Source: Candidatus Zixiibacteriota bacterium (GTDB lineage: Bacteria > Zixibacteria > MSB-5A5 > CAIYYT01). From it: a DNA stretch of 64,000 nt. The translations under genes and the position numbers were made by a program. Below, piece after piece: positions 1 to 64,000 of the stretch. The stretch is from contig JADYYF010000088.1 in the NCBI GenBank assembly GCA_020853795.1, positions 12,820 through 76,819 on the forward strand, written 5' to 3'. The notes under the pieces are model-generated. The model searched no databases. It was given only the letters and a program-made list of their open reading frames with translations, and was not told the DNA's origin. How positions within the stretch are numbered: the stretch's first letter is position 1; the number at the start of each line of letters is the position of its first letter.

Positions 1-128
1 AAGGCGTTGTCCGTCAGGCGCAGCCGGGCATTGGCAATGGTGAGGTTGAGGTTGACGAGTTTGATTTCGTCGACCAACAACGCCACGCGTTCAACGAGGG
101 TCGCCAGGTCCGGAGTCTGCGGTATGGT
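1..128 (-). CDS. hypothetical protein, 5' end only. It starts at an ATG about 2 nt downstream of the receiver gene stop and continues off the window.
   Basis: Reverse-strand ATG near 126-128 opens a frame (MTTIPQTPDLATLVERVALLVDEIKLVNLNLTIANARLRLTDNA...) with no stop to the window edge. It is tightly coupled to the upstream response-regulator gene. Confidence 0.35.
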
Positions 129-130
129 GG

Positions 131-484
131 TCATTCGAGGAACTTCCCGATTTTGGATTTGAGTTCGCGCATGTCGCTGCTCTTGATCAGATAGTCGTTG
201 GCCAGCCAGCTCTTGAAGTCGGACTTGTAAGTGTTGAACGCCGAGTGAAGGATGATCGGGAGCGTGGGGTCGCGGCGTTTGATTTCGGCCAGAATATCAA
301 GGCCGTTCTCGGTACCCATCTTGATATCGAGCACAATCAGGTCGATCGGGTAGAAACGCATGCACTCCAGGGCTTCATTGCAGGTGCAGGCGGTTACCAC
401 CTGATACCCTTCGTCGGTCAAGATCTGCTCGTAGAGCTTGAGCAAGTTGGCTTCGTCGTCGACGCACATAATCGTCTTAGACAT
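131..484 (-). CDS. single-domain CheY-like response regulator (receiver only)
   Basis: The 117-aa product has the receiver motifs CVDDE...LIVLDIKMG...ILHSAF...K. Its ATG (MSKTIMCVDDE) lies 2-3 nt after the kinase stop, with a GGAGG upstream. The ORF-track ORF 131..562 starts at an upstream GTG. Confidence 0.8.
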   Translation of the reverse strand: MSKTIMCVDDEANLLKLYEQILTDEGYQVVTACTCNEALECMRFYPIDLIVLDIKMGTENGLDILAEIKRRDPTLPIILHSAFNTYKSDFKSWLANDYLIKSSDMRELKSKIGKFLE

Positions 485-2237
485 AGAGTTCCTCCAGCGC
501 GGGATAGGCGATATAGAGAGCGGCCTGGCCATCGGCGCAGACGCCGATCCCGGGTTCGCCACCGTTATAGCGAATGGTTTCGAAAGCCAACATCATACGC
601 AGGGAGCCGCCCTGCAGCTCGTTTTCGTAGAAGGCGGTGACCAAGTCGCGCAGGCGCTCGTGTGAGTGGGCACCGGAGCAGACGGCAATTTCGATACGAT
701 AGGTTCCCAGCTCGGCGGCGATGGTGATGCGCAAGGCGACGTCCGGCGGGAAGACCTGATCCATCTGACTGAGCAGGTCAAAGAAGACCTGGATCGACTG
801 GTCGTGGTTGATGCGAACGGTAGCGGCGGCGGGTGCGTCAACCGCGACCTCGAGTGGCCGACGGCAGCCGCGCTGCACGAGGACCTCGATGGCGGCCGTC
901 ACGACCTGTCGGAGATCGACGAATTCGCGCTCCTGGGCAAAGGACTTGGAGAAATTCAGGACGTCGGTCATGGCCGTTTCCAATCGCATTGTCTCATCCA
1001 TGATAATCTGCGCATGCTCACTCATTCTATCGGCAGAGTTGAGTTTGCTTTTTAGCAGTGCGGCGAAGCCGCCAATGATGGTGAGCGGATTGCGCAATTC
1101 GTGGGCGATTTTGTAGGTTAATTGCGCAAGCAGGGAGCTGCGTTCGATGGCGGTAATCTGGCGCTGGACCTGCTCGATCTTGCGCTGGGCCGCTTCGAGC
1201 GAGGAGGCGCGGCGTTCGAGTTCCTCGAAGAGCTGAGCGTGCTCAATGGCCGTGGAGGCATGCGAGGCGAAGACCTGGAGCAGGCGCACGGTGGTGTCGG
1301 GAATCGGTTTGCCGGTGATCAAGTTGTCGGCCACGATGACGCCGAAGGCGCGGCCGCGGGACAGCAGCGGCACGACGGCGCAGCGAGTGGTATTCAGCTC
1401 GCGCAACGCCGGCGATTGGTGGGCGAAGGCATCATACAGACCGGCGTCGACGTTGCACCACTCGCCCTGCTCCATGACCCGGGCAAAGAAGGGATCGACC
1501 GCCAGGTCGATCCGCAGGGAGCGGACGCGGCCGGTGACCTCGATGTCGTAGTGTTCGACGTTGCGCAGATAGCACTGGAGGACCTCATAGAGCGACCGGG
1601 GCGCAGAGCTGATACCGGCCCAGATGCGTCCGGCTTCTTCGGGACTGGAAGGGCCGATCGCGAGTTTGCCGACGAGGGCGTTATCCTCCGGGCTGAGCAC
1701 AAACAGGAAGGCGCGATTGAAGCCGAGGCCTTCGCGCGTGGTTGCACCGGCGAGAATCATGCGCAGGATGTCGTCGGTATGCATCGACGAGTGCAGGGCG
1801 CGGGAGATTTCTTCGATGATCTTGAATTCGCGCAAGTGACGTTCGAGACGCGCCGTGGTCTCGGAAGAATCGGTGAGATCGTAGAGCACGATGACGACGT
1901 GATCGAGGCTATGGCGATCGGGTGCGAGCGAGCCGGCCAGCGAATAGAGGCGTCCGGTCCCATCGGTGAAGGCGAGCGGCGGTAAATCCAGCGGCAGGCC
2001 GGAGGCAATGACATTGGTTACGGAAGCGCGAATGTTATAGTCCAGCAAACCATCGAGTTGAGACAAATCGTCAAGCACTGAATGCCCGTCGGGTGAAAAG
2101 AGACGGCTGAAGGCTCGGTTGGCGTAAACAAGTCGCCCTTCCCGATGCCCGACGGCCACGGCGAACGGGACGTGGTCGAAGGCTGCGAAGACCGCGTCGG
2201 CAGCAGACACGGCCGAGTCGGAGGCGACGGAGGACAT
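477..2237 (-). CDS. sensor histidine kinase with a PAS/GAF-like sensory region, HisKA and HATPase domains
   Basis: H-box HELRNPLTIIGGFAALL is followed by a C-terminal ATPase-like region (RITIAAELGTYRIEIAVCSGAH...). The ORF runs to 2408, but its N-terminus is a low-complexity R/P/S stretch. An internal ATG at MSSVASDS (about 2237) was chosen as the start. Confidence 0.7.
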   Translation of the reverse strand: MSSVASDSAVSAADAVFAAFDHVPFAVAVGHREGRLVYANRAFSRLFSPDGHSVLDDLSQLDGLLDYNIRASVTNVIASGLPLDLPPLAFTDGTGRLYSLAGSLAPDRHSLDHVVIVLYDLTDSSETTARLERHLREFKIIEEISRALHSSMHTDDILRMILAGATTREGLGFNRAFLFVLSPEDNALVGKLAIGPSSPEEAGRIWAGISSAPRSLYEVLQCYLRNVEHYDIEVTGRVRSLRIDLAVDPFFARVMEQGEWCNVDAGLYDAFAHQSPALRELNTTRCAVVPLLSRGRAFGVIVADNLITGKPIPDTTVRLLQVFASHASTAIEHAQLFEELERRASSLEAAQRKIEQVQRQITAIERSSLLAQLTYKIAHELRNPLTIIGGFAALLKSKLNSADRMSEHAQIIMDETMRLETAMTDVLNFSKSFAQEREFVDLRQVVTAAIEVLVQRGCRRPLEVAVDAPAAATVRINHDQSIQVFFDLLSQMDQVFPPDVALRITIAAELGTYRIEIAVCSGAHSHERLRDLVTAFYENELQGGSLRMMLAFETIRYNGGEPGIGVCADGQAALYIAYPALEELYV

Positions 2238-2253
2238 AGCTATCCCGACGCGG

Positions 2254-2862
2254 CTACCGCTGCCGCGCCAAGTCCTCGACTTCGGCGGCGACCTTCTCAG
2301 CGGCCTCGGTCTCGAGGTGGTCGAAAAGTTCTTTGCGGCTCTCGTACGAAAGGTAGAGATCAGGATCGGCGTCGGTGAAATCGAGGTATTGCATGGAAGA
2401 TGGACCATACCGACGGAACTTGAGCCGTTCGGAGGCCACCGTACGACCTCGCAGGCAGTCGAAGATCCGGTAGTCCAGATTAAGCCGTGCCGTCACGCGC
2501 CGCTGTTTGGCAAGGAACGGAAAGGCAAATCCCTGCTCGACGCGCACCTGCTCGGACTCGATTTCGCACCAGACGATATAGCGGTAGCTGTTGTTCAGGC
2601 CGGCTTCAACGATTGCCTGCTTGTCGAAGCGCAGGCCAATGCGATCCTGGACGCGGCGGGCATCGGCGCTGTCGGCGACCAGGATGCCGTTGGTTTCGGC
2701 GATCCGGTCGACAAGCAGTTCAGCGAGCGTTCCGTCGGGCCAGGCACTGGAGGCCGTGTTGACGATCACAACGACCGATTTCTCGACCTGAGCGGAAGCC
2801 GCACCGAAGGCGGCGGCAAGCAGCGCAACCAGCAGGATGACGCTATTCAGCGGTCTGGCCAT
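2254..2862 (-). CDS. secreted hypothetical protein with a signal peptide
   Basis: N-terminus MARPLNSVILLVALLAAAFGAASAQ is a typical Sec signal. No recognisable family. It is co-oriented and overlaps the next gene by 20 nt, within the post-fliA module. Confidence 0.45.
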   Translation of the reverse strand: MARPLNSVILLVALLAAAFGAASAQVEKSVVVIVNTASSAWPDGTLAELLVDRIAETNGILVADSADARRVQDRIGLRFDKQAIVEAGLNNSYRYIVWCEIESEQVRVEQGFAFPFLAKQRRVTARLNLDYRIFDCLRGRTVASERLKFRRYGPSSMQYLDFTDADPDLYLSYESRKELFDHLETEAAEKVAAEVEDLARQR

Positions 2863-3367
2863 GGTCCGCCTCTTTCATTCGCTCCTGCACCTTGCGCGCA
2901 AAGATATAGCGCAGCAGGAAGCGTTTGACGCGGTCGTCGAAGCTGGAAATGACGCTGCCGATATTGGGCTGGCCGAAGACCTGGTTGAGTTCGGAGTCCG
3001 TGCAAAATTCGACGCCAACCAAGTATCCGCCTTCGCCGTCGTCATCGACGCGCTTGACCTTGCCGGCGATGCCGGTGAGCAGGTCGGAGCCGGCGAGTTC
3101 GAGGCTCATGGTGAGATAGGCGCCCTCGGCGAGCTGATGTTCGCAGACCATCAGCACACCGCCGCCGGAAATGTTGAGCATGGTGGCGTTCTGCTGACTG
3201 GCGTGGGCGTCGCCGAGCGGACGATCGAGATCGAGCACCGCATAGACGATCGGCGCGGCGATCTCGAGGCGGACGTAGCGGCGTTTCTTCTCGCGATAGA
3301 GCTGCAGCGGTTGCTTGATGACGAGATTGTCCGCGGCGGCTTTGCGGGGTTGCTGGTGTTTGCTCAT
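2843..3367 (-). CDS. PilZ-domain protein (putative c-di-GMP receptor)
   Basis: PilZ signature: RRYVR (RxxxR) followed by NISGGG (D/NxSxGG). Length 174 aa. Confidence 0.65.
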   Translation of the reverse strand: MSKHQQPRKAAADNLVIKQPLQLYREKKRRYVRLEIAAPIVYAVLDLDRPLGDAHASQQNATMLNISGGGVLMVCEHQLAEGAYLTMSLELAGSDLLTGIAGKVKRVDDDGEGGYLVGVEFCTDSELNQVFGQPNIGSVISSFDDRVKRFLLRYIFARKVQERMKEADHGQTAE

Positions 3368-3386
3368 GTGCTCCTCCTGTAGATTC

Positions 3387-4169
3387 CTATATGATGCCGC
3401 GCTTCTTCATCGCCACTTGCTGAGCGAAGACGAAGTTGAGCAGCGCGGTGCGTTGGGTTTCGGTGAACATTTGATAGCGGCGCGGGACGCGTTGAAGTTC
3501 GCGCTGGGAGAGCAGCATCTGTTGCTCTTCGAGCGTGAAGATTTCCAGACCGTAGTAATGCCAACCGTCTTCGTCGGTGTCGACCCGGCGGGCTACCGCC
3601 AGCAGCGCCAATTCGCGCGGGAAGTCGTTCGGCTTGAGGCGGACGAAGAAGCGTTGACCGGCACTGCCGGAATAGCGCGATTTGACCAGCAGCCCGTTGC
3701 CGGAGAGGTTGCGGCAGGAACCTTCGAATTCGCCCAGGTCACTTTCCTCACACTTGCCGGTAAGAAAGCTGTCGCAAGGGATGAGCACGGCGACGCCCTC
3801 GACCTCAATCCGGTAGTAGCGGCGGCGCTGGTTGCGCTCGATATTGCGCGGGTACGGGATCAGGTAGGTATCGCGGCCATCCGGATCCTTGGACAGGATC
3901 GTGCCATTAAAGGTGTAAGCAGAATCAGGTTTGAAGAAGTAGGCCGTGAAATCGGCACCGACTTCGAAGAGGGCGTCGCCGGAAATCAGGCTCGGGCGAT
4001 CGATGACCAGGCTGGTCTCGGTGATGTCCTCCAGTCGCGTGCGGTAGCGGCCGGTGCGGCCGTGGTCTTCAAACACCAGTTCCAGCTTGTCCCAGAGGTC
4101 GAGCAGTCCGCCGACGCTGACTTTTTGACGAGTGGTTTTCTCCACGTCACTCACCCCGGGCGGCCTCAA
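3387..4169 (-). CDS. YcgR-like flagellar brake protein (PilZN plus PilZ domains)
   Basis: C-terminal PilZ motifs RRRYYR and NLSGNG are preceded by an approximately 110-aa N-domain typical of YcgR/PilZN. The gene lies in the flagellar cluster. Confidence 0.6.
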   Translation of the reverse strand: MRPPGVSDVEKTTRQKVSVGGLLDLWDKLELVFEDHGRTGRYRTRLEDITETSLVIDRPSLISGDALFEVGADFTAYFFKPDSAYTFNGTILSKDPDGRDTYLIPYPRNIERNQRRRYYRIEVEGVAVLIPCDSFLTGKCEESDLGEFEGSCRNLSGNGLLVKSRYSGSAGQRFFVRLKPNDFPRELALLAVARRVDTDEDGWHYYGLEIFTLEEQQMLLSQRELQRVPRRYQMFTETQRTALLNFVFAQQVAMKKRGII

Positions 4170-5334
4170 GATTAAGCTTGCCTTGCGCGACGGCGAGGTC
4201 GACGATTTTGCGCGCGAGCGCGGTGCGAGTCTGGTCGCCGCGGTTCTCGAAGATCATTTGTTGGCCGGCCTTGATCGTATTGTTGAAGTAGAGCTTGGCT
4301 TCAACATTGCGGCCGGCGCGGCGGGAGAGTTCGGCGATAAGATACATCGCCTGGATTTCCTGATTGCCGGGCTGGATTTCGTGGCCGTCTTCGAACGCGG
4401 CTTTATAAAACTCCACGGCAAACAGGAGCGCTTCCTGCTCATTGAGCGGCGCGTATTCCCATTTCACTTTGACTTCGCGCAGGAATTCTTCGAACGAGGC
4501 GAATCCGCCGTAGGCGACACTGCCGGTGTTGGCGCCGCCGGTCGGAATGCGCTGACGCATGTTGTTTTCGATGGCGCCTGCGAGACCGGCCATGCTGGCG
4601 TTGAGTTGCTCCTGCAATTCGCTGATGCGCCGCAAGTGGCTCTTGAAGCCTTCCTGAATGGTCAAGAATTCCGAATTGTGCGGCGCGGCACTTCCCTGCT
4701 GGCCGAGGCTGTCGTCGACCAATTGCGAGATCGAGTTAACGTTGAGCGCAAAATAATCGCGCGCCTGCCGCAGCTTGGCGTAGGCCTTGTCGATGTCGAA
4801 GGCAAAGTGGGCGACTTCGTCGGCGGGGCGGGAGGCGGCACCATAGTATTCGCGATAGAGCCAGGCGATGCGCAAGAAGAAGCGACCGAGATCCAGCTTG
4901 CGCGGATGCTCATTCAACAGTTCGTCGTAGATGCCAAGCAGGAACTTGGTGACGGCAGTGCCGAAGGGGTTGGTTTGGGGGTTGCGGGCCTGGCCGAGCA
5001 TCTTGACGACCGAGCCGTCGACGGCGACCGCTTCGAGATGGCGCGCCTGAGTCGAGCGCTGGCGGTAGGTGCGGAAGGCGGTGTCGTTCTTCCAGTCCTT
5101 GAATGCCTGATTAAATTCGCGGGTATAGAAGCAATTGTCACAGGTAGCCATGAAGAACAGGAGCGGATTGAAGACTTCGTATTTGGGATTGCGCCACTGG
5201 CGGCCCTGGGGACAGAAGTCGGTGTCGTGGTCTTCCTCGATGTAAGCGCCGACCTTGATGTTTTCGAATTCGTTGATGGTCTTGCAGACCGGACACTCAA
5301 CTTTGGTCAAGAAGAACGGTGATTCCATGGCCAT
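4147..5334 (-). CDS. hypothetical protein with an N-terminal zinc ribbon (DUF2225-like)
   Basis: The 395-aa product has CPVCKT...CDNCFY (a Cys4 ribbon) followed by a long helical region. It overlaps the YcgR-like gene by 23 nt. Confidence 0.45.
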   Translation of the reverse strand: MAMESPFFLTKVECPVCKTINEFENIKVGAYIEEDHDTDFCPQGRQWRNPKYEVFNPLLFFMATCDNCFYTREFNQAFKDWKNDTAFRTYRQRSTQARHLEAVAVDGSVVKMLGQARNPQTNPFGTAVTKFLLGIYDELLNEHPRKLDLGRFFLRIAWLYREYYGAASRPADEVAHFAFDIDKAYAKLRQARDYFALNVNSISQLVDDSLGQQGSAAPHNSEFLTIQEGFKSHLRRISELQEQLNASMAGLAGAIENNMRQRIPTGGANTGSVAYGGFASFEEFLREVKVKWEYAPLNEQEALLFAVEFYKAAFEDGHEIQPGNQEIQAMYLIAELSRRAGRNVEAKLYFNNTIKAGQQMIFENRGDQTRTALARKIVDLAVAQGKLNLEAARGE

Positions 5335-5364
5335 AATTGCCTTCCTGTGCTTAAAGTCCCTTCC

Positions 5365-5793
5365 TTATTTCAACTGTCCCAGCAGCTCCAGCTCCATGAA
5401 GGAGATGCCGAGAGCGCGCTCGATGTCTTCGCGGCGGCTGCCCTGGCGGTACATGCGGACGGCTTCCAGATATTTTTCGGTGCGGCTGAGACGCCGCCGA
5501 CCGCGCGACGGCGGTTCCGCCACAAAGGCGCGCTGTGGTTCGTACTGCGCGACCAGGCCCGGGCGGACCGGACGCGGCGCAGCAGGCGCGGCGGCACGGA
5601 CAACCTCGATCGGTTCCGGGACCGAGGCCGGTTTTGGAGCGGCGGGCGCGGGGGCAAGATTGTTGAGAACGTGTTGCGCGATCAGCGCGCGGAGGCGTTT
5701 TTCGCGGCGGTAAAGGAAATAGCTGACCATCGCCGCGATGATGACGATAAATCCGAAGTCTACTGCCAGTCTTGCTACCATCCATGTATCCAT
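5365..5793 (-). CDS. small membrane-anchored protein with a Pro/Ala-rich linker and a C-terminal helical (DUF2802-like?) domain
   Basis: N-terminal TM segment FGFIVIIAAMVSYFLY is followed by a PAPAAPKPAS linker and a C-terminal EKYLEAVRMYRQGSRREDIERALGISFMELELL. Similar small proteins occur near flhF/fliA loci. The family call is from memory only. Confidence 0.4.
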   Translation of the reverse strand: MDTWMVARLAVDFGFIVIIAAMVSYFLYRREKRLRALIAQHVLNNLAPAPAAPKPASVPEPIEVVRAAAPAAPRPVRPGLVAQYEPQRAFVAEPPSRGRRRLSRTEKYLEAVRMYRQGSRREDIERALGISFMELELLGQLK

Positions 5794-5807
5794 AGCTGAC
5801 TCCTGTC

Positions 5808-6086
5808 CTATGCGGTTACATCCAGACCGCCGGGATTCTCCTGTTCTTTGGGTTTCTCCTGCTTCTGTTCTTTCTGCTGCTGTTTCCGGTCGCGGTCGCG
5901 GTGAATGATCGCCTCATCGGTTTTTTCGGTCGGAACCGCCTGGCGCTGTTTTTGCACATTGTGCTGGTCGACGACCTGGGCAGCCTGACGCTGATCGGTG
6001 TCGGGTGCGACCTTCTGGAGCTGGTTGACGCGCTCGGCGAGCGGCGTCTTGGCCAGATTGTCAACGACCGCGATCGGTTGCACCAA
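5808..6086 (-). CDS. small highly charged hypothetical protein (92 aa) immediately downstream of fliA
   Basis: The ORF is K/E/Q-rich with no recognisable domain. It sits 16 nt after the fliA stop. Confidence 0.3.
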   Translation of the reverse strand: MVQPIAVVDNLAKTPLAERVNQLQKVAPDTDQRQAAQVVDQHNVQKQRQAVPTEKTDEAIIHRDRDRKQQQKEQKQEKPKEQENPGGLDVTA

Positions 6087-6101
6087 CGACCATCACCTTC
6101 T

Positions 6102-6899
6102 TTACAGCGCGAACTTCTCGTGCACGAGGTTGCGCAGCTTATTCACGGCTTTGGTATGAATCTGCGAGACGCGCGATTCGGAGATCTGCATCACCTCGCC
6201 GATTTCCTTCAGCGTGAGTTCTTCGTAATAGTAGAGCGCGATCACGAGGCGCTCCTGCTCGGTGAGATTGGAGATGGCGACGCCAAGGTAGGCTTTCAGT
6301 TCCATCTCCTCGATTTCACCGAGGACGGAATATTCGGCCGGACCTTCCACAGTCTCGATGCGGGGAATCTGGCGGTTGTCTTCCTCGCGGTAGATCATCT
6401 CGTCGAGAGAGAGCAAGGTGGCGCCGGAGACGTCGCTGAGGGTGGCGCCGAACTCATCGATCGAGACGTTGAGGTGCTTGGCAACCTCGACGTGCGACGG
6501 TTTGCGGCCAAGCTTGCCTTCCAGTTCGGAGAAGGCGCGGTCGAGTTCGCGCGACTTGGCGCGGGTTGAGCGCGGTACCCAGTCGAGGCTACGGAGTTCA
6601 TCGAGGATTGCGCCGCGGATCCGCGGCACGGCGTAAGTTTCGAACTTGATGCCACGGTTGGGGTCGAAGTTGGCGAAGGCCTCGATCAGGCCGATAACGC
6701 CGGTGTTGACGAGATCGGGGAGTTCGACGGTCTTGGGAAAGCCCATGGCCAAGCGGCCGGCAACGTTGCGCACCAAGGGGAGGTAATGGGCGAGCAGACG
6801 CTGCCGAATTTCCGGGTCGCCGGTGTTACGATAGGATCGCCATGCATCTCCAACGTTGATCATAGGATCTTTGCGCCTTTCCTGAAATATTGATAACAT
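6102..6899 (-). CDS. fliA: flagellar sigma factor sigma-28 (FliA)
   Basis: Sigma-70 regions 2, 3 and 4 are present (LVRNVAGRL..., DLVNTGVIGLIEAFANFD, and the C-terminal HTH LTLKEIGEVMQISESRVSQIHTKAV). It is syntenic after flhF and flhG. Confidence 0.9.
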   Translation of the reverse strand: MLSIFQERRKDPMINVGDAWRSYRNTGDPEIRQRLLAHYLPLVRNVAGRLAMGFPKTVELPDLVNTGVIGLIEAFANFDPNRGIKFETYAVPRIRGAILDELRSLDWVPRSTRAKSRELDRAFSELEGKLGRKPSHVEVAKHLNVSIDEFGATLSDVSGATLLSLDEMIYREEDNRQIPRIETVEGPAEYSVLGEIEEMELKAYLGVAISNLTEQERLVIALYYYEELTLKEIGEVMQISESRVSQIHTKAVNKLRNLVHEKFAL

Positions 6900-6902
6900 G
6901 AT

Positions 6903-7778
6903 CTATTTGCTTCTCTTAATTGTTAGGGCCTGAGCTATCAGTCCGGTATCGTCAGAGTCGATAGCGGTTTTTAGAGAATTCGCGTCGGCGAGGGCGTTCC
7001 AGAGGGCGGAAGCGCGCCGGGGCGACGTTATGTGATTTTCGCGTAAGGTCTTAGTCAGCTTGTCCAATTTTCTAACAGCGGGGTTGCCGGCGCCCGAAAG
7101 TGCCACGAGCGCGTGCGTTTCGGCGAACTGCCCCAGCAGCGGGCTTTCCTCGATGATTCCGAGCGGCGCTACAGCTGTTTGAAGAAACTTCTCGACCAGT
7201 TCAGTGAACTTGGCGGCAGCCTGGAGTCCCTCCGGCTCCGATTCGACTCGATTGACGACGAAGGCAGCGGTGAGACGCGGATTGAGTTGCAGCGCCTCCT
7301 TCAATTGCGTGTAGGCGTCGGCGACGGCGGGAATGCGTGGTGTCGTGACGACGACGCTGAGGTCGGAATAAGCCATCAGAGAAAGTGTCAACGCATCGAG
7401 GCTGGAGGAGGTGTCGAGAATGACGACATCGAAGAGTGCATCAAGCTCGCGGCAGGTGTGCAAACCGCGTTCGTTCAACATGACAAGGTCGCGGGTGGCG
7501 CCGGCTTCAGTACCGATGAGCCAGAGATTCGGCGCGATCTTGGTAACGGCGGCATTCAAGTCGGCCTCGCCGGCGAGAACGCGTTCGAAGCCACAGCGGA
7601 CGACAGCGTTGGTCATGACGGCGAGATCGCCGAGGCCGGTATCGGTGTCAAGCAGGAGCGTGCGGTAGCCGGATTCCGCCAATTTGGCGGCCAGGATCAC
7701 CGCCGTGGTCGATTTGCCGACGCCGCCTTTGCCGGAGCAGACGGTCAAGTAGAACGCGCGGGTCTTGGTCTCAGTCAT
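6903..7778 (-). CDS. flhG: MinD/ParA-family ATPase FlhG (FleN/YlxH)
   Basis: Deviant Walker A CSGKGGVGKST. Length 291 aa. It lies between flhF and fliA. Confidence 0.85.
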   Translation of the reverse strand: MTETKTRAFYLTVCSGKGGVGKSTTAVILAAKLAESGYRTLLLDTDTGLGDLAVMTNAVVRCGFERVLAGEADLNAAVTKIAPNLWLIGTEAGATRDLVMLNERGLHTCRELDALFDVVILDTSSSLDALTLSLMAYSDLSVVVTTPRIPAVADAYTQLKEALQLNPRLTAAFVVNRVESEPEGLQAAAKFTELVEKFLQTAVAPLGIIEESPLLGQFAETHALVALSGAGNPAVRKLDKLTKTLRENHITSPRRASALWNALADANSLKTAIDSDDTGLIAQALTIKRSK

Positions 7779-8790
7779 TGAGCCCTCCCGTGAGCTTGGC
7801 GAAGAAGTTCTCGACGGTGAATTGGGTCACGAGTGCGGTGGGCAGTCGCGAATCACTGATACAGAGGAGCGGCGGGTATTCGCCGACAACAAGGTTTAAC
7901 AGGGCACCGCAACCGGCGGCGGCGTCCAGTTGCGTGAAGGCGACAGCGTCAACACCGAGCGGGCGGACAAAATCGAGAAAATGGCGCATATGCCGCCAGC
8001 CGGTAGTCAGGGACAACACGGCAATGGTGAATCGCTGCGGAATCTCGGCCAGTTGCCGAGTCAGAGAATCTAAGGAATCCTGATCGCCGTTGACCAAGCC
8101 GGTAGTGTCGATCAGATGCCGCGACAGCTTGCCAGCGACAGATTGACGGGGCTCGACGGCGAGTTCGAGGATGTCGGCGAGGTTGCTGATTTCCTCGTCG
8201 GCGCCAGGACGGAAGTTATCAAGCGTTTCGAGAGTCACGCGTTCCTTGCGGTTGAACACGAAGTGGGTCGCATACTTGGCGAGCAGTGAACTCTTACCCG
8301 AGCCGCAGGGACCGATGAAGACGAGATTGGCGGCTTCGGCCGGCAGCTCGATAGCGGTCGGCATGAAAGCGGAAATGATGCGGATCAGGCTTTCATCGGA
8401 AATCTGCTCGGTGCGCTGGAGGCGGCGACAGATATCAAGTGCGAGGTTGGCTTCAACATCGTGGAGACGAAGCGCCAGATAGTAGTTGCGTACCTGGCCC
8501 TTGAGTAATTCGGGCAAGACGACGTCCAGCATTGCCGATTCGAGGCCCGGGTCCCCGAGGCGTGCGATTCCGGGGTTCGGTGCGGCCGGCACGGATGGAG
8601 TCATCGGTGACGGAGTGCGCAGTGGCCGAGCGGCAGGCGCGGCGTCCTTGGCGGCAGTCACCGAGAAGAGGCGCGTGCCGTTATCGCGGATGACGTCGGT
8701 CTTGAGAATGACCGCATCGGCGCCGAACTCACGGCGGACGAGATCGAGCGCGTCCGGAATCGTCGGGGCTTGGAAGTTCTTAATTAGCAT
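7771..8790 (-). CDS. flhF: flagellar biosynthesis GTPase FlhF (SRP-like)
   Basis: G1 motif GPCGSGKSS and the DTTG motif are present. It overlaps flhA and flhG by 8-11 nt. Confidence 0.85.
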   Translation of the reverse strand: MLIKNFQAPTIPDALDLVRREFGADAVILKTDVIRDNGTRLFSVTAAKDAAPAARPLRTPSPMTPSVPAAPNPGIARLGDPGLESAMLDVVLPELLKGQVRNYYLALRLHDVEANLALDICRRLQRTEQISDESLIRIISAFMPTAIELPAEAANLVFIGPCGSGKSSLLAKYATHFVFNRKERVTLETLDNFRPGADEEISNLADILELAVEPRQSVAGKLSRHLIDTTGLVNGDQDSLDSLTRQLAEIPQRFTIAVLSLTTGWRHMRHFLDFVRPLGVDAVAFTQLDAAAGCGALLNLVVGEYPPLLCISDSRLPTALVTQFTVENFFAKLTGGLND

Positions 8791-10837
8791 CGTATATGCT
8801 CACTGCTTCTTTTGAGAAAACTTCGATATGAGGGAGGATCTCCGAGTAGGAGAGCACGACAAGACCGTTGACGGCTCCCTGCAGGTAGCGCTGGAGTGCC
8901 ATGCGGACGTTGGGGCTGACGAGCAGCACCGGCGTGAGTCCTTCACGGGTCATGCGCTCGACCGACTTGGCGATGCGCTGGGTCAGTACTTCCCCGTTGT
9001 TCGGCGGGATGACGAGCATCAAACCCTGCTTGGTCGCCTGAACATTGTCGGCGAGGAACTTTTCGGTACGCGGTTCGAGGGTGAAGACGGTCATCTGATC
9101 GTTGTCGCCAGCATAGTTGCGCGTGATGCTGCGGCGCAGGGCCATGCGCACGTACTCCGTGAGCACGTCGGCATCCTTGGTCTGCTGGGCGTAATCGGCG
9201 AGCGCTTCGAGGATCGTCACCATATCGCGGATGCTGACGCGTTCGTTGAGCAGGTTCTGCAGGACTTTCTGCAAGGTCGCGAGTGGGACGATTTCCTCGA
9301 CGACGCCTTCTACAGCCGCCGGGAACTCGCGCTTGACGCGTTCGATGAGATTCTTGACATCCTGGCGGGTGAAGACTTCGGCCGCATGGGTCTTGATGAT
9401 CTCGGTCAGGTGTGTGGCCATAACGGCGGCCGGTTCGACGACGGTGTAACCCTTCATTTCGGCGAGTTCTTTGTAGTTTTGAATGATCCACTTGGCGGAC
9501 ATGCCGAAGGCCGGTTCTTTGGCGGCAAAGCCTTCGAGGTCGTCTTCGATGTACCCGGGATTGATGGCCAGCAGGTGGTCGACCATCAGCTCGAAGTTGG
9601 CGATCCGGTTACCTTTGAGTTTGACCTCATACAAATTCGGACGCAGTTGAACATTGTCGCGAATGCGAATCGGCGGCACGATAACGCCGAGTTCCTGAGC
9701 GATTTGGCGGCGCAGGCCGGAAATGCGGTCGAGCAGGTCGCCGCCTTGCTGGGTATCGACGAGCGGGATCAAGCCGTAACCGATTTCCAGCTCGAGGGTA
9801 TCTAGATGCAATGACTCTTCGGCCTGTTCCGAAGGGGTTTTCTTCTGCTCCGGCTCGATGCGCACTTCGGTGGACTTGGCTTCTTCGCGGCGCTTGATCG
9901 ATTGCATTGTGATGAAAGCGGCGGCACCGACGATCACGGAGAAGACGGTAAATGGGACAAACGGCATGCCGGGGACGACACCGAGCAGGAAGACGATACC
10001 GGAAGCGACAGCCAACGCCTTTGGCTGTAGCGTCATCTGCTGGGCCATTTCAGTGCCGAAGTTCGAATCACCAGCGGCGCGGGTGACGAGGATACCGGAG
10101 GCGGTGGCGACGATCAGCGCCGGGATCTGGGTGACCAGGCCATCGCCGACCGAAAGCAAGGTGTAACGGCGGAGCGCTTCGGAGATCGGCAGGCCTTCCT
10201 GCGCCATGCCGATGATGAAGCCGCCGATGACGTTGATCAGCGTAATGAGGATGCCAGCGACGGCATCGCCGCGGACAAATTTGGAGGCGCCGTCCATCGC
10301 ACCGTAGAAATCAGCTTCCTTGGTGATGTCGGCGCGACGCTTGCGGGCGTCGTCTTCCGAGATCAGGCCGGCGTTAAGGTCGGCGTCGATTGCCATCTGC
10401 TTACCCGGCATCGCATCCAAAGTAAAGCGCGCGGCGACTTCGGAGATGCGGCCAGCGCCCTTGGTGATAACGACAAACTGGATGATGACCAGGATGATGA
10501 AGATGATAAAGCCGACAACGTAATTGCCTTTGACCACGAAGTTGCCGAAGGAGTTGATGACCGAGCCGGCGTAGCCTTCGCCCAGGATCAGGCGAGTCGA
10601 GGCGACGTTGAGCGAGAGGCGAAAGAGTGTGACGACAAGGAGCATGCCCGGGAATACTGAGAATTCGAGCGGGCGCTTGATATAGAGCGTCGACAGCAGG
10701 ATCACCAGCGACAGCGAGATATTGGCGGCCAGCAGCAGGTCGAGGAACGGCGTCGGAATCGGGATAATCAGGACGGCAATGATGCCGACCACAGCGATGG
10801 CCAAGATAACGTCCGAGTGCTGCATGTACTTCGGCAT
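8780..10837 (-). CDS. flhA: flagellar export apparatus protein FlhA
   Basis: The 685-aa product has an N-terminal 8-TM domain (FHxxxDGASKFVRGDAVAG motif) and a large cytoplasmic C-domain. Confidence 0.95.
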   Translation of the reverse strand: MPKYMQHSDVILAIAVVGIIAVLIIPIPTPFLDLLLAANISLSLVILLSTLYIKRPLEFSVFPGMLLVVTLFRLSLNVASTRLILGEGYAGSVINSFGNFVVKGNYVVGFIIFIILVIIQFVVITKGAGRISEVAARFTLDAMPGKQMAIDADLNAGLISEDDARKRRADITKEADFYGAMDGASKFVRGDAVAGILITLINVIGGFIIGMAQEGLPISEALRRYTLLSVGDGLVTQIPALIVATASGILVTRAAGDSNFGTEMAQQMTLQPKALAVASGIVFLLGVVPGMPFVPFTVFSVIVGAAAFITMQSIKRREEAKSTEVRIEPEQKKTPSEQAEESLHLDTLELEIGYGLIPLVDTQQGGDLLDRISGLRRQIAQELGVIVPPIRIRDNVQLRPNLYEVKLKGNRIANFELMVDHLLAINPGYIEDDLEGFAAKEPAFGMSAKWIIQNYKELAEMKGYTVVEPAAVMATHLTEIIKTHAAEVFTRQDVKNLIERVKREFPAAVEGVVEEIVPLATLQKVLQNLLNERVSIRDMVTILEALADYAQQTKDADVLTEYVRMALRRSITRNYAGDNDQMTVFTLEPRTEKFLADNVQATKQGLMLVIPPNNGEVLTQRIAKSVERMTREGLTPVLLVSPNVRMALQRYLQGAVNGLVVLSYSEILPHIEVFSKEAVSIYDAN

Positions 10838-10840
10838 GGC

Positions 10841-11911
10841 CTATCTCCGCGACTTCCCTTTCAGGCTGTAGACGTAAGCGAGGATTTCGGCAACGGCCTT
10901 GTAGAGGTCAGCCGGAATTTGCATGCCGATTTCGACGGTCTTGAAGAGCGTGCGGGCAAGCGGCTTGTTTTCGATAATCGGGACGCCGGCTTCGGCCGCG
11001 ATTTTCTTGATGGCCTCTGCAATCAGGCGCTCGCCTTTGGCGATCACGGTCGGCGCATCCATGGCAGCGGTGTCGTATTTCAGTGCCACGGCAATATGGG
11101 TCGGGTTGGTGATGACGACGTCCGCCTTGGGTACTTCCTGCATCATGCGCTTGCGTGCCTGATCGCGCTGGATGGCACGGATGCGACCCTTGATCAGCGG
11201 ATTGCCTTCGGTGTGCTTCAGTTCTTCTTTGATGTCCTGAATCGACATCTTGAGACCCTTGATGTAATCCCACTTCTGATAGGCGTAGTCGAGGATCGCG
11301 ATGACGGCGAGCGCGAGCAGGATCTTGAACGAGACGCGAACCGCGATGGCGACCATCGACTTGCCGATTTCGCCGGTGGACATGTCGGTAAAGGCGGCCA
11401 TCAAGGGGACTTCCGCTCTGATGGCATAGAAGGCGATGACGGCGATAATGGTCAGCTTGATCAGGTCGCGGACGGCGGTGAAGACCGACTTCATACTGAC
11501 GAGATTCTTCATGCCCTTGATGATGTTGAGCTTTTCGAACTTGGGTTCGAGCGCCTGAGTCGAGAAGAGACTTCCGACTTGCACATACGAGACGCCGAGC
11601 GCCACGACGACGAGCAGGATGATCATCGGACCGACGATCTTGACCGAAATCCAGCCGACCTGACCGAGAAGGGCCGGAGCGGAATCGGCCGTGATCGAGA
11701 AGTGCGCCGAATTGGCGAAGAGCCAGGTGAACATTTCGCGGCTGGAGGCAGTCATCAGCGAGCCCAGCGCCATCACACCGAGCAAGCCGGTGAACATGAT
11801 GGCAATCGAGCTGAGCTCGGTGGAGCGTGCGACCTGCCCCTTTTCGCGGGCCTCCTTCAGCCGTTTAGGCGTCGGTTGTTCGGTTTTTTCCTGGAACGAT
11901 TCGTCCGCCAT
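10841..11911 (-). CDS. flhB: flagellar export apparatus protein FlhB
   Basis: An autocleavage NPTH motif (VVITNPTHIAVAL) follows the TM domain. Confidence 0.9.
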   Translation of the reverse strand: MADESFQEKTEQPTPKRLKEAREKGQVARSTELSSIAIMFTGLLGVMALGSLMTASSREMFTWLFANSAHFSITADSAPALLGQVGWISVKIVGPMIILLVVVALGVSYVQVGSLFSTQALEPKFEKLNIIKGMKNLVSMKSVFTAVRDLIKLTIIAVIAFYAIRAEVPLMAAFTDMSTGEIGKSMVAIAVRVSFKILLALAVIAILDYAYQKWDYIKGLKMSIQDIKEELKHTEGNPLIKGRIRAIQRDQARKRMMQEVPKADVVITNPTHIAVALKYDTAAMDAPTVIAKGERLIAEAIKKIAAEAGVPIIENKPLARTLFKTVEIGMQIPADLYKAVAEILAYVYSLKGKSRR

Positions 11912-11914
11912 GGC

Positions 11915-12706
11915 TTATCCTGCGAAACCTTTCGCAATCGAGAAGGCTTCGAGACTGATCTGGTTGAAGACTTTTGCGAACATGAAATTGAAGAGCGGCA
12001 GGCCGAGGGCAAGCATCAGCAGACCGACGCCGATTTTAACCTGGAAGCCGACGATCAGGATGTTCATCTGCGGCATGGTGCGGGCCACGATGCCGAGGCA
12101 GATATCGACGATGAAGAGTGTCACCAGCACCGGCGCCGCGATCTTGACACCGATGGCGAAGACCGCGCCGGAGAGGCGCAGTACCTGATCGAGCGCCAGC
12201 GGATTGAATTGCACGTGTCCGAGCGGCACGACCTTGTAGGACTCGAAGAGCGCTTGCAGGATCGTGTGATGACCGTCGATCAGGAAGAAGACCAGCGTCG
12301 AGACGATCATTTTGAGCTGGCCAATAATCGGGACATTTTCCGACGTGGTCGGGTCGATGACATTGACCAGCGCGTAGCCGATCTGATAACCGAGCAAACC
12401 GCCGCCGTATTGGACGCCGAGAAAAATCAATTGGAAGAGAAAGCCGATGATCAGGCCGAAGGCCAATTCGCGCAGGCCGAGCATCGTCAGCGGGATCAAG
12501 CCCGGATCAAGCTGAAGCTGCTGCGTTCCGACTAGCGGGAAGAGGAAGTACCCGAACAGCAGAGCCAGCATGATCTTGACCTGCGCGGGGACGTTGGCCT
12601 GGCCGAACACGGGGGCGGCAATGATCAGCCCGGCAACACGGAAGGTCGCCAGCAGAAAGACTGTAATGTTGTCAAGGGTTAGACCAAAGATTGCCTGAGT
12701 GTGCAC
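11915..12706 (-). CDS. fliR: flagellar export apparatus protein FliR
   Basis: Polytopic 263-aa protein in the conserved position after fliQ. The start codon is GTG. Confidence 0.85.
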   Translation of the reverse strand: MHTQAIFGLTLDNITVFLLATFRVAGLIIAAPVFGQANVPAQVKIMLALLFGYFLFPLVGTQQLQLDPGLIPLTMLGLRELAFGLIIGFLFQLIFLGVQYGGGLLGYQIGYALVNVIDPTTSENVPIIGQLKMIVSTLVFFLIDGHHTILQALFESYKVVPLGHVQFNPLALDQVLRLSGAVFAIGVKIAAPVLVTLFIVDICLGIVARTMPQMNILIVGFQVKIGVGLLMLALGLPLFNFMFAKVFNQISLEAFSIAKGFAG

Positions 12707-12860
12707 GAGTTAGATGTCTCCTCTTCGGCAGACCTTTAAGCAAGGCTTGTGCCGAAGGGGAACAGCGACCTAACTCATTGTGGTATAATAGACTAATTGG
12801 CAACCCAGCGAACTCCCGTCGCGAAGGTAGGAGTATTTTTCCAGCGGCGTGGAAAAAGAT

Positions 12861-13130
12861 TCAGCCGACCAAGGTCGGAATCTGCTCGAAAAGCCGGGTC
12901 GTGAAGCCCACTAACAGGTTGATAATCCACGGGAAAAAGACCAGAAGCGCCAGTCCGACGGCGATGATTTTCGGGACAAAAGTCAGAGTCATTTCGTGGA
13001 TTTGGGTGACGGCCTGAAAGATGGCAATCACCAGGCCGACGATCAGGCCGAGAATCAACATCGGCGCCGACACGGTCAGTGTGAGCAGAATGGCTTCCTT
13101 CCCTAACGCGATGACATATTGCGGCGTCAT
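12861..13130 (-). CDS. fliQ: flagellar export apparatus protein FliQ
   Basis: Two-TM protein of about 89 aa (MTPQYVIALGKEAILLTLTVSAPML...). The ATG was chosen 1-2 nt after the fliP stop. Confidence 0.85.
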   Translation of the reverse strand: MTPQYVIALGKEAILLTLTVSAPMLILGLIVGLVIAIFQAVTQIHEMTLTFVPKIIAVGLALLVFFPWIINLLVGFTTRLFEQIPTLVG

Positions 13131-13131
13131 G

Positions 13132-13890
13132 TTATCCTCCGGCGACGGCAAAACTTTCGAGCAGTGATTTGACGATCAGGTACCAGCCGTCCACCATCAC
13201 GAACAGAAGAATTTTGAACGGCAAAGCTACCAGAATGGGTGGTAGCATCATCATGCCCATTGACATCAAGACCGAGGCGACCACCATATCGATCACGAGA
13301 AACGGAATGAAGATGACGAAGGCGATCGTGAAGGAGGTGCGCAGTTCAGACAGGATGAAGCCGGGCACAACCACGTAGGTCGGGACGTCATTGATCGAGG
13401 CCGGTTTCTCGAGACCGGCGTATTTGACGAAGAGCGCGAGGTCTTTCTCGCGGGTTTGCTTGAGCATGAAGGCGCGCAGCGGTTCGACGCCGCGATCGTA
13501 GAGTTCCTTCTGACTGATTTCGCCCTTCAAGTAGGGCTGGAAGGCGGTCTGGTTAATCTGGTTGGCGACGGGCGACATCACGAAGATCGTCATCACCAAC
13601 GAGATGCCCATGATCAATTGCGAGGGCGGCAACTGGTTGGTGCCAAGTGCCTGGCGCAAGAACGACATGACGATGACGATGCGGATGAACGAGGTGGTCA
13701 TCACCAGAATTGACGGCGCCAGCGCCAGTACGGTCAGAAGCAGCAGAATCTGCAGCGTGGTGGACATCGTCTTGGTATCGTTGCCCTGGCCGAATTGAAT
13801 CGAGACCGACGGCAGCGCTTGGGCGAATGATCCGGCTGAAAGCAACAGCACGAGAGCCAGCGACAGAATGGCGATGGTCCGGGTGCTCAT
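13132..13890 (-). CDS. fliP: flagellar export apparatus protein FliP
   Basis: Signal-like N-terminus followed by the conserved FliP core (LTSFIRIVIVMSFLRQALG, GFKIGLLFVMVDG-like). Confidence 0.9.
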   Translation of the reverse strand: MSTRTIAILSLALVLLLSAGSFAQALPSVSIQFGQGNDTKTMSTTLQILLLLTVLALAPSILVMTTSFIRIVIVMSFLRQALGTNQLPPSQLIMGISLVMTIFVMSPVANQINQTAFQPYLKGEISQKELYDRGVEPLRAFMLKQTREKDLALFVKYAGLEKPASINDVPTYVVVPGFILSELRTSFTIAFVIFIPFLVIDMVVASVLMSMGMMMLPPILVALPFKILLFVMVDGWYLIVKSLLESFAVAGG

Positions 13891-14360
13891 AGCTTTACCT
13901 CGGATTCTTTAACAGCGGTACGCGGCATCAGGGTCTCTTTCGCCTGGCGCAGGAATTGGCTGAACTTGGAGTTCGGCGTGCTGGCGGCACCCAGCGGGCC
14001 GGTGACCGGCGGTGCGGGTAATTCGACGTCACACAACTTGTTGATTCCGGATTCGGTGGCACCGACGAGGATGTGCTTATCGCCAACCTTGACGACGTAG
14101 ATGGCCTGTTTCGGAGTGAGATGGCGGCGGTCGATGACTTTGATGAGGTCGCCGCCGGCGGGAGACTTCCCGACCGTATAGCGTTTCATCAGCCAGACCG
14201 AGGCGTAGATGATGATGATGATCAGCAGGAGCGCACCGGCCAGCTGCAGAAGCGTGGGGCCGATATCGCTGCCGAAATCCGGGGCCGGCTCTTCCTGAGC
14301 CAGGACGGAGGCACTGCCGAACAAGATCAGCGATCCGATGCTGAACAGTGTTCGTTTCAT
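13887..14360 (-). CDS. fliO: flagellar protein FliO/FliZ-like
   Basis: Small 157-aa protein with a single TM segment (LLLIIIIIYASVWLM), positioned between fliN and fliP as in Bacillus fla/che operons. Confidence 0.55.
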   Translation of the reverse strand: MKRTLFSIGSLILFGSASVLAQEEPAPDFGSDIGPTLLQLAGALLLIIIIIYASVWLMKRYTVGKSPAGGDLIKVIDRRHLTPKQAIYVVKVGDKHILVGATESGINKLCDVELPAPPVTGPLGAASTPNSKFSQFLRQAKETLMPRTAVKESEVKL

Positions 14361-14361
14361 A

Positions 14362-14898
14362 TTACAAGCTCTTGAGTCTGTCTTCCGGCGAGATCAGACT
14401 GGTTACGCGCAGTCCGAAATTCTCGTCGACAACTACGACTTCTCCTCTTGCGACGATTTTGTTGTTCACCAGCAAGTCGACCGGTTCGCCGGCGAGTTTG
14501 GTCAATTCGACGACCGAGCCGGAGCCGAGTTCGAGGATTTCCCGAATCGTCATCTCGGTGCGTCCGAGTTCGATCGAAACCGGCAGCTTGACATCCAGCA
14601 GGATGTCGATATTGCGGGGTTGGCCCACCGGCGCGGAGCGCGCGAAGCGGTCGAACTCGACGGACTGGACGGTAGCCGGCTGGGCCGTCGTGGCATCGTG
14701 AGCTTCGGCTCGCGCCAGTTCCTCGAGCATCTGCCGTTCGACCTCGTCATCGATCGAAGCGGGCGAGGCCAGTTGGTCGGCGGGGATCGCCGGCGGCGAT
14801 TGTTTAGCCGAGGGAGCGGCCTCCGGTCCGCCGGGGACACGGCCCGCGAGGTTGTCTTCCTCGCCGGGCGGGAGTCCGGTGTTGAGATTATCAGCCAT
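14362..14898 (-). CDS. fliN: flagellar motor switch protein FliN/FliY C-domain
   Basis: C-terminal SpoA/FliN domain (VSIELGRTEMTIREILELGSGSVVELTKLAGEPVDLLVNNKIVARGEVVVV). Confidence 0.85.
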   Translation of the reverse strand: MADNLNTGLPPGEEDNLAGRVPGGPEAAPSAKQSPPAIPADQLASPASIDDEVERQMLEELARAEAHDATTAQPATVQSVEFDRFARSAPVGQPRNIDILLDVKLPVSIELGRTEMTIREILELGSGSVVELTKLAGEPVDLLVNNKIVARGEVVVVDENFGLRVTSLISPEDRLKSL

Positions 14899-15889
14899 TT
14901 ATCTGCTCCTGTTCTTCCGTCGTCCCGACGACTTGAATTCCCATTTTCTTGCCGACAATACCGGGACGGGCCAAGAACTTCTTTCTTCCACGCACAGAGA
15001 TTTCCAACGGTTCGGCGATACGCTGATCGAGTTGGATGACGTCGCCGAGTTTGAGGTTCATGAAGTCGCGGACGGTCAGAGTAGCGGTTCCGAGCTGGGC
15101 GGCGACGTCTGCCGTGACGTCCTGCAGGTTGTTGATGTTCAACTGACGGCTTTCCTCGTAATCGCCCTTCTTGGACTGGTCAACCCAGGTGTTGCCGATC
15201 AGATCCTTCATGATCGGTTCGAGGGTGACGTAGGGATAGCAGATCGTCAGCAGCCCGGAATTACCGAGCATCTTAACCTGCATGCCGATGACGATTACGG
15301 TTTCGCCGGGGGGCACGATTTGCACGAATTGCGGGTTGGTTTCGAAGGAGTGCTGGCGCACTTGCAGCTTGATGACCGAGGTCCAGGTTCGCTCCAGCTC
15401 CTTGAACACATTACGAGCGATCTTGGACAAGACAGCGCGCTCGATACCGGTCAGTTCGCGCTCGGACTCGAGGATGCGTCCGACGCCGCCGAACATGCGA
15501 TCGATAAAGAGGAACGCGAGCGTCGGGTTGAAATCGATCAGGCAGCGACCTTCCAACGGCTCAAGGTTAATCGTGAAGACGTTGGAGGGGTTCACCAGCG
15601 ACATGATCAGTTCGGAGTAGGTGATCTGGTCGACGCTGACGAGTTCAATGTCGACCATGGCGCGCTGGATCGCCGACAGGCTGGAACCGAGATGGCCGGC
15701 GAAATTATCATGCAGGCTTTCCAGCGTCCGAATCTGGTCTTTGGAGACGCGATTCGGATGTTTGAAATCGTAGGCGACGATCGAGCGGGAGGCATCGTCG
15801 GCCGATTTCAATTTGGAGTCGATGTCCTCCGTCGACGAGACCGTCGAAAGGAGGGCATCAATTTCATCCTGTGACAGAATTTTCGCCAC
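14891..15889 (-). CDS. fliM: flagellar motor switch protein FliM
   Basis: N-terminal MAKILSQDEIDALL (the CheY-binding motif), a FliM middle domain and a C-terminal SpoA-like domain. Confidence 0.85.
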   Translation of the reverse strand: MAKILSQDEIDALLSTVSSTEDIDSKLKSADDASRSIVAYDFKHPNRVSKDQIRTLESLHDNFAGHLGSSLSAIQRAMVDIELVSVDQITYSELIMSLVNPSNVFTINLEPLEGRCLIDFNPTLAFLFIDRMFGGVGRILESERELTGIERAVLSKIARNVFKELERTWTSVIKLQVRQHSFETNPQFVQIVPPGETVIVIGMQVKMLGNSGLLTICYPYVTLEPIMKDLIGNTWVDQSKKGDYEESRQLNINNLQDVTADVAAQLGTATLTVRDFMNLKLGDVIQLDQRIAEPLEISVRGRKKFLARPGIVGKKMGIQVVGTTEEQEQING

Positions 15890-15904
15890 GTTCGGTCCTC
15901 GGTT

Positions 15905-16492
15905 TTACTGCAACACAAAGTCCGTCAGAAACACGGCATCGGCCTGGGCGGGCGCGACGTACCGGTTGACGACGGCCAGAATCTGCTTACGCATATCATT
16001 GCGCTGTTTGACGTCGGCCAGTTCCTCGACGGTCTTCGAGGAGAGGATCGTGATCAGGATGTCCTTGATCTTGACCTGCTTCTCCTTGAACACCGACAAC
16101 GCATCCTTGGCCACTTCGAAGCTGACGCTGCACGACAAGTAGCGCGTGCCGCCGGTTTCGGCGGGGTTGACGACGATGCTTTCGATCGTAAAGAATTCCG
16201 AGGCGCCGTTGCCTTCGCCCGAACCGTGTTCCCCGCCACGTTCCTCCGTTGCGGTTCCTTTGGCCGGCTCGACCTTGGCGGGCGCGGTTTGCTCGACTGC
16301 GGGCGCATCGCTGGCCAGCATCGGTTTGAGCACTTTCAGCGTGACGACGTAGGCCGCGACGATGGCGACCAAGCCGATGACGCCGAAGATGGCGACCTTG
16401 GTCAGAAGCGCGGTCAGGTTGGACGGGAGTTTCACCTTGGCCGCCGCCGGCTGATGCTCAGTCGCTTCGGTTTTTTCTTTGACATCCGGCAT
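15905..16492 (-). CDS. fliL: flagellar basal body-associated protein FliL
   Basis: Single N-terminal TM segment plus a periplasmic domain, in the conserved position upstream of fliM. Confidence 0.6.
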   Translation of the reverse strand: MPDVKEKTEATEHQPAAAKVKLPSNLTALLTKVAIFGVIGLVAIVAAYVVTLKVLKPMLASDAPAVEQTAPAKVEPAKGTATEERGGEHGSGEGNGASEFFTIESIVVNPAETGGTRYLSCSVSFEVAKDALSVFKEKQVKIKDILITILSSKTVEELADVKQRNDMRKQILAVVNRYVAPAQADAVFLTDFVLQ

Positions 16493-16494
16493 CG

Positions 16495-16716
16495 CTATAC
16501 TCTCTCGTTCTCACGGAAGGCGGCCGCCGGTGCGACGCTGTGGGTCGCGCGGCGGTACGCCACCGTTTTCTCGACAATTTCCTCTGTATTTTCCCGCACC
16601 ATGATCTTCTTGCCTGTCGTCAGGCTGATGATCGTGTCCGGGATCTCCTCAACGAACTCGATCAGGTCGGCGTTGACGACGATCTGCTGTCCGTTGAGTC
16701 GGGTGACCTTAATCAT
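16495..16716 (-). CDS. flbD: flagellar protein FlbD
   Basis: MIKVTRLNGQQIVVNADLIEFVEE is the hallmark FlbD N-terminus. It sits between flgE and fliL. Confidence 0.8.
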   Translation of the reverse strand: MIKVTRLNGQQIVVNADLIEFVEEIPDTIISLTTGKKIMVRENTEEIVEKTVAYRRATHSVAPAAAFRENERV

Positions 16717-16733
16717 GATGCCGCCTCAATCGC

Positions 16734-18656
16734 TTATCTCTTCAAGTTGACCAGATCATCGAGCATGTTGTCCGACGTCGTGATGACACGGGCGTTGGAC
16801 TGGAAGCCGCGCTGGGCGATGATCATGTTGGTGAATTCCTGGGCCAGATCGACGTTGGCGGATTCGAGCGCGCCGGAGGAGATCGTCGCGGAGACGGTCT
16901 CACCGGCCGTGCCTTCAATGCCCTCGCCGGAGTTGGCCGAGGTCTGATAAAGCGACTCGCCCGCCTTGATCAAGCCGGCCTCGTTGTTGAAGTCCGCAAG
17001 GGTGACCTGAGCGAGGTTGCGCGAGACGCCGTTGGTGAAAATGCCGATGATCAGTCCGGTCGGGTCAATGGAGATCTTGTCGAGGATGCCCATGCCGTAG
17101 CCGTCCTGATTGATGGCGGCCACGGTCTCGACGCCGGAGAAGCCGGTCAGACCATCGTAGGCGCCGGAGGTGCCGGCGAACAAGTCAATTTGCGCCAGTC
17201 CGGCGCCGTTATTCGGGTCAAACTGCAGGTTGGTCGCGCCGCCGTCATAAGCCCAGCGCAACAGCGAACCGTCGGGGTTGAAGGTCACGGTCCCGGAGCC
17301 ACCGGTCTGGATAGTCTCGCCGCCCTGCATTGTCACTTCCCAATACCACTTGTTCGGTTCATGGGACTTGATGAAGTTCGTCATCAGAGTATGAGTGCCG
17401 CCGAGCGAGTCATAGACAGTGAGCGAGGTGGCTTTCGACGTGTCGGCCGTGGTGATCGATGCGCTTCCGGCAATTAATCCGGCATCGCCGGTACTGGCCG
17501 TCACTCCGCCACCGCCCAAGCCGGTCACACCGGTCGCCAATCCGCTGCTGGAGGAGACGGAGATGCCGAGGTTGGTCGTCACGCTCGCGCCGCCGACGGA
17601 AGGTGTGAAGGTGTCAGTCGCGGCAAAAGTGTGATCAAGGCCGTTATTGACGCTGAACGCAGCTCCGGCCGCGGCGCCAAAGACGCGGTTGGCGATATCC
17701 CCGGCGACGGCCGTGTTGGTCACGACGTTATAGGTCGAGCCGGTCCCGGCCTTGGTGCGGGAAATCTCGACTTCCCCACCGACAATGCGAGCATCGACGC
17801 CGTCGATCAAGTCGATCGCAGCGACCAGCTCATTGATGGTCGAATTGAGGGTCAGGCCCGTAATTGTGATCGGTGTGGCGCCGTCGACGGTTAACGTCAG
17901 AGTCGGCGAGGTCACACCCAGCGTGGTCAGGGTCTCACTTCCGTCGAGAACATCGTTCGGGATGTTGTTGCCGACAGCGGTGGAAAAGGTGGCCTGGTTG
18001 CCGGTAACGGTGATAACATGCGTGCCGCCGGCGCCATCACGGGCAACGCCCGAGACCAACGACAGGTTGTTGGTGACCGGAGCGCCCTCCGTCAGGCTGG
18101 CATCGGAGCGGGTCGCCGAGGCGTCAAGGTTGTTACCGTATTCAACGCGCGAAGTCGGGAGCGCCGGATCCTGCTGGCCGAACGGCAGCTTGATATTGCC
18201 GACGGTGGCCGTCGACGGAATCTGCCCCGAGGCATCCGCCATCTTACCCTGCACGTACAGGCCATTGGCCGGATTCACGAGGAAGCTGTTGGCATCGAAG
18301 CCGAACGCTCCGGCACGGGTATAGAACTTGGAGTTGCCGTCGGAGAGAATGAAGAAGCCGTTGCCCTGGATCGCCATGTCGGTGATCTGCCCAGTCAGCT
18401 CAAGACCGCCCTGGGTGAACAGATTATCGATCGAGGCGACATTCATGCCGAGTCCGAGCTGGACCGGGTTGGTACCACCGGAGACGGCCGAGGGGCGACC
18501 GGCGCCGCGCAGGGTCTGCACCAGCGCTTCCTGGAAAATTGAACGGCCCGACTTGAAGCCGACCGTATTGATGTTCGAGATGTTGTTCCCGATGACGTTC
18601 ATCCGCACCTGATGATTTCTCAGGCCTGCGACACCGGCGAAGAGTGATGCTAACAT
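16734..18656 (-). CDS. flgE: flagellar hook protein FlgE (long form, about 640 aa)
   Basis: N-terminus MLASLFAGVAGLRNHQVRMNVIGNNISNINTVGFK and C-terminus ANVDLAQEFTNMIIAQRGFQSNARVITTSDNMLDDLVNL. The ATG was chosen with a GGAGG about 10 nt upstream. The track ORF starts at an upstream TTG. Confidence 0.9.
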   Translation of the reverse strand: MLASLFAGVAGLRNHQVRMNVIGNNISNINTVGFKSGRSIFQEALVQTLRGAGRPSAVSGGTNPVQLGLGMNVASIDNLFTQGGLELTGQITDMAIQGNGFFILSDGNSKFYTRAGAFGFDANSFLVNPANGLYVQGKMADASGQIPSTATVGNIKLPFGQQDPALPTSRVEYGNNLDASATRSDASLTEGAPVTNNLSLVSGVARDGAGGTHVITVTGNQATFSTAVGNNIPNDVLDGSETLTTLGVTSPTLTLTVDGATPITITGLTLNSTINELVAAIDLIDGVDARIVGGEVEISRTKAGTGSTYNVVTNTAVAGDIANRVFGAAAGAAFSVNNGLDHTFAATDTFTPSVGGASVTTNLGISVSSSSGLATGVTGLGGGGVTASTGDAGLIAGSASITTADTSKATSLTVYDSLGGTHTLMTNFIKSHEPNKWYWEVTMQGGETIQTGGSGTVTFNPDGSLLRWAYDGGATNLQFDPNNGAGLAQIDLFAGTSGAYDGLTGFSGVETVAAINQDGYGMGILDKISIDPTGLIIGIFTNGVSRNLAQVTLADFNNEAGLIKAGESLYQTSANSGEGIEGTAGETVSATISSGALESANVDLAQEFTNMIIAQRGFQSNARVITTSDNMLDDLVNLKR

Positions 18657-18717
18657 AGTTTCATAACCTCCATATCCAGGCTTCCTCAAAGGAGGTCCGG
18701 CCTGTACACATTTGTTT

Positions 18718-19065
18718 CTATCCTAAGACCACAGAATCGATATTCGTAAACACGCCATCCTTCATGCGCGAGGTGGCGATGGCTGTCAAGACCGTGCGCG
18801 ACGGCACGTTGACTAAAAGTGCGAGGTCGTCGAGCAGGACGACGGAATCGCGCGCGCCTTTGCTGGCGACGCGATCGACGGCATCCGCAAGACGGGACAT
18901 GCGATCGGGCGACATCTCGAGTTGGCGACGCTCGATGCGTTCGCTCAGGTGTTTGGAGAAAGTCAGTCCGTCGCCGTCCGCCGGTTGAAACCGAGAAACG
19001 GGGTTTGCGGCCGGTTGCGACGGGTTCGGACGAACTTGCGGAACGGCATTCAAGAATTCAGTCAT
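18718..19065 (-). CDS. flagellar operon protein (TIGR02530-like) between flgD and flgE
   Basis: 115-aa protein in the conserved slot. Call is by position and size only. Confidence 0.5.
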   Translation of the reverse strand: MTEFLNAVPQVRPNPSQPAANPVSRFQPADGDGLTFSKHLSERIERRQLEMSPDRMSRLADAVDRVASKGARDSVVLLDDLALLVNVPSRTVLTAIATSRMKDGVFTNIDSVVLG

Positions 19066-19068
19066 CGT

Positions 19069-19746
19069 CTATCCTCCTGCCACGTGGCGAACAAGCGCCA
19101 GCGGAATCATGCCGCCATCGATCAGCAGGAAGGCCTGGCCGTCGACATACTCGACGCCTTCGACCACACCGCGGGTGAAGCTTGAGGCCGGGACCGACTG
19201 GCCCTTGGCATCGCGCAGATCGACGCGGAAGCCGTAATTGCCCGTGGCCAATTCGTTGCCGTTGGCATCGCGGCCGTTCCAGGCGATGCTGTGCTCGCCG
19301 GGACCGAGTTGAGAGACCGACAAGGTGCGGACGACTTCGCCAGCATCGTTGTAAATCGTGATGGTGCCGTTGAGGGAGAAGACACCGGTCGAGAAGGTGA
19401 TCGGGCTGACGGTCTCGTCGCCGACAGTCGTGACGCTGGCGTCAGCCGTGATCGTTTTGCCGATCAGCGAGGTGGCCATCGTGTTATTGATGGTCTGCGA
19501 CAGAAGCATGTTCCACTGCGTGTTCTGCGACAGCAGATCGTTCATGTTCTGCAGTTGCTCGAGCGACGAGAATTGGGTCATCTGTCCGATGAACTCCGCG
19601 TCGTTCATTGGCTCGAGCGGATTCTGGTACTTCATCTGCGCCGTCAGCATCTTCAGAAAGTCCTCCTTGCCAAGGGTCTCTTTCTTGGTAGAGGTCGATT
19701 CCGTCACTTGCGGCTGCAGGATCGAGCTGACTGATTGCGGTTCCAT
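19069..19746 (-). CDS. flgD: flagellar hook capping/assembly protein FlgD
   Basis: FlgD N-domain (DFLKMLTAQMKYQNPLEPMNDAEFIGQMTQFSSLEQL) and a C-terminal Ig-like domain (GEHSIAWNGRDANGNELATGNYGF). Confidence 0.8.
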   Translation of the reverse strand: MEPQSVSSILQPQVTESTSTKKETLGKEDFLKMLTAQMKYQNPLEPMNDAEFIGQMTQFSSLEQLQNMNDLLSQNTQWNMLLSQTINNTMATSLIGKTITADASVTTVGDETVSPITFSTGVFSLNGTITIYNDAGEVVRTLSVSQLGPGEHSIAWNGRDANGNELATGNYGFRVDLRDAKGQSVPASSFTRGVVEGVEYVDGQAFLLIDGGMIPLALVRHVAGG

Positions 19747-19753
19747 GGCTATC

Positions 19754-21328
19754 TCACGCTAACAGGTTGAGTCCATTGACTAAGGCCGTTAGACCCGTCG
19801 TCACGGTCACGGCGGCCGGGCTTTCGGCAACCGCTGCCGGAACGAATTGGCGGCGTGGCTGCCGGGGTTGGCGCGCAAACGCCTGCGAATGCCGCGACAG
19901 GGCATCCTCGCTGACGATAACTTCGATTTGATTCAGCTTGAGCCCGGCGCGTTCAAAGCTCTCGCGCAGCTGCGGCAGGTTGGCCTCAACCAGGCGGCGG
20001 GCATCGTCACTGGAGGTCTCCAGTCGCGCCGAGGTCTCATGCGGCGTCGTAACGAGGCGCACTTTGACGGTTCCGAGGTGCTCCGGTTGGAGTTGCAGCT
20101 TAATCTCGCCGCGCTTGATCAGAGTCTCGATCTGGACGCGCTTGAGCGAAACGTGGACGCGTTCGGTGTCAGGAATCTCGATGGCCGCGGTATTCGGCAC
20201 TTGGCCGTGATCTTCGGCCGGCAATTTGTCGACTGCGGCAAAGGTGCTCTGTCCGGTGCCGGCACTGATAGTCAGATCTTGTTTAAGCATCTCAGATGGA
20301 CGGATCGCTTCGGCGCCGGGCAATGGTTTCGGGCTTGTCTCGGACAGCGGTGCCGGCGCGGGCTTCGCAACGGCCGCCTCTGCCCCCACTTCGGAAGTTG
20401 GCGGTTGCGATCCAACTGCAGCGACAGGCTGTGCCGATGGTTGACCGCTCTTCTTGTGACCGGCAAGGTTGACCACCGAATGACCACGCAACGGCAGCGG
20501 CAGGGCCGCAAACTCCGCGACCGTCGGCTGAATAGTGGGATCTTTTGCCGCGGTTTCCGGCTGAAGTTTGACTGTGGCGTCGGTCTGCAGATGTCCATCC
20601 AGCGACTGGATGCGAAGCTCGGGAAATAGCTGCTGCAACTGGGATTTCAGTTGATGAACAGCCGCCGGCTGCGAGCCTGCAACGAACCGACTGACGCGAG
20701 GTGCGTCAGACAATGCCACGTCGGTGTCGGCAATTGGAGTCGGCTGAGTTAATGCGGCCACCAATTCTTGAGCGGTGATCGGCTGATCAACTTTGACATC
20801 AACGGTTGATGGCAGCGTAACAGCGACCGCGGTCTGGCTCGGGACTTGCGCGGGCTGACCGAGCATTTCGACGAGCATCACGGCCAACTGCTGATCGGCA
20901 AGCGGAGTCACGATATCAGCAACGACTGCGTCTTGATGCGCCGGTCGATTCGACTGATTTGGCAATGCTTGCGGCGAGGTGATGGCGGTGTTCGGATCCA
21001 ACAACGCAAGGAGCGGCGGACCGGTATAAACCGTGGCATTGACGGCCGCGGGTTCAGACTGAGGAACCGCCAAGTGTGGTTGCGGGTCGACTTCTGTTGG
21101 CGAATGCGGCTGTTCCGATGCGACGGTTTGCTCGGCAAGTGCCGGAGTCAGCAGCGCAGCGGTCGTGCCGTCGGCATTGACCGGGACGATTGACTGCTGC
21201 ACGGCAGCGTTCAAGGCCAACGCGAACAAGCCTGCGGGAACGACACCGGCCTGCGCTGACGGCGCTGCCGCGTTGGCTGCATTCGCAGTGGCGGGGACCT
21301 GAGTCAATATGTCGAGCAGCGGATTCAT
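19754..21328 (-). CDS. fliK: flagellar hook-length control protein FliK
   Basis: Pro/Ala/Gln-rich central region and a C-terminal Flg_hook domain (LQPEHLGTVKVRLVTTPHETSARLETSSDDARRLVEANLPQLRESFERAGLKL). Confidence 0.7.
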   Translation of the reverse strand: MNPLLDILTQVPATANAANAAAPSAQAGVVPAGLFALALNAAVQQSIVPVNADGTTAALLTPALAEQTVASEQPHSPTEVDPQPHLAVPQSEPAAVNATVYTGPPLLALLDPNTAITSPQALPNQSNRPAHQDAVVADIVTPLADQQLAVMLVEMLGQPAQVPSQTAVAVTLPSTVDVKVDQPITAQELVAALTQPTPIADTDVALSDAPRVSRFVAGSQPAAVHQLKSQLQQLFPELRIQSLDGHLQTDATVKLQPETAAKDPTIQPTVAEFAALPLPLRGHSVVNLAGHKKSGQPSAQPVAAVGSQPPTSEVGAEAAVAKPAPAPLSETSPKPLPGAEAIRPSEMLKQDLTISAGTGQSTFAAVDKLPAEDHGQVPNTAAIEIPDTERVHVSLKRVQIETLIKRGEIKLQLQPEHLGTVKVRLVTTPHETSARLETSSDDARRLVEANLPQLRESFERAGLKLNQIEVIVSEDALSRHSQAFARQPRQPRRQFVPAAVAESPAAVTVTTGLTALVNGLNLLA

Positions 21329-21335
21329 TTCGTCC

Positions 21336-22016
21336 TTAGTTGTTCATCGAAATCAGATACTGGGTGATGCGCGCGGCGCGCTCCGGCGGGAGCTGGCCGA
21401 GCACTTCGGAAGCCTTCTGCTTCTTCATCTTGCTGATCAGAATGCTGACCTGAGCATCTTCAAGGTTGGCCAGGATCGGAACGAGCGCGGAAGTTTCCAT
21501 GCCTTCATAGAGCTTGGCCATCTGGGTGATATTGCCTTCTTCCGCAGCTTTCTTGCGGTCAAGCAGGGCTTCGACCTGGGCTTTGAGTTGTTCCAGTTGT
21601 TTGCGTTCAACGTTGAGTTGAGCCACCTTGCGGTCGATTTCCTGCCGCTGTTCTTCGTACCACTGGACTTTCTGGAGCGAATCGCGCACCATCGCCGAGT
21701 CGGTGACTTGCGTTTCAGTGGAACCGCCGTCGAAGCCGTCAAACAGCTCGTCGTAGGCGCTGGCGCCGGTGGATTCTTCGGAGTTGTCCGGTTCCTGAGC
21801 CACAGAGTCGCTTGCGGTCGCCGCCGGTTCGATTGATTGCGCTGACGGTTTGACGTTGGTGGAACTGAAGACCCCGAATTTCAGGGAGAAAATGATCACA
21901 AACACGACAAAGACGATCAGTCCGCCGGCGATCGGCGCCAGATGCGACTTGCCGCCGGCTTTGGCCTTTGGTGTCGGCTCGGCTTGCGGTGTTTGTTCTT
22001 GTTCTTTTTCCGGCAT
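21336..22016 (-). CDS. MotE/FlbB/YlxF-like flagellar protein (MgtE-N-like domain); first gene of the operon
   Basis: TM-anchored protein with a coiled-coil region and a C-terminal MgtE_N-like helical domain (LVPILANLEDAQVSILISKMKKQKASEVLGQL). It occupies the same position as ylxF/flbB in other fla operons. An AGGAG lies 6 nt upstream of the ATG. Confidence 0.55.
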   Translation of the reverse strand: MPEKEQEQTPQAEPTPKAKAGGKSHLAPIAGGLIVFVVFVIIFSLKFGVFSSTNVKPSAQSIEPAATASDSVAQEPDNSEESTGASAYDELFDGFDGGSTETQVTDSAMVRDSLQKVQWYEEQRQEIDRKVAQLNVERKQLEQLKAQVEALLDRKKAAEEGNITQMAKLYEGMETSALVPILANLEDAQVSILISKMKKQKASEVLGQLPPERAARITQYLISMNN

Positions 22017-22063
22017 GTCTGCTCCTATTCAAGCGACAAATGCTTTTCTGCCGCTCTGCGAAG

Positions 22064-22080
22064 ATGCAAGGGGGATGCCA
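22064..22080 (-). promoter_or_regulatory. sigma-54 (-24/-12) promoter driving the flagellar operon
   Basis: The minus strand reads TTGGCATCCCCCTTGCAT. This matches the TGGCAC-N5-TTGCA consensus with perfect GG/GC spacing. It sits about 45 nt upstream of the MotE-like ATG, and an AGGAG RBS follows. Confidence 0.6.
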
Positions 22081-22236
22081 AACCTGCCGGCGAACTCGCA
22101 AGTTTCTGCAAGGTAAGGCTTTAGTCGTGAGCGTCGATTGCGAGAGATGAGATGAAAGGCGACGGCGAGGAAAGATTTTCTTGGTGGAAGGAACTAAGTG
22201 TCGAGCGCCGTGGACGACCGAATTCGTAGCGGCAGA

Positions 22237-23817
22237 CTACGGTTGAGTGAGTCGGCGCAGGTGTTTCAATGTCGTGTTGGGGTCGAGCGATCCCAAGTCG
22301 AGCTGGACGGATAGTTGACTAGCGCTGAGCCGGCGGCCGAAGGACCAGAATTCCTTCAACAAGTTACCGTAGTCAGGCTGGCGGAAGTAGTCGTCGCCGA
22401 GATTTTCCGTAGCGAAGTTTTGCAGAGCGGCCGCCAAGCCGAGTCCCTGCAGGTACTCGGCGGCAGTTTCCTCGCCAATACCGCGTAGATACATTTCACG
22501 GTCGACGGCACTCCATTCAAATCCGAAGAGTTGTCGATGCGATTGCTCGTATTCCGCCTGGATGTTCTCAGCTTCAGAAAACAGCACTTGTTCAAAGAGC
22601 ACGTCGGCGCAGAGACGCCGCAACAACAGCAGGCGCTGGAATGCGGCCAAGCGGACGTAGCGGCGGGCGGCGGCAGGCGCCATGGTCAAGGTCTCGGTGA
22701 GATAGCGCGGTTCCAACAAGAGGTCTTCGAGCGCGAAGGCGGACGCCTCGCTGACGGCAACGCTGCCAAGCTGCGCCAGCTCCAACTCGCGCTCCTGTGA
22801 GTAGAGATAGCCGAGCGCGTGGCCAAGTTCGTGGTAGTACTCGTGAAAATGTGCAGAACCGCGCGGACAAGTAACGATGATACGAAGGTCACTGGGCGGC
22901 GCGATTGCGTAGGTTGAAGAACGACCGCCAAAATCAGAGCTGTCGACAACAATTTGGATGAGGATAAGGGTGTCCGGCGGCAGATGCCAGGCCCTGAGCG
23001 TGCGAGCTACAATCGGTGGCAGCGAATCAGGGTGAAACAGCGCTCCCAGGGGATCGGCGTTCATCAGGTAGGCAATATCGTAGCCACGCAAATTGTTGAG
23101 TTTGATGCCGGCAAGTTGCGGGACTAGATCTTCGGCCAGGGCGCGAAAGAGCGAGTCACTGGCAGTCAAGAATTCCTGGGCCTGGGTGGCCAGAGCGGCA
23201 TAGTCGACATCGAGCTTCTCTTCCACGAACGACAGAATCGAGCCGTAGCCGAAGTGGTAGAGGGCAGAATCGGTGAGTTCGAGCACCCGCCGCCGTACGG
23301 CGTTTTCGCGCTGCAACAGCGGCAGAAGATTCTCGTAGAGCTGCTCGCGCAAAGTACGATCGGGGGATTCCGCCAACACGCGCGAGGCCTGAGGGAGTGA
23401 ATACGTTCGATCATTGAGGTTGAAGCGGTAGCCGGACAGCATTTCTTCCAAGTACTGTCTCTCCGGTAACAAGGCGGCGCGAATGCGCGATTCGATCAGA
23501 AAGAGGCGGAGGCGACGGAACTTGCGTTCGTCCGGTCCGGGTTCGAAACTATCCTCCACCCGCTGCAGGAGTTCGATGTTGGCTTCCGAAAAGAGATTCT
23601 GATAGCGCGCGAAGATGTCGGCGCGCTCGTCGGGACCGGCACCGGTGCGGCTGTTGAATTCGTTTTTCTGCAATTCGCGCAGGAAATCACGAGCCTCGCC
23701 GCGCAATGCGATCACCTTTTCCCATTCGCTCTGGGCGATTTCCGATTTACGTTCGGAGGCGCAGGCACTGAGAAGCAGACCAGTTGCGGCGATCAGTACG
23801 GCGAGCAATCGTTGCAT
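22237..23817 (-). CDS. putative zinc metallopeptidase lipoprotein (HExxH, family uncertain)
   Basis: Lipoprotein signal MQRLLAVLIAATGLLLSAC. Zinc motif FHEYYHELGHALGY. The start was chosen at the internal ATG downstream of the rpsA terminator; the ORF extends to 23883. Confidence 0.55.
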   Translation of the reverse strand: MQRLLAVLIAATGLLLSACASERKSEIAQSEWEKVIALRGEARDFLRELQKNEFNSRTGAGPDERADIFARYQNLFSEANIELLQRVEDSFEPGPDERKFRRLRLFLIESRIRAALLPERQYLEEMLSGYRFNLNDRTYSLPQASRVLAESPDRTLREQLYENLLPLLQRENAVRRRVLELTDSALYHFGYGSILSFVEEKLDVDYAALATQAQEFLTASDSLFRALAEDLVPQLAGIKLNNLRGYDIAYLMNADPLGALFHPDSLPPIVARTLRAWHLPPDTLILIQIVVDSSDFGGRSSTYAIAPPSDLRIIVTCPRGSAHFHEYYHELGHALGYLYSQERELELAQLGSVAVSEASAFALEDLLLEPRYLTETLTMAPAAARRYVRLAAFQRLLLLRRLCADVLFEQVLFSEAENIQAEYEQSHRQLFGFEWSAVDREMYLRGIGEETAAEYLQGLGLAAALQNFATENLGDDYFRQPDYGNLLKEFWSFGRRLSASQLSVQLDLGSLDPNTTLKHLRRLTQP

Positions 23818-23877
23818 TGGGGTGACGGTACAGGAAACGAAGCCGCTTGTCCAATACAAATTGCGGCAGCTGTTTTG

Positions 23878-23916
23878 GGGCAAAAGAAAGCGGGCGCGAT
23901 GTCGATCGCGCCCGCT
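23878..23916 (-). terminator. rho-independent terminator after rpsA
   Basis: 12-bp GC stem AGCGGGCGCGAT/ATCGCGCCCGCT with a 4-nt loop, followed on the minus strand by TTCTTTTG. Confidence 0.6.
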
Positions 23917-23942
23917 GGAATGGACACAACGATGGGGGCAGC

Positions 23943-25931
23943 CTACGCTTCGGGCGCGGCGGCCTCGCCGGAGCCGGTGTTTTCCATGCCGGCATCTTCG
24001 AGCGCCGCAGCCATCTGCGAGGTCGTGATGGTCGGGTGCTTGGCGGCAAAGGCCTCCAACTCGGCGTGTTCACGGCCCTTGTAGTAGTCGTCAACGGAAA
24101 GGACGATCTTGCGCTGAGTCTGATCGAATTCGATCACCTTCAACGGGATTTCGTCGCCTTCCTTGAAGGCATCGCCCGGCTTGGTCAGGTCGGGCACGCC
24201 CAGATGATGGGTGGCCACAAAGCCTTCGACCTCGTTGCCGAGTTCGACGATGACGCCACGGTCAAGCACACGAGTAATGATGCCGACCGATTCGGTACCG
24301 ATGCCGTATTTCAGCGCGTACGACGGCCACGGGTCGTCAAAGAGCTGCTTGTAGCCCAGCGAGATCCGGCGATTGGCGCGGTCGATCTTGAGCACGATCA
24401 CGTCCACTTCCTGTCCCTTCTTCATGACTTCCGAAGGATGTTGGATGCGGCGATTCCACGACATATCGGAGATGTGCACCAGGCCGTCGATACCCTCTTC
24501 GAGTTCGATGAAGGCGCCGAAGGTCGTCAAGTTGCGCACTTTGCCGCGCACCTTCGAACCAATCGGGTACTTCTGGTCGAGGATGGTCCACGGATCAGGT
24601 TCCATCTGCTTGATGCCGAGGGAGATCTTCTCATTCTCCTTGTCGACAGCCAGGACGACGGCATCGAGGCGATCACCGACGTTCATGATCTTCGAAGGGT
24701 GCTTGATGTGCTGGGTCCAGCTCATTTCGCTGATGTGGATCAGGCCTTCGATGCCCTTCTCCAGCTCGACGAAAGCGCCGTAGTCGGTCAAGGAGACGAC
24801 GGTGCCGTTCACCTTGCTGCCGACCGGGTACTTCTCCTCGATCCGCTCCCACGGGTACTCCGTGAGTTGCTTCATACCGAGCGAGATGCGGCCGGTATCT
24901 TTATCGAAATCGAGAATCTTCACTTTGATAGAATCGCCCAATTGCACCAGTTCCGACGGGTGGGAAATCCGGCCCCACGACATGTCGGTAATATGGAGCA
25001 GGCCGTCGAGTCCGCCGAGGTCGATGAAGACGCCGAAGTCGGTGATATTCTTGACCTGGCCTTCACGCACCTGGCCAACCTCGATGTGTTCGAGCAGTTT
25101 CTTGCGCATTTCTTCACGCTCGTGCTCGAGGACCACGCGGCGGCTGACGACGATATTGCGGCGGCTCTTATTGAGCTTGATAATCTTGAGCGGCAGGGTC
25201 TTGCCGATCAATTCGTCGAAATCGGGCACCTGGCGCAGGGCGATTTGCGACCCGGGCAGGAAAGCGTCGACACCAAATAGGTCGACGACGATGCCGCCCT
25301 TGATGCGGCGCATGAGACGGCCCTGGACCAGTTCGCCGGCGTCGTGGGCGTCGCGGATACGATCCCAGACGCGCATGAAATCGGCCTTCTGCTTGGACAA
25401 AATCAGTTGGCCGTTTTGATCTTCGACCGATTCGAGGTAGACGTCGATCTGGTCACCGACCATGATGTTGATCGGTTCCGGGAATTCCTCGATCGGGATG
25501 ATGCCTTCGGATTTGAAGCCGACGTCGACAATCACGTCTTCGCGGGTGATGTCGAGGACGCGGCCCTTGATGATCTCGCCTTCGCGGATGTCCTGCAGCG
25601 TGTGGTTGTACATCGCCAGCAGTTCATCGTACTCCTTGGACGAATACTCCTCGTCGTCCAGTTCGGTCTGCTTGATGGCATCGACATGGGCAAACATGGC
25701 GCCGGTGTCGAAGCGACTCTGGGCGCGTTCGGAAACGCGGCGTTGGCGTTCGGTGGAGATGGAGCCGACTTCCTGGGCCAAGGTGGTCACCATCGAGGTG
25801 CCCTTTTGCTCGGCCTTGCTGACCTTCTTGACGATGGCGCCTTTGGCGCCGCGCGAAGATGACCTTTTGTCCTGAGCCTCACCTCCTGTCTTTGAAGTTA
25901 ACTTAGTGGTTTTTGTGGTTTCGTCAGACAT
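23943..25931 (-). CDS. rpsA: 30S ribosomal protein S1
   Basis: 662-aa protein with six tandem S1 domains (repeated GxV.GxVxxIxxFGAFV motifs). It lies downstream of cmk. Confidence 0.9.
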   Translation of the reverse strand: MSDETTKTTKLTSKTGGEAQDKRSSSRGAKGAIVKKVSKAEQKGTSMVTTLAQEVGSISTERQRRVSERAQSRFDTGAMFAHVDAIKQTELDDEEYSSKEYDELLAMYNHTLQDIREGEIIKGRVLDITREDVIVDVGFKSEGIIPIEEFPEPINIMVGDQIDVYLESVEDQNGQLILSKQKADFMRVWDRIRDAHDAGELVQGRLMRRIKGGIVVDLFGVDAFLPGSQIALRQVPDFDELIGKTLPLKIIKLNKSRRNIVVSRRVVLEHEREEMRKKLLEHIEVGQVREGQVKNITDFGVFIDLGGLDGLLHITDMSWGRISHPSELVQLGDSIKVKILDFDKDTGRISLGMKQLTEYPWERIEEKYPVGSKVNGTVVSLTDYGAFVELEKGIEGLIHISEMSWTQHIKHPSKIMNVGDRLDAVVLAVDKENEKISLGIKQMEPDPWTILDQKYPIGSKVRGKVRNLTTFGAFIELEEGIDGLVHISDMSWNRRIQHPSEVMKKGQEVDVIVLKIDRANRRISLGYKQLFDDPWPSYALKYGIGTESVGIITRVLDRGVIVELGNEVEGFVATHHLGVPDLTKPGDAFKEGDEIPLKVIEFDQTQRKIVLSVDDYYKGREHAELEAFAAKHPTITTSQMAAALEDAGMENTGSGEAAAPEA

Positions 25932-26081
25932 TTCTGTCTTCCTCCTTACGAACTATCGCTAACCCTTCCGGGCTGTTTTTGCTTGTTGGCTGCACGACAC
26001 CTCCTGTAGTGAAAGTTACTCGTGACCGTAGTCGAGATTCGACCCGACCGTTTACTATCTGAGTTGCGCCCCAGGGACGCT

Positions 26082-26735
26082 TCAGAGCTTCTCCAATTCG
26101 GACTTCAGCCGACCAATTTCGCGCATGACGGTCTCAGTCAGATCGTCGTATCGCGGTTTGCCGCCGCCGGGGGCTGTGAAGCGGCTGACATCCAGCGGCT
26201 CGGCGAAGGCGATGCCCAGTTTAGCGCGGCGAAAGAACACGTCTTTCAGCCGGTTGGAGCCGACAATTGCCGTCGGGACTACCGGCACACCGGCGGAGAG
26301 CGCCAGCCGCGCCATACCGGGTTGAGCCCGTTGTATCTCACCCGTCTTCGAGCGCGTGCCCTCCGGAAAGAAGAGCAGCTGATCGCCCAGACGGAGATGA
26401 TTCAAAGCGACTTTCCAAGCCGTCCGATCGGCTTCCCCGCGGCGTGCCGGAAAGGCATGAAAGAATTTCAGGATTGCGCCGATCAGCCGGTTTTCGAACA
26501 ACTCGATCTTCGCGAAATAGTAAGACCGGCGCGACAACAGCGATCCAAGCAGGGGCGGATCGAAGTTGGACAGGTGATTCGACGCAATCACGGCCGCACC
26601 CGGCGGGACGTGTTCGTGTCCGACTACCCGCCAGCCCAGGAGTCCGCGCGCTCCGCAGCGAATCAGGATCTGGACCAGCCAGTACACCAAAATCAATCGA
26701 CCGCGACCTGGCGAGCCAGATCGACGATTTTGCAC
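26082..26735 (-). CDS. plsC: 1-acyl-sn-glycerol-3-phosphate acyltransferase
   Basis: Motifs NHLSNFDPP (HxxxxD variant) and FPEGTRS. Confidence 0.85.
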   Translation of the reverse strand: MQNRRSGSPGRGRLILVYWLVQILIRCGARGLLGWRVVGHEHVPPGAAVIASNHLSNFDPPLLGSLLSRRSYYFAKIELFENRLIGAILKFFHAFPARRGEADRTAWKVALNHLRLGDQLLFFPEGTRSKTGEIQRAQPGMARLALSAGVPVVPTAIVGSNRLKDVFFRRAKLGIAFAEPLDVSRFTAPGGGKPRYDDLTETVMREIGRLKSELEKL

Positions 26736-27400
26736 ACCTGCTGTTCGAAAGTCAGGTGCGACGTATCGAGGTCGATGGCGTCGGCCACTCGCGTCAACGG
26801 CGAAGCCGCGCGACTCGAGTCGGCGTGATCACGCCGCGCCAGCAGTTCGCTTTGCTCCTGCGACGAGGTCGTGACGCCAAGCTCGTTCATATCCTTGACG
26901 CGGCGCACGGCGCGCTCGCGAATATCCGCGTGCATATAGATTTTCAGATCGGCGTCCGGGAACACCACTGAAGTTGTATCCCGACCTTCGGCGACCACGC
27001 CGCCGCTGGCACCGATTTCCTGTTGCCGCCGGACCAGAATCTCGCGCACCTGGGGGTGTTGCGAGACCGGCGTCGTACCGGCGGTTACCTCCGGTGTGCG
27101 AATCTCGGAGGAGACGTCCTGCCCGTCGAGAAGAACCCGCTGGCTGCCCGCGACGATTCTGAACTCAATACGAGTCGAACGCGTCAGGTCGACAAGTCGA
27201 TCCTGATCGTTCAGATCAAGTCCCTGGCGCAGGGCCTTCAGTGTTACCGCGCGATACATGGCCCCGGTATCGAGATAGAGCAATCCGAGGCGACGGGCGA
27301 CTTCCCGGGCGGTGGTGCTCTTCCCCGATCCGGCCGGGCCGTCGATCGCGATCACGAGCTGTTGCAGTGACTTGTTCAATCCCTTGCGCAATTCAGGCAC
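26693..27400 (-). CDS. cmk: cytidylate kinase
   Basis: IAIDGPAGSGKSTTAREVARRLGLLYLDTGAMYRAV. Classic cmk-rpsA linkage. Confidence 0.9.
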   Translation of the reverse strand: MPELRKGLNKSLQQLVIAIDGPAGSGKSTTAREVARRLGLLYLDTGAMYRAVTLKALRQGLDLNDQDRLVDLTRSTRIEFRIVAGSQRVLLDGQDVSSEIRTPEVTAGTTPVSQHPQVREILVRRQQEIGASGGVVAEGRDTTSVVFPDADLKIYMHADIRERAVRRVKDMNELGVTTSSQEQSELLARRDHADSSRAASPLTRVADAIDLDTSHLTFEQQVCKIVDLARQVAVD

Positions 27401-27458
27401 AGCCTTATAACAATAAACATAATCGCCGGATAATCAACAGAAAAGTCACCGCTCGGGT

Positions 27459-28178
27459 TCAGTGAAGTCCGACCTTTTTCTTGAGGCGGTCGACTTCGTG
27501 AGGACTCAGGAAGCGCCATTTGCCGCGCTCGAGGCCGGTCAAGGGGATTTCGTCGTATTTGATGCGAGTGAGGGCGATAACAGGAAACCCGATGATTTTG
27601 CACATGCGGCGGATTTCACGCTTTCGTCCTTCGGTCAATTCAATCGACAGCAGCGTCGTATCTTCTTCGCTTTCAAGGATCTTCACGCGGGCTTTTGCGA
27701 TGTGGCCGTCCTCCAATTGGATTCCATCGAAGAAATGGCGCAGGTCTTCCTGACCGAGGCGACCTTTCACGCTGACGTGATAGAGCTTCTTGACCCCGTA
27801 GCTTGGGTGGGCGAGGCGGAAAGCCAGTTCGCCGTCGTCGGTAAGCAGCAACAGCCCTTCGGAATCAAGATCGAGCCGACCGACCGGGTAGACGCGCTGC
27901 TTGAGTCCGCGCAGAAGCCAGCGGATCGTCCTGCGGCCAAAGTCATCCTTTAAGGTAACAAGGTAACCTTTTGGTTTATATAGGGCTAAGTATACGTGCT
28001 CCGAAGGTCGAACGCACGGTCTGCCGTCGACTGTGATCTGATCGGTGTTCTCGTCGATATTTGTTCCGAGCTTGATGACGGTTTCCCCGTTGACTGTAAC
28101 CTTGCCGCTGGCGATGAGCAAGTCAGCCGCACGACGTGAGGCGAGCCCGCAGAGTGAGATGTAACGGTTTAGGCGCAA
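27459..28178 (-). CDS. rluB: 23S rRNA pseudouridine synthase, RluB/RsuA family
   Basis: N-terminal S4 domain (MRLNRYISLCGLASRRAADLLIASGKVTVNG) and catalytic GRLDLDSEGLLLLTDDG. Confidence 0.8.
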   Translation of the reverse strand: MRLNRYISLCGLASRRAADLLIASGKVTVNGETVIKLGTNIDENTDQITVDGRPCVRPSEHVYLALYKPKGYLVTLKDDFGRRTIRWLLRGLKQRVYPVGRLDLDSEGLLLLTDDGELAFRLAHPSYGVKKLYHVSVKGRLGQEDLRHFFDGIQLEDGHIAKARVKILESEEDTTLLSIELTEGRKREIRRMCKIIGFPVIALTRIKYDEIPLTGLERGKWRFLSPHEVDRLKKKVGLH

Positions 28179-28180
28179 GA

Positions 28181-28942
28181 TCAGCTATTGGGGTTGTTCT
28201 GGTCACCGTCCAGCTCATCAAGATCAAGCTCGGCGGTGTCTTCTTCATCGGTGACATCAGGCGCAAGATCGTAGCGGGACGTCAAGGCGTCGGCGGCGGC
28301 ATCGGCCAAGTCAGTAACAGTATCCGCCGCATCTGCGGTCGAGGCGCCCAGCTCAAGCTCGGGCTGGCGGTGCGCCAGCACCTTGTGGGAGGCAACCTCT
28401 GCGAGCCGCGGCAATTGCTCAAGGCCGGCAATGCCGAAGTATTCCAGAAATTTCTGTGTCGTGGCATAGAGGAGCGGCTTGCCGACCTTCTCTGCCCTGC
28501 CGGCCATCTTGATCAACTTCCGTTCGAGCAGAGTCTGAACCACACCATCGGCGGCAACACCGCGGATTTGTTCGATCTCGCCCTTGGTGATCGGCTGTTT
28601 GTAAGCGATGATGGCGAGCGTCTCCAACCCGGCCGGGGTCAGACGGCGATCGCGCTGAACCGAAAAGTACTTCTCAACCTGCACCGCAAAATCGGGAATC
28701 AGGTAGTATTGAAAGCCGCCGGCGATTTCACGGATGCGGAAGGTATTGTTGTTCGCCGTGTATTTCTCGTTCAACTTGTCGACGATGCCTTTGACACCGC
28801 CTTTGTGGCGCGAGGAGAGAAGCTTCTTCAATTCGACGGTCGGCATCGGCCGCGGCGACGAAAACAGCACCGCCTCGATCAGATTGATTTCTTCCTCGGT
28901 ATATCCCTGCGGATTAGAGTCGGACGACATAGATTTCTCCAA
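28181..28942 (-). CDS. scpB: segregation and condensation protein B
   Basis: ScpB winged-helix repeats (IEAVLFSSPRPMPTVELKKLL...) with an acidic C-terminal tail. It follows scpA. Confidence 0.85.
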   Translation of the reverse strand: MEKSMSSDSNPQGYTEEEINLIEAVLFSSPRPMPTVELKKLLSSRHKGGVKGIVDKLNEKYTANNNTFRIREIAGGFQYYLIPDFAVQVEKYFSVQRDRRLTPAGLETLAIIAYKQPITKGEIEQIRGVAADGVVQTLLERKLIKMAGRAEKVGKPLLYATTQKFLEYFGIAGLEQLPRLAEVASHKVLAHRQPELELGASTADAADTVTDLADAAADALTSRYDLAPDVTDEEDTAELDLDELDGDQNNPNS

Positions 28943-29666
28943 AGTGTTGGTGCTGGCGGGCGGCGATGCGTTGCAGTTTGACCAGTTCCAGCAGCGCCAG
29001 CAACGTCACGACGTAGTAGATCCGCGCCTGGTTGCGCTCGACCAGTTCGGTCAGAGTGGTCTCGTCCTTGCGTTCGAGGACCGAGAGGATATACTCGATC
29101 TGGTCTTCGATCGACAGCTCAAAATTCTCCACCTCGTGGGTCGGTTGGTCGGCCGCGGATTTCATCACCTCGGCAAAGGCGCGCACGAGGTCATACAGCG
29201 TGGCATCGATCGTAAACGTCTCGCGGACTTCCGGGCTGAGAAAGGAGAAATCACCGCGCTTGAGCACTTGCCGCTCGCGGACTTCCATCAGAGCCATCTG
29301 CTCGGAGGCTTCCTTGTAGCGTTTGTATTCGAGCAGCGCCATGATGAGTTCTTCGCGCGGGTCCTCATCATCACCTTCGAGTTCAGGATGGCGTGGCATC
29401 AGCAGGCGCGCCTTGATCCGAATGAGCGTGGCGGCCATCAGCAGATATTCACCCGCCACTTCGAGATTCAGCAGCTTCATCATCTTGATGTAGTCAAGAT
29501 ACTGGCCGGTGATGCGGGCGATGGGTATGTCGTAGATGTCGATCTCTTCGTTGCGGATCAAGTAGAGCAAGAGGTCCAGCGGGCCTTCGAAGCCTTCGAT
29601 CTTGATCGGGAAGCTCTCATTTTCCGCGACCGCTGAGATATCGTCATACAGGTTGTCGTCGGTCAT
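28914..29666 (-). CDS. scpA: segregation and condensation protein A
   Basis: ScpA N-terminus FEGPLDLLLYLIRNEEIDIYDIPIARITGQYLDYI. Confidence 0.85.
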   Translation of the reverse strand: MTDDNLYDDISAVAENESFPIKIEGFEGPLDLLLYLIRNEEIDIYDIPIARITGQYLDYIKMMKLLNLEVAGEYLLMAATLIRIKARLLMPRHPELEGDDEDPREELIMALLEYKRYKEASEQMALMEVRERQVLKRGDFSFLSPEVRETFTIDATLYDLVRAFAEVMKSAADQPTHEVENFELSIEDQIEYILSVLERKDETTLTELVERNQARIYYVVTLLALLELVKLQRIAARQHQHFGEIYVVRL

Positions 29667-30643
29667 CGCAGATGCATCTTCCCGCGCACAATCGCCATGG
29701 TTTCCTGAGCCCGCTCCCGGGCTCGTTTGGCGCCGTCGGCGAGGACATCGTTGACGAAGGACAGATTGCCTTCGAGTTCGCGCCGCCGCGCCCGGATCGG
29801 TTCTAACGCTTTATTTACATGATCGGCAAGCTCTTTTTTGCAGGCCACACAGCCGAGTTCGCCGCTGCGACAGGTGCGGTCAATGCGGTCGATGTCGTCT
29901 TTGGCAGTATAGAGCTGATGCAAGGCGAAGACGGGACAGATTTCCGGGCGCCCGGGATCGCCCTTGCGCAGCTTCTGCGGATCGGTAAACATCTTCTTGA
30001 TCTTGGCAGCGGTTTCTTCCGGTGTCTCGGCGATGGTGATTTCATTGCCGTAGGACTTGCTCATTTTCTGGCCGTCGATTCCCGGCACAACCGGCACTTT
30101 GGTCAGGAGCGCGTCGGGATCGGGAAAGACGTCGCCATAGAGGAAATTAAAGCGGCGACCGACTTCGCGCGTCAATTCGATGTGCGGCAACTGATCTTTG
30201 CCGACCGGCACATAGTCGGCGCGGTAAAGTAGAATGTCGGCAGCCTGCAGGAGCGGGTAGCCGAGGAAGCCGTAGCTGTCGAGCCCGAGTTTCTCAGCCT
30301 TCTCTTTGTAGGACGGCACGCGTTCGAGCCAAGAGGTCGGCGTAATCATCGAGAACAACAGATGCAATTCGGCGTGTTCCTTGACCTGCGACTGGATGAA
30401 AATGGCGCACAGTTTAGGGTCCAGTCCGGCAGCGAGATAGTCGATGGCCATCTGGACGATCTTGTCGTCGAGGTCGGCAGTCTTGTCGTAATCGGCGGTC
30501 AGCGCATGCCAATCGACGATACAGGCATACATGTGGTAGTCGTGCTGGAGCCGCACCCAGTTGGCGAGCGCGCCTTCAAGATTGCCCAGATGCAACTTTC
30601 CCGTCGGCTGCATGCCGGAGAGAATGATTTTCTTCTGATTCAT
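29663..30643 (-). CDS. trpS: tryptophan--tRNA ligase
   Basis: Class I HIGH variant (SGMQPTGKLHLGNLEGA) and KMSKS. The start was chosen at MNQKKIILSG. Confidence 0.9.
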   Translation of the reverse strand: MNQKKIILSGMQPTGKLHLGNLEGALANWVRLQHDYHMYACIVDWHALTADYDKTADLDDKIVQMAIDYLAAGLDPKLCAIFIQSQVKEHAELHLLFSMITPTSWLERVPSYKEKAEKLGLDSYGFLGYPLLQAADILLYRADYVPVGKDQLPHIELTREVGRRFNFLYGDVFPDPDALLTKVPVVPGIDGQKMSKSYGNEITIAETPEETAAKIKKMFTDPQKLRKGDPGRPEICPVFALHQLYTAKDDIDRIDRTCRSGELGCVACKKELADHVNKALEPIRARRRELEGNLSFVNDVLADGAKRARERAQETMAIVRGKMHLR

Positions 30644-30653
30644 GGATGATTGA

Positions 30654-31160
30654 TTACCCGACAAAGAGATACTTCTTCCAGACTTCATCGCCTTTGCGCA
30701 CCAGCTGGCGAATGAAGGTGAGGTGGCTCGGTTTGCGCGGCCGGTTGATCAGCGGCAAGCCGGCCTCCTCGGGGGTGCGGTTACCCTTCTTGTTGTTGCA
30801 GCGCTCACAGGCGCAGACCAGATTCTCCCAGGTATCGCCGCCACCACGCAACTTGGGGATGACGTGATCAACGGTCATGGTGCCCACGGTGGTGCCGCAG
30901 TACTGGCAGACGCCGTTGTCGCGCTTGATGACGTTCTTACGATTCAGCATCACTTGTCGGTACGGGACCCGCGCGTACAGCTCGAGGCGGACGATCGATG
31001 GCTCGTCGATGGCGCGCGAAATCGAGCGGATTTTGCGGCCGCGCCGCGCTTCCACCATGGAAGCCTTCCCCATGTATACCATGACAATGGCGCGTTTGAC
31101 GCTGGTGGTAATCAACGGTTCGTAGTTCTGGTTAACGACGAGTACGGGGTCACTTAGCAT
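30654..31160 (-). CDS. HNH endonuclease family protein
   Basis: CQYCG...TVDHVIP...WENLVCACERCNNKKG. This is a Cys4 Zn-binding HNH motif. 168 aa. Confidence 0.7.
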   Translation of the reverse strand: MLSDPVLVVNQNYEPLITTSVKRAIVMVYMGKASMVEARRGRKIRSISRAIDEPSIVRLELYARVPYRQVMLNRKNVIKRDNGVCQYCGTTVGTMTVDHVIPKLRGGGDTWENLVCACERCNNKKGNRTPEEAGLPLINRPRKPSHLTFIRQLVRKGDEVWKKYLFVG

Positions 31161-31301
31161 ATATAAACCAAAGTAGCCTCTAAGTTACCCCGTTGCGACC
31201 GGAGTGTCAAACTAAAAACTGAGTTTCCCCCTTGAAATTCGCGGCTGCGCGCCGGATTGTTTTAGATTGACAGCCCGGCGAGGAGCGCGGAGATTGACAG
31301 C

Positions 31302-32231
31302 ATGAAGAAACCCGCGATTACATACCGAGCAGCCCGCGCGAGCGATCTGGTTCCCGCGCAAAAAATGATCATGGTTTCGTTCAACGATCTGCGCAAGAAG
31401 TCGGGGATGGCGCGCATTAAGTACAAGATTACCGGCCCTGATCCCTGGATGGCCCACTTCATCAAGACTGATCCGGAGGGCGCGTTTGCCGCATTTGACA
31501 AGCAGGACCGGCTGATTGGCTATGCGCAGGCGCTGATTCGTGAGAACGAGTGGTACCTGGGATTTCTCTTCGTGCTGCCGGAGTTTCAGAGCGCCGGCGT
31601 CGGCGGCAGGCTGCTAAAACGGGCGCTGGATTACGGGCGACGGAACCGGGGGATCAAGCGCTGGGCATTGGCAACGTTTGCCTACAACCCGCAGGCGATC
31701 GCTATTTACAGCAAGCACGGCATGACGCCACAGAGTCCGCTGATCGCGATGGTGCGTAAGTGGGACGAAAAGCGCCCGCCGCGGCCGATCAAGGGCGGCT
31801 GTACGGCACGGGTCGTGACCGAGATCGACCACAAGTTGATCGGCCGACTGACAGCGTTTGATCGCAAGGTACGCGGGATTGCCCGTCCCGAGGAGCACTT
31901 CTTGTGGAGCGATACCGACACGATCTATCCACTGGTGTTCCTCGAGGGCCGAAGGATTCTTGGCTACTGCGTCGTCACCAAGGGCGGCTCGATCGGCCCC
32001 ATCGCGGCGTCACGGCCGGAGTTGCTGAAGCCGATCCTGATTTCCGCTTTGAACTACGGTCTGGTGCTCGGCCATACTCGCCAGTTGATTCAGGCGGTTG
32101 GAGAGAATGTCGAGATCGTCCGGTTGTTGATGGACAACAGTTTTCGCATCGAGGAGACTTCGCTGGTGATGGCGAGCGAGCGCTTTGCCGATCCGCAGCG
32201 ATACATTCCGGGGCATTTGGCGCACTATTAG
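31302..32231 (+). CDS. GNAT family N-acetyltransferase (two-lobed)
   Basis: Acetyl-CoA motif QSAGVGGRLLKRALDYGRRN. 309 aa. Confidence 0.65.
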   Translation: MKKPAITYRAARASDLVPAQKMIMVSFNDLRKKSGMARIKYKITGPDPWMAHFIKTDPEGAFAAFDKQDRLIGYAQALIRENEWYLGFLFVLPEFQSAGVGGRLLKRALDYGRRNRGIKRWALATFAYNPQAIAIYSKHGMTPQSPLIAMVRKWDEKRPPRPIKGGCTARVVTEIDHKLIGRLTAFDRKVRGIARPEEHFLWSDTDTIYPLVFLEGRRILGYCVVTKGGSIGPIAASRPELLKPILISALNYGLVLGHTRQLIQAVGENVEIVRLLMDNSFRIEETSLVMASERFADPQRYIPGHLAHY

Positions 32232-32412
32232 TCGAAGAACGCCCCGCCAAGCGAACCCCCGCTGAAGAGATTTTCGTATATTCTTGAGAAGCGCAAGCCG
32301 ATAGCTGCCTACAGAAGACCGCAGCAACGACTTCGTTAAAGCGAAGTTCGCCGGGCCGTCAAAAGTGAGGCCTTGGGAACCGCAAATATGACTTCAGGTT
32401 ATCATAGGTGAG

Positions 32413-33648
32413 ATGAGGCAATTCCAGTTAGCCGTAGCCGCCGGAATATTCGTGTTATTGCTCGCCCTCGGACAGGTGATCCTGCTGCGGGTGATGAATA
32501 CGATTTGGTGGCGCAAGAGGCCGATCAAGCGGGTGTCGCTGGGTTTGCTGTTTTTCACACTGGCGGCTGCCGCGGGCTGGGCGATCGTGGCGTACTTCCG
32601 GATCTCGCCGACGTTCACCTACATTTTCGCCACCGCGACTTCCCTTGCAGCGATCTTGAGTTTTGCCTTGTTGGTATCGCTGCCATTTTCAGGAGTCCTG
32701 AACACGATTGAATACTGGATTGCGCGAATTCAGACCAAGCGCGCACCGGCCGCCTCCGACGAACCCGGCTCGAAGCAGCGGCGATTAGTTCTACAGACTG
32801 CGGCGGCATTCTTCCCCTTAAGTGCCGTGGCGTTGGGATCGGGCGGGATGAGCAAGGCGTTCTCCGGCGTCGACGTGCGCGAGATTCCGTTCTACTTCGA
32901 GGATCTGCCACCGGATCTGGACGGTTTCCGGATCTTCCACTTTTCCGACAGCCACTTGGGACCGTACGTCGACAATGACGATGTGGAAGCGCTCTTGCTC
33001 AAGGCTGAGACATTTCAGCCGCACCTGATGCTGATTTCCGGAGATATCGCAGATGATTTGACAATGCTACCAACCTGTGTGCGGCAGTTCGAGCAGTTCA
33101 AGACGAAGTACGGCGCCTACGCCTCGATGGGCAATCACGACTATTATCGGGGTGCGCCGCAAGTGATCGCGCAATTTGAGCGGTCGAGCGTGCCGATGCT
33201 GATCGACCGCGGCGTGACGCTGAAGGTCGGCCGGACCGACCTGTATATCGGCGGGGCTGATGATCCGCGGCGGATGGGCGAGCCGGTCGATGACTTCCTG
33301 CGTGTTTCGGTCGAGCGCACTCTTAACGGCGCTCCGGGCCAAGGATTCAAAATCATCATGAGTCATCGGCCGAGCGGATTTGACCAATCGGCTGTGCAGG
33401 GCGTGGACTTAACGCTGGCGGGGCACACTCACGGCTGCCAGATCGGATTCATGGGAGAGCCGATTTTCAACGAGTGGGGCGGTGAGCGCTATGTTTGGGG
33501 CAAATACCGGAAAGGTAATTCACAGCTGTACACGTCCAGCGGCGTCGGCCACTGGTTTCCCTTCCGGCTGGGCTGCCCGACAGAAGCGCCGATTATTGTC
33601 CTGAAACGCGGGAAAGACCCGAGAGCCGTATCCGAACAAGCGGTTTAA
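32413..33648 (+). CDS. membrane-anchored calcineurin-like metallophosphoesterase
   Basis: Four N-terminal TM segments followed by the motifs FSDSHLG, GDIADD, GNHDYY and GHTHG. Confidence 0.75.
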   Translation: MRQFQLAVAAGIFVLLLALGQVILLRVMNTIWWRKRPIKRVSLGLLFFTLAAAAGWAIVAYFRISPTFTYIFATATSLAAILSFALLVSLPFSGVLNTIEYWIARIQTKRAPAASDEPGSKQRRLVLQTAAAFFPLSAVALGSGGMSKAFSGVDVREIPFYFEDLPPDLDGFRIFHFSDSHLGPYVDNDDVEALLLKAETFQPHLMLISGDIADDLTMLPTCVRQFEQFKTKYGAYASMGNHDYYRGAPQVIAQFERSSVPMLIDRGVTLKVGRTDLYIGGADDPRRMGEPVDDFLRVSVERTLNGAPGQGFKIIMSHRPSGFDQSAVQGVDLTLAGHTHGCQIGFMGEPIFNEWGGERYVWGKYRKGNSQLYTSSGVGHWFPFRLGCPTEAPIIVLKRGKDPRAVSEQAV

Positions 33649-33657
33649 TCCCACATC

Positions 33658-33700
33658 TGCCCAAAACAAAAACGGCGGGTCTTCCGACTCGCCGTTTGCA
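33658..33700. terminator. bidirectional rho-independent terminator between convergent genes
   Basis: 12-bp stem AAACGGCGGGTC/GACTCGCCGTTT (one G-U pair) with a TTCC loop. It is flanked by an A-tract on one side and a T-tract on the other. On the minus strand it is followed by TTTTTGTTTTGGG. Confidence 0.6.
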
Positions 33701-33716
33701 TTGCCCAAGACATTCC

Positions 33717-35750
33717 TTACACGCCGACCGGATCGCCGCGCCGTGCCTCCTGGATTGCGCGGACTTCCTTGACGATCTTTTCCGCTTGCCGCTTGATGGC
33801 GACCAGATTGGTCGAGGCATCCTCGTCGCGCACGCCAACGGTAGTGATGAGATGATCGGTCCGGGCCATGATCGAGGTAAGCGGCGTGGCCAGCCGGACC
33901 GGAAGATCGACGAAGACCTCGCCGAGGGTCTGCGTCCGCTCCAATTGGTTGACGCGGCGACGCAAAGCATCGACCTGCAGGGTATCGCCAATTCGTTCGA
34001 GGACATGCGCCATCACACCGGCCATACCGCGCGCAAACAGCGTATCCGCGAGTGAAAAGTGGCTGCGCTCCCAACAGCGCAACTCCGAAACCGTCAGCAG
34101 CCCGAGGACGCGGCTGTTGGCGACAATCGGAATAATCAGGGCCGACTGCACGCCGGCAACCGTGGTCAGGGAGATTTCGCCGTCATCCATGCTGATGTGT
34201 TCCTCGCGCTGATTGATCACGATCAACCGCCCGTGCTGGACGGCAGCATTATGCCAGCGCGCCGTGTTTAGCGGGACGCTCGTGACCGCAGCGGCCTGCG
34301 CGGAGACGTCGTGGCTGGCCGATTCGCCGACCAGCTCGATCGTATCGGCGCGATGGTCGTAGCGCCAGAGTCGGCAGAAGGTGGCGGGAAGCTTGTGGAC
34401 CAGGAGCGACATCAATTCGGCCAGGAGGCGATCAGGCGTCTTCTCCTGAGCGACGATGCGCAGCGCGCCGGTCAGATCGAGCAGTTGGCGATTGAGTGTC
34501 ACCAGTTGATGGTTCAGCTGGTCGACGCGGATCGCCGGCGCCAGGGTGGTAATCAGGTCGGCCGCGATCTGTTCGCCCAGCTGATACGGCAAAGTCGGGG
34601 ACTCGGAGGCGAGTGTGATCGCGGCAATAACCAGATTGTTGTGCAAGACCGGGAAAGTGAGCGCGTAGTTGACGCCGCACGAACTGAGCCAACGGTCATC
34701 TTCGAAATTGCTGCGGGCGAGGTCGTCGGCGGCGATGAGTTGTGGGCTGGCGAAGACGCGGCCAAGCTGGGTCGAGTGAGTTGCGATCGATTTGTTGCGT
34801 TCGCTGATCAGGTTGCGGCCCTTGCCGACGCAATACTGCGTCACCTGGAATCCGCGCGGATCAAAGACAGCGATACGCAGCAGGTCGAACGAGAGAGAGC
34901 GCCGCAGGGTATCGTAGATGAGCAGCAGCTTGTCCTCCAACAACTCGGCATCCCCCAGTTCACGGCGGAGTTCTGCCAGGCAGGCATTGAGGGTGCGATG
35001 GGGAGCGCCGGCGCCCGTCGCCGGCTGCATGCCGAACAGCCTATTCGCCGATTGCAGAAGTGCCATCTGACGGTCCCCGGGAAATTCGCTGCTATCCCAT
35101 TCCAGGAGCGCCAGGGTGAGATCATCGCCTTCGCGACCGGTCGGCATGACAACGGCGGGACACGCGTTATCACGCAATCCGTCCGACACGAAGACGAAAT
35201 TGGCGGAATCGAGGAGTTGCCGGTATGGCATGAGCCGTCGCGAGAGGAGTTCCGTATCGAGGCCGGCAGCGGCAGGAGAGTTGACGACGCCGCCGGGTGA
35301 CAGCTTCAGCCAAAGTGCCGGTCGGCAGTCGAGGAATTTTGTAAGCGTGGCGGCGATTTGTGCGGCTCGTTCGGCTGGCGCAACGGAGATGTGCAGTGAG
35401 GCGGACAGCTCGTGCATCAGAGCCAGTTGCGATTGCACGAGAGCCGCGGAATGGCGCGTATCCGCGATGGCGGTCAGCCAGTCATAGAGTCCCGAACCGA
35501 AGACGATCGCGCCAGCCGCCAGACAGACTGCTTCCGCAGTAATCACGGCTGCTGGTGTGATCAGGTAAGCAATTTCGGCCACCCAGCCGGCGCGTACACA
35601 GACGTGGATGAACAGCGCAACCAGCCAGAAGAGCTGTCCCATCATCAATTTGTTGTAGGTTGCGGGCACCTCGGCAAAGAACGTCTGGCGGATACGCGAG
35701 AAGCCGAAGGTCGATACGATGAGCACAATCAGCAGCAGATATTCAGTCAC
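33717..35750 (-). CDS. polytopic membrane sensor with tandem GAF-like domains and a C-terminal dimerisation/HisKA-like helix (no recognisable ATPase domain)
   Basis: N-terminal TM helices (LLLIVLIVSTFGF, LFWLVALFIHV, AAVITAEAVCLAAGAIVFGSGL) are followed by GAF-like repeats. The C-terminus is helical (RLATPLTSIMARTDHLITT). Confidence 0.5.
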   Translation of the reverse strand: MTEYLLLIVLIVSTFGFSRIRQTFFAEVPATYNKLMMGQLFWLVALFIHVCVRAGWVAEIAYLITPAAVITAEAVCLAAGAIVFGSGLYDWLTAIADTRHSAALVQSQLALMHELSASLHISVAPAERAAQIAATLTKFLDCRPALWLKLSPGGVVNSPAAAGLDTELLSRRLMPYRQLLDSANFVFVSDGLRDNACPAVVMPTGREGDDLTLALLEWDSSEFPGDRQMALLQSANRLFGMQPATGAGAPHRTLNACLAELRRELGDAELLEDKLLLIYDTLRRSLSFDLLRIAVFDPRGFQVTQYCVGKGRNLISERNKSIATHSTQLGRVFASPQLIAADDLARSNFEDDRWLSSCGVNYALTFPVLHNNLVIAAITLASESPTLPYQLGEQIAADLITTLAPAIRVDQLNHQLVTLNRQLLDLTGALRIVAQEKTPDRLLAELMSLLVHKLPATFCRLWRYDHRADTIELVGESASHDVSAQAAAVTSVPLNTARWHNAAVQHGRLIVINQREEHISMDDGEISLTTVAGVQSALIIPIVANSRVLGLLTVSELRCWERSHFSLADTLFARGMAGVMAHVLERIGDTLQVDALRRRVNQLERTQTLGEVFVDLPVRLATPLTSIMARTDHLITTVGVRDEDASTNLVAIKRQAEKIVKEVRAIQEARRGDPVGV

Positions 35751-35833
35751 AGTTCTCCTCCTTGAGAGGCATGCTCTCCCCTGTACTCAATGTATCGACA
35801 ATTGGAAGCTAACGATTACCGCCGGGGCGGCGG

Positions 35834-36688
35834 TCAGAACTTGCTGAGATTCTCGTGGATCGCCGCCGGAAGCTGCGCCGGCGACAAGGCGCCGAGATCG
35901 GTGACAAAGCTGGTGACCAGGCGATTGGGGGTTTCTTCGAAAAGCCGGTCGATGCGGGTAATCCGGTCGGCGATCGGGACGGCCGATTCATGGCGCGACG
36001 GCCGCAGATGTGCCGGCGCCAGCTTGCTGCGATCAGCCAGAACATAGACCGGCAGGCGCAGGTCGGCGGCAAAGCGGCAGAGGGCATGCGTGCCAACCTT
36101 GTTCGTGAAATCGGCTTCGGCGATCCAGTCGGCACCGAGCAGGACGGCGTTTACCTCTTTCAGGAAGGTGAGGCGGGCATCATCGGGAAAGATGGTGACG
36201 GCGAATTTATCAGCCGCCAGCTTGGTGGCCAAGCGCAGACCTTCGACATCAGGGCGCGCCTCAGACAAGAAGATTCTGGTCTTGCGATTGAAAATCTCGG
36301 TCACGGCCTGTTCGAGGATGCCGGAATTGCTGTGCAGCATGATCGCCTCCCAGTTGGAGCCGATCGGCCAGAAATGGCTTACGATTTGAGTGCGGGCCAG
36401 CTGATGGTCAGCAGTCAGGCGCTGCAAGAGTTCGCGCAGGTGAGCCGTGAGGTCGCTACCGCCACCGCCAGTGACAGCGGCGGCTAGCGCTGCGCCGGCG
36501 TAATGGAAACAGGCCATTTCGCGACGCGTTGCAGTGACCGCTGCCGGCAGTTCAACCAGGTTGGCGCCGACCAACTCCGACTGATTCAACGCGGTTGTCA
36601 GGATGCTCAAGAGTTGTTGGTACAATTGCGACGAGCCGCTAGTGCGATCGGCGCGCAGCGGTTCAAGCAGTCTGGCCCAGTCGTGCAT
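35834..36688 (-). CDS. eIF-2B alpha/beta/delta family protein (MtnA / ribose-1,5-bisphosphate isomerase-like)
   Basis: Family motif AVLLGADWIAEADFTNKVGTHALC (compare GADRIAANGDVANKIGT of MtnA). 284 aa. Confidence 0.55.
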   Translation of the reverse strand: MHDWARLLEPLRADRTSGSSQLYQQLLSILTTALNQSELVGANLVELPAAVTATRREMACFHYAGAALAAAVTGGGGSDLTAHLRELLQRLTADHQLARTQIVSHFWPIGSNWEAIMLHSNSGILEQAVTEIFNRKTRIFLSEARPDVEGLRLATKLAADKFAVTIFPDDARLTFLKEVNAVLLGADWIAEADFTNKVGTHALCRFAADLRLPVYVLADRSKLAPAHLRPSRHESAVPIADRITRIDRLFEETPNRLVTSFVTDLGALSPAQLPAAIHENLSKF

Positions 36689-37313
36689 GGATCTTGCTCG
36701 TGTTTTTGAAGTGCGTTTTGGCGACGTCCGCCAGTTTCATGTCGCCGTGTTGGCGGACGAATCGAGCGCCGACTTCGTCGACGATGGCGCCGCCGCCTTT
36801 CGGCAGTGCGATTGCAAATTCCGCTGAAAGTCGTTGCAGGCGGTCGAGGAATTCCGCACGGGCAATGATCGAAGCGACCGCGACGGCCGGCTCGGCTTCG
36901 CCGCGTACCCGTTGGACGATTTCGACATTGCGCCCCTTCTCCATCAATGCGCCGTTGAGCACATGGGCCTTAGCAAACTGATCGCTGACAACCCGGGAAC
37001 AATCGACCTTTTCCAGCAGGTTTTCGATGGCGCGGGCATGCCCCCAAGCGAGCAGTTTGTTAAGGTTGCCGATGCGAGCGTAGAGCTCGTTGTACTTGGC
37101 GGGCATAATTACGACGAGGGCGTGCGGCACGTCGCGCCGCAGCCGTGCGGCCACAGTGAGCGCGCGCTGGTCGGAAAGCAGTTTTGAGTCGCGGACATTG
37201 AGTTCATCGAGCAGCGGCCGCTCCAAGACGCTGATCGCTGCCGCCACCACCACCAGCGGGCCGAAATAGTCGCCCTTGCCGGACTCATCGACGCCGCCAA
37301 CGTAGTCGCTCAA
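36663..37313 (-). CDS. ribonuclease H, HII/HIII family
   Basis: GVDESGKGDYFGPLVVVAAAI matches the DExG.GDYFGP motif of RNase HIII. It is HII-sized (216 aa) and lacks an N-terminal TBP-like domain. Also contains DSKLLSDQRAL. Confidence 0.7.
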   Translation of the reverse strand: MSDYVGGVDESGKGDYFGPLVVVAAAISVLERPLLDELNVRDSKLLSDQRALTVAARLRRDVPHALVVIMPAKYNELYARIGNLNKLLAWGHARAIENLLEKVDCSRVVSDQFAKAHVLNGALMEKGRNVEIVQRVRGEAEPAVAVASIIARAEFLDRLQRLSAEFAIALPKGGGAIVDEVGARFVRQHGDMKLADVAKTHFKNTSKIHARLGQTA

Positions 37314-37322
37314 GCGCCGCTC

Positions 37323-37880
37323 CTACGCGCGCTCGAGATATTTGCCGGTACGCGTATCGATCTTGATCATGTCGCCTTCCTTGATGAACAGCGGCACGCG
37401 GACATCCAAACCGGTTTCGACCTTGGCGTTCTTGGTCACGTTCGAGACGGTATCACCCTTAACGGACGGCTCGACCTCGATCACCTTGAGGATGACCGAA
37501 GTGGGCATGTCGAGGTTGATCGGCCGGCCCTCGAAGTAGAGGATCGTGTATTCGGCATTCTCTTTGAGGTAGTCGGCGTAGCCCTCCAATTGTTCCTTGG
37601 TCAGGAAGAACTGGTCGTAAGTAGCGGCGTCCATGAAGTAGTACTCGTCGTCGCTGTGATACAGATACTGAGTTTTCTTGTGCTCGAAGTCGGGGATATT
37701 GAAATTTTCTCCGGAGGCGAAGGTGCGCTCCACGACCTGGCCGGTCTTGATATTTTTCAACTTGGTCCAAACGTTGGCGCGGCCGCGGCCGGTCTGCGAG
37801 CGCAGAAAGTCGATGATGTAATAGGGTTCTCCTTCGATGGCAATCTTCATACCGATTCGAAAATCGCTGGTTGAAATCAT
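37323..37880 (-). CDS. efp: elongation factor P (arginine-type loop)
   Basis: 185 aa. The EPY...TGRGRANV loop aligns Arg with Lys34 of E. coli EF-P. Confidence 0.9.
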   Translation of the reverse strand: MISTSDFRIGMKIAIEGEPYYIIDFLRSQTGRGRANVWTKLKNIKTGQVVERTFASGENFNIPDFEHKKTQYLYHSDDEYYFMDAATYDQFFLTKEQLEGYADYLKENAEYTILYFEGRPINLDMPTSVILKVIEVEPSVKGDTVSNVTKNAKVETGLDVRVPLFIKEGDMIKIDTRTGKYLERA

Positions 37881-38210
37881 TATTCCTCCGTTGGCGCCAA
37901 TCGGCGCGGTCGCAATCTAACAAAGAAAAATATAATACCTCACGTTGCCCGCCTGAGGCAAGCGAATAAGTGCCCGCGGCGGCATTCGCCAGTCCGTTGC
38001 CGGGCATCACCATCGCTCGAAATATGCCATCTTCCCTACCCGCGTACCTATCGGTTGAATCCCACAATCCACCGCAAAAGCGACCGTTTCAGAGTGCACC
38101 GATCCTGCTTAATCACAACAGGATCGCCAAGTTAGGGCGGCCCTAATTGTCGGCACGTCGATTGCGCCAATCAGCAGGCAAATCACCTGTTCTGGGGAGG
38201 TAACAAACCG

Positions 38211-40187
38211 ATGAAGGAGCAAAAGACGGCCCGAGGCCGGCTGCTGGCTGTTGGCGCGCTGTTGATCGCGACGGCGGCCCTTGTGGTCAGCTGCGGCATT
38301 GAAGCACCGAAGGCCCCCAGCTGGGATACCACGCTGACGGTGCCATTAATCAACCGCACATTCACGTCCGGCGAGCTGTTCGACAAACTCGCCAGTGCGA
38401 ATATCACCACCGACAGTCTCGGCAACAACATTTTCCAGGTAATGCAGCAGCTTGATACGGTGCGGCTGGAATCGATTCTGGAGGTCGATCCGATCGCGGA
38501 CGACTACGCCAAAGCTGTCGGTTCAATCAGAATGGCGCAACCGGCGGATTTGACGCAAAGTATCAACCTGGCCGATCACATGTCGCTTGTCCTCGGCGAG
38601 GTCCCGGATACCGGCATGGCGGTCGCCACCGAGTTTGGTCCGGCAGACTCCTTCACGGAGGCGGTTGTTGACCAGGGGACACTATCAATCACGGCGACCA
38701 ACAACACTGGATTTGACCTGGACTCGCTGACCGGCGAACTGCGTCATCCGGTGAGTCATGCACTGATCGCTCGATTCGTGGCGCCGGGGGGGTTGGCGGA
38801 TAACGCCAGCCACACTCAGCAGTTTTCGCTGGACGAGCAGGCGCTCGCGGCGGACGCGGATTTTGACGTCTATTTTCACACGCCGGGCGGTCCGGCGCTG
38901 TCGCTGGCCGATCGCGCGATCGATTTTCGGCTGCAATTCGGCAATGAGATCTATGTCAGGTCGATTACCGGCGCCGTGGCGGAATTCGAGACGGAGCTTG
39001 ATCAACGGATCGGGCTCGACGAGTCAGTAGAGATTCACTCGGCACGGTTAGCCGGCGGGCAATTGCACTTTGTGGCGGTCAACAATCTGCCTTTGGGCGC
39101 GCAGTTGACGGTGACGGTTCCCGAGCTGACCACTGGCGGGCAGCCACTGCAATTCACGATCAATCCGGCGGCGCATTCACAGCAACAATACCAGCTCGAT
39201 TTGGCGGGCTGGACGTTGATTCCGGTTGACGATTCACTGCAGGCCAGAATCGAAGCGCAGATTCCCAGCAGCAACGGCGGTTACGTTTCGATCGACGAGA
39301 ACGATCGTTTCGATATCCACTTCAGTGTCGACGCCATCGAGATCGCGCAAGCAACCGGCATCGTACCACCGACGCAAGTCGAGTGGGACGCTACCGACGT
39401 AGGCATTGAAGTGCCGACGGGTTTTGAGACGGCGTCGCTCGAACTGGTCGAACTCGTCATCACCATTGCCAATCGGAGCGAGCTTTCCGGCGATATCGAA
39501 CTTGCGTTGAACGCCTCCAACGGCAAGTCGCTGACGGTGAACGGTACAATCGCTTCGGGAAGTACGCAGAGCGCCGCCGTCAGCGAGATCTATTCCGACC
39601 AAGTGGCTGATCTGCTCTCGCCGCTCCCGGACCAGATTCGCGTGGCGGGCATCACGCTCCTGGGCGACGGCGTTACCACGGTTGATTTCTCCGCTGCTGA
39701 CTATATCACCGCAACGGCGCGGTTGACGGCGCCGATGGCGTTCAGCCTGACGGCGGCGACGGTCGATGGCGACCTTAACGAACTGAAGGTCGACGAAGAG
39801 ATTTCTGATCGGGCCGACCGGCTACACAGCGGCCACTTCCAAGGCACGATCACGAATCATCTGCCGTTGGGGGCTACGATAGAAATCCACATCGCCGCCA
39901 ATCCGGACGACGTTCTGGCGCAGCCGCAGGTCGTGATCGGGCCACTGGAGTTTACGATGGCGCCGGTGGACGGCAACGGTCTGGTGACCCAGGCGTTGAG
40001 CAGTGACAATGACATCGAATTGACGCAGGAGGATCTGGGGGTTTTTGCCAACCGCACGCTTTATGTCGCTCCGGTGCTCGTCATTGCCGGAACGAACGGT
40101 CAGGTCGTGCGCATCCGCGCCAACGACTACCTCACGATATCAGGAACTCTGGAGATCCAGGCGCGCGTCGGCGGGGAGGATTTTTAA
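38211..40187 (+). CDS. large lipoprotein, function unknown
   Basis: Lipobox LVVSCG. 658 aa, rich in beta-strands. It ends 1 nt before the next ORF, suggesting translational coupling. Confidence 0.5.
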   Translation: MKEQKTARGRLLAVGALLIATAALVVSCGIEAPKAPSWDTTLTVPLINRTFTSGELFDKLASANITTDSLGNNIFQVMQQLDTVRLESILEVDPIADDYAKAVGSIRMAQPADLTQSINLADHMSLVLGEVPDTGMAVATEFGPADSFTEAVVDQGTLSITATNNTGFDLDSLTGELRHPVSHALIARFVAPGGLADNASHTQQFSLDEQALAADADFDVYFHTPGGPALSLADRAIDFRLQFGNEIYVRSITGAVAEFETELDQRIGLDESVEIHSARLAGGQLHFVAVNNLPLGAQLTVTVPELTTGGQPLQFTINPAAHSQQQYQLDLAGWTLIPVDDSLQARIEAQIPSSNGGYVSIDENDRFDIHFSVDAIEIAQATGIVPPTQVEWDATDVGIEVPTGFETASLELVELVITIANRSELSGDIELALNASNGKSLTVNGTIASGSTQSAAVSEIYSDQVADLLSPLPDQIRVAGITLLGDGVTTVDFSAADYITATARLTAPMAFSLTAATVDGDLNELKVDEEISDRADRLHSGHFQGTITNHLPLGATIEIHIAANPDDVLAQPQVVIGPLEFTMAPVDGNGLVTQALSSDNDIELTQEDLGVFANRTLYVAPVLVIAGTNGQVVRIRANDYLTISGTLEIQARVGGEDF

Positions 40188-41491
40188 TGAAACGAAACAA
40201 AATCAAAGCGATTGCGGTCGCAGCGAAACGCTCGCTCTCAGCGACCGAGCTGGGGTTGCTGGTGTTGTCGGCCATCGTGCTGGCGCTGATCCTCAGCCTG
40301 AGCGCCCGCGGTCAATCGACACGCAGCGCACGGTCGCTGGGAATGGCGGATAGCTATTTTCTGTTGTCGGCCAACAGTGACGGCGCCCTGCTGAATCCGG
40401 CCAACCTGGCATTGGCGCGCGAAAAGACGCGTTCCTTGAAGCTGATTTCGGTGGCCGGGTATGCGGCGAACAACGCGTTTTCGCTGTCGGACTACAAGAA
40501 GTACAACGGCGAATACCTTGATGAGAGCGACAAGCGCGACATTCTGAACAAGATCCCAACCGAGGGACTGCTGTTTGATGCAGCCGCCACAGCCGGAACG
40601 ATGTCGTTCTCTGTCGGGACGCTGGCGATCAATGCCGAAGTCATCGGCGGCGGCCGCGGTAACCTCTCGAAAGATCCGATCGAGTTAGCCCTGATGGGCA
40701 ACAAGATCGGTCAAGTGGTGACGGTTGCCGGCTCAGACGGCGAGTCCTGGGCAGCGGCTTCGATCGGGCTATCGTACGCGCGGCCGGCCGGCCGGATTTT
40801 TGGACGCGACTTTGCCGTGGGCGGTACGCTCAAGTATTTGCAAGGGCTGGGCTACTTCGCCGCGACAGAACTGACCGCGCAGGCGGTGACGCTGGCGAGC
40901 GGCATCGACGGCGAGGGCGGTCTCAAGACGATCAGTTCCACCGGCGGCAGCGGCTATGCCTTCGATCTGGGCTTCGCGGCGCAGGGAGCTTTTGCACAGT
41001 ACGGCATTGCCGTGCGCAACATGATCGGCCGGATGAACTGGACGAAGGAAGTCGAGCACACCGAGTACACATTTCACATCGATAACATGACCATCGACAA
41101 CGCTGACGACGACACGATTGTCGTGAGCGACGAGGTCAAATCGTCGTTGGTCTCCTACACCACCCGACCGCCAGTCGAAGTAGAGGTCGGTGCGGCGCGG
41201 CATTTCGGCAAAATCCTGACGGCCGTTAGCCTGCGGCAGGGCTTTACCGACGCCGTCTTCATTTCGAAGACTCCGCGCCTGGCGGCGGGATGCGAGTATC
41301 CGCTGGCCGGCCTGTTGGAGCTGCGCACCGGCATGGCGTTTGGTGGGGTGGATGACTTCTCACTGGGGCTCGGGCTGGGTTTGAATTTCGGTCCGGTCAA
41401 TATGGACTTGGCTTACGCGTCCTCGGCGAAACTGCAGCCGTGGGACGGCAATGGCGCCAAGCTGGCATTCTCGACAATACTTGAGTTTTAG
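40187..41491 (+). CDS. outer-membrane beta-barrel protein (PorP/SprF-like N-terminal motif?)
   Basis: Signal peptide and a C-terminal aromatic residue (..STILEF). Alternating amphipathic strands. The N-terminal SYFLLSANSDGALLNPANLA resembles the PorP/SprF motif SQYMFN..NPAYAG. Confidence 0.45.
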   Translation: MKRNKIKAIAVAAKRSLSATELGLLVLSAIVLALILSLSARGQSTRSARSLGMADSYFLLSANSDGALLNPANLALAREKTRSLKLISVAGYAANNAFSLSDYKKYNGEYLDESDKRDILNKIPTEGLLFDAAATAGTMSFSVGTLAINAEVIGGGRGNLSKDPIELALMGNKIGQVVTVAGSDGESWAAASIGLSYARPAGRIFGRDFAVGGTLKYLQGLGYFAATELTAQAVTLASGIDGEGGLKTISSTGGSGYAFDLGFAAQGAFAQYGIAVRNMIGRMNWTKEVEHTEYTFHIDNMTIDNADDDTIVVSDEVKSSLVSYTTRPPVEVEVGAARHFGKILTAVSLRQGFTDAVFISKTPRLAAGCEYPLAGLLELRTGMAFGGVDDFSLGLGLGLNFGPVNMDLAYASSAKLQPWDGNGAKLAFSTILEF

Positions 41492-41505
41492 CTAAGGAGG
41501 ATCCC

Positions 41506-43233
41506 GTGAAAATCCGTAAATCGATGCTTCTGATGCTCGGCCTGTTGCTGATCGGCGCGCTGATCGCCTCCGGTGTCGACGCCATGCCGCCGCACCCCAG
41601 CTTGCTGGAGAGCCAGGATCGTGACGGACGGCCGGAGTTGTCGCCGTTGCACAGAGTGTGTCCGCAGCCGACTCCCCTGGCCGGATCGCCGGACGGGCGT
41701 GGTTTCGGCGCCCCGCTGCGGTTCGGCGGTGCAGCCCCAACAGCGACCGGCAATATTCTGTGCATCCTAATCGAGTTTTCGGACAAGGCGGCGCAGGCTA
41801 CTGCGGTCTCGTTCGACAGCCTGATCTTCGGTAGTTATCAAGGCACAGTGAAGCACTATTACAATGAAGTCTCGTATGGCTCGTTCGACGTGGTGACCGT
41901 CAATTATCCGTCGACGATCGACTGGCAGACGGCACCGCAAACGTACGCTTACTACTGCAACGGCAATAACGGCCTCGGTTCCTATCCGCAGAACACGCAG
42001 AAGCTGTTCGAAGATGTGATCGATCTGGTTGATCCCGTTGTCAATTTCGCCAACTACGATAACAATGGGGACGGTTACGTTGATGCCGTGATGCTGGTGC
42101 ATACCGGCCCCGGCGCGGAACTGACCGGCAGCGATTTTGATATTTGGTCGCATGCCTGGGGCATCACCCCGAAATCGAAGGACGGCAAATGGCTGTCGCG
42201 CTACGCGATAATGCCGGAGTATTGGACGACTGTCGGCGACATGACTTGCGGCGTCTTTGCACACGAAATGGGTCATGCCTATTTTGAGTACCCTGACTTG
42301 TATGACATCGATTACACGTCGCGCGGCGTCGGCCGCTGGTCGCTGATGGCGGGCGGCTCGTGGAACGGCACACTCGGCAATTCGCCGGCGCATCTGGACG
42401 CCTGGTGCCGACTGCAGGCCGGCTTCACGACGGCCACCAACGTGCTGGCCAACCAGATCAACCAATCGATCCCGAATGTCGAGCAGAACGCCTCCGGCGC
42501 TATTTTCCGGCTCTGGACCAACGGCACGGTCGGGAATCAGTATTTCCTCGTGGAGAATCGGCAGAAACTCGGTTACGACGCACAACTGCCGGGCGCGGGG
42601 CTGTTGATCTGGCATATTGACGATGGCGTAAATCCGGGTGACAACAGCGACAACTCCGACGAGTGGTATCCGGGGCACACCAGTTCCGGGCATCTCCGCG
42701 TAGCGATCGAACAGGCGGACGGGCTCTTCGAACTTGAGAAGAACCTCGACAACGGTGATGCCGGCGATCCCTTCCCGGGAACTACGAATAACACGGCGTT
42801 CACCAGTCTGGCGACCCCCAATTCCAACGACTATTTGGGTCTCGGGACGCTGGTCTCGGTGACCAACATCTCGGCATCGGCCGCGACGATGAGCGCCGAT
42901 CTGGCGGTGAGCTTGATCGCCGATGTCGATGACTATGCCTACGACGGCGTATTGCCGGATGAGTATGCGCTCGACCAGAATTGGCCGAATCCGTTCAATC
43001 CCGTCACCAAGATCTCATTTGATTTGCCGAAGACCGGCGCAGTGACGCTGGCGGTCTACAATCTGCTGGGTGAAAAGATTGAGACGTTAGTGGACTGCGT
43101 GCTGCCGGCGGGCAAGCACTCGTTTAGTTGGCGGGCCGATCAGAACGGGCGCGACCTGGCTTCAGGTGTGTACTTCTACAAGTTAAATACCGAAGGCGCT
43201 TCGTTAAGCCGCAAGATGCTGCTGCTGAAGTAA
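41506..43233 (+). CDS. secreted M6 (InhA-like) zinc metalloprotease with a T9SS C-terminal sorting domain
   Basis: Signal peptide, VFAHEMGHAY (HExxH), and M6-like regions (YYNEVSYGSFDV, GDGYVDAVMLVHTG). The C-terminal type-A T9SS domain is NWPNPFNPVTKISFDLP...GVYFYKL. Confidence 0.75.
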   Translation: MKIRKSMLLMLGLLLIGALIASGVDAMPPHPSLLESQDRDGRPELSPLHRVCPQPTPLAGSPDGRGFGAPLRFGGAAPTATGNILCILIEFSDKAAQATAVSFDSLIFGSYQGTVKHYYNEVSYGSFDVVTVNYPSTIDWQTAPQTYAYYCNGNNGLGSYPQNTQKLFEDVIDLVDPVVNFANYDNNGDGYVDAVMLVHTGPGAELTGSDFDIWSHAWGITPKSKDGKWLSRYAIMPEYWTTVGDMTCGVFAHEMGHAYFEYPDLYDIDYTSRGVGRWSLMAGGSWNGTLGNSPAHLDAWCRLQAGFTTATNVLANQINQSIPNVEQNASGAIFRLWTNGTVGNQYFLVENRQKLGYDAQLPGAGLLIWHIDDGVNPGDNSDNSDEWYPGHTSSGHLRVAIEQADGLFELEKNLDNGDAGDPFPGTTNNTAFTSLATPNSNDYLGLGTLVSVTNISASAATMSADLAVSLIADVDDYAYDGVLPDEYALDQNWPNPFNPVTKISFDLPKTGAVTLAVYNLLGEKIETLVDCVLPAGKHSFSWRADQNGRDLASGVYFYKLNTEGASLSRKMLLLK

Positions 43234-43252
43234 CAGCGCGGAAACAGTGCTG

Positions 43253-43281
43253 GGGGACTCGGCTGCTCCTTCCGAGTCCCC
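43253..43281. terminator. bidirectional terminator hairpin between convergent genes
   Basis: GGGGACTCGG/CCGAGTCCCC 10-bp stem with a 9-nt loop. On the minus strand it is followed by TGTTTCC. It overlaps the stop codon of the zinc-ribbon gene. Confidence 0.45.
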
Positions 43282-43568
43282 TACATTGGCGTGAGAGGTT
43301 CACCGCCACCCGGACCGATGGAGCCGTTCCCGATATCGCCAATCGGAGGAAGATCGGGATCGAAGTCGGGTGGAAAGCCGCCGTTGGACTTCCCATTACC
43401 GCCATTTCCCCGGCCCTTCCGCTTGTACTCGGCGTAACAAGTCCGGCATCGTTTCGGGTCTTCGGTAAAACCCTTCTCGGCGAAATATTCTTGAGCGCTC
43501 TCGGTAAAGGCGAATTCCTCTTTGCAGTCGACGCAAATCAGGATTTTCACCCGATAATGTTTGTCCAT
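43281..43568 (-). CDS. zinc-ribbon protein (zf-trcl-like) with a Gly/Asn/Pro-rich tail
   Basis: CVDC...C..C with the pattern YRVKILICVDCKEEFAFTESAQEYFAEKGF..PKRCRTC. The C-terminus is low-complexity (GNGGNGKSNGG). Confidence 0.5.
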   Translation of the reverse strand: MDKHYRVKILICVDCKEEFAFTESAQEYFAEKGFTEDPKRCRTCYAEYKRKGRGNGGNGKSNGGFPPDFDPDLPPIGDIGNGSIGPGGGEPLTPM

Positions 43569-43798
43569 AAATCCCCCCGTCCCGGATTATGGATTGTTAG
43601 TTACTACACGAAGTAGCTGCTCGATTCCATCCTCACTAATGGCGCGCATCCATGCGCAGTCAATGATTGCCCAAGGGGTATTTCGCCATACCCGCTCGAT
43701 TATATCTCAGTCCACGATTTGAAAGTCAACTAAAATTTCTGCAACGGCTTACGGAAATGCCGCAACAACACTCCCGGCGGTCGCAGCCGCCGCTGCGA

Positions 43799-46700
43799 CT
43801 ACTGCAGCTTGAGCATTTTGCGAATTTCGGAGTAGCTGCCCGCCTCGAGCCGGTAGAAGTAGACACCACTCGATACCGAACGCCCGAACTGATCGGTGCC
43901 ATCCCAGGTGACGCTGCGGAATCCGGCCTCCTCGTAGCTGTCGACGAGAATCCGGACGGTCTGGCCGAGGATATTGTGCACGGTCAGACGAACATTGCAG
44001 CCCTCCGGCAGCGCATAACTGATTTGCGTCTGCGGATTGAAGGGGTTCGGATAATTCTGCAGCAAGGTGAATTCGCGCGGCAGCACCGATTCTGCCGCCA
44101 GCGAACTGACGATCGCCAACATCCGATTGCCGCTCTCGCTGCCGGAGAGCGCTGCGAGCGCCGGTCGCAATTGGCGGAAGCCCTCGGCGTACTGCCGGAA
44201 GTCCACGGCATCGGTCAAGGTCGGCGCAATCAACTGGTGCGACGAACTCCAATTCTGCGCGATGGTCAAGAGATCGGCGATGTCGATTGCGCCGTCACCG
44301 TCGGCGTCGGCATAGGTTGCCCGCGGGTCAGCCCATTCTTGCGCCTGTTTGGGCGCCCAGCCGTTGCCTTCACCGTAGAGATTGCGCGCCGGGCCTTCCT
44401 GTCCGAAGAAGACACCCAGCGGCAGAACGTCGGCTTCGTTGACGTTTCCGTCATTATTGCAGTCCCCCGGATAAACTGCCGGTCCTGTGACAAAGCGGAA
44501 GACGTAGTCGTCCACGGGCGAGCCTTCGGCGAGATTGTTGTTGTTGCCATCGAGCGAATTGCCGGACTGATCGCGCACAGTGCCCAACAGGCGCACGATA
44601 ATGGTATCATACGGCGGCAGTTTCGCCGCCGGCACCAGCCGCAGGCGGGTGTTATCGTTCAACACCGTGAAGGTCCCGGTAATCTGCTGCTGAGCGAGCC
44701 GGGCGCGCACATCGATGCGTCCGGCATCGAGGGTCGAATCGGCGAGGGGCTCGTTGAGATCAATCAGGATATCGCTGCCGATCAGCACGTGATCGGCCTC
44801 AGCGGCCGGCACGGTCGCGACCACTTTCGGCGGTTTCTGTTCGGGAATCGCCTGTGCCGCCAGAGAGACATAGAGTGTTTCGGCTACCGGGTCGTTCGAG
44901 ACGATCCGCAGAGTCCCCTGCGCCGGTCCGATCGCGGTGGGATCAAACCGTACCGGGATCTTGAAGACGCCGCCGGGCTGAATCGCCGTGCTGGCAGTGG
45001 CCAGGGGCGTAAACTGCGGTTCATCACTGAGCACATTCGAAACGGTGAAGCTCAGGAGCGGGTCCTGGGGGAACTGCAAGCGATTGTTGACATACACGGT
45101 GTCGATGTCGGTCTCATCCTCCTGAACAAGGCCGAAATCGAGAACCGCCGGAGTCACTGCGGCAATCGACAACGGATTGGAATAGAACTGCAGTCTGATC
45201 GTATCGCGCGGCGCATTACGGGCGGAAACGGCGACGACCTGAAGATCATAAGCACCTTTGGCCAGGTCGTTCGACATGGTCACGGTCGCCGTGAAGCTCT
45301 GATTGGCGAGGACTTGGGAAGAACTCAATTGTACCGTTGCCGTTCCCCGCCGCGGCGTTTGCAGAACTGACGCGTTGAGATTGATGCCATATTCATACGG
45401 GCCAAACAAGGTATCGACGTTAATTGTGAAGCGGCGCTGCAACGGCGCAGTAAGGGAGTCGACCGCAAGGAGGCGCAGATCAAAGCCGGTCGCGCGAATA
45501 TAGTCGAGGCGAATGTCGCGATCACCGGTACCGCATTCGTTGGAGGCCACGAGGTCGACCTGGTAGATTCCCGGCCGTAAATAAGTGTAGGTCGGCGATT
45601 GCTGGGTCGAGGTGCCGCCATCGCCAAACGCCCATTCCCAGCCGGTAGCCGGATAGTCGGAACTGCCGGTGAAATTGACTTGCAGCGGCGCCGAGCCGGT
45701 GAGGGGTGTGCCGGAAACAGCTGCAGCCGGCGCATCGATCACGTTGATCGCGAGCAGCATCGTGTCCTCGCCACAACCGTTGGCGGCAATCAAGCGCACG
45801 TTGTTGGCGCCAACGATATTGAACTGATGGGAGGGATTGGCCGTGGTGGAAGTACCACCGTCGGAGAATTGCCAGGCGAAGGTCAGGTCGGCTCCAAGCG
45901 ACGTGCTGCTGAAGTTTACGGTCGTACCGACACAGATGGTGGTGTCGCTTGCCGTGAATGCGGCCTGCGGCGCCGCCAGTACCGTGATCGGCCGTGTGAT
46001 CGTCACGGTATCTGTCTCGCACATGAACGTGGCACTGATCGTCAGGTCACCGGCGATCAGGAACGTTTTCGGAGACATGATCTCATCCCAGACATAGAAC
46101 GTGTCGACGTCCCCATCGCCAAAATTCCAGATCGAAGTTTGCCAGTAGGCGTTGTAGGCGGGAGTAAAGTCGACCAATTCGCCGACGCAGGGCGTCAGCG
46201 GCAACCAGGTGAAGTCCTCGACCGCCAGCTTGCAGTTTTCGTACGGGCCGATGTCGTTGGCGGCACCGACGAAGCGGGAGCTGCCCGCGAAGTCGTTAAA
46301 GTGCGCCCAGTAGGGCAAATTGCGGCCGGCATCAATGAGCGGCGAATTCGAAGACAGGCGAAAATCGCCGCCGGCGAGATTGACGAAAAGCGGATTCACA
46401 CCCTCTAAATTGCCCGCGCCTTGCGCACAGTTGATCTGCGGGAAATCAATAGGGATATTCTGATAAAAGGCGTTGTTGAAGACGAAGCTGGTGTCGCCGT
46501 TGAAGCAATTCGTGGCCGTGCCGTAATTCTCGACAAAGATGTTGTTATAAATCAGCGCCTGAGCGAAAAGCTCGCGATAGATCGCGCCGCCGCCGTCAGC
46601 GGTGGCAATAAGACTACTGTCGCGATAGAACAAATTATTGAAGAGATTGGCGTTCGTGTAATCGGACAGGAACACGGCCCCGCCGTGCCCCTGCACGGCG

Positions 46701-47473
46701 GTATTGCCGATGAAGATATTATTCTGGATCAGAATTGCTGAATCCTGCATGGACGACGAACGGCCCACGACATGGATAGCGGCACCGTCACCTTGCAGGG
46801 AGCGGTTATCTTCGAAGATGTTATTAATGATTTTGGGTTCAGAGAACTCGCAGTCCATGGCCGCGCCGCGCGCGAAGGCGATATTCTGCGCGATATAGTT
46901 GTTGCTGATGATGGAGCGGGAGTACTGCATGGCGATTCCTGCGCCCCAGATATCGGATTCAACCGAACCGTTCTGGTAAATGCGGCAGTTGCGAATTTGC
47001 GGCGAGGAGTACACACCTTCCAATCCCTGCATACTGATTGCGGTCGGCCAATAGCGCGTAATCGTAAAGCCGTCGACGATCGTCGATTCCGAGATGCCGT
47101 AGCCGAAATAGAACGCCGTGCCGTCGCCGTTGCCGTCGAGGAAGGTCGAGTCGGCGCCGCCACGGCTCTTGAACACGACCGAGCCAAAGGTGATAGTGAG
47201 ATACTCCTGGTACGTTCCCGGCTTGACCATTACCGTGTCAGTGGCGTTGAAATTGCGCTGGTTATAGGCAAACTGGATCGTGCGGAAGGGATTGGCCTCG
47301 GTGCCGAAATTGGCGCCGACGGCATCGGTGCCGTTGGTTGCGACCCAAAGCAGGCGCGCTTGCGCCGTTGACGAGAGCAAGACCACGACAAGCAGGACGA
47401 AGATAACGATGTTGATTCGCCGATTACGGTGCGCCAATTTGGACCTCTCCATTTTCGATATACAAAACTCCAT
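43799..47473 (-). CDS. giant secreted multidomain protein. Domains: right-handed beta-helix, two PKD domains, Ig-like domains, a dockerin-like module and a T9SS C-terminal domain.
   Basis: Signal peptide. Repeated beta-helix NNxFxxN motifs. PKD signatures (WQFSDGGTST, WEWAFGDGGTST). Dockerin-like GDCNNDGNVNEADVLPL and DADGDGAIDIADLLTIAQNW. T9SS C-terminal domain NYPNPFNPQTQISYALP...GVYFYRL. The ATG at 47452 is an alternative start. Confidence 0.7.
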   Translation of the reverse strand: MEFCISKMERSKLAHRNRRINIVIFVLLVVVLLSSTAQARLLWVATNGTDAVGANFGTEANPFRTIQFAYNQRNFNATDTVMVKPGTYQEYLTITFGSVVFKSRGGADSTFLDGNGDGTAFYFGYGISESTIVDGFTITRYWPTAISMQGLEGVYSSPQIRNCRIYQNGSVESDIWGAGIAMQYSRSIISNNYIAQNIAFARGAAMDCEFSEPKIINNIFEDNRSLQGDGAAIHVVGRSSSMQDSAILIQNNIFIGNTAVQGHGGAVFLSDYTNANLFNNLFYRDSSLIATADGGGAIYRELFAQALIYNNIFVENYGTATNCFNGDTSFVFNNAFYQNIPIDFPQINCAQGAGNLEGVNPLFVNLAGGDFRLSSNSPLIDAGRNLPYWAHFNDFAGSSRFVGAANDIGPYENCKLAVEDFTWLPLTPCVGELVDFTPAYNAYWQTSIWNFGDGDVDTFYVWDEIMSPKTFLIAGDLTISATFMCETDTVTITRPITVLAAPQAAFTASDTTICVGTTVNFSSTSLGADLTFAWQFSDGGTSTTANPSHQFNIVGANNVRLIAANGCGEDTMLLAINVIDAPAAAVSGTPLTGSAPLQVNFTGSSDYPATGWEWAFGDGGTSTQQSPTYTYLRPGIYQVDLVASNECGTGDRDIRLDYIRATGFDLRLLAVDSLTAPLQRRFTINVDTLFGPYEYGINLNASVLQTPRRGTATVQLSSSQVLANQSFTATVTMSNDLAKGAYDLQVVAVSARNAPRDTIRLQFYSNPLSIAAVTPAVLDFGLVQEDETDIDTVYVNNRLQFPQDPLLSFTVSNVLSDEPQFTPLATASTAIQPGGVFKIPVRFDPTAIGPAQGTLRIVSNDPVAETLYVSLAAQAIPEQKPPKVVATVPAAEADHVLIGSDILIDLNEPLADSTLDAGRIDVRARLAQQQITGTFTVLNDNTRLRLVPAAKLPPYDTIIVRLLGTVRDQSGNSLDGNNNNLAEGSPVDDYVFRFVTGPAVYPGDCNNDGNVNEADVLPLGVFFGQEGPARNLYGEGNGWAPKQAQEWADPRATYADADGDGAIDIADLLTIAQNWSSSHQLIAPTLTDAVDFRQYAEGFRQLRPALAALSGSESGNRMLAIVSSLAAESVLPREFTLLQNYPNPFNPQTQISYALPEGCNVRLTVHNILGQTVRILVDSYEEAGFRSVTWDGTDQFGRSVSSGVYFYRLEAGSYSEIRKMLKLQ

Positions 47474-48224
47474 CCAACGGCAGCAAATCGCCGCGCCAGT
47501 TGACTAGTTGCAGCGTACTCGGATCGATATTGAGATGCGCCAATCCGGAGCCGACAGCGGTGAATGTCACTTGCAGCAAAGTCGCGTCCGCTGAGACGCC
47601 TTGTGGCTGCTGGTTGCCCTTCAAAGTATAACCCACGGCCAGGTAGTTCTCGCGTTCAACCGCAAAGAAGATCGGGTCGCGACCGGCAAAGAGATCTCCG
47701 GCTTCGAAGGCGGCGACTGACATCATGGTGGAATCAAATTCCAGTCGAAAACTCGCGCCGAAGAGTGAGTCAACGTTATAAATCCGTACCTGGAAAGTGG
47801 CCGAGTCGGCATCGGTCATGGCGTGATAGATTGGCGTCACCTTAATCATCGGAACTTGTGGTTCAAGATCGATGATGATCTCGGTTATCTGGCCACCCAA
47901 CACATCCGCCGTGCGGCTGCCGCTGTAGAGAGCCACCTCCTCGGCATCAAAAGCTGTCATCGTGAAGACGCGGTCCTCGCCGATCGGCACTTCCAGTTCA
48001 ATCGTCGCTTCGCCGTTTACCATTTCTGCCGACTGGGTGATGGTCTCCATGTCGGCGGCTGTCACGGCCAAGACTATGCCGGTGACATTGCTACCGACAC
48101 CCAAATCCTTGGCCAAGGCTGAAACCACGACTTCCCGGGCACTAGCCGACGAGGGCAGATTTCCTGAGCAGCCGGCGACCAGGAGCGCCGCGCCACCGAG
48201 CAAGAACAGAAGAAGATTGCGCAT
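47424..48224 (-). CDS. lipoprotein with a cohesin-like C-terminal domain
   Basis: Lipobox LLVAGCSG. The C-terminal approximately 140 aa (FQVRIYNVDSLFGASFRLEFDSTMMSV...ATLLQVTFTAVGSGLAHLNI...) fit the cohesin beta-sandwich sequence pattern. It overlaps the 3' end region of the giant dockerin-bearing gene. Confidence 0.45.
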   Translation of the reverse strand: MRNLLLFLLGGAALLVAGCSGNLPSSASAREVVVSALAKDLGVGSNVTGIVLAVTAADMETITQSAEMVNGEATIELEVPIGEDRVFTMTAFDAEEVALYSGSRTADVLGGQITEIIIDLEPQVPMIKVTPIYHAMTDADSATFQVRIYNVDSLFGASFRLEFDSTMMSVAAFEAGDLFAGRDPIFFAVERENYLAVGYTLKGNQQPQGVSADATLLQVTFTAVGSGLAHLNIDPSTLQLVNWRGDLLPLDGVLYIENGEVQIGAP

Positions 48225-49342
48225 CAGAAGCTAAACCTCCCTCCGAAAGTGAACTCAGTGCCGGAGACATCGATCTCCCGGTCTTGGGCGGCGTCCTTGT
48301 TGGCTTTGCCGTCGTGGAGCAACAAGCGGGCGAAGAAGGTGTAATGCTTGTTCGGAGCCGTATACTCCAGTCCTGCGCCATAGGAATAGACATCGGACTT
48401 GCCGAAGAAGTTGGTTGAACTCGATTCGTAATCGTTGGCGGACAGCGAGCGGTAGCCGCCGGTAACCGAAGCTCGCACCGTCGGGGCCAGCAGGTAGGAT
48501 AGCGTGCCGCCGAGAACCAACTTGTTGCTGTTGGAATTCTGTTCTTCAGTGGTCAGCGAATTGCCGAACAGGATCGAGTTCTTCTGGCGAGCGATGTAGC
48601 CTAAATACGCCTGCACTCCGGCTTTACCGAACTGGTTGCGTTGGCCCAGCAGAATCGACATCACGCCACCACTCTTAAAGACTTCGCGGCTCCCGACTTT
48701 GTCCGCCAGGTAGTAGCGGTACGACAGGTCAATATCGGTGCTCGACGTTTCGGTCGCGGAGGCGGTAGCGGAGAATTGGAGGCTGAACTCGTCGCCGGGA
48801 TTGTACTTCTCGCCGTTCTCCTGATAGGTAAAACCGCCATTGAGATTGTAGCTGACCGAGGCGCCGTAGGCAAGCCAGGCATTCGCTTCGGTAGCGAAGC
48901 CCAACTGCCCGATCAGGCCGAAGCCCTGAGTCACCTGCTTGACCGGCGTGGTCAAGTAATCATCAGAGATCAACTCCGCCAGCCGCACCTCCACCGTGTC
49001 CAACTCCGAGGTTCCGGAGGGAAGCTGGAGGCCGAGCGAAGCAAACATCCGGTCGTCGGCGAATGCGCGGTAGGCGCGCAGCGTCGTACCGGAAAATGAA
49101 GTCAGGGTCGCATCGAAATCGCCGTAATCGTAGTTTGAGCGGCTGATGGCGCTATTGAAGTGGACTTCCCAATTGTCCTGCAACGGGATCATTACCATGA
49201 AGGGGAAGGCTGACTGGGTGAGGTTAGTTTCCTCGCCGCCGGCAGTCAGCTTCCAGCTTTGGTAAACAACGCGCGCTGAAATTACTTTCGACTGGCCGTA
49301 CACGATTTGAGCGGTAAGATTCGCAGTCGCAAACAGAGTCAA
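48224..49342 (-). CDS. outer-membrane beta-barrel protein
   Basis: C-terminal ...GGRFSF. Alternating hydrophobic strands. The signal peptide is probably encoded from a non-ATG start just upstream (LIPTICALTLFATANLTAQ). Confidence 0.45.
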   Translation of the reverse strand: MTLFATANLTAQIVYGQSKVISARVVYQSWKLTAGGEETNLTQSAFPFMVMIPLQDNWEVHFNSAISRSNYDYGDFDATLTSFSGTTLRAYRAFADDRMFASLGLQLPSGTSELDTVEVRLAELISDDYLTTPVKQVTQGFGLIGQLGFATEANAWLAYGASVSYNLNGGFTYQENGEKYNPGDEFSLQFSATASATETSSTDIDLSYRYYLADKVGSREVFKSGGVMSILLGQRNQFGKAGVQAYLGYIARQKNSILFGNSLTTEEQNSNSNKLVLGGTLSYLLAPTVRASVTGGYRSLSANDYESSSTNFFGKSDVYSYGAGLEYTAPNKHYTFFARLLLHDGKANKDAAQDREIDVSGTEFTFGGRFSF

Positions 49343-49380
49343 AGCGCAGATCGTTGGAATCAGATAGCGATAACCAGGTT

Positions 49381-50685
49381 TCAGTTCGGCCTCCCTCGCA
49401 CAATCACGGTACCGCGGCTTTCGCGCGGCGCGACATATGGATTTTCATTTTCGGGAGCCACCCCGCGTGTCGATTCTTGCAGCCGCTGCATTACTTCGCT
49501 GCGATCGACTTGCTGCGCCGGTTGCTGTTCTTCGGTGCCGAGGCTGGTCAGTTCGACAACCTGGCTGATCGGTTTCAACTGGCCGTTATAGTCACTCAGG
49601 CCACCGAATTCCTGCAACGCTTGTTGCGCCAGACCGAAGTTCGGGTCTTCCTTGGCGGCTTCCTTGAACTCGGCCTCGGCCAGGGCATATCGTCCCTGGT
49701 CGACATATTCCAGCCCGCGCGAGTAAGCCACCAGCGCCAGCATCGATTCGGTTGCCGGTTTGGCAATCGCGTGGCGCAGTTCGGGGGTGATCTCATAGCC
49801 CATGGTCTGAATCAGATCAAGACTGAGGCGCTTCTGCATCTGGAAAAACTCATTGAGCTTCCCTTCCTGCTTCTGCGGATACTTCGCCATCCCGGGGCCG
49901 ACGTCGATAATGCCGGCGTCGATTTCCAGGCCGCTTTCGGAACGGCCGGTGAGTTTGCCGGTCACGACGCGCGCGGCACCAACCAGGCGGCCGACCCGGG
50001 GCGAGTGATACTTGTCGGAAAATTCCGTCTGGCTGAGTGCCAACTCCTTGCGCAATTGATCAAGTTCCAGCCGCTCCACCAGGCTGAGGCCTTCAACTTT
50101 TGCAAGATCGGCATAAACCAATTCGGCGATACCGCGCCCCAGAGGTTGGTATTGAGCGGGCAGCGAATCGGCGTCAAAACGAATCACCGCGACGGCGTTT
50201 GACGGGATCTTATCGGTATTGATGTTTTTCTCATTGGCCACGGCGCCGCTAACGATGGTCTTCAGATTCTGATCCTCTAACCACCGCAAGCGCTGTCGGA
50301 TCTCCGTCGCGATACGCGGGTCGTTCTTGCCGGAGACGTAAGTGCGGTACAGCGCCCGCGCCTCGTCATTCTTCCCCAGGCGCTCAAAGGTCATGCCTTG
50401 GTAAAGCGTCGTGGTGGCATCATCCGCCTTCAAACGCGCCGCCTGGTCCAGTGCGTTTTGCGCCTGCGTCAGGCTGTCGAGATTGAAGTACGCGATGCCC
50501 AGGGAACGCCAGGCTTCGGACTTGTTCGGAGAGGTTTCGGTCTCGCGCTGATAAACAGCGAGTGCCTTCTCATAATCGCCCCGCGACAGGGCGCGGGAGC
50601 CGGTACTTTGCCTGCCGGCGGCACAGCCGGCCACCAGGCCGGCCAGTGCGATCAGGACTGCCGCTTGGAGAAATCCGTTTCTCAT
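49381..50685 (-). CDS. TPR-repeat lipoprotein with a central CsgG/LpoB-like domain
   Basis: Lipobox GLVAGC. TPR-like helices flank a core AVIRFDADS...GRGIAELVYADLAKVEGLSLVERLELDQLRKELALSQTEF...VGRLVGAARVVTGKL typical of the CsgG-like fold. Confidence 0.5.
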   Translation of the reverse strand: MRNGFLQAAVLIALAGLVAGCAAGRQSTGSRALSRGDYEKALAVYQRETETSPNKSEAWRSLGIAYFNLDSLTQAQNALDQAARLKADDATTTLYQGMTFERLGKNDEARALYRTYVSGKNDPRIATEIRQRLRWLEDQNLKTIVSGAVANEKNINTDKIPSNAVAVIRFDADSLPAQYQPLGRGIAELVYADLAKVEGLSLVERLELDQLRKELALSQTEFSDKYHSPRVGRLVGAARVVTGKLTGRSESGLEIDAGIIDVGPGMAKYPQKQEGKLNEFFQMQKRLSLDLIQTMGYEITPELRHAIAKPATESMLALVAYSRGLEYVDQGRYALAEAEFKEAAKEDPNFGLAQQALQEFGGLSDYNGQLKPISQVVELTSLGTEEQQPAQQVDRSEVMQRLQESTRGVAPENENPYVAPRESRGTVIVRGRPN

Positions 50686-51692
50686 TGGGTATTCGACTTA
50701 ATCTCCAACTCTACGCGTTGCTTTTGCTCCGAGGCCAACACGAAATTCGGAGAGATTTCGAGCGCCTGGGCGAAGCACTTGTTTGCCTCTTCCAGTTTGC
50801 CCGCTTCGCGATAGGCCAGACCCTGACCGTAGAGGATCGTCGAAGCCAAACTGACGTCGGGAACGCGTCCGGATGCCTTCTTGATCGCCTCGGCCTGAAC
50901 GTTAAAGTAGGTCAAGATCGAATCGGCGACTTGGGTGATCAACTGACCGATCTTGCCTTCCTTGCCTTCGATATCCACGACTTTCTTCGGCAAACTGGTC
51001 TCGGTGTCGATGATGCGGGCAATGATCTTGACCTTATTGCCATCCATCTTCATGAAGGTACCGAAGACGAAGTTCTGCACGCCGACCAGCTTGCCAACCT
51101 GAACGCGGTTGTTCTGATCCGCCAGGTCGCTTTGAGAGAGTTTGAGTTCGTCGAAGATGTAATTGAAATTCTCGCGGGCCGGCACATAAACGACGCCGGA
51201 CTGCGTTAACGAGCTGTTGATCAACGCGGCGATCCCGACACCGGCGGTGGCATACTTCTCAGCATCCATGATCGAGCCGTTGTTGAAGTCGGAGGCAAAA
51301 ACGGTGACCGCTTTGGCCGCCTGCCCCGGTTTGAAGCCCGTATCGTTCACGAACTTGATCCAGGCGTGGCCAACCAGCTTTGGCTCTTTGTCGGGATTGA
51401 ACGCGGTGGTCGGGTCGAGCTTGACAAGCACGGCCAGGTAGTTCTGCGCCAAGTCGGGCTGTTTCGCCTGAGCAGCAGCGCGTGCCAATAGCTGGATGAT
51501 CTTGACGCTGTCGGGCGTGGTCATCCCCGGCGCGGCCAGCAGATCCTTGGCTTTCAGCACTACCTGATCAAATTGCGCGTCGTAGTAAAGGTTCTCTAAT
51601 TTCTTGAGATCGTCACTGACGGCGGCCGTAGCGTTTGCGACAAAGCAGACGGCGAGCACCAATGCGATCAGCGTCGTGGTTAGAGTCTTCAT
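50682..51692 (-). CDS. paralogous secreted TPR / CsgG-like domain protein
   Basis: Signal peptide. Core KAVTVFASDFNN...RVQVGKLVGVQNFVFGTF..GNKVKIIARIIDTETS with TPR-like ends. It overlaps the previous gene by 4 nt. Confidence 0.5.
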   Translation of the reverse strand: MKTLTTTLIALVLAVCFVANATAAVSDDLKKLENLYYDAQFDQVVLKAKDLLAAPGMTTPDSVKIIQLLARAAAQAKQPDLAQNYLAVLVKLDPTTAFNPDKEPKLVGHAWIKFVNDTGFKPGQAAKAVTVFASDFNNGSIMDAEKYATAGVGIAALINSSLTQSGVVYVPARENFNYIFDELKLSQSDLADQNNRVQVGKLVGVQNFVFGTFMKMDGNKVKIIARIIDTETSLPKKVVDIEGKEGKIGQLITQVADSILTYFNVQAEAIKKASGRVPDVSLASTILYGQGLAYREAGKLEEANKCFAQALEISPNFVLASEQKQRVELEIKSNTQ

Positions 51693-51745
51693 ACTGTTTT
51701 CCTTTCTTCAAACATCAGAAAGTTGACAAAATCACGCAAATCATT

Positions 51746-53728
51746 TTAGCGCTTGCGCAATGTAAACCGGACAACGTCATCCTGCCGAAGATTGACAAAC
51801 TGGGCGCGGCCACCGGTGCTGTAGTCCGGGTGCTCCACCCAGATCTTATGCGGTCCGGCCAACAGCTTGAGATTACAAGGAGTTTCTGTGTCCTCTATCT
51901 TGACGTTGTCCACAATGACTTGCGCCGCAACGCCCGGACCGTCGTTGGGTTCGCGAGCGCCGATACTCAGTTTGTATTCTTTGTTCTCCAACGAAAAGAC
52001 CTTGCTGGCTTCTGTGCCGGTCACCATCACCACATCTGTTAGCCTGCCCATATCGGTGACGATTCCGACCTCATGATTTCCTGGAGCGAGATCACCAAAT
52101 GTCACGGGTTGTCCATCATATTTTACGCCTTTTCCGTCGAAGATGACCTGAACCGGTTCGAAAATCTTGTAGTTTTCGACGGTTACGCGGATTGAACCCA
52201 GCGCCGTCGGGACTAATCCCTGTAATGTCAACGACTTGGATTCGACAGAATTGCCAATCCGAATCGTTTCGTTGACTGGTTTCATCTCTCGACCAGAAAC
52301 CTTGATTGCATAATCACCGGGGGCCAGGCCGGTGTAGTCCAGCGCTGTCCCCGTATACGCCTGACTCTGCCCGGCGAATTCAACGGTCACAGGCACAAAT
52401 GCCTGATAGTTGTTCAGAGTTAGTTTCAGACCGCCGGTAGCAGGCGTCTCCTGGAAACCGCGCCAAATTTTAATCAGCGCCGGTGGGAAACGACCCTCGG
52501 CAAAATCGAGCTTCGGGTTGGAACTGTAAAGGCCGCGCAGAAGTGTGGTTGCTTCAGTGATCTTCTGATTCATCAGCATTGCAGACGCCAGAAGTTGGAC
52601 GATTTCCTGTTGCTGCTGCGGTGACGCGCCCGATGAGTTCCGCAGATTGGTCAGCAGGGATTCAGCCAGGGGATATTGCTTGTCGGAGTAACGATCCATC
52701 GCCAGTTGCATGGAGTCGGCGAAGGTGGCTTGTGCCGGGAGCTTGCCGTCTTCCCTGCCGCTCAAGAGCATCACGCCCGCAACCACCGCTGCAACTATGA
52801 CCACGCCGATCAAGGCATACAGCCACTTGCGCGAACCGCCGGGCTTGGAGTACTCGACGGCGATCGTCTTGTCGAGGCTGGCGGTGTCGGTGCGCACAGT
52901 CTTGTCGTCGGTCCCCGTCAGCGGCAGGGCGCGGAGGGCCTGCGACATTTCGCCGGCACTCTGGTAGCGCTTCTCCGGCTTCTTCTCCAACGATTTCATT
53001 ACGATCTGCTCGAGCGGACGCGGTAAATCATTGCGGTACTGAAGAGGCGACGGCGGGTCTTTCTCCAAGTGACCGGACATGATTTCATAGTCGGTATCCG
53101 CCTCAAACGGCGTGTGCGCGGTCAAGACCTGATAAAGCGTGACGCCCACCGAATACAGGTCGCTGCGGTTGTCGATGTCTTTGCCGCGAATCTGCTCCGG
53201 TGACATGTAGAGCAGCGAGCCGGCACCGGTCCCGGTGCGGGTGAGCTTGGCGCTGCCGGCGACTTTGGCGATGCCGAAGTCGGTGATCTTGACCGTACCT
53301 GACTTGGTCAGCATGATGTTGGACGGTTTGATGTCGCGGTGAACTATCCCGTTTTGGTGGGCGTAGCCAAGCGCTGAGAGCAATTGGTCGAAGATGGGAA
53401 CGACTTCCGCCGCCGAAAGAAAGCGGCGGTCGCGCAGAACCTTGTCAAGATTCGTGCCGTCGACAAACTCCATCACGATGAAGTTGAGGCCGTCGAGTTG
53501 ATCGTAATCGTAGACGCGCACAATGTTGGGGTGCTCGAGCCGCGCCAACGCCAGCGCCTCGCGCTCGAAGTAAGCGGCCAGCATCTCATCGGAAGCGACT
53601 TGCGGATGAAGGATCTTGAGCGCGACCTGCTTCTGCAGCTTGGTGTGATACGCCAAGAAGACCGCCCCGAATCCCCCTTCGCCGAGCTTATCAATGATGT
53701 CGTATTTCCCGACGCGCTTTAAGTCCAT
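51746..53728 (-). CDS. Hanks-type Ser/Thr protein kinase with TM anchor and extracellular PEGA-domain repeats
   Basis: Kinase motifs GEGGFGAVF, VALK, HRDIKPSNIML and DFGIAK. TM segment LYALIGVVIVAAVVAGVML. PEGA-like repeats include GPHKIWVEHPDYSTGG and GDYAIKVSGREMKPV. Confidence 0.8.
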   Translation of the reverse strand: MDLKRVGKYDIIDKLGEGGFGAVFLAYHTKLQKQVALKILHPQVASDEMLAAYFEREALALARLEHPNIVRVYDYDQLDGLNFIVMEFVDGTNLDKVLRDRRFLSAAEVVPIFDQLLSALGYAHQNGIVHRDIKPSNIMLTKSGTVKITDFGIAKVAGSAKLTRTGTGAGSLLYMSPEQIRGKDIDNRSDLYSVGVTLYQVLTAHTPFEADTDYEIMSGHLEKDPPSPLQYRNDLPRPLEQIVMKSLEKKPEKRYQSAGEMSQALRALPLTGTDDKTVRTDTASLDKTIAVEYSKPGGSRKWLYALIGVVIVAAVVAGVMLLSGREDGKLPAQATFADSMQLAMDRYSDKQYPLAESLLTNLRNSSGASPQQQQEIVQLLASAMLMNQKITEATTLLRGLYSSNPKLDFAEGRFPPALIKIWRGFQETPATGGLKLTLNNYQAFVPVTVEFAGQSQAYTGTALDYTGLAPGDYAIKVSGREMKPVNETIRIGNSVESKSLTLQGLVPTALGSIRVTVENYKIFEPVQVIFDGKGVKYDGQPVTFGDLAPGNHEVGIVTDMGRLTDVVMVTGTEASKVFSLENKEYKLSIGAREPNDGPGVAAQVIVDNVKIEDTETPCNLKLLAGPHKIWVEHPDYSTGGRAQFVNLRQDDVVRFTLRKR

Positions 53729-53910
53729 TTAAGTTTTACGCTTCCAGCTACTTAGTCATTACGGGTCCAGCTTTAATTGTTATCGGCATTTTGGTGCAGG
53801 GTCAACAAAAAACCACGACCTTTCTGCGAACTTCGAGCCGTCGCAGTCCAGAAATGACTCACCCCGATCGGCTTCGACCGGGGTGGAAATTCCTAAAATT
53901 GTCGTTTGGC

Positions 53911-55938
53911 TCAGAAGGGATTGCAGGGGGGGTACGGTCCACCGCCGAAGATGTACGAGATCAGGGCGACCGCATCCGAGATGTTCACCGGCATGCTGCA
54001 GTTGGCATCACCGGCTTCGTCAACGGGGGTCGGTGCGGGGCCGCTGGCAAAGATGTACTGGATGACATAGACGGCGTCGCTGACGTTGATGGCGCCGCTG
54101 TTGTCAGCATCTCCATGCATGACCAGCACGAGCACATCGCCGGAATCGGTATCGCTGACTCCCACAACGCTGGTGGCATCGGCAGTGACGCTGACCGAAT
54201 TGACGGTCGCGGGCATCACGCCGGCCGGCGCCGTCAAATTCACGGTAACGTCGGCCTTGTCGCCCGCCGCCACGGTTACCGACGAAGGCGAGAAGGTCTG
54301 CGCCCAGCCAAGGGAATTGGTCGCGCTGACGTTATAGGTCTCATCGAGCAGGCCGGTATTCTCGATCTGGAAGAGCAGCGACGTGCCGGTATTCGAGTAG
54401 ACGCTGTCGGCGGCCGTGGCGATGACGTTGACCGCGTAGTTCGGAGCAGTGGTGTACGAGGCGCCATAAGTGTAGCTGCGGTCGTTGATCGACTGAGAGA
54501 CGTTGGTAATGACCATGATCAGCGCATCGTAGTTGCCGGCATTGGGCAGGGTGAAGGAGCCATCGCCGGTGACATTGAGCGACATCTGATTCTCGACGTA
54601 GGTGTTGGTCGGGGTCATCTTCCAGGCGAGTAAGTTGACGATCCAGGGTACCGAGTTGTCGCCGTTGAAGTCGACCGTGAAAGTGGCGGCGCCGGCCGGA
54701 ATGTTAAAACGCACGTAGTTGGAGCCGTAAGCATCGGGGAACTTGCCGGTAATGGGCGTCTGGCCGGAGGTCGGATATGTTGTGTGGGTGCGCACCAGCG
54801 GCACCTGCAGGTAATGGGAAGCCTCGACGTAGTGAAGTCCGTCACTACGGCTGCCGGTGATGAAATTCCACATGGTAAACCGCGCCACCTGCTGGTTAAT
54901 ATTCTGCCCGTAGTTGTTGGTCAGGATATTGCCGGTGCCGACATACGAGGTCGTGGTGCGCAGTTCATCCCAAATCTGCGGCATGATCGCGACGCCGAAA
55001 TTTTCCTGCAGGAAGGTCGGCCAGATGAATGCCGCATACATGTGCAGACCGGTATTAGAATTCAAGGCGTAGTCCGGGACACTAAAGAACTCCGTCATAT
55101 AGTTGTAGTTGTCGTTCACCGGATCAAAGACCACATCCTCCATCCAAGTGGAAGAAGCTTCCATGAACCAGGAGTTCTCGCCGACGTCATAGGCAAACTG
55201 CACGGCGTGGTAGTATTCGTGGGCGACAGTCACTTTGGCAGCGCCCTTCTGGTCGCCGTCGGGGTCATCATTATTCGGGAAACCGATGAAATTGCGATGA
55301 ACCGAGATATAGCTAATGGCATCGTTCCAGGCTTCAGGTCCGGCGCCTTCCGGCTGGGTGTAGCCGTAGTAGCCCATTTCTTCGGTGTAAATATCATAGC
55401 GGGCGTCGCCGCCGGCCACTCCATCCGAGGGCGGCTTGCGGTGGCCGAGGTTGGTGACCTCGGTGCGGTAAGAGCTGTCGGCGTAGGCGGCAAGCCATTC
55501 AACATAATCGGGGATGCCGTTCGCCGGGCTGGTATCGGCGGTGGGGACGGCATCCGAGCCGGTGATATTGTAGTGAATCTTAAACTCACCACCGGGAGAA
55601 TTGTAAGTGTTCGTTGCTGACGGCCGGGCCATGATCTCACGGAATTGTGCCTGCCCCTCCGGGGTAAACTGGTCCCAGTTCTGGCGGATTTCGAGGATGA
55701 TCTCGGTAGCGCACTTGGCGACTTCGATCGCGTCGGACTGAAAGTCCGCCGGCAGGGCCTGCGGTTCGCGGATCGACATCATTTCGTAGAGCATCTTTTG
55801 TTCGTAGTTTAACTCGCCGTTGGCGTAGGCATCCTCGATCAGGCGATAGGACGATTGGCGGGCGGCGGATGACGGAATCGCCGCGGCAAGCACGACGATC
55901 GCCAACAGCAGCAAGGTACGTTTTAATCCGATTTGCAT
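53911..55938 (-). CDS. secreted thermolysin-like (HExxH...E) gluzincin with a C-terminal dockerin-like tandem module
   Basis: Signal peptide. TVAHEYYHAVQFAYDVGENSWFMEASSTWMED (compare thermolysin AHELTHAV..NEAISD). C-terminal GDADNSGAINVSDAVYVIQYIFASGP...GDANCSMPVNISDAVALISYIFGGGP. The ATG at 55938 with a GGGAG RBS was chosen as the start. The track ORF starts at 55965. Confidence 0.55.
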   Translation of the reverse strand: MQIGLKRTLLLLAIVVLAAAIPSSAARQSSYRLIEDAYANGELNYEQKMLYEMMSIREPQALPADFQSDAIEVAKCATEIILEIRQNWDQFTPEGQAQFREIMARPSATNTYNSPGGEFKIHYNITGSDAVPTADTSPANGIPDYVEWLAAYADSSYRTEVTNLGHRKPPSDGVAGGDARYDIYTEEMGYYGYTQPEGAGPEAWNDAISYISVHRNFIGFPNNDDPDGDQKGAAKVTVAHEYYHAVQFAYDVGENSWFMEASSTWMEDVVFDPVNDNYNYMTEFFSVPDYALNSNTGLHMYAAFIWPTFLQENFGVAIMPQIWDELRTTTSYVGTGNILTNNYGQNINQQVARFTMWNFITGSRSDGLHYVEASHYLQVPLVRTHTTYPTSGQTPITGKFPDAYGSNYVRFNIPAGAATFTVDFNGDNSVPWIVNLLAWKMTPTNTYVENQMSLNVTGDGSFTLPNAGNYDALIMVITNVSQSINDRSYTYGASYTTAPNYAVNVIATAADSVYSNTGTSLLFQIENTGLLDETYNVSATNSLGWAQTFSPSSVTVAAGDKADVTVNLTAPAGVMPATVNSVSVTADATSVVGVSDTDSGDVLVLVMHGDADNSGAINVSDAVYVIQYIFASGPAPTPVDEAGDANCSMPVNISDAVALISYIFGGGPYPPCNPF

Positions 55939-55952
55939 GGGGTCTCCCGGGG

Positions 55953-57752
55953 TTAGTATTGGCATGGCGGCGGGCCGCCGGCAAAGATATACGAAATCAG
56001 ATGCACGGCATCACTAATGGAACCGATGCCGTCGCAGTTGACATCGGCGATGTAGCTCGGGTAGGGTGTAGCGCCGCCGGCGAAGATCCAGTTGATCAAG
56101 AAGACGGCGTCGGAGATGCTGATCTGAGTGTCGCCGTCGACATCGCCGGGACGGCGAAAATGCAGATGATACGTGAAATTGTACTCGGTGCCGAAGTGCG
56201 CGGCGACAGCGGGAATGAACGTGACGCGCAGCACATTCCGGAAATCGGCGATCCAGACCTTGGCCTTGCCTCCGGCAAGCGGCACGAGCAGCGAATCAAA
56301 GTAGTTGCCGTCGCCGTAATCCACCACATACGCCAATGTCCAAGTGGTGGCGTTCAGGCCGGTGAAGTCGAACCCGACGATGCCGTCATAGCCGTTAAGA
56401 TTTTCAAAGACGATATAATTCGAGGCATACGGCTGCGGCGGAGTCACCGAGAAATTACCCGAATCGGGGAGGTCGTAGTGATAAGCCATCACATCGACTG
56501 GTGGATAATCGGGCGCGGATTCATAGTGTGTGCCGGTGGAGCGGCTGTTGGTGTAGTAGTTCCACAGCACGAAGCGCGTAAACTCGCGTTCGAACGAGCT
56601 TCCGGCCGAGTCGATTACAGCGCCCCAGGCTACGATTGCGGAGGTCGTGCGGCATTTTGCCCACAGATCGCGCATGATGATGGCACCGAAGCGTTCCTCA
56701 AGGTACTTCGGCCACACGAACGAAGCGTAGCGATGAAAATCGCCGGCCTGTAACCCGACCTCCGGATAGTTGAAGAATTCCGGTAGGTAGTTGTAGTTGT
56801 CATTCACTTGCGGAAACGCCATCTCTTCCATCCAGGTGGACGACATCTCCATAAAGAAACTAGCTTCCGAAACATCGTAGGCGAACTGCACGGCGTGGTA
56901 GAACTCGTGGGCAATCGTGACTTTGAGCGCACCCATCACATCGCCCTCGGGATCGTCGTTCGGTGGAAATCCCGGCGAGAAGGTGCTGTGGATCACGATA
57001 TGGGAGGCGTAATCGTTCCACGATTCGGGACCAGGTGACTCGGGAGTCGTGTACCCGTAGTATGGAATTTTTTGGAAGTAGATATCGTATTGATCGCTGC
57101 CGCCCTGGCCGTTGTCGACCGGCGGTTTAAGATGCGCCAGTTGGTCGAGTTCATAGGACCAAACGGAATCGGCGAGGTTCGCGGCACGTTCGATGAAGTC
57201 GGGAATTCCGGACGAATCATTGTCGGCCGTCGGTACAGCGTGCAGGCCAGTGAGGTCGAAGAAAAGCCGGAAGTAGCCTTGCGGCGACTCGACGTAGAAT
57301 TGCGTCTGTGGTCGGGCCATAAACATCTTGGCATACGAGCCGTAAAGTTCGGGATTGGCGTTGATCACGGCAAAGGCCTCGACGAGGGCATCAGTCGCGC
57401 ACTTCGAGATGGCGGCGGATTCGCGCGAATAGCGCTGGGGAAGCGATTGCGGTTCAAGAATTGCCATTGCCCGATAGATCGTGGCCATGTCGGCACTAAT
57501 CAAGCTCGACTGCTGGTCGGCAGCGAGTTGTTGTTCGAAAAGAGATGGCGAAGTCGTCGGAGCCTCATGAGCCAGGAGTGCCGGGCTGAGCAAGGCGATG
57601 TAAAGAAGTGATAGAAGTCTGCGCAATTCAACAACCTTCAGGACAAGACGGTACGGTGACTGGCACGAAATACACTTCGACGAATGCAATATACTCCCGC
57701 CGTTGCGGTTTGTCAAGTACAGTTCCGGCAATGGCTTAAGGGTCGTTTTCAA
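55953..57752 (-). CDS. paralogous secreted gluzincin with a C-terminal dockerin-like tandem module
   Basis: TIAHEFYHAVQFAYDVSEASFFMEMSSTWMEE. C-terminal GDVDGDTQISISDAVFLINWIFAGG...VNCDGIGSISDAVHLISYIFAGGPPPCQY. The true start is probably an internal GTG near 57635, just before the signal peptide LRRLLSLLYIALLSPALLA. Confidence 0.55.
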   Translation of the reverse strand: MKTTLKPLPELYLTNRNGGSILHSSKCISCQSPYRLVLKVVELRRLLSLLYIALLSPALLAHEAPTTSPSLFEQQLAADQQSSLISADMATIYRAMAILEPQSLPQRYSRESAAISKCATDALVEAFAVINANPELYGSYAKMFMARPQTQFYVESPQGYFRLFFDLTGLHAVPTADNDSSGIPDFIERAANLADSVWSYELDQLAHLKPPVDNGQGGSDQYDIYFQKIPYYGYTTPESPGPESWNDYASHIVIHSTFSPGFPPNDDPEGDVMGALKVTIAHEFYHAVQFAYDVSEASFFMEMSSTWMEEMAFPQVNDNYNYLPEFFNYPEVGLQAGDFHRYASFVWPKYLEERFGAIIMRDLWAKCRTTSAIVAWGAVIDSAGSSFEREFTRFVLWNYYTNSRSTGTHYESAPDYPPVDVMAYHYDLPDSGNFSVTPPQPYASNYIVFENLNGYDGIVGFDFTGLNATTWTLAYVVDYGDGNYFDSLLVPLAGGKAKVWIADFRNVLRVTFIPAVAAHFGTEYNFTYHLHFRRPGDVDGDTQISISDAVFLINWIFAGGATPYPSYIADVNCDGIGSISDAVHLISYIFAGGPPPCQY

Positions 57753-57879
57753 CTGAATCTATCGCCCGGACTGTCATATTGGCCGATCGCTACGGGGATC
57801 TGGCCGTGCTGCTTAAGCGCAGGAAATGTGCCAGATTTTCGCTCAGTTGGCGACAAACATGTGGAGCTTCATGCGGTAG

Positions 57880-60258
57880 TTGACTCCGCCACTGAAAAGC
57901 CTATTTTGGGGCGTGGTTCGACCGCAAGTTTATATCACGCTTTTCCTTGTGACCACCGCAACTTTGCTCTTTGAGCTCTCGCTCACACGGTTGTTCTCTG
58001 TCGTCATGTATTACCACTTTGCTTTTCTGGCAATCTCGTTGGCAATGTTCGGGTTAGGAGCGTCCGGCTTGTGGCTCTATTTTCGGCGTCGCCGCCACTC
58101 CCTGGAAAACCTGAGCCGCGACCTGACGCTGCTCACGGCTGGATTTGCGTTCACCGCAGTGATCGCAATCGTGACGGCGTTATCGCTGCCGATCTCGATC
58201 AATTACAGTTCCGGCAATGTGATTCGATTGGTGGTCGTCTATCTCGCCTGTGTTTTGCCGTTCTTCTTCTCCGGTCTTACCGTCTCGCTAATCTTGTTCC
58301 TCGGTGCGAAAGCGATATCGCGGCTGTACTTCATGGATTTGATCGGCGCTGCTACCGGCGCGCTTCTGACGGTGCCGGTGCTCAATTGGGTCGGCGCGAT
58401 AAACGGGTTGTTGATAGCCGCGGCGTTGGCTGCACTCGCCGCTTTTCTTGGCGGCGAGCAGACCCGCGGGCAGTTGCGTTGGCTTGGCAGAGCGATCGCT
58501 GCGGCGGCAATTGGGCTGGTTATCATCAATTTGACGTCACCCGTGCTCAAGGTGCGCTATTTCAAGGGTCAGGAAAAGCAGCTGGTCGAATTCCAAAAGT
58601 GGAACGCGCTGTCATGCATCACCGTGCAAGGTGTCGAAGGAGAGCAGACCGCGAAGGCGATGGACATCGACGCCGATGCGCGGACGTACATCTTGCGCGA
58701 CCCGTTCCGCCTGTTTGGTCTGGAGCTGATCAAGACGGAGATCGCGCGGCGCTGGATTTCGCATCTACCGAACGTCCTTCGACCCGACGGTGACGTCTTG
58801 ATCATCGGCCCCGGCGGCGGCATCGATGTCATCTTCAGCCTGGCTTGGGGTGCTCGATCGGTTGATGCCGTCGAGATCAATCCGATTATTACTGACGATG
58901 TGATGCGCGGTGAATATGCGGAATTTTCCGGCCGGCTGTACAGCCACCCAGCCGTGCGGGTTCACACGGCGGAAGGGCGCGCCTTCATAGCTCGAAGCAA
59001 TCAGCAGTATGATCTGATTCAACTGACGCTGGTGGATACCTGGGCGGCTACGGCGGCGGGAGCGTTCAGCCTGTCAGAGAGCTACCTCTACACGGTCGAG
59101 GCGTTCCGCGAATATCTGCGTCACCTGAATCGCGACGGGATTGTGGCGATTACCCGCTGGCTCTCCGCCAAACCGAAAGAGGGACTGCGGCTGATGGCGG
59201 TGGCGCTGGAAGCTGCCGGCACTCCCGCAGTCCAACGGGGCGGGAATATTGTGATCATCGGCAGCAATTCTCGGGCAGGCGGGGAGTCGGAGATGATGAC
59301 AATGTTGCTCAAGCGCGAGGCGTTTACGGCGGCGGAAATCGCGGCAATCGATAATCGCTTGAACGAAGTCGGCGGACGTTTTGTCTTTCGACCGGATGGC
59401 GCGGGTGATCCGGCATTCGTGCAATTGGCAAGTGCTGCCGACCGGGAGCGATTCTATGAAGGCTATGAATTCAATATTCGCCCAACCACCGACAATCAGC
59501 CCTTCTTCTTTGCCACCGCCAAGGGCACCGAGCTGGCGCAGATCATGGCGTTCGAGTACGAATCGAGAAAGAACAATCTCGGGTTGTTCAATCTGTACCT
59601 GGCCGGAGTGCTGTCGGTGATATTGGTGCTCGTATTCCTGGTGGCGCCAATTATCTTCAGCGTCGACGGTCGCAGCGTTCTGAAAGAGCCCGGGTCGCTG
59701 CGCGCGCTGGGATATTTCATCGCAATCGGGCTGGGATTCATCCTGATCGAGGTTGCGGTGATGCAGAAACTGATCCTCTATCTGGGTCATCCCATCTACT
59801 CACTGACGGTGGTGCTGAGCACAATTCTGATTTGCGCCGGCTTGGGCTCGATGGCGACAACGAATTACGTTCCGGAAACCGGGGGCAAGCGACGCCGCGT
59901 CATCTTCAGCGGAATCCTGGTCTACACTCTGGCGTTGCTCGTCGGACTCGGACCGGTGACCCAGGCCACCTTTGGCTGGCCGGACGCCGCGAGAATGACG
60001 CTGACTGTTTTGCTCCTGGCGCCGTTGGGGTTTCTGATGGGGCAGCCGTTTCCGTTGCAGTTGAAATGGGTCGAGAAGAACCACAGCAGTTTCATCCCGT
60101 GGGTGTGGAGCTTGAATGGCGCCGCGTCGGTTCTGGGCTCGGTGGCAGCGGTCGCGCTGGCGATGACGTACGGATTCAACACCGTCATCGTGATAGGAGC
60201 GGTGTGCTATTTGGCCGCGTTCGGTCTGGGAGCCACCGCAGCAATCAAACGGGGCTGA
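57880..60258 (+). CDS. polytopic membrane protein with a fused spermidine synthase-like (aminopropyltransferase fold) domain
   Basis: Six to eight N-terminal TM helices and a central SpeE-like core (DVLIIGPGGGIDVIFSLAWGARSVDAVEINPII...YDLIQLTLVD), followed by C-terminal TM helices. Confidence 0.7.
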   Translation: MTPPLKSLFWGVVRPQVYITLFLVTTATLLFELSLTRLFSVVMYYHFAFLAISLAMFGLGASGLWLYFRRRRHSLENLSRDLTLLTAGFAFTAVIAIVTALSLPISINYSSGNVIRLVVVYLACVLPFFFSGLTVSLILFLGAKAISRLYFMDLIGAATGALLTVPVLNWVGAINGLLIAAALAALAAFLGGEQTRGQLRWLGRAIAAAAIGLVIINLTSPVLKVRYFKGQEKQLVEFQKWNALSCITVQGVEGEQTAKAMDIDADARTYILRDPFRLFGLELIKTEIARRWISHLPNVLRPDGDVLIIGPGGGIDVIFSLAWGARSVDAVEINPIITDDVMRGEYAEFSGRLYSHPAVRVHTAEGRAFIARSNQQYDLIQLTLVDTWAATAAGAFSLSESYLYTVEAFREYLRHLNRDGIVAITRWLSAKPKEGLRLMAVALEAAGTPAVQRGGNIVIIGSNSRAGGESEMMTMLLKREAFTAAEIAAIDNRLNEVGGRFVFRPDGAGDPAFVQLASAADRERFYEGYEFNIRPTTDNQPFFFATAKGTELAQIMAFEYESRKNNLGLFNLYLAGVLSVILVLVFLVAPIIFSVDGRSVLKEPGSLRALGYFIAIGLGFILIEVAVMQKLILYLGHPIYSLTVVLSTILICAGLGSMATTNYVPETGGKRRRVIFSGILVYTLALLVGLGPVTQATFGWPDAARMTLTVLLLAPLGFLMGQPFPLQLKWVEKNHSSFIPWVWSLNGAASVLGSVAAVALAMTYGFNTVIVIGAVCYLAAFGLGATAAIKRG

Positions 60259-60399
60259 GTTTCCTCAACCCCGTACCATTCGGAAGGTTCGCCCAAGGGA
60301 GCGAGATCACATTACCCCGGGGACGTCGCCGTACGAGAAGACGGATCTTCGCGACTTGACGATCGAGCCAAGGCGACTTCCCTGTCGCGCACGCGGTCG

Positions 60400-60579
60400 T
60401 TACAGCTCGATGGTGCGAGCGCAGTGCGATGTGTCCAGCATCGCATATTCGCCCTTGAGGATCTTGTTGACAATCGTCACGAACTTGCGGGTTACGAGCG
60501 ACTGCAACTCATACGGATGCCAGATGTCCTTCTCGAGGACCGGAGCGAACTGCTCGTTCTGCTTGCGACGTGGCATGTA
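60400..60579 (-). CDS. small hypothetical protein (59 aa)
   Basis: The ATG is preceded by a strong GGAGGTGTTAC RBS. An in-frame upstream extension to 60762 would overlap the sigma-like gene. Product MPRRKQNEQFAPVLEKDIWHPYELQSLVTRKFVTIVNKILKGEY... Confidence 0.3.
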   Translation of the reverse strand, partial: YMPRRKQNEQFAPVLEKDIWHPYELQSLVTRKFVTIVNKILKGEYAMLDTSHCARTIEL

Positions 60580-60724
60580 ACACCTCCAATCAAGAATGAT
60601 TGAAGTCAGCACCCACAGACGGACGGTGCGTGGTTTATGCCCGATTCCAGGTGATTTCTTGGAAATACGTTGGCGGCTCAGTGTGAGGGCGAACCTTCCA
60701 TCTTTTAGTCGTTTGACATACAGC

Positions 60725-61039
60725 TCAAAGTCTAAATTTCTCGTGTAACCGCTTGATGGCACGCTGTTTATAAATATGAACGACCTGCTGGGTTACACCC
60801 AGGAGAGCGGCAATTTCGCGTTCAGTTTTGCCCGAAAGAATCATCATCAGAGTTTGTCGTTGTCGCTCGGAGAGACTGTGACGGATATGCCAAAGCAGTT
60901 TGTTGCGGAATTTCACGTAGCTGGCGCGTTTATCGGCAGCAGCGGCAGTCTCGTAATAGGCGGACATCTCTTGCGAGAAGCGTTCAAGGACGTCACGATC
61001 AACAATGACTTCGGCAAAAATGTGTTCGCGTTGTGCCAT
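60725..61039 (-). CDS. stand-alone sigma-70 region-4-like HTH mini-protein (about 105 aa)
   Basis: C-terminus LSERQRQTLMMILSGKTEREIAALLGVTQQVVHIYKQRAIKRLHEKF is a canonical sigma-70 r4 / ECF-type HTH. No region 2 is present. An internal ATG at MAQREHIF was chosen; the longer ORF N-terminus is low-complexity. Confidence 0.5.
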   Translation of the reverse strand: MAQREHIFAEVIVDRDVLERFSQEMSAYYETAAAADKRASYVKFRNKLLWHIRHSLSERQRQTLMMILSGKTEREIAALLGVTQQVVHIYKQRAIKRLHEKFRL

Positions 61040-61124
61040 GCTGGTTACGACTGAATCTTGATCGGGAGAAGGATAACAGCTGGCGCCGGCGCCGCAAATC
61101 AAAAACTGGTGACGAGTCGCACAA

Positions 61125-61796
61125 TTAGTTATCGGCGAGATGGTACAGCAGGCCGAAGTAGACCGGGAAGTACAGCATATTCTTGCGCAGCGGACCAATC
61201 GATGCGCCGTCGGTATCCCACGCTGAGCTGAAAGAGTTGAGCCAGACGGCCTCGATGGCGAAGCTGCCGCTGATCTGCGGGGAGAAATCGGCGTGAATTC
61301 CAAAGCCGATGGTGCCGACCGGCTTGGCGCCGAGAGTGTAGTCATGAAATTGCAGCGAATCGTTGTCGAACCGAGGCATGGAGACGCGGCTGGCATCGAA
61401 GAGCCCCGCACCGAGTCTCATGAAGGGACGGTACTTCCCACTCTGCAGGAGGCTGTACTGCATGAAGACGCCGGCGCGGCGGATGCGCACATGCGAGTCG
61501 TCGGCGTCACCGAAGACCGAGACTGATCGTGGGCCGAAAGTGGAATACGAGAGTTCCAGTCCGGCGACAGTGGAGTTTGAGACGAAGTAGCCGAATTCGC
61601 CGGAGAGCGTGTAGCCCTGCTTGCGCCAACTGGCCGCGGCGGCGTTGTAGTTGGCGTCGGCCAGAGCGCCGACGGGAAAGCTGATGCCAAGGCGCGGCGA
61701 GATATAGGCCGTCCCGGAACGATCGAGGTCGGCGGGCGGCGTCGCCGCAGCAACAGCCGAAGCCAGGACAACGAAGAACAGAAAAGTCCGCATCAT
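61125..61796 (-). CDS. small outer-membrane beta-barrel protein (OmpW/OmpA-beta-barrel-like)
   Basis: Signal peptide MMRTFLFFVVLASAVAAA. Eight to ten amphipathic strands. C-terminal aromatic-rich ...LLYHLADN. Confidence 0.45.
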   Translation of the reverse strand: MMRTFLFFVVLASAVAAATPPADLDRSGTAYISPRLGISFPVGALADANYNAAAASWRKQGYTLSGEFGYFVSNSTVAGLELSYSTFGPRSVSVFGDADDSHVRIRRAGVFMQYSLLQSGKYRPFMRLGAGLFDASRVSMPRFDNDSLQFHDYTLGAKPVGTIGFGIHADFSPQISGSFAIEAVWLNSFSSAWDTDGASIGPLRKNMLYFPVYFGLLYHLADN

Positions 61797-61856
61797 AGTT
61801 TGTTATCGACAACACGGACGTGGAGTTTAGGTGCTCAATTATGGGGAGAGCGGCGC

Positions 61857-64000
61857 TTACTTGCAGTTGGCGCACGGAGCCTGGCCACCGGCGAAGATGT
61901 AATTGATCAGATAGACAGCGTCCGAGATCGAGACGGCGTGGCTGCAGTCGGCATCGCCGGCCAGCACAGGGTTGGGCGGCGGACCGCCGGCAAAAATGTA
62001 ATTGATCAGATAGACGGCGTCGGAGATCGAGATGGCCTGGCTGCCGTCGGCATCTCCGCACACATACTCGGGACAGCCCACTTGATCGGGCGAGACGTAC
62101 TGGCAATTAAAAAACAGCGCCTTGTCGATGACCGCCTTGAGAGTCGTAGTCGTGCCGTTAAGTTGGCCGGCGAGGATGAAGACCAAGCTGAGAGTGTCAC
62201 TCGGACCGACGAGGCTCTCATGAATACCGCCGACGACGATACTGTTAAGATCACCCGGCAGCGGTGTCGACTCGAATTTGGTGACGCCGTTCATCTTGTT
62301 CCAGACGCTGTCGACCTGATACACGCGCAGCGGGACGACATACTTGCTGTCTTCCCAAACGAAACCGCCGGGAGCCGGATTGCCGTCGACGCGCAGTACT
62401 GCCAATCCGGCAAGACGATTGGAATTGGGCGGAGTGGCGGTTCCCTGCTGGTAAACCATCTGGTGGCTGTCAAAGCCGCCGCCAAGATTATCGAAGCCAT
62501 TGTCGGACGGAAGATCCCAGTCGGCGGCGAAACCGACGGTGAGGTCCTCGATCCGGCCGGCCGCGTTATGCGGCCCGAGATAGAAGTCGAAACGCGCCAG
62601 CAGGAACTCGGAATTGCCGGCGTCCTTGGCGGCATAATAGCGCACATTGAAACCAATCGTCGAGTCGCGGTTGACGCCCTTGCCGAAGGCGCGCCGGTAA
62701 GCCGGCGACCCGGTGGAATCGACAGTGAGCGCCGAGACGGCATAGAGGGAGCCATAGGGGTTGGCGGCAGTCGGCATGCCGCCGCCATGGCCATAGATCA
62801 GCCAACTCAGGGAATTGCGCGAGGTGCCGAGGATCAGAGAGGCGTCGCGCAGATAGCTCAGTCCGCCACCGCTAAAGAAAGTAAACTGATTGCCGGTGGA
62901 GTAGCAGCCGATGCGGCCGGCCTGATTGACGGCAGTACGCACCACGGCTGTGCGCAACGCAAAGTTCTGGGGCTGGAAAAAGGTCGCAAAGTTGTAAAGG
63001 TCAAAGGGGATTTGTTCGGTGATCTCGCTGTCACCGTCGCTGTAAGTGAAAGCTACAGTTGCCTGGTAAAAGCCCTCGACGATCGGCCCCGTCAGACGGA
63101 TTTCCAGCGTATCGAAATTGATGCAGCCGACAGAGACCGCGCCGTTGGGAGGATGATTCGGGAAAACCAGCCAATTGGCTCCCTGCTGGAAAGTGATGCC
63201 CCGCGTGTAATTCGCGACGGCGTTGCCGGTATTGGTCAGCACCAGAAATGTATCCAGCTGTTGTCCCGGGGCGGTGTGGAGCGGATAGCGAAATTCGGTC
63301 GGTTCAACGACGAGGTGGCTGTAAGATTCTGTCGCAAAGCAAGGATGGCTGAGGTTCATAACATCATTGAGCGTCCATGTTCCTTCGGAATAGGCGACTG
63401 CGCCCGGATCCTTGTCGAGAATGTACTGCAATCGCAACGAATCGGTGACATAGGGGGCGGCAGATGACCAGTGTTCGGAGAGGCAGGAGCCGGCAGCGCA
63501 ATTGTTGGACGCTGTAATGGTGAGGTTCACGGGCGGTCCCCAGGAGGCGCCGCCATTTTGTGAGACCTGGGCAAAGAGCTCACCGTTGGCAAAACCGGCC
63601 TGAGAACAGTCATGGTGGGGCGGAACGCTCTCGTCGTCACCGAGGAAGTAAGTGTAGGTCGCATAGAGCCGGGGCATGCCGCTGACGATGCACTCGCTTA
63701 AAGCCATCTTGGAGACGTTTTTGTTCCAAATGCCGCGCTTGCAGGCGGGTTCATCGTTATCCGCGGCGAGCACCAAAGTTCGACACTGGCTGCAGTCACT
63801 CCAATGATAGAGGCGCGCGCCCTGGTTGCCCACTTGAGCCGTGGCGGAGTCGAAGAAGGAAGTTGTCCAGACGATCTGCAGGCAGCCATCGGAGGTATAG
63901 AGCGCGTTGAGATCGGTATAGGCCCGTTCGTCATCGGCACCGGTGTAGTTGGTGATGTTGACGGCAGCCGACCAGTTCGTGCCGAGGTTGGTCGAGTACT
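61857..64000 (-). CDS. secreted Cys-rich protein with a C-terminal dockerin-like tandem module; N-terminus lies beyond the window
   Basis: Reading the minus strand upstream of the listed GTG start shows an open frame to the window edge (…YTSDGCLQIVWTTSFFDSATAQVGNQGARLYHW…). C-terminal GDADGSQAISISDAVYLINYIFAGGPPP...GDADCSHAVSISDAVYLINYIFAGGQAPCANCK. Confidence 0.55.
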   Translation of the reverse strand, partial: YSTNLGTNWSAAVNITNYTGADDERAYTDLNALYTSDGCLQIVWTTSFFDSATAQVGNQGARLYHWSDCSQCRTLVLAADNDEPACKRGIWNKNVSKMALSECIVSGMPRLYATYTYFLGDDESVPPHHDCSQAGFANGELFAQVSQNGGASWGPPVNLTITASNNCAAGSCLSEHWSSAAPYVTDSLRLQYILDKDPGAVAYSEGTWTLNDVMNLSHPCFATESYSHLVVEPTEFRYPLHTAPGQQLDTFLVLTNTGNAVANYTRGITFQQGANWLVFPNHPPNGAVSVGCINFDTLEIRLTGPIVEGFYQATVAFTYSDGDSEITEQIPFDLYNFATFFQPQNFALRTAVVRTAVNQAGRIGCYSTGNQFTFFSGGGLSYLRDASLILGTSRNSLSWLIYGHGGGMPTAANPYGSLYAVSALTVDSTGSPAYRRAFGKGVNRDSTIGFNVRYYAAKDAGNSEFLLARFDFYLGPHNAAGRIEDLTVGFAADWDLPSDNGFDNLGGGFDSHQMVYQQGTATPPNSNRLAGLAVLRVDGNPAPGGFVWEDSKYVVPLRVYQVDSVWNKMNGVTKFESTPLPGDLNSIVVGGIHESLVGPSDTLSLVFILAGQLNGTTTTLKAVIDKALFFNCQYVSPDQVGCPEYVCGDADGSQAISISDAVYLINYIFAGGPPPNPVLAGDADCSHAVSISDAVYLINYIFAGGQAPCANCK

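Follow-up and report, generated by a model that had tools for sequence, protein, structure and literature searches.

In the PelBC exporter, the PelB barrel bears twelve PelC lipoproteins, which have the TolB-N/CsgG/PelC/LpoB fold (PMC12141448). The Rcs system signals across the outer membrane with a complex of the lipoprotein RcsF and a β-barrel (PMC4942254). RcsF-OMP-IgaA, NlpE-CpxA and QseG-QseE all pass information from a lipoprotein of the outer membrane to a signalling protein of the inner membrane (PMC4942254, PMC6075780). The locus described here may follow the logic of RcsF, NlpE and QseG, where an inner-membrane transducer receives its information from a lipoprotein (for RcsF, from a lipoprotein and a barrel), although the parts show no homology. 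In place of a phosphorelay or histidine kinase, its candidate transducer is a Hanks-type kinase with a PEGA ectodomain. A soluble paralogue of the lipoprotein, dedicated to this system, would stand in between.

We analyzed a gene array on the minus strand of a 64-kb stretch of DNA (the window). Transcription runs from the kinase gene (53728..51746, 660 aa) through a gene for a 336-aa protein (51692..50682) to one for a 434-aa protein (50685..49381), and all three open reading frames (ORFs) lie exactly at the coordinates first listed for them. The kinase had been described as following the other two; this is true in plus-strand coordinates only, since the kinase gene is transcribed first. The 53-nt gap behind it contains an AGGAAA ribosome-binding site, and the 336-aa and 434-aa genes overlap by 4 nt (ATGA). 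Downstream on the same strand are genes for an outer-membrane β-barrel (48224..49384; listed ORF from 49342), a 266-aa Cohesin-domain lipoprotein (47424..48224) and a 1224-aa surface protein (43799..47473), the last of the array. The 336-aa, 434-aa and barrel genes, which are genes two to four of the module proposed below, overlap or abut. Upstream, also on the minus strand, are genes for an MXAN_6640-family HExxH metalloprotease with a C-terminal dockerin (53911..55965; NCBIfam NF045524, E = 1.5e-67; Dockerin_1, 25.6 bits) and a second, paralogous DUF6055 metalloprotease with a dockerin (55953..57752). A consensus scan, whose overall counts were not above those of shuffled sequences, marked two features in the stretch that separates the kinase gene from the metalloprotease genes (minus strand, 53776..53885): a terminator-like hairpin (53885..53860, 11 pairs) and, after it, a promoter-like site (53805..53776). 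The gene at 53911..55965 probably belongs to a separate transcript. No PP2C or FHA genes were found within the 64-kb window.

The 336-aa and 434-aa proteins are paralogues (BLASTP, 28% identity over 178 aa, E = 6e-15, spanning the core and the C-terminal TPR). Read directly from the sequence, the 434-aa protein has a lipobox (L17-V-A-G-C21, with Cys21), which the 336-aa protein lacks; the signal peptide of the latter is of the Ala-X-Ala type (ATA/A). This fits the view of two secreted paralogues of which one is putatively lipidated. The asymmetry is conserved, with lipobox-like motifs in 53 of 80 lipoprotein genes and in 2 of 43 genes for the soluble paralogue. In the 336-aa protein, the signal peptide is followed by a helical N-terminal domain (24-122), an α/β core (124-274; 50871..51323) and one C-terminal TPR (286-316). 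The lipoprotein has N-terminal TPRs (30-122), a core (158-308; 49762..50214) and a C-terminal TPR (312-352), and ends in a disordered linker and a short β-strand motif, GTVIVRGR.

Three methods, Pfam and Foldseek among them, support a TolB-N/CsgG/PelC/LpoB fold for both cores. Pfam CsgG (PF03783) matched both proteins above its threshold (24.3 bits, and 22.6 bits for the lipoprotein, vs 20.8), limited to profile positions 8-102 of 210, and the top Foldseek match was CsgG. The earlier note had proposed a CsgG/LpoB-like core. The cores do model as this fold, and the comparison with CsgG holds for its soluble periplasmic α/β domain but not for its channel part. The two transmembrane β-hairpins of CsgG are absent: nothing matches the C-terminal half of the profile, the core spans ~150 aa, and in the AF2 model of the 336-aa protein (overall pLDDT only moderate at 72.7, with low confidence at 177-201) it forms a short three-strand sheet with strands of at most 10 residues and no inserted long hairpins. 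Because these hairpins are missing, the curli pore is a poorer analogy than PelC under PelB or an RcsF-type sensor made of lipoprotein and barrel. The locus shares with the CsgG system the α/β domain and may share a lipidated subunit, as the lipobox of one paralogue suggests, but supplies a separate barrel and no csgE/F, csgA/B-like or amyloid subunit genes, which were also missing from the related loci whose neighbors we examined. The LpoB globular-domain fold was likewise matched by the core, with Pfam LpoB (PF13036) below threshold and for the 336-aa protein only (15.6 bits vs 22.3, E = 0.015); Pfam TolB_N also scored below threshold. In contrast to LpoB and the TolB N-terminal domain, the core here is flanked by TPRs, is not followed by a TolB-type six-bladed β-propeller and has no PBP, Pal or TolA partner. 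The partner of LpoB is a class A PBP with a UB2H domain; neither the cluster nor the related loci with examined neighbors have a PBP gene. Many structural neighbors of the core form rings beneath the outer membrane.

The kinase is a bitopic inner-membrane protein (Pfam Pkinase, E = 9e-57, 192.9 bits), as had been suggested. Its cytoplasmic catalytic domain (aa 9-256; 52961..53704) retains all motifs: GxGxxG (16), VALK (35-38), HRDIKPSN (130), DFG (150) and SPE (176). One transmembrane helix (303-323; 52760..52822; hydropathy peak 2.79 over 19 residues) leads to a periplasmic helical domain (330-428; 52445..52741), two tandem β-rich repeats (429-508 and 509-584; 51977..52444) and a C-terminal PEGA domain (585-660; 51749..51976). 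Of the PEGA repeats proposed for the ectodomain, one is a Pfam PEGA match (PF08308, residues 602-657, 24.1 vs 20.8 bits). The two β-rich repeats are similar to each other (Smith-Waterman score 100 vs a shuffle mean of 23.9, z = 17.9) and PEGA-like by pattern, but are not Pfam PEGA domains. Each of the 10 kinases sampled, whether orthologous or analogous, carries PEGA (E down to 2e-31). The kinase shares with PknB/Stk1 the catalytic domain, a single transmembrane helix, repeated extracytoplasmic domains and, in some lineages, PP2C/FHA partners. It differs in having PEGA β-sandwiches instead of PASTA repeats, and in its diderm envelope with dedicated outer-membrane partners. We rejected a PASTA kinase identity: the PknB/Stk1 model NF033483 scored 350 bits against a cut-off of 450, over residues 7-292 only, and the ectodomain is helical and PEGA-like.

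The periplasmic helical domain of the kinase aligned with the N-terminal domain of the 336-aa protein (hhalign probability 87.5%, E = 3.6e-6, 93 gapless columns), whereas controls against the N-terminal TPRs of the lipoprotein gave 9.9% and 2.8%. This alignment indicates that the two domains are homologous. The shared domain is confined to one kinase clade, that of the window kinase. An N-terminal extension of 123-160 aa was present in 32 of 32 kinase-adjacent paralogues; in the five loci with a paralogue and no kinase (L038-L042) it measured just 19-54 aa, and the N-terminal domain of ~100 aa is missing there. Among the best 45 long relatives of the core domain, none was fused to a kinase.

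The barrel has ~16 strands, a helix in loop 3 and a C-terminal Phe, belongs to no Pfam family and gave a confident structure model. Its listed ORF starts at a TTG (49342). With a start at the CTG at 49384, which overlaps the stop codon of the preceding gene, the protein would regain a signal peptide. The structural matches (CymA 19.5, BcsC 19.0, FhaC 18.5, PelB 15.5 and PorV 14.2) are generic and single out no functional class. In the outer membrane, T9SS cargo may have a cognate partner such as PorP/SprF beside type-B cargo or the PorV shuttle, and in both those pairs and our loci a barrel gene stands beside a large T9SS-sorted protein with variable passengers. The barrel showed neither a family-model match nor specific structural similarity to PorP/SprF or PorV.

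The Cohesin lipoprotein (Pfam Cohesin, 25.6 vs 24.1 bits) follows the barrel and is conserved in Zixibacteria-type loci. The 1224-aa protein, which has orthologues elsewhere, carries β-helix, PKD, Big_5, dockerin and T9SS C-terminal sorting domains. In ~11 loci, genes for large T9SS-sorted proteins separate the lipoprotein gene from the barrel gene or directly adjoin the two; the sorting domain ends 8 of 8 such proteins, and their passenger domains are unrelated. The neighboring dockerin metalloproteases carry no T9SS signal.

In a collection of one genome per species (185,579 species), 222 stretches, mostly from uncultivated phyla, contain relatives of the lipoprotein. The kinase and both paralogues occur together in 29 loci from Zixibacteria, KSB1 and Rhodothermales/Salinibacter-type genomes, with the kinase upstream of the paralogue pair, so the trio is kept together well beyond this lineage. 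The outcome that would have refuted the earlier note, unrelated central folds and a trio that is not conserved, was thus not seen. Kinase and soluble paralogue were both present in 29 loci and both missing from 22; 5 had the paralogue only and none the kinase only (P = 4e-11, Fisher test ignoring phylogeny and shared ancestry). The trio as the unit, as the earlier note had it, did not hold up: the most constant partner of the lipoprotein is the barrel, which accompanies it in 65 of 67 loci from at least 6 phylum-level groups (directly adjacent in 58), and this pair also occurs without any kinase. In Gemmatimonadaceae it occurs by itself in housekeeping surroundings (a DnaB_C-like gene, YebC and RuvCAB), with neither a kinase nor a surface-protein gene close by; its universal role can therefore be neither cargo handling nor kinase coupling. 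PP2C genes lie upstream in L007, L045 and L052, and genes for FHA proteins in L007, L062, L063 and L064.

Together, the kinase, the two paralogues and the barrel form a gene module, conserved in several phyla, that probably links an outer-membrane platform to intracellular signalling. We propose a joint explanation for its four parts, an inner-membrane PEGA Hanks kinase, a soluble 336-aa protein, an outer-membrane-anchored 434-aa lipoprotein and a dedicated ~16-strand barrel, and give it somewhat less than an even chance. The lipoprotein would sit under the barrel as PelC does under PelB, possibly as a ring, with its TPRs and C-terminal strand holding the barrel. Any likeness to the PelC oligomer is one of analogy: neither PelB nor PelC showed detectable sequence homology, the lipoprotein carries the TPRs here whereas the barrel carries them in PelB, the locus adds a soluble paralogue and a Ser/Thr kinase, and pel synthesis or modification genes were absent from the loci with examined neighbors. 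Lipoprotein and barrel together would form a platform that serves large cell-surface proteins in T9SS-bearing lineages; here its putative clients are the cohesin lipoprotein, the dockerin-tagged metalloproteases and the 1224-aa adhesin-like T9SS cargo. The soluble paralogue may pair with the lipoprotein core and, as a periplasmic adaptor, use its additional helical domain at the N-terminus to couple platform and kinase ectodomain. The kinase would then turn the platform's state into cytoplasmic Ser/Thr phosphorylation, an output that PP2C and FHA partners may read in other lineages. Gene content, folds, strict co-occurrence and shared domains are observations, whereas the physical contacts, any ring, the direction of signalling and the kind of cargo are inferences. 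"Envelope-sensing or secretion-gating", the wording of the earlier note, is still the right level at which to describe the likely function.

A curli-like amyloid channel of the CsgG type, built by one or both paralogues, could be argued from the above-threshold Pfam scores and the Foldseek match. It is already contradicted by the missing transmembrane hairpins, and the paralogue without a lipobox, the lack of csgA/B/E/F-like genes and the separate barrel gene also count against it; we regard it as close to untenable. It is scarcely less improbable that these envelope genes are unrelated and share no more than synteny. Related MAGs supply most loci, so some of the conservation is inherited, but the arrangement is kept down to 27-35% identity across phyla with wholly different flanking genes, the paralogue N-terminal domain tracks the strictly co-occurring kinase, and the genes overlap translationally.

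We consider it unlikely that lipoprotein and barrel form a PelBC/AlgKE-like export pore for a polymer or for dockerin proteins, with the kinase gating from the inside out and not sensing. In the loci examined we found neither a glycosyltransferase or synthase nor any other export component of the inner membrane, the similarity of the barrel is generic, and a soluble paralogue with a kinase-correlated N-terminal domain would be superfluous for a pore. Hanks kinases with extracytoplasmic repeat domains are also usually sensors. To a similar degree we doubt that the pair is a housekeeping tether, an LpoB/TolB-like connector from the outer membrane to peptidoglycan or the inner membrane, with a PknB-like kinase monitoring envelope geometry or peptidoglycan and the surface genes as mere neighbors. 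The fold class includes LpoB and TolB-N, and the Gemmatimonadaceae setting would fit, as would TamB and a TamA-like Omp85 adjoining the pair in Calditrichia (L039), signal peptidase S26 adjoining it in KSB1 (L038), and an FHA-SLT lytic transglycosylase fusion, which is encoded upstream of the kinase in L007 and has a relative in L062. However, no module encodes a PBP, Pal, TolA or OmpA-like peptidoglycan-binding domain, the LpoB and TolB_N scores are below threshold, and the repeated insertion of T9SS cargo with unrelated passengers between or beside both genes is hard to credit to coincidence.

The proposed module could also be read more specifically, as an undescribed trans-envelope system of the FCB superphylum, the relatives of Bacteroidota. 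The lipoprotein/barrel complex would be its ancestral core and a checkpoint or anchoring station for T9SS and cohesin/dockerin proteins, whose occupancy the paralogue would report to the PEGA kinase, and the whole would parallel the Rcs or Cpx lipoprotein sensors, with a Ser/Thr kinase as transducer. We offer this reading tentatively and think it rather doubtful. To our knowledge, lipoprotein/barrel complexes that signal to inner-membrane transducers are described almost only from Proteobacteria (Rcs, Cpx, QseEG), where they act via phosphorelays. This candidate uses different parts: its lipoprotein has the PelC/CsgG fold, its barrel belongs to an uncatalogued family, and a soluble paralogue and a Hanks kinase of the PEGA type complete it. 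In several lineages it lies beside type IX secretion cargo. In the Zixibacteria version, a cohesin-dockerin protease set is linked to the module, an unusual feature for a diderm. If our proposal is correct, PEGA ectodomains would acquire a function, the very large and mostly unstudied core-domain family (44,770 cluster representatives at E ≤ 1e-3) would gain a functional context, and there would be a handle on how non-proteobacterial diderms monitor or organize their cell surface.

We observed three complete ORFs in the interval 49381-53728, as the earlier note had claimed. All are on the minus strand, and the order of transcription is therefore kinase (660 aa, 53728..51746), 336-aa protein (51692..50682) and 434-aa protein (50685..49381). 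The kinase stop lies 53 nt from the start of the 336-aa gene, which is preceded by an AGGAAA ribosome-binding site, and the 336-aa and 434-aa genes overlap as ATGA. Directly downstream of the 434-aa gene, also on the minus strand, is a 372-aa ORF for an outer-membrane beta-barrel (49342..48224). The G+C content of the window is ~58% and composition does not shift at the locus; close homologues are annotated as Candidatus Zixiibacteriota.

The 336-aa and 434-aa proteins proved to be paralogues, as proposed (28% identity, 178 aa, E = 6e-15). Likewise, one of the two secreted proteins is predicted to be lipidated: the 434-aa protein carries a lipobox (LVAGC21) and the 336-aa protein an Ala-X-Ala signal peptide. 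A lipobox-like motif was present ahead of 53 of 80 lipoprotein genes at related loci, compared to 2 of 43 paralogues. Both proteins had been described as embedding a CsgG/LpoB-like core between TPR-like helices. Pfam TPR matches do flank the CsgG match in both, and the CsgG match itself was just over the gathering score and confined to profile positions 8-102 of 210. In the AF2 model of the 336-aa protein (16 input sequences, pLDDT 72.7), an alpha/beta core (130-275) lies between a helical domain at the N-terminus and TPR helices at the C-terminus. Foldseek, as an independent method, placed CsgG, GNA1162, TolB, LpoB and PelC at the top for this core, and the CsgG/LpoB-like fold is confirmed. 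The core comprises only ~150 residues and the CsgG membrane hairpins have no counterpart in it; a CsgG-style pore is therefore excluded, and we rejected a true CsgG channel.

TPR matches overwhelmed a PDB search that used a profile of the whole lipoprotein family. A core-only profile matched 44,770 cluster representatives (E ≤ 1e-3, among 1.84 billion representatives), and the core family contains giant proteins (1000-2800 aa) in which the core domain is matched in up to 7 stretches. The 45 longest of the best 150 matches, in a domain scan that covered lengths up to about 1750 aa, were multi-copy CsgG/FlgO/LpoB proteins, also with TPR, FG-GAP, WD40 or beta-helix domains. The list of the 25 commonest families for these 45 did not include Pkinase, and we make no fusion (Rosetta-stone) argument. 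A weak NCBIfam match to TIGR04510, a cyclase that has a comparable periplasmic module, is the only hint at fusions elsewhere.

The 660-aa protein matched Pfam Pkinase (E = 9e-57) and retains the Gly-rich loop (16-21), VALK (35-38), HRDIKPSN (130-137), DFG (150-152) and SPE (176-178) motifs. With these intact motifs and one hydrophobic helix (residues 303-323), it appears to be an active Hanks kinase of bitopic topology. Its extracytoplasmic part begins with a helical stretch (330-428), followed by two beta-rich repeats in tandem (429-508 and 509-584); aligned with one another, these reach z = 17.9 (Smith-Waterman vs shuffles). Self-BLAST of the ectodomain gave no matches, and Smith-Waterman with the shuffle control was used in its place. 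The C-terminal PEGA domain scored 24.1 bits, against a Pfam threshold of 20.8 bits. The plural of the earlier note, "PEGA repeats", is therefore a little generous, since a single repeat formally matches PEGA. PEGA was present in 10/10 kinases at the equivalent position of divergent loci, some with two or three copies and with E-values reaching 2e-31.

The barrel ORF matched no specific Pfam family, and no sequence relative was found in the PDB. Its C-terminal residue is Phe, and the barrel orthologues have signal peptides. The listed N-terminus (49342) is too short, and no ATG, GTG or TTG start in the region 49342-49384 yields a signal peptide. In frame with the gene, a CTG at 49384 (minus) overlaps the TGA of the lipoprotein gene as CTGA, and a start there would yield a 25-aa signal peptide, MKPGYRYLIPTICALTLFATANLTA, followed by QIVYGQ (junction NLTA/QIVYGQ). 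The orthologous barrel genes have a 4-nt overlap with the upstream neighbour and ordinary start codons. Two explanations are possible for the CTG: a non-canonical coupled start, or a point change in this genome.

We scanned one genome per GTDB species with the lipoprotein family alignment, which gave 222 relatives, and searched the six-frame ORFs of the best 80 loci with a profile of each window protein. These 80 came from Zixibacteria, KSB1, Calditrichia, Poribacteria, Rhodothermales/Salinibacter, Cytophagia-type Bacteroidota and Gemmatimonadaceae. The barrel was 3' of the lipoprotein in 65 of the 67 loci with at least 1.3 kb downstream, directly adjoining it in 58 and separated by one large gene in the other 7. 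Among loci with at least 3.2 kb upstream, kinase and paralogue were both present in 29, both absent in 22, and the paralogue was alone in 5 and the kinase in 0 (Fisher p = 4e-11, not corrected for phylogeny). This pattern upholds the pairing with the kinase put forward in the earlier note, and mere synteny of unrelated envelope genes was rejected. Gemmatimonadaceae have the lipoprotein-barrel pair only, between a DnaB_C-like gene and yebC-ruvCAB; a check of the neighbours there for export or signalling genes turned up only housekeeping genes and an opposite-strand PglZ response regulator. The counts and this bare pair mark the lipoprotein-barrel pair as the ancient core, and the kinase and soluble paralogue are a coupled add-on to it. 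Two further arrangements were seen: in a Calditrichia MAG (L039, 2579-8435) the paralogue-lipoprotein genes are directly downstream of genes for TamB and a TamA-like Omp85, and at a KSB1 locus (L038) they come after a gene for a fusion of signal peptidase S26 and an RDD domain. Salinibacter-type genomes have both the lipoprotein and its paralogue; a kinase was not seen at L071, the single Salinibacter locus recovered, where about 1 kb is available 5' of the paralogue. Related Salinivenus and Rhodothermaceae MAGs contain the full module (L045, L052, L063, L086).

Orthologous loci (41-64% identity) share the same eight-gene array: two DUF6055/MXAN_6640 HExxH metalloproteases with dockerins (only one in L009, the most distant locus), the kinase, the 336-aa gene, the 434-aa gene, the barrel, a cohesin lipoprotein and a ~1200-aa beta-helix/PKD/Big_5/dockerin protein with a T9SS sorting domain. 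In the window, a gap of 182 nt between the metalloprotease genes and the kinase holds a strong terminator-like hairpin of 11 pairs, 8 of them G-C, along with a promoter-like site (53776-53885, minus; consensus matches only). These matches suggest that the array forms two transcription units, and the six-gene run from kinase to adhesin may therefore be one transcript.

Two observations point to the soluble paralogue as the link to the kinase. The core is preceded by 123-160 residues in 32/32 kinase-adjacent paralogues, and by 19-54 residues, signal peptide only, at the five loci with a paralogue and no kinase (L038-L042). In the window's clade, the N-terminal helical domain of the paralogue is homologous to the periplasmic helical domain of the kinase (hhalign 87.5%, E = 3.6e-6; 93 gapless columns). 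Both helical domains scored only 9.9% and 2.8% against the lipoprotein TPR domain as a control, and the similarity is therefore not generic TPR similarity. Kinases of other clades have no helical domain, and their PEGA repeats start at once. PP2C and FHA genes are upstream of the kinase in Rhodothermales-type loci; neither was found within the 64-kb window.

We observed that 434-type lipoproteins (window 49384-49629; loci L010-L089) end in a last TPR, a low-complexity linker and a short beta-strand-like motif. The motif is GTVxVRG in Zixibacteria (GTVIVRGR in the window), AKVTIIIKRP in Gemmatimonadaceae and GELIIQLDLP in KSB1 and Cytophagia; Rhodothermales lipoproteins have a proline-rich tail in its place. 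One possibility is that this motif is a strand docked on, or within, the barrel.

At loci from Rhodothermales, Bacteroidota and Poribacteria, the lipoprotein and barrel genes have a large gene between them or immediately next to them. All 8 such proteins tested carry a C-terminal T9SS sorting domain on unrelated passengers (Kre9/Ig, NIDO, FG-GAP, ASH-type Ig, PQQ-like propellers). A cohesin-domain protein comes after the barrel in Zixibacteria-type loci. The window cluster of this diderm Zixibacterium, all minus strand, has a cohesin lipoprotein (47424-48224), a 1224-aa dockerin-bearing T9SS cargo (43799-47473) and two MXAN_6640-type HExxH metalloproteases with dockerin (53911-55965 and 55953-57752), which have signal peptides and no T9SS sorting domain. 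A fourth, weak dockerin protein is further upstream (61857-63833, minus). Convergent with the cluster, on the plus strand, are a DUF5723/TraF_2-like outer-membrane protein (40187-41491) and a Peptidase_M6 with a T9SS sorting domain (41506-43233). Peptidase_M6 and the upstream OMP-sized gene also adjoin the orthologous clusters in L001, L002 and L009, with Pfam DUF5723 reported for the latter gene in L009 and only faint in L001. Elsewhere in the window, a short ORF (19072-19758, minus) matched a T9SS C-terminal sorting domain profile (E = 2e-10).

With the gene content, folds, co-occurrence and domain sharing of the module observed, a trans-envelope relay is its best-supported reading. We infer its contacts, stoichiometry, signal direction and cargo. 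The lipoprotein would sit under its barrel as PelC does under PelB, a solved precedent (PMC12141448), and may also engage the barrel through its conserved C-terminal strand. This platform would have been repeatedly recruited beside large surface proteins, and the soluble paralogue would couple it to the PEGA kinase, which would signal in the cytoplasm. RcsF/OMP signalling (PMC4942254) and QseG-QseE (PMC6075780) are alike in relay logic, but their parts are unrelated.

A rival to this relay is that the lipoprotein and barrel form a kinase-gated, PelBC/AlgKE-like export pore. Another rival is a housekeeping tether between the outer membrane and peptidoglycan, accompanied by a PknB-like monitor. 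At L007 (1910-3457), a gene 5' of PP2C and the kinase encodes a fusion of an FHA domain and an SLT lytic transglycosylase, and a full-length relative occurs at L062 (5854-7443; phmmer E = 1.5e-96); this fusion hints that phospho-signalling by the module may act on peptidoglycan remodelling.

Each domain type of the module is already known, and in the literature that could be searched we came across no account of the module. We rate it as akin to known lipoprotein/barrel complexes coupled to inner-membrane signalling, or to PelBC-like platforms. More tentatively, and with some doubt on our part, the module may be a checkpoint for surface proteins in the FCB superphylum that has so far gone undescribed.

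Follow-up and report, generated by a model that had tools for sequence, protein, structure and literature searches.

A non-cellulosomal cohesin-dockerin system in a Zixibacteria-like bacterium, with predicted type I dockerins on secreted metalloproteases

Three minus-strand genes in the 64-kb window, the whole stretch of DNA analyzed here, encode proteins that finish in the same module of about 65 aa, which raises the question of whether this module is a dockerin and which cohesin might hold it. Judging from their signal peptides, the three proteins, designated A, B, and C, are predicted to be exported via Sec by an uncultured Zixibacteria-like bacterium of the FCB group.

Protein A (684 aa; 53911..55965, minus strand) combines a Sec signal peptide (N-terminus MPILTPGDPMQIGLKRTLLLLAIVVLAAAIPSSAARQ), an MXAN_6640/DUF6055 HExxH metalloprotease domain (Pfam DUF6055; NCBIfam NF045524, 228 bits against a cut-off of 140), an Ig-like domain (Pfam Ig_VWA7), and a C-terminal dockerin (Pfam Dockerin_1). 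Its orthologs across Zixibacteria are about 670 aa long and carry the names 'MXAN_6640 family putative metalloprotease' or 'dockerin type I repeat-containing protein'. Protein B (about 557 aa; 55953..57626, minus strand), whose gene overlaps that of A by 13 nt, has a signal peptide, an MXAN_6640/DUF6055 metalloprotease domain (NF045524, 217 bits), and a C-terminal dockerin. Its most likely start is the TTG at 57626, giving the putative signal peptide MRRLLSLLYIALLSPALLA/HEA; GAAGG lies upstream of this codon, and the hydrophobic N-terminus is common to all B orthologs. The alternative starts are those of the mechanical ORF, which extends to 57752, and of a database gene call at ATG 57488. The Cys-rich protein C (61857..64000, minus strand) is N-terminally cut by the window end. 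The start at 63833 given in the initial annotation was mechanical and was not retained, as the reading frame stays open to the window edge (base 63998); a full-length ortholog of 1019 aa has an N-terminal signal peptide (L001 342-3401). Protein C contains SxxxGxxW (Asp-box-like) motifs, Pfam returned no domain besides Dockerin_1 (21.0 bits), and a PDB sequence search matched only the dockerin region and gave no solved relative. A fifth gene with the same terminal module lies just past the window end (L001 2-151).

The shared module occupies 53914..54117 in A (residues 617-684), 55956..56150 in B (ORF residues 535-599), and 61860..62060 in C, all on the minus strand. It consists of two repeats, each with a 12-residue loop D1-x-D/N3-x-D/S5-x3-S/N9-x2-D12, a helix SDAV(Y/F)LI(N/S/Q)YIF, and then GGPxP. 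The repeats read GDADNSGAINVSDAVYVIQYIFASGPAP ... GDANCSMPVNISDAVALISYIFGGGPYPPCNPF in A, with the loops DADNSGAINVSD and DANCSMPVNISD, GDVDGDTQISISDAVFLINWIFAGGATP ... ADVNCDGIGSISDAVHLISYIFAGGPPPCQY in B, and CGDADGSQAISISDAVYLINYIFAGGPPP ... GDADCSHAVSISDAVYLINYIFAGGQAPCANCK in C. Within a module the two repeats are near-duplicates, with 16-23 of 29 positions identical (23/29 in C). Each loop is EF-hand-like and is followed by an amphipathic helix, and in all six loops the Ca-ligand positions are filled, with acidic or polar residues at 1, 3, 5, 9, and 12. Only 1-7 residues follow the final GGPxP, and no T9SS tail was detected in A, B, or C with Pfam and NCBIfam. The initial annotation, which had placed a loop-and-helix repeat module without a T9SS domain at the extreme C-terminus of both tandem metalloproteases and the Cys-rich protein, was thus borne out.

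A motif this short could in principle arise by chance in Asp/Gly-rich low-complexity sequence without any true repeat family. A regular expression for loop plus helix, applied to the six-frame translation of the window and to 100 shuffles, gave eight real matches, whereas the shuffles averaged 0.03 (mononucleotide) or 0.08 (triplet) and never exceeded 1. All eight fell inside four ORFs, namely A, B, C, and a further protein, D, as pairs with a spacing of 33-34 aa in A, B, and C and of 52 aa in D; the fourth module, that of D, is divergent. Given this excess, family HMM E-values of 1e-28 to 1e-37, thousands of homologs, and a confident predicted fold, we rejected chance similarity, whose probability we regard as negligible.

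Several comparisons identify the module as a dockerin. PF00404 scored 25.6 bits on A (residues 617-672) and 30.0 bits on B (residues 535-589), above the gathering cut-off of 22.9, while C narrowly missed it at 21.3 bits. A profile built from 40 module sequences was searched against PDB sequences, and its first 29 matches were exclusively dockerins (best 3ul4_B, E 3.2e-7). The AlphaFold model of the C module (pLDDT 93.3) has three helices at residues 17-29, 37-40, and 50-62, and its top 33 Foldseek matches in the PDB were again dockerins only, with TM 0.6-0.8 at ranks 1-32. The module is accordingly modeled as a canonical three-helix dockerin, and profile and fold comparisons indicate that A, B, and C each end in a bona fide type I dockerin, the architecture first proposed for them; a lack of significant dockerin similarity is excluded.

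The A/B/C-type subfamily, here called DOCK1, is recognized by its own HMM in A (iE 5.9e-29), B (1.6e-28), and C (2e-37) and comprises 49,682 representative clusters at E<=1e-3, with 16,885 remaining at E<=1e-10. It is marked by GGPxP behind each helix and by cysteines that covary between position -1, loop 2, and the C-terminal tail. Its size and arrangement bear on whether the module might instead be a C-terminal signal for sorting or secretion peculiar to this lineage, or a calcium-stabilized structural or adhesive cap, derived from a dockerin that has lost cohesin binding. Such a role would suit the extreme C-terminal place of the module in A, B, C, and all their orthologs, which is typical of sorting signals, and the lack of a recognized outer-membrane export signal in the three proteins. 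Many dockerin proteins outside cellulosome producers are also not known to have a cohesin partner (Peer et al., 2009, as cited in PMC8542988). However, 321 of 499 DOCK1 instances are internal, N-terminal copies exist, and arrays of 9-12 modules in tandem occur (12 being the maximum), which is unlike a terminal tag; the module is therefore not a pure sorting signal, contrary to a concern raised earlier. The helix-face residues are strongly conserved across unrelated passenger proteins, as expected of a common binding partner, and cohesins are encoded both adjacent to DOCK1 proteins and within the same polypeptides. Protein D carries a dockerin-like module as well as a real T9SS tail, so the two modules are not interchangeable. 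We consider a sorting signal or cap improbable.

The nearby lipoprotein (266 aa; 47424..48224, minus strand), earlier described as cohesin-like, was substantiated as such. It has a lipobox LLVAG-C19, the cysteine of which is invariant in 12 homologs, an N-terminal beta-sandwich (residues ~29-108), and a cohesin (residues ~125-266; nt 47427-47852). PF00963 (Cohesin) scored 25.6 bits against a gathering cut-off of 24.1, and the top 50 Foldseek matches of the AlphaFold model (pLDDT 81.8) in the PDB were all cohesins, with 2xdh the best (E 2e-9, TM 0.79). A homolog is named 'cohesin domain-containing protein [Candidatus Zixiibacteriota]'. Profile and model thus point to a real cohesin. Since genuine dockerins on A, B, and C stand beside a genuine cohesin, the window encodes a non-cellulosomal cohesin-dockerin system. 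It is of the kind that annotation pipelines recognize and not a new kind, the NCBI names of the homologs already being those of dockerin or cohesin proteins.

The end of the cohesin gene is overlapped by the start of the gene for protein D (1224 aa; 43799..47473, minus strand), which has a signal peptide, a beta-helix, two PKD domains, Ig-like domains, and Big_5. Its C-terminal part holds a divergent dockerin-like module (nt 44219-44473) and, at the end, a T9SS type A C-terminal domain (nt 43802-44053). A T9SS type A tail is also present on an M6 peptidase at 41506-43233. The D module reached 23.1 bits with Dockerin_1 (cut-off 22.9) and 86% in hhalign against DOCK1, and its profile matched EF-hands (calmodulin) and dockerins about equally; by these scores it is a borderline dockerin. 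Of 16 species loci, 15 have a gene with a D-type module and T9SS tail next to the cohesin gene, among them three at 25-36% identity and one from phylum UBP2; in the sixteenth (L016) the contig ends first. Further upstream, the same unit contains conserved minus-strand genes (48224..53728) for a Ser/Thr kinase with PEGA (51746-53728), two TPR and CsgG-like lipoproteins (50682-51692 and 49381-50685), and an unannotated outer-membrane beta-barrel-like protein (48224-49342). Twelve of the 16 loci keep this gene order; L016 and L019 lose part of the block to a contig end, and L021 and L023 have it inverted. We infer that the kinase, CsgG-like, and barrel genes may belong to the docking system.

Whether this lipoprotein receives the DOCK1 modules of A, B, and C and displays the proteases at the outer membrane is a separate question. 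Its cohesin fold is confident and is the sole cohesin detected in the 64-kb window, and in 12 of 16 related species the genes for A and B share its strand and are found within 6-10 kb of it. On the other hand, the three most divergent loci (L021, L022, and L023) keep the cohesin and D-type genes with no A or B within 10 kb, and at least five dockerin proteins would have to share one protein with a single cohesin. Searches for the lipoprotein family recovered it from only 16 of 185,579 species genomes and from 12 protein clusters, against about 17,000 DOCK1 clusters (E<=1e-10), although the search sensitivities differ; DOCK1 modules in general must therefore have other partners. In a mirror-tree comparison with the cohesin, partial r was 0.49 for the D module, 0.04 for A, and 0.28 for B, and the control, the catalytic domain of A, exceeded all three at 0.54. 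DOCK1 also co-occurs in polypeptides with another, cysteine-flanked (A3-type) cohesin class, found in 62 of the top 150 DOCK1 proteins at 1-3 copies per protein, two such proteins being named Zixibacteria. The profile of this class had only cohesins among its top 14 PDB matches (best 3.8e-5), Pfam Cohesin matched 5 of 26 members, and hhalign related it to the lipoprotein family (81%, E 1.2e-5); neither the window nor the 24 retrieved loci yielded a member. From synteny and domain co-occurrence, the lipoprotein is probably not the main partner of the A, B, and C dockerins, and we hold this pairing to be rather unlikely.

In the reading that we favor, calcium would fold the dockerin module, one helix face of which would contact the flat beta-sheet face of a cohesin, providing a non-covalent tether for the passenger enzyme; the near-duplicate repeats may permit two orientations (a dual binding mode). 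By synteny, the most conserved candidate partner of the lipoprotein is the D module just upstream of the T9SS tail, and our best guess is that the lipoprotein cohesin keeps D on the cell surface. For the modules of A, B, and C, the partner would be the lipoprotein or, more probably, cysteine-flanked cohesins on scaffoldin-like proteins of the phylum, which themselves bear DOCK1 and could thus build multi-protein, protease-bearing assemblies. Taken as a whole, this reading of Sec-exported, cohesin-tethered type I dockerin proteins with a DOCK1 clasp and the partners so divided seems likely to us. A, B, and C have no T9SS tail to take them across the outer membrane, and should they remain in the periplasm, a surface assembly would be wrong.

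With clostridial type I pairs (Clostridium thermocellum Xyn10B-CipA, PDB 1ohz/2ccl; OlpA-Doc918, 3ul4), the system has in common the tandem Ca loops and helices, the three-helix fold with internal two-fold symmetry, the C-terminal place on secreted enzymes, and the jelly-roll cohesin fold. However, the host is a diderm FCB-group bacterium rather than a Firmicute, the dockerins sit on metalloproteases and an uncharacterized protein instead of glycoside hydrolases, and a lone lipoprotein-borne cohesin domain stands nearby where cellulosomes have a multi-cohesin scaffoldin. The cohesin-contact positions 10/11 are I/V-S and not S-T, and GGPxP behind each helix and conserved cysteines are added. 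Non-cellulosomal cohesins and dockerins (Archaeoglobus fulgidus 2xdh, the best structural match of the lipoprotein cohesin; Clostridium perfringens NagH/NagJ, 2ozn; Peer et al., 2009) are likewise unrelated to cellulose breakdown but differ in phylum and passengers, and here a T9SS cargo protein is part of a conserved operon context. Another precedent is provided by Cloacimonadota 'Ca. Stygibacter' MAGs, also of an FCB-group candidate phylum, in which signal-peptide enzymes including peptidases bear C-terminal dockerins and a 3755-aa multi-cohesin scaffoldin bears a T9SS tail, the inferred role being polypeptide and polysaccharide degradation (PMC8542988). Cohesin is linked to T9SS in both, whereas here the tail sits on the dockerin-like cargo D and the adjacent cohesin is a small lipoprotein. 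Our literature search found no paper mentioning dockerins or cohesins in Zixibacteria. The T9SS type A sorting domain (TIGR04183 / PF18962) is also C-terminal on secreted surface proteins of this organism, but it is a beta-sandwich unmatched in A, B, and C, in contrast to the alpha-helical, Ca-binding dockerin, which also occurs internally and in tandem.

In the intramolecular clasp of dockerins described by Slutzki et al. (2013), a residue at -1 before the first loop touches one at the C-terminal end. The clasps reported there are non-covalent contacts of a stacking, hydrophobic, or electrostatic kind, and cysteines or disulfides do not appear in that paper (PMC3821032). The DOCK1 cysteines covary at these clasp places. 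Modules with both the -1 and loop-2 Cys have two tail Cys in 127 of 134 cases, while those with neither have zero tail Cys in 64 of 115 (Fisher p = 8e-40, with related sequences treated as independent and uncorrected for phylogeny). From this covariation, the cysteines most likely form one or two disulfides, the second running from loop 2 to the tail, as a covalent replacement of the non-covalent clasp, which would suit folding in an oxidizing periplasm or exterior. The module of C is the four-cysteine version, CGD...DADCS...PCANCK.

Three genes on the minus strand between 53.9 and 64 kb encode products that share one C-terminal module of ~65 residues, located at 53914-54117 in protein A, 55956-56150 in protein B, and 61860-62060 in protein C. 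The C-terminal ends read GDADNSGAINVSDAVYVIQYIFASGPAP-TPVDEA-GDANCSMPVNISDAVALISYIFGGGPYPPCNPF in A (53911-55965, 684 aa, minus strand), GDVDGDTQISISDAVFLINWIFAGGATP-YPSYIA-DVNCDGIGSISDAVHLISYIFAGGPPPCQY in B (minus strand), and CGDADGSQAISISDAVYLINYIFAGGPPP-NPVLA-GDADCSHAVSISDAVYLINYIFAGGQAPCANCK in C (minus strand), with each half-module comprising a 12-residue loop, a helix, and then GGPxP. The Pfam Dockerin_1 family (PF00404) is defined by two tandem segments of ~22 residues, each with a 12-residue calcium loop (D/N/S at positions 1, 3, 5, 9, and 12) and a helix after it. In A, B, and C, D1, D/N3, D/S5, S/N9, and D12 were present in all six loops, the repeats were spaced 33-34 aa apart, and the two repeats of a module were identical at 23/29 positions in C, 17/29 in B, and 16/29 in A. 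A six-frame translation of the window contained eight matches to the loop-and-helix pattern, all of them in pairs and confined to four ORFs, compared with a mean of 0.03-0.08 and a maximum of one in shuffled sequence. The fourth ORF was that of protein D (43799-47473, minus strand), in agreement with the initial annotation.

With a PF00404 gathering threshold of 22.9 bits, A (25.6) and B (30.0) were recognized directly, while C scored 21.3-21.0 bits, slightly under the threshold as a single sequence; close homologs of its module carry precomputed PF00404 annotation. In none of the three proteins did an NCBIfam model span the dockerin region. Against PDB sequences, a profile combining these three modules with 37 database homologs (A2, representing the subfamily that we designate DOCK1) gave 30 matches at E<=1, the first 29 of which were dockerins only (best 3ul4_B, 3.2e-7). 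The AlphaFold2 model of the C module, based on the A2 alignment (pLDDT 93.3, pTM 0.81), had helices at residues 17-29, 37-40, and 50-62, and in a Foldseek search of the PDB its first 33 matches were exclusively dockerins, with TM values of 0.6-0.8 at ranks 1-32 and rmsd values mostly of 1.5-2.6 A. The module is thus predicted to adopt the three-helix dockerin fold. Pfam, the profile comparison, and the predicted fold agreed on a type I dockerin, and the profile matches dispose of the objection that the tails might have no significant similarity to dockerins. The initial observation is real and its reading correct at the family level. It also held that no T9SS domain follows the dockerin in A, B, and C, in which neither Pfam at E<=1 nor NCBIfam at E<=0.01 matched a Por_Secre_tail domain (TIGR04183/PF18962).

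The passengers of A and B belong by sequence to the MXAN_6640 family of putative metalloproteases (NCBIfam NF045524, cut-off 140 bits), with scores of 228.4 and 217.1 bits. Both also match Pfam DUF6055 and contain HExxH motifs (HEYYH and HEFYH), with (F)MEASS/FMEMSS after each. Protein C has no recognizable domain besides the dockerin and no solved relative; when whole A and whole C were searched against PDB sequences, the dockerin region alone was matched and the passenger domains had no solved relative. All three proteins carry signal peptides, that of B being read from a probable TTG start at 57626, preceded by GAAGG, which would yield the signal peptide MRRLLSLLYIALLSPALLA/HEA. The hydrophobic stretch at this N-terminal site is conserved in eight orthologs, and the public gene call, which uses an internal ATG at 57488 (region 57488-57752, minus strand), gives a product of 511 aa in which the signal peptide is lost. 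The range given in the initial annotation stops at 63833, but the reading frame of C (61857-64000, minus strand) is still open at the window edge and runs past it, and a full-length ortholog in a related locus (L001, 342-3401) begins with a signal peptide and is 1019 aa long. Just beyond the window, a further gene (L001, 2-151) encodes a product with a C-terminal DOCK1 dockerin as well, …INYIFAGGPAPDPLTAADVDCNDLVTISDAVYLINYIFSGGPQPCAGCP, which brings the cluster to five dockerin proteins.

The DOCK1 family is very large. The A2 profile matched 49,682 representative protein clusters at E<=1e-3; tightening the cut-off to E<=1e-10 left 16,885, and 336 were still matched at E<=1e-30. The best-scoring proteins had up to 12 tandem copies. 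An alternative reading, raised in the initial annotation as a possible refutation, is that the module is purely a C-terminal sorting signal. Among the 499 module instances that were well aligned by HMM alignment, 321 were internal rather than C-terminal, which argues against such a role. Three proteins outside the window (P0109, P0110, and P0116) consisted almost wholly of 6-12 tandem DOCK1 dockerins; P0109, for example, is 720 aa long and contained nine matched stretches. Such tandem-dockerin proteins might cross-link cohesin-bearing proteins.

The lipoprotein encoded at 47424-48224 (minus strand, 266 aa) has a lipobox cysteine, C19, that was invariant in 12 homologs, and scored 25.6 bits against Pfam Cohesin (PF00963), above the gathering threshold of 24.1. 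Its AlphaFold model had a mean pLDDT of 81.8, exceeding 85 over most of residues 125-266. The top 50 Foldseek matches of this model in the PDB were cohesins only, with the non-cellulosomal Archaeoglobus fulgidus cohesin 2xdh as the best structural match (E 2e-9, TM 0.79). By its Pfam score and its predicted match to the nine-stranded jelly-roll fold of cohesins, the lipoprotein is a cohesin, which bears out the cohesin-like character first proposed for it. The family looks rare, with 12 clusters and 16 of 185,579 species.

In 15 of the 16 species genomes encoding a lipoprotein relative, the lipoprotein gene directly adjoins or overlaps a D-type gene, while in the 16th locus (L016) the contig stops inside the D homolog, ahead of the region of the D-type module and T9SS domain. 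The D-type product is a large surface protein with a long linker in its EF-hand/dockerin-like module and a T9SS C-terminal domain directly after it. Three of these 15 loci share no more than 25-36% identity, and one of the three comes from phylum UBP2. The module of D (44219-44473) is a borderline dockerin on sequence grounds. It scored 23.1 bits against the PF00404 threshold of 22.9 and aligned to DOCK1 by hhalign at 86% (E 5e-6), but its ortholog profile matched calmodulin EF-hands and dockerins equally (E about 2e-7), and its two repeats lie ~30 extra residues apart. The T9SS domain of D scored 33.7 bits for TIGR04183, against a cut-off of 23.

Which dockerin the lipoprotein cohesin binds was considered on this basis. 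The initial annotation had suggested it as a partner of the dockerins of A, B, and C, and no other cohesin was detected in the 64-kb window, which makes the lipoprotein their sole candidate partner there. The A/B metalloprotease pair was found upstream in 12 of the 16 loci, with L016 and L019 too short as contigs to be judged, but it was absent within 10 kb of the cohesin gene in L021, L022, and L023, and so rare a lipoprotein family contrasts with the very common DOCK1 dockerins. We therefore regard that pairing as unlikely. The near-constant adjacency to D, together with the rarity of the lipoprotein relative to DOCK1 (a comparison between searches of differing sensitivity), makes the module of D the more likely primary partner. 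A mirror-tree comparison with the cohesin over 11 orthologous loci, with background divergence removed, gave partial r values of 0.49 for the D module, 0.04 for A, and 0.28 for B; it did not separate the candidates, since the control, the catalytic domain of A, gave 0.54.

In T9SS type A cargo, the C-terminal tail is cleaved on secretion. Since the module of D stands immediately before such a cleavable tail, the lipoprotein could hold D on the surface, and the gene pair suggests that a T9SS cargo is retained by means of a cohesin.

The DOCK1 modules have cysteines at characteristic sites, namely position -1 before loop 1, position 4 or 6 of loop 2, and one or two positions in the tail after the last GGPxP. 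When both upstream cysteines were present, two tail cysteines were found in 127/134 modules; with the -1 cysteine alone, one tail cysteine was found in 88/114, and with neither, 64/115 had no tail cysteine. This covariation over 499 instances had a Fisher p of 8e-40, with related sequences counted as independent. The four-cysteine form occurs in C and the two-cysteine form in A and B. Known dockerins have an "intramolecular clasp" between position -1 and the C-terminal end, in which the stabilizing contacts are non-covalent (PMC3821032). The DOCK1 cysteines lie on the same two sides, where a disulfide would close the clasp, and the covariation suggests one or two disulfides that would render it covalent.

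A second class of cohesins was recognized on the DOCK1 proteins themselves. A cysteine-flanked domain of ~160 residues occurred in one to three copies in 62 of the best 150 DOCK1 proteins, with examples outside the window in P0131, P0136, P0137, P0141, P0149, P0183, and others. Its consensus is ...LGCP...GDSV..P.Y.TND..L.G.SLGF.YNS.DIE..SV..GS..P...N.VLIG...PQ..GLLATL...IDIDS.FV.PAG.F.F...GG.I.P.Y.DCG. For a 26-sequence profile of this domain (A3), the first 14 matches against the PDB were cohesins only (best 4dh2_A, 3.8e-5), and its alignment with the lipoprotein family had a probability of 81%. Of the 26 members, five reached Pfam Cohesin (best 8.5e-7). The profile comparisons identify the domain as a cohesin class mostly missed by Pfam. 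When the middle domains of P0149 and P0141 were each compared as single sequences with the lipoprotein cohesin family by hhalign, the probability was only 2-6%, and their assignment as cohesins is due to the 26-sequence profile only. Two proteins combining this cohesin with DOCK1 are named Zixibacteria, so that the phylum has scaffoldin-like proteins joining cohesins with DOCK1 dockerins. No A3-type cohesin was found in the window or in the related loci examined, and P0137 had housekeeping neighbors only.

Cohesins and the DOCK1 dockerin subtype thus co-occur in Zixibacteria. Calcium would fold the dockerin module, one of whose two near-identical helices would bind a cohesin sheet, thereby tethering the enzymes either at the envelope or on scaffoldin-like proteins. 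We tentatively propose, as a possibility that falls well short of an even chance, a two-tier cohesin-dockerin system in the diderm envelope of Zixibacteria. In the first tier, the co-transcribed outer-membrane lipoprotein cohesin would bind the module of D, and this module preceding the cleavable T9SS tail, rather than lipid or LPS attachment, would keep D at the cell surface. In the second, scaffoldin-like proteins with the cysteine-flanked cohesins that Pfam mostly misses would be loaded, by way of disulfide-clasped dockerins, with metalloproteases and other exported proteins. Both tiers together would form a protein-degrading, cellulosome-like assembly outside the Firmicutes.

A cellulosome comprises a scaffoldin with several cohesins and dockerin-bearing carbohydrate-active enzymes for plant cell-wall breakdown. 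By contrast, the single cohesin protein of the window has one cohesin, and its dockerin proteins have no glycoside-hydrolase or CBM domain; multi-cohesin DOCK1 proteins occur elsewhere in the phylum, unlike this single-cohesin lipoprotein. Non-cellulosomal cohesins and dockerins have long been known in three domains of life (Peer et al., 2009, as cited in PMC8542988). In Cloacimonadota, a candidate phylum of the FCB group, a cellulosome-like system has been inferred in which peptidases bear C-terminal dockerins and a cohesin scaffoldin carries a T9SS tail (PMC8542988). Homologs of the module, the lipoprotein, and A are named in NCBI as "dockerin type I domain-containing protein," "cohesin domain-containing protein," and "MXAN_6640 family putative metalloprotease," and all come from Candidatus Zixiibacteriota or candidate division Zixibacteria, a phylum that belongs to the FCB group. 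We found no paper on dockerins, cohesins, or cellulosomes in Zixibacteria, and a 2024 cellulosome genome survey contained no text on other phyla or proteases. The dockerin and cohesin assignments amount to sound domain annotation, of a sort already produced by public pipelines, and not to a new mechanism. What is modestly new is the strict gene pair of cohesin and D-type module with T9SS tail (15/16 species), the probable disulfide clasp of DOCK1, and the Pfam-elusive cohesin class on DOCK1 proteins.

If docking proceeds as proposed, secreted proteases would be organized by the plug-and-socket principle of the cellulosome in a two-membrane cell with type IX secretion. The phylum Zixibacteria is widespread in sediment and soil and has no cultured members, and such an arrangement, if true, would bear on the way in which particulate protein is attacked by uncultured FCB bacteria. 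The possibly disulfide-stabilized dockerin and the Pfam-elusive cohesin class may also be of interest to builders of designer enzyme complexes.

Several neighbors of these genes are conserved in the related loci. Upstream of the cohesin gene (48224-53728, minus strand) lie a Ser/Thr kinase with PEGA, two TPR and CsgG-like lipoproteins, and an outer-membrane beta-barrel-like protein. The lipoproteins scored 24.3 and 22.6 bits for Pfam CsgG against a threshold of 20.8, one of them with a faint TPR_Slam match, and the unannotated 372-aa beta-barrel-like protein had no Pfam match; speculatively, these genes might form a unit for outer-membrane export or envelope assembly. On the other side of D, a conserved trio (38211-43233, plus strand) encodes a 658-aa domainless protein, a DUF5723/TraF_2-like outer-membrane protein, and an M6-like metallopeptidase that has a T9SS tail, recognized as Por_Secre_tail, without a dockerin. 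A 95-aa treble-clef zinc-finger protein (zf_Tbcl; 43281-43568, minus strand) is conserved just downstream of D. Beside B, on the opposite strand, a conserved gene (57880-60258, plus strand) encodes a polytopic membrane protein of 792 aa that has a spermidine-synthase-like domain. The rest of the window contains a flagellar cluster (FlhA/FHIPEP, FlgE hook, FliK hook-length control; 8780-21328, minus strand), ribosomal protein S1 (23943-25931), a GAF + PAS + HisKA sensor kinase (477-2408), and a GAF-only protein (33717-35750), and these flagellar and housekeeping genes indicate chromosomal DNA. Most records of the related loci L008-L020 are titled "uncultured Ignavibacteria bacterium," whereas the NCBI protein names give Zixibacteria or Zixiibacteriota, and the titles are probably placeholder taxonomy.

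Follow-up and report, generated by a model that had tools for sequence, protein, structure and literature searches.

Two adjacent open reading frames on the minus strand of the window (the whole 64,000-nucleotide stretch analysed here), listed at 53911..55965 (684 aa) and 55953..57752 (599 aa), raise the question of whether their HExxH-containing products are proteases, to which family they belong and where they would act. Taken as a whole, the explanation that we consider likely is that these genes, here called A and B, respectively, form a two-gene unit in the genome of an uncultured Zixibacteria-lineage bacterium, that their products are paralogous members of the MXAN_6640/DUF6055 family acting as secreted zinc endopeptidases, and that the dockerins of these enzymes tether them to a cohesin lipoprotein. 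All features described below lie on the minus strand.

Gene models and transcription unit

The initial annotation had reported a 13-nt overlap of the two frames and had preferred a later start for gene A, and both points proved correct. The ATG at 55965 overlaps the TAA of gene B (55955..55953), while ATG 55938 sits exactly 14 nt past the gene B stop, with a GGGAG ribosome-binding site (55944..55948) 5 nt upstream of it. The nearest homologue of gene A, P0001, is 98% identical and 675 aa long, a length that fits the start at ATG 55938. Gene A was thus revised to 53911..55938, encoding a 675-aa secreted MXAN_6640-family HExxH protein.

The listed frame of gene B was over-extended by about 42 codons, a point absent from the initial annotation. 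A putative sigma-70-like promoter, TTGACA-17-TATATT (57688..57716; 11/12 consensus matches), falls within this frame, and its ACTTGAC -35 box is identical in the related loci L001 and L003, as is TATATT in L001. Translation most likely begins at TTG 57626, with GAAGG 8 nt upstream, giving a 557-aa secreted protein of the same family (55953..57626); gene calls for its orthologues range from 554 to 567 aa. From this start the protein begins with MRRLLSLLYIALLSPALLA (57570..57626), recognised by eye as a signal peptide with a basic n-region, a hydrophobic core and small residues at its end. Such a Sec-type signal peptide would direct the export of both A and B.

A terminator-like hairpin (53860..53885; 11 pairs, 8 G-C) follows gene A, and 3' of it come a T-run and a TTGAC box, the latter conserved, upstream of a kinase gene. 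TTTTTTGTTGAC is conserved at this terminator region, and L001 has a clean hairpin with a T-run at the same position. The best explanation of this arrangement, read from promoter to terminator, is that genes B and A form a two-gene unit.

A conserved and probably old tandem duplication

The tandem duplication proposed in the initial annotation was confirmed. A and B share 42% identity over 443 aa (E 9e-108) and their dockerin segments are 54% identical, a similarity far beyond chance. The tandem pair was found in 17/17 loci with A at least 52% identical, and no third paralogue was found in the window. Comparison with the 92%-identical locus L006 gave dN/dS values of 0.074 (A) and 0.077 (B), a mark of strong purifying selection on each copy. 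An old duplication in which both copies have been kept functional explains these results best.

Catalytic domain: family and fold

The catalytic domains of A (54760..55578; residues 121-393 from Met) and B (56490..57260; residues 123-379 from TTG) matched NF045524, the MXAN_6640 family putative metalloprotease, with 228.4 and 217.1 bits against a curated cut-off of 140, covering profile positions 1-272 and 3-266 of 290. Both also matched DUF6055 (PF19527) with 38.5 and 41.3 bits against a gathering threshold of 27, an alignment limited to profile positions 129-327 of 417; this profile was matched by 33/49 diverse relatives. Homologues in Zixibacteria assemblies already carry MXAN_6640 or DUF6055 labels at NCBI, and a single-sequence search returned 4185 clusters (50% identity) with E <= 1e-10. 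Since the family is already named, A and B are not a new kind of protease; they are ordinary members of a known family.

The initial annotation had stated that placement in a non-peptidase HExxH family would speak against its reading. The profiles instead gave the putative metalloprotease family NF045524, with no match to DUF4157, and the toxin profile Tox-MPTase4 reached only E 0.17 and 12.3 bits against a cut-off of 25. Its view that the proteins are unlike M4 proteases was borne out: the Peptidase_M4, M4_C, FTP and PepSY profiles had no match to A or B at E <= 1. Pfam Peptidase_M30 likewise had no match to A or B at E <= 1, nor to the 49 relatives at E <= 0.01.

The AlphaFold model (pLDDT 92.8) showed a thermolysin-type two-lobe zincin fold, in which the helix with HExxH (model residues 230-249) precedes a helix (257-271) on which both conserved Glu residues sit. 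The closest three-dimensional similarity was to M30 lugdulysin (PDB 7bb8), at 13% identity. The earlier description of the proteins as thermolysin-like therefore stands at the level of clan and fold only, as the closest structure is lugdulysin and the second His is separated from the Glu by 15 intervening residues. Searching PDB chains by sequence and by profile retrieved only dockerins or FlgD/type IX secretion domains, with no solved catalytic-domain structure and without 7bb8. A literature search for MXAN_6640 found nothing, and the protein search of plasmid records gave only one homologue, a 318-aa Klebsiella aerogenes protein (NF045524 50 bits, below cut-off); being distant and uncharacterised, it offers no bridge to a characterised enzyme.

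Active site and zinc ligands

The active-site motifs described in the initial annotation are present, as VTVAHEYYHAVQFAYDVGENSWFMEASSTWMED in A and VTIAHEFYHAVQFAYDVSEASFFMEMSSTWMEE in B. Each protein has an HExxH motif, a Glu 16 residues past the second His and a further Glu 7 residues on, and an HExxH followed by a Glu on the next helix places both among the gluzincins (clan MA(E)). The HEYYH of A (55207..55221) and the HEFYH of B (56895..56909) both correspond to His240, Glu241 and His244, the former invariant in 46/46 sequences and the latter in the alignment of 49 diverse family members. The proposed third zinc ligand, Glu260, lies in WFME in A (55159..55161), 4 residues into the helix after the HExxH helix, and in FFME in B (56847..56849), with Glu267 (TWME) 7 residues later. 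Loss of the third ligand, which had been named as a point against a gluzincin assignment, was not seen, as HExxH and Glu260 were invariant in the 46 close and 49 diverse homologues. Glu267 was invariant in the 46 close homologues and at least 90% conserved in the 49 diverse members. Across the family, HExxH was present in every representative with a catalytic-domain match, and a (W/F)xE...WME-like motif, preceded by a linker of variable length, in nearly all full-length representatives.

We are confident, from conservation, in assigning His240, Glu241, His244 and Glu260 as the catalytic residues. Invariance, helix geometry and the analogy with thermolysin and M1 suggest that one zinc would be held by His240, His244 and Glu260, with Glu241 as the general base. 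Glu260 rather than Glu267 is proposed as the ligand on the basis of conservation and helix position; Glu267 shares its helix face and, by similar reasoning, would probably support the first His. We infer from these residues that A and B bind metal and act as peptidases, in a catalytic domain that, judging by the high-confidence model and its fold matches, would adopt a gluzincin fold; literature searches found no biochemistry for any NF045524/DUF6055 member. The earlier interpretation of A and B as gluzincin-type proteases is supported.

N-terminal region and accessory domains

The domain order is signal peptide, helical N-terminal region, catalytic domain, PPC-like beta-sandwich, Ig-like domain (A only) and type-I dockerin. 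The N-terminal region of A (about residues 22-105; 55623..55875) contains four helices (model residues 31-40, 46-58, 78-87 and 94-103; pLDDT >90) and two conserved motifs, LP..Y(R) and (K/R)x(G/A)T. An Arg-Pro at about positions 105-106 is invariant. The initial annotation had seen neither PepSY nor propeptide. The first part holds, and the four-helix segment is unrelated to the FTP/PepSY-type propeptide; the second is not established, as about 85 conserved helical residues precede the catalytic domain. On the model, this region could be a pro-region or a lid.

The Cys that both A and B have in the (K/R)C(G/A)T motif of this region recalls the matrix metalloprotease motif PRCGxPD, and a cysteine switch was considered and rejected as a family mechanism. 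Among 239 full-length relatives, 103 have Cys, 61 Ser and 19 Asp at this position, and the motif was not found in 49. The residue directly precedes helix 78-87 in the model, and the choice among Cys, Ser and Asp is explained better by a helix N-cap than by a zinc ligand.

After the catalytic domain comes a beta-sandwich predicted to be PPC-like, which in A (54448..54792) resembles PPC and collagen-binding domains. A also has an extra domain missing from B (54124..54432; model strands 504-606), which would be Ig-like: Ig_VWA7, fn3_5 and HYDIN-like profiles matched it below their cut-offs, and Foldseek matched it to ASH/PapD/MSP-type Ig folds. In other lineages the catalytic domain is accompanied by Por_Secre_tail (17/49 representatives), FlgD_ig (19/49), CHU_C (11/49) or dockerin (12/49), and the type IX secretion C-terminal domains among these argue for an extracellular or cell-surface location.

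Dockerins and the neighbouring cohesin lipoprotein

The dockerin-like C-terminal module noted earlier is a type-I dockerin in both proteins, with Dockerin_1 scores above the Pfam cut-off, two calcium-loop repeats and a dockerin fold. The module of A (53950..54117) carries both repeats and a family-invariant Cys pair (Cys647 and Cys672); that of B (residues 493-547; 55986..56150) scored 30.2 bits against a cut-off of 22.9. Downstream on the same strand lies a cluster encoding a PEGA-domain Ser/Thr kinase, two CsgG-like/TPR proteins, an outer-membrane-barrel-like protein and a 266-aa single-cohesin lipoprotein (47424..48224) with an LVAGC lipobox, the candidate docking partner. A literature search for Zixibacteria and dockerin found nothing.

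The dockerins of A and B probably tie the proteases to this lipoprotein. Each calcium-type dockerin would most likely hold its protease to the cohesin, whose gene lies about 6 kb downstream within this conserved cluster, and the enzymes, displayed in this way at the cell envelope, would break down protein outside the cell. Alternatively, A and B could be active secreted metalloproteases that are not bound to the local cohesin, being either free or docked to another cohesin or a non-cohesin partner elsewhere. We regard this as a serious possibility, though doubtful. The hairpin, T-run and promoter-like box separate the protease pair from the cluster, the more distant complete genome L004 keeps the tandem pair and lacks the adjoining cluster, and at least 4 dockerin-bearing proteins are encoded in the window against one cohesin module. 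On the other side, the cluster lies downstream of the proteases in 13/13 close loci with enough flanking sequence (A at least 52% identical) and 3' of a single protease gene in three more distant genomes (L030, L039 and L063); in addition, the cohesin fold is unambiguous and the lipobox fits envelope anchoring.

If local docking is accepted, a broader reading may be offered, which we hold only tentatively and think unlikely to be right in full. In it, a conserved envelope module of Zixibacteria would have the protease pair as its cargo, and the downstream cluster would be a dedicated export and display station serving as docking site for dockerin-tagged MXAN_6640 proteases. The whole would amount to a minimal Gram-negative counterpart of the cellulosome that carries proteases and might be regulated by the kinase.

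Alternative activities of A and B

Instead of general endopeptidases, A and B might be specialised enzymes like Svx/AvrXca or M60, acting as glycopeptidases or as extensin/mucin-type peptidases. Experiments have shown Svx to be a gluzincin; its motif is HExxH-x22-E and its model M60-like (PMC9266454). B matched the Svx/AvrXca profile NF040510 locally at the active-site region (E 4.4e-5, 22.3 bits). This score is far under the cut-off of 625 bits, A had no match, and the profile search detected no carbohydrate-binding module in either protein, so that we judge this activity improbable.

That one or both are non-catalytic, as surface adhesins or scaffolds with a dead protease fold or as polymorphic-toxin-type HExxH domains, is more improbable still: the family is named only a 'putative' metalloprotease, the Tox-MPTase4 match exists and the Aspergillus degradome paper notes many non-peptidase homologues in MEROPS M105 and M106 (PMC11241649), but the proposed catalytic residues are all invariant in both paralogues and family-wide, purifying selection is strong, the toxin match is far below cut-off, and signal peptide, PPC-like domain and dockerin make a typical secreted bacterial protease architecture.

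Comparison with known systems

With active secreted endopeptidases as the preferred reading, A and B most resemble the NF045524/DUF6055 proteins, exceeding the curated cut-offs and having HExxH and the downstream (W/F)xE...WME motif in common with them. They differ in ending in a type-I dockerin, whereas type IX secretion C-terminal domains are common elsewhere in the family. DUF6055 has been tied to MEROPS M106, a family termed 'not properly described' (PMC11241649).

The M30 proteases lugdulysin and hyicolysin are the closest in fold, a link that is structural only. These staphylococcal enzymes have a single domain and lack the PPC-like, Ig-like and dockerin modules of A and B. Thermolysin (M4) has 19 residues from His to Glu and an NExxSD motif. 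A and B differ from it in this spacing, are 13% identical to it and lack M4-type profile matches. The Svx/AvrXca peptidases of Pectobacterium, Dickeya and Xanthomonas are experimentally shown gluzincins with an azocasein-cleaving activity that EDTA inhibits and that is lost in Glu-to-Ala mutants (PMC9266454). Their likeness to B is a weak local similarity around the active site, and they differ in having an acyltransferase-like second domain, 22 residues from the second His to the Glu and no dockerin.

Our analysis yields a catalytic-residue assignment, a fold placement beside the M30 peptidases and a conserved genomic association with a cohesin lipoprotein. Should the docking prove real, uncultured FCB-group bacteria would display proteases, not cellulases, through cohesin-dockerin pairs, which would bear on the use of protein as food by these inhabitants of sediment and soil. 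For Cloacimonadota assemblies, peptidases tagged with dockerins have been proposed together with cohesin scaffolds (PMC8542988). As in cellulosomal and non-cellulosomal cohesin-dockerin display, the secreted enzymes here carry type-I dockerins and the gene of a cohesin-fold protein is close by, which makes the two a candidate pair. In contrast to the cellulosome, the partner would be a small single-cohesin lipoprotein and not a multi-cohesin scaffoldin, the cargo would be proteases, and the dockerins carry a conserved Cys pair.

Results

The minus strand of the window carries two long open reading frames in head-to-tail order at 53911..57752. Each encodes the HExxH-type motif described in the initial annotation: in the downstream gene A (55938..53911) it reads VTVAHEYYHAVQFAYDVGENSWFMEASSTWMED, and in the upstream gene B (57626..55953) it reads VTIAHEFYHAVQFAYDVSEASFFMEMSSTWMEE. 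The two proteins align with 42% identity over 443 residues (E 9e-108), and their C-terminal modules are 54% identical. On sequence, A and B are unmistakably paralogues; no third protease copy was found in the window.

Both gene starts were revised. The listed ATG of A (55965) does overlap the end of B (stop TAA, 55955..55953) by 13 nt, and the alternative start proposed for A, ATG 55938, proved correct: it lies exactly 14 nt past the B stop with GGGAG 5 nt upstream, gives a 675-aa protein of the same length as a 98%-identical database homologue, and provides a typical signal peptide as read from the sequence, MQIGLKRTLLLLAIVVLAAAIPSSA. The listed B frame (start TTG 57752) is too long; a near-consensus promoter (TTGACA-17-TATATT, 57716..57688, minus strand), whose -35 box is kept in two related loci, lies inside it. 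The first start codon downstream of this promoter, TTG 57626, is preceded by GAAGG and gives a 557-aa protein beginning MRRLLSLLYIALLSPALLA; orthologue gene calls are 554-567 aa. Downstream of A, and before the next gene begins, come a hairpin (53885..53860, minus strand), a run of T and a conserved TTGAC box. With a promoter before B and a hairpin and T-run after A, B and A look like a two-gene transcription unit.

Both proteins matched NCBIfam NF045524, "MXAN_6640 family putative metalloprotease" (A 228, B 217 bits; curated cut-off 140), and Pfam DUF6055 (A 38.5, B 41.3 bits; cut-off 27), and both exceeded the Dockerin_1 cut-off. Profile searches of A and B returned no Peptidase_M4, PepSY/FTP or Peptidase_M30 match. 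Membership in a non-peptidase HExxH family was disfavored by the same profiles, with no DUF4157 match and Tox-MPTase4 far below threshold. Homologues of A came nearly all from Zixibacteria assemblies, and several carry the NCBI labels "MXAN_6640 family putative metalloprotease", "DUF6055 domain-containing protein" or "dockerin type I repeat-containing protein". With B as the query, exhaustive searching gave 16962 clusters (50% identity) at E <= 1e-3, part of them dockerin-only matches, 4185 at E <= 1e-10 and 611 at E <= 1e-30. The family is already named, widespread and uncharacterised; one paper ties DUF6055 to MEROPS M106, a family that it regards as poorly described (PMC11241649). A distant catalytic-domain relative is a 318-aa uncharacterised protein of Klebsiella aerogenes (LR134125.1, 2342..3298 of the locus), adjoining hspQ/rlmI, with 25% identity, an NF045524 score of 50 bits (below cut-off) and no Pfam match.

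From the revised starts, A and B both carry His240, Glu241, His244, Glu260 and Glu267 (alignment and model numbering of A is one higher, because the query had one extra N-terminal residue). The His-Glu-x-x-His motif, Glu260 and Glu267 were invariant in 46 homologues (33-73% identity). A far more diverse set of 49 representatives (25-53% identity) retained just six invariant columns, four of them His240, Glu241, His244 and Glu260; Glu267 was conserved in at least 90%. Representatives differed in the spacing between the second His and (W/F)xE, the shortest being 15 residues and the longest well above 20. AlphaFold modelled A with pLDDT 92.8 and pTM 0.73, placing HExxH in helix 230-249 and both Glu residues in the next helix, 257-271 (model numbering); the second His is 4 residues before the end of the first helix and Glu260 4 residues into the second. 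Such an antiparallel arrangement in the model is what the third zinc ligand of a gluzincin would be expected to show, and this role is predicted for Glu260. The fold matches of the catalytic domain were all HExxH+Glu enzymes, so that motif and fold support the gluzincin assignment; "thermolysin-like" holds at clan level but not beyond it. PDB sequence and profile searches detected no solved relative of this domain. The extra ~100 residues of A form an Ig-like domain, according to sub-threshold profile matches, model and fold search.

The ~85 residues before the catalytic domain form four confidently predicted helices in the A model. LP..Y(R) and (K/R)x(G/A)T motifs are conserved in this region, and its junction with the catalytic domain carries an invariant Arg-Pro. 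This region may be a removable pro-segment, and the earlier statement that no propeptide is present is not established. A matrix-metalloprotease-style cysteine switch at the KCAT Cys was rejected: the residue is variable (of 239 full-length relatives, 103 have Cys, 61 Ser and 19 Asp, and 49 lack the motif) and sits just before a helix in the model, where we read it as an N-cap.

The distinctive repeat SDAVYLINYIFAGG recurs in the dockerins of A (53950..54117) and B (55986..56150), both on the minus strand, and in the C-terminal dockerin of a third, upstream ORF, 61857..63998 (minus strand, open at the window end), in which Pfam found no catalytic domain; all three dockerins also share a pair of invariant Cys residues. 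In A and B, one Cys lies in the second calcium loop (DANC/DVNC) and the other at the C-terminal PPC motif, and the two may form a disulfide; we know of no such pair in clostridial type-I dockerins. The syntenic counterpart of the third ORF in the related locus L001 is 969 aa long and lacks a Pfam match, and an M1 peptidase with dockerin lies beyond it.

About 6 kb downstream of the proteases, a minus-strand gene (47424..48224) encodes a 266-aa protein with an LVAGC lipoprotein signal and a Cohesin domain (25.6 bits, cut-off 24.1); PF00963 was found in 10 of 12 homologues. The interval between them is occupied by minus-strand genes for a PEGA-domain Ser/Thr kinase (51746..53728), for two TPR proteins whose CsgG-like matches are weak (50682..51692 and 49381..50685) and, before the cohesin gene, for a 372-aa protein (48224..49342) that has a terminal Phe and resembles an outer-membrane barrel. 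This conserved cluster (48224..53728) keeps its order in at least 13 related genomes. Directly after the cohesin gene, and overlapping it by ~50 nt, lies a gene (43799..47473, minus strand) for a 1224-aa protein with beta-helix, PKD and Big_5 domains, an internal dockerin and, at its C-terminus, a type IX secretion sorting domain.

On the other side, a divergent 792-aa polytopic membrane protein (57880..60258, plus strand), whose weak match to a spermidine-synthase-like domain falls just short of the cut-off, is kept at the same position in L001 and L002, another related locus. At 60725..61039 (minus strand), and in L001 at 4863..5503, a ~104-aa sigma-70 region 4/LuxR-type HTH protein followed by a 58-aa ORF is kept upstream of the pair in related loci; the HTH protein could be a dedicated regulator.

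A census of 80 loci, one per species, showed the B-A tandem in 17 of 17 loci with A at least 52% identical, followed by the kinase-to-cohesin cluster in all 13 of these with enough flank. Three loci at ~39% identity had a single protease gene and then the cluster. A tandem pair occurred in 7 of 63 more distant loci; the remainder were mostly single copy without the cluster, and one locus (L004) had a pair without it. Many of the closest among loci L005-L084 are titled "uncultured Ignavibacteria/Ignavibacteriales bacterium", and the same cluster also occurs in records titled Zixibacteria, Zixiibacteriota or GN15; the taxonomic labels are inconsistent. Against a 92%-identical locus, dN/dS was 0.074 (A) and 0.077 (B), which shows strong purifying selection on both.

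Discussion

The tandem noted initially is confirmed and its interpretation supported: the best-supported reading of these sequences is that A and B are secreted zinc endopeptidases, probably held at the cell envelope by dockerin-cohesin binding and probably serving extracellular protein degradation. The analysis directly shows the family assignment, the conserved catalytic residues, the catalytic fold, the folds of dockerin and cohesin and the synteny; that the proteins bind zinc and cleave proteins, how they are secreted, what they dock to and what they do in the cell are predictions. Other family members usually carry a type IX secretion sorting domain, not a dockerin, C-terminal to the catalytic domain, which fits a cell-surface or extracellular role. 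By sequence, the nearest experimentally characterised relatives are the Svx peptidases, proven gluzincins (PMC9266454), to which the match is local and weak. The most interesting lead is the cohesin link, with the 266-aa lipoprotein as putative docking partner; dockerin-tagged peptidases with cohesin scaffolds were proposed earlier from Cloacimonadota genomes (PMC8542988).
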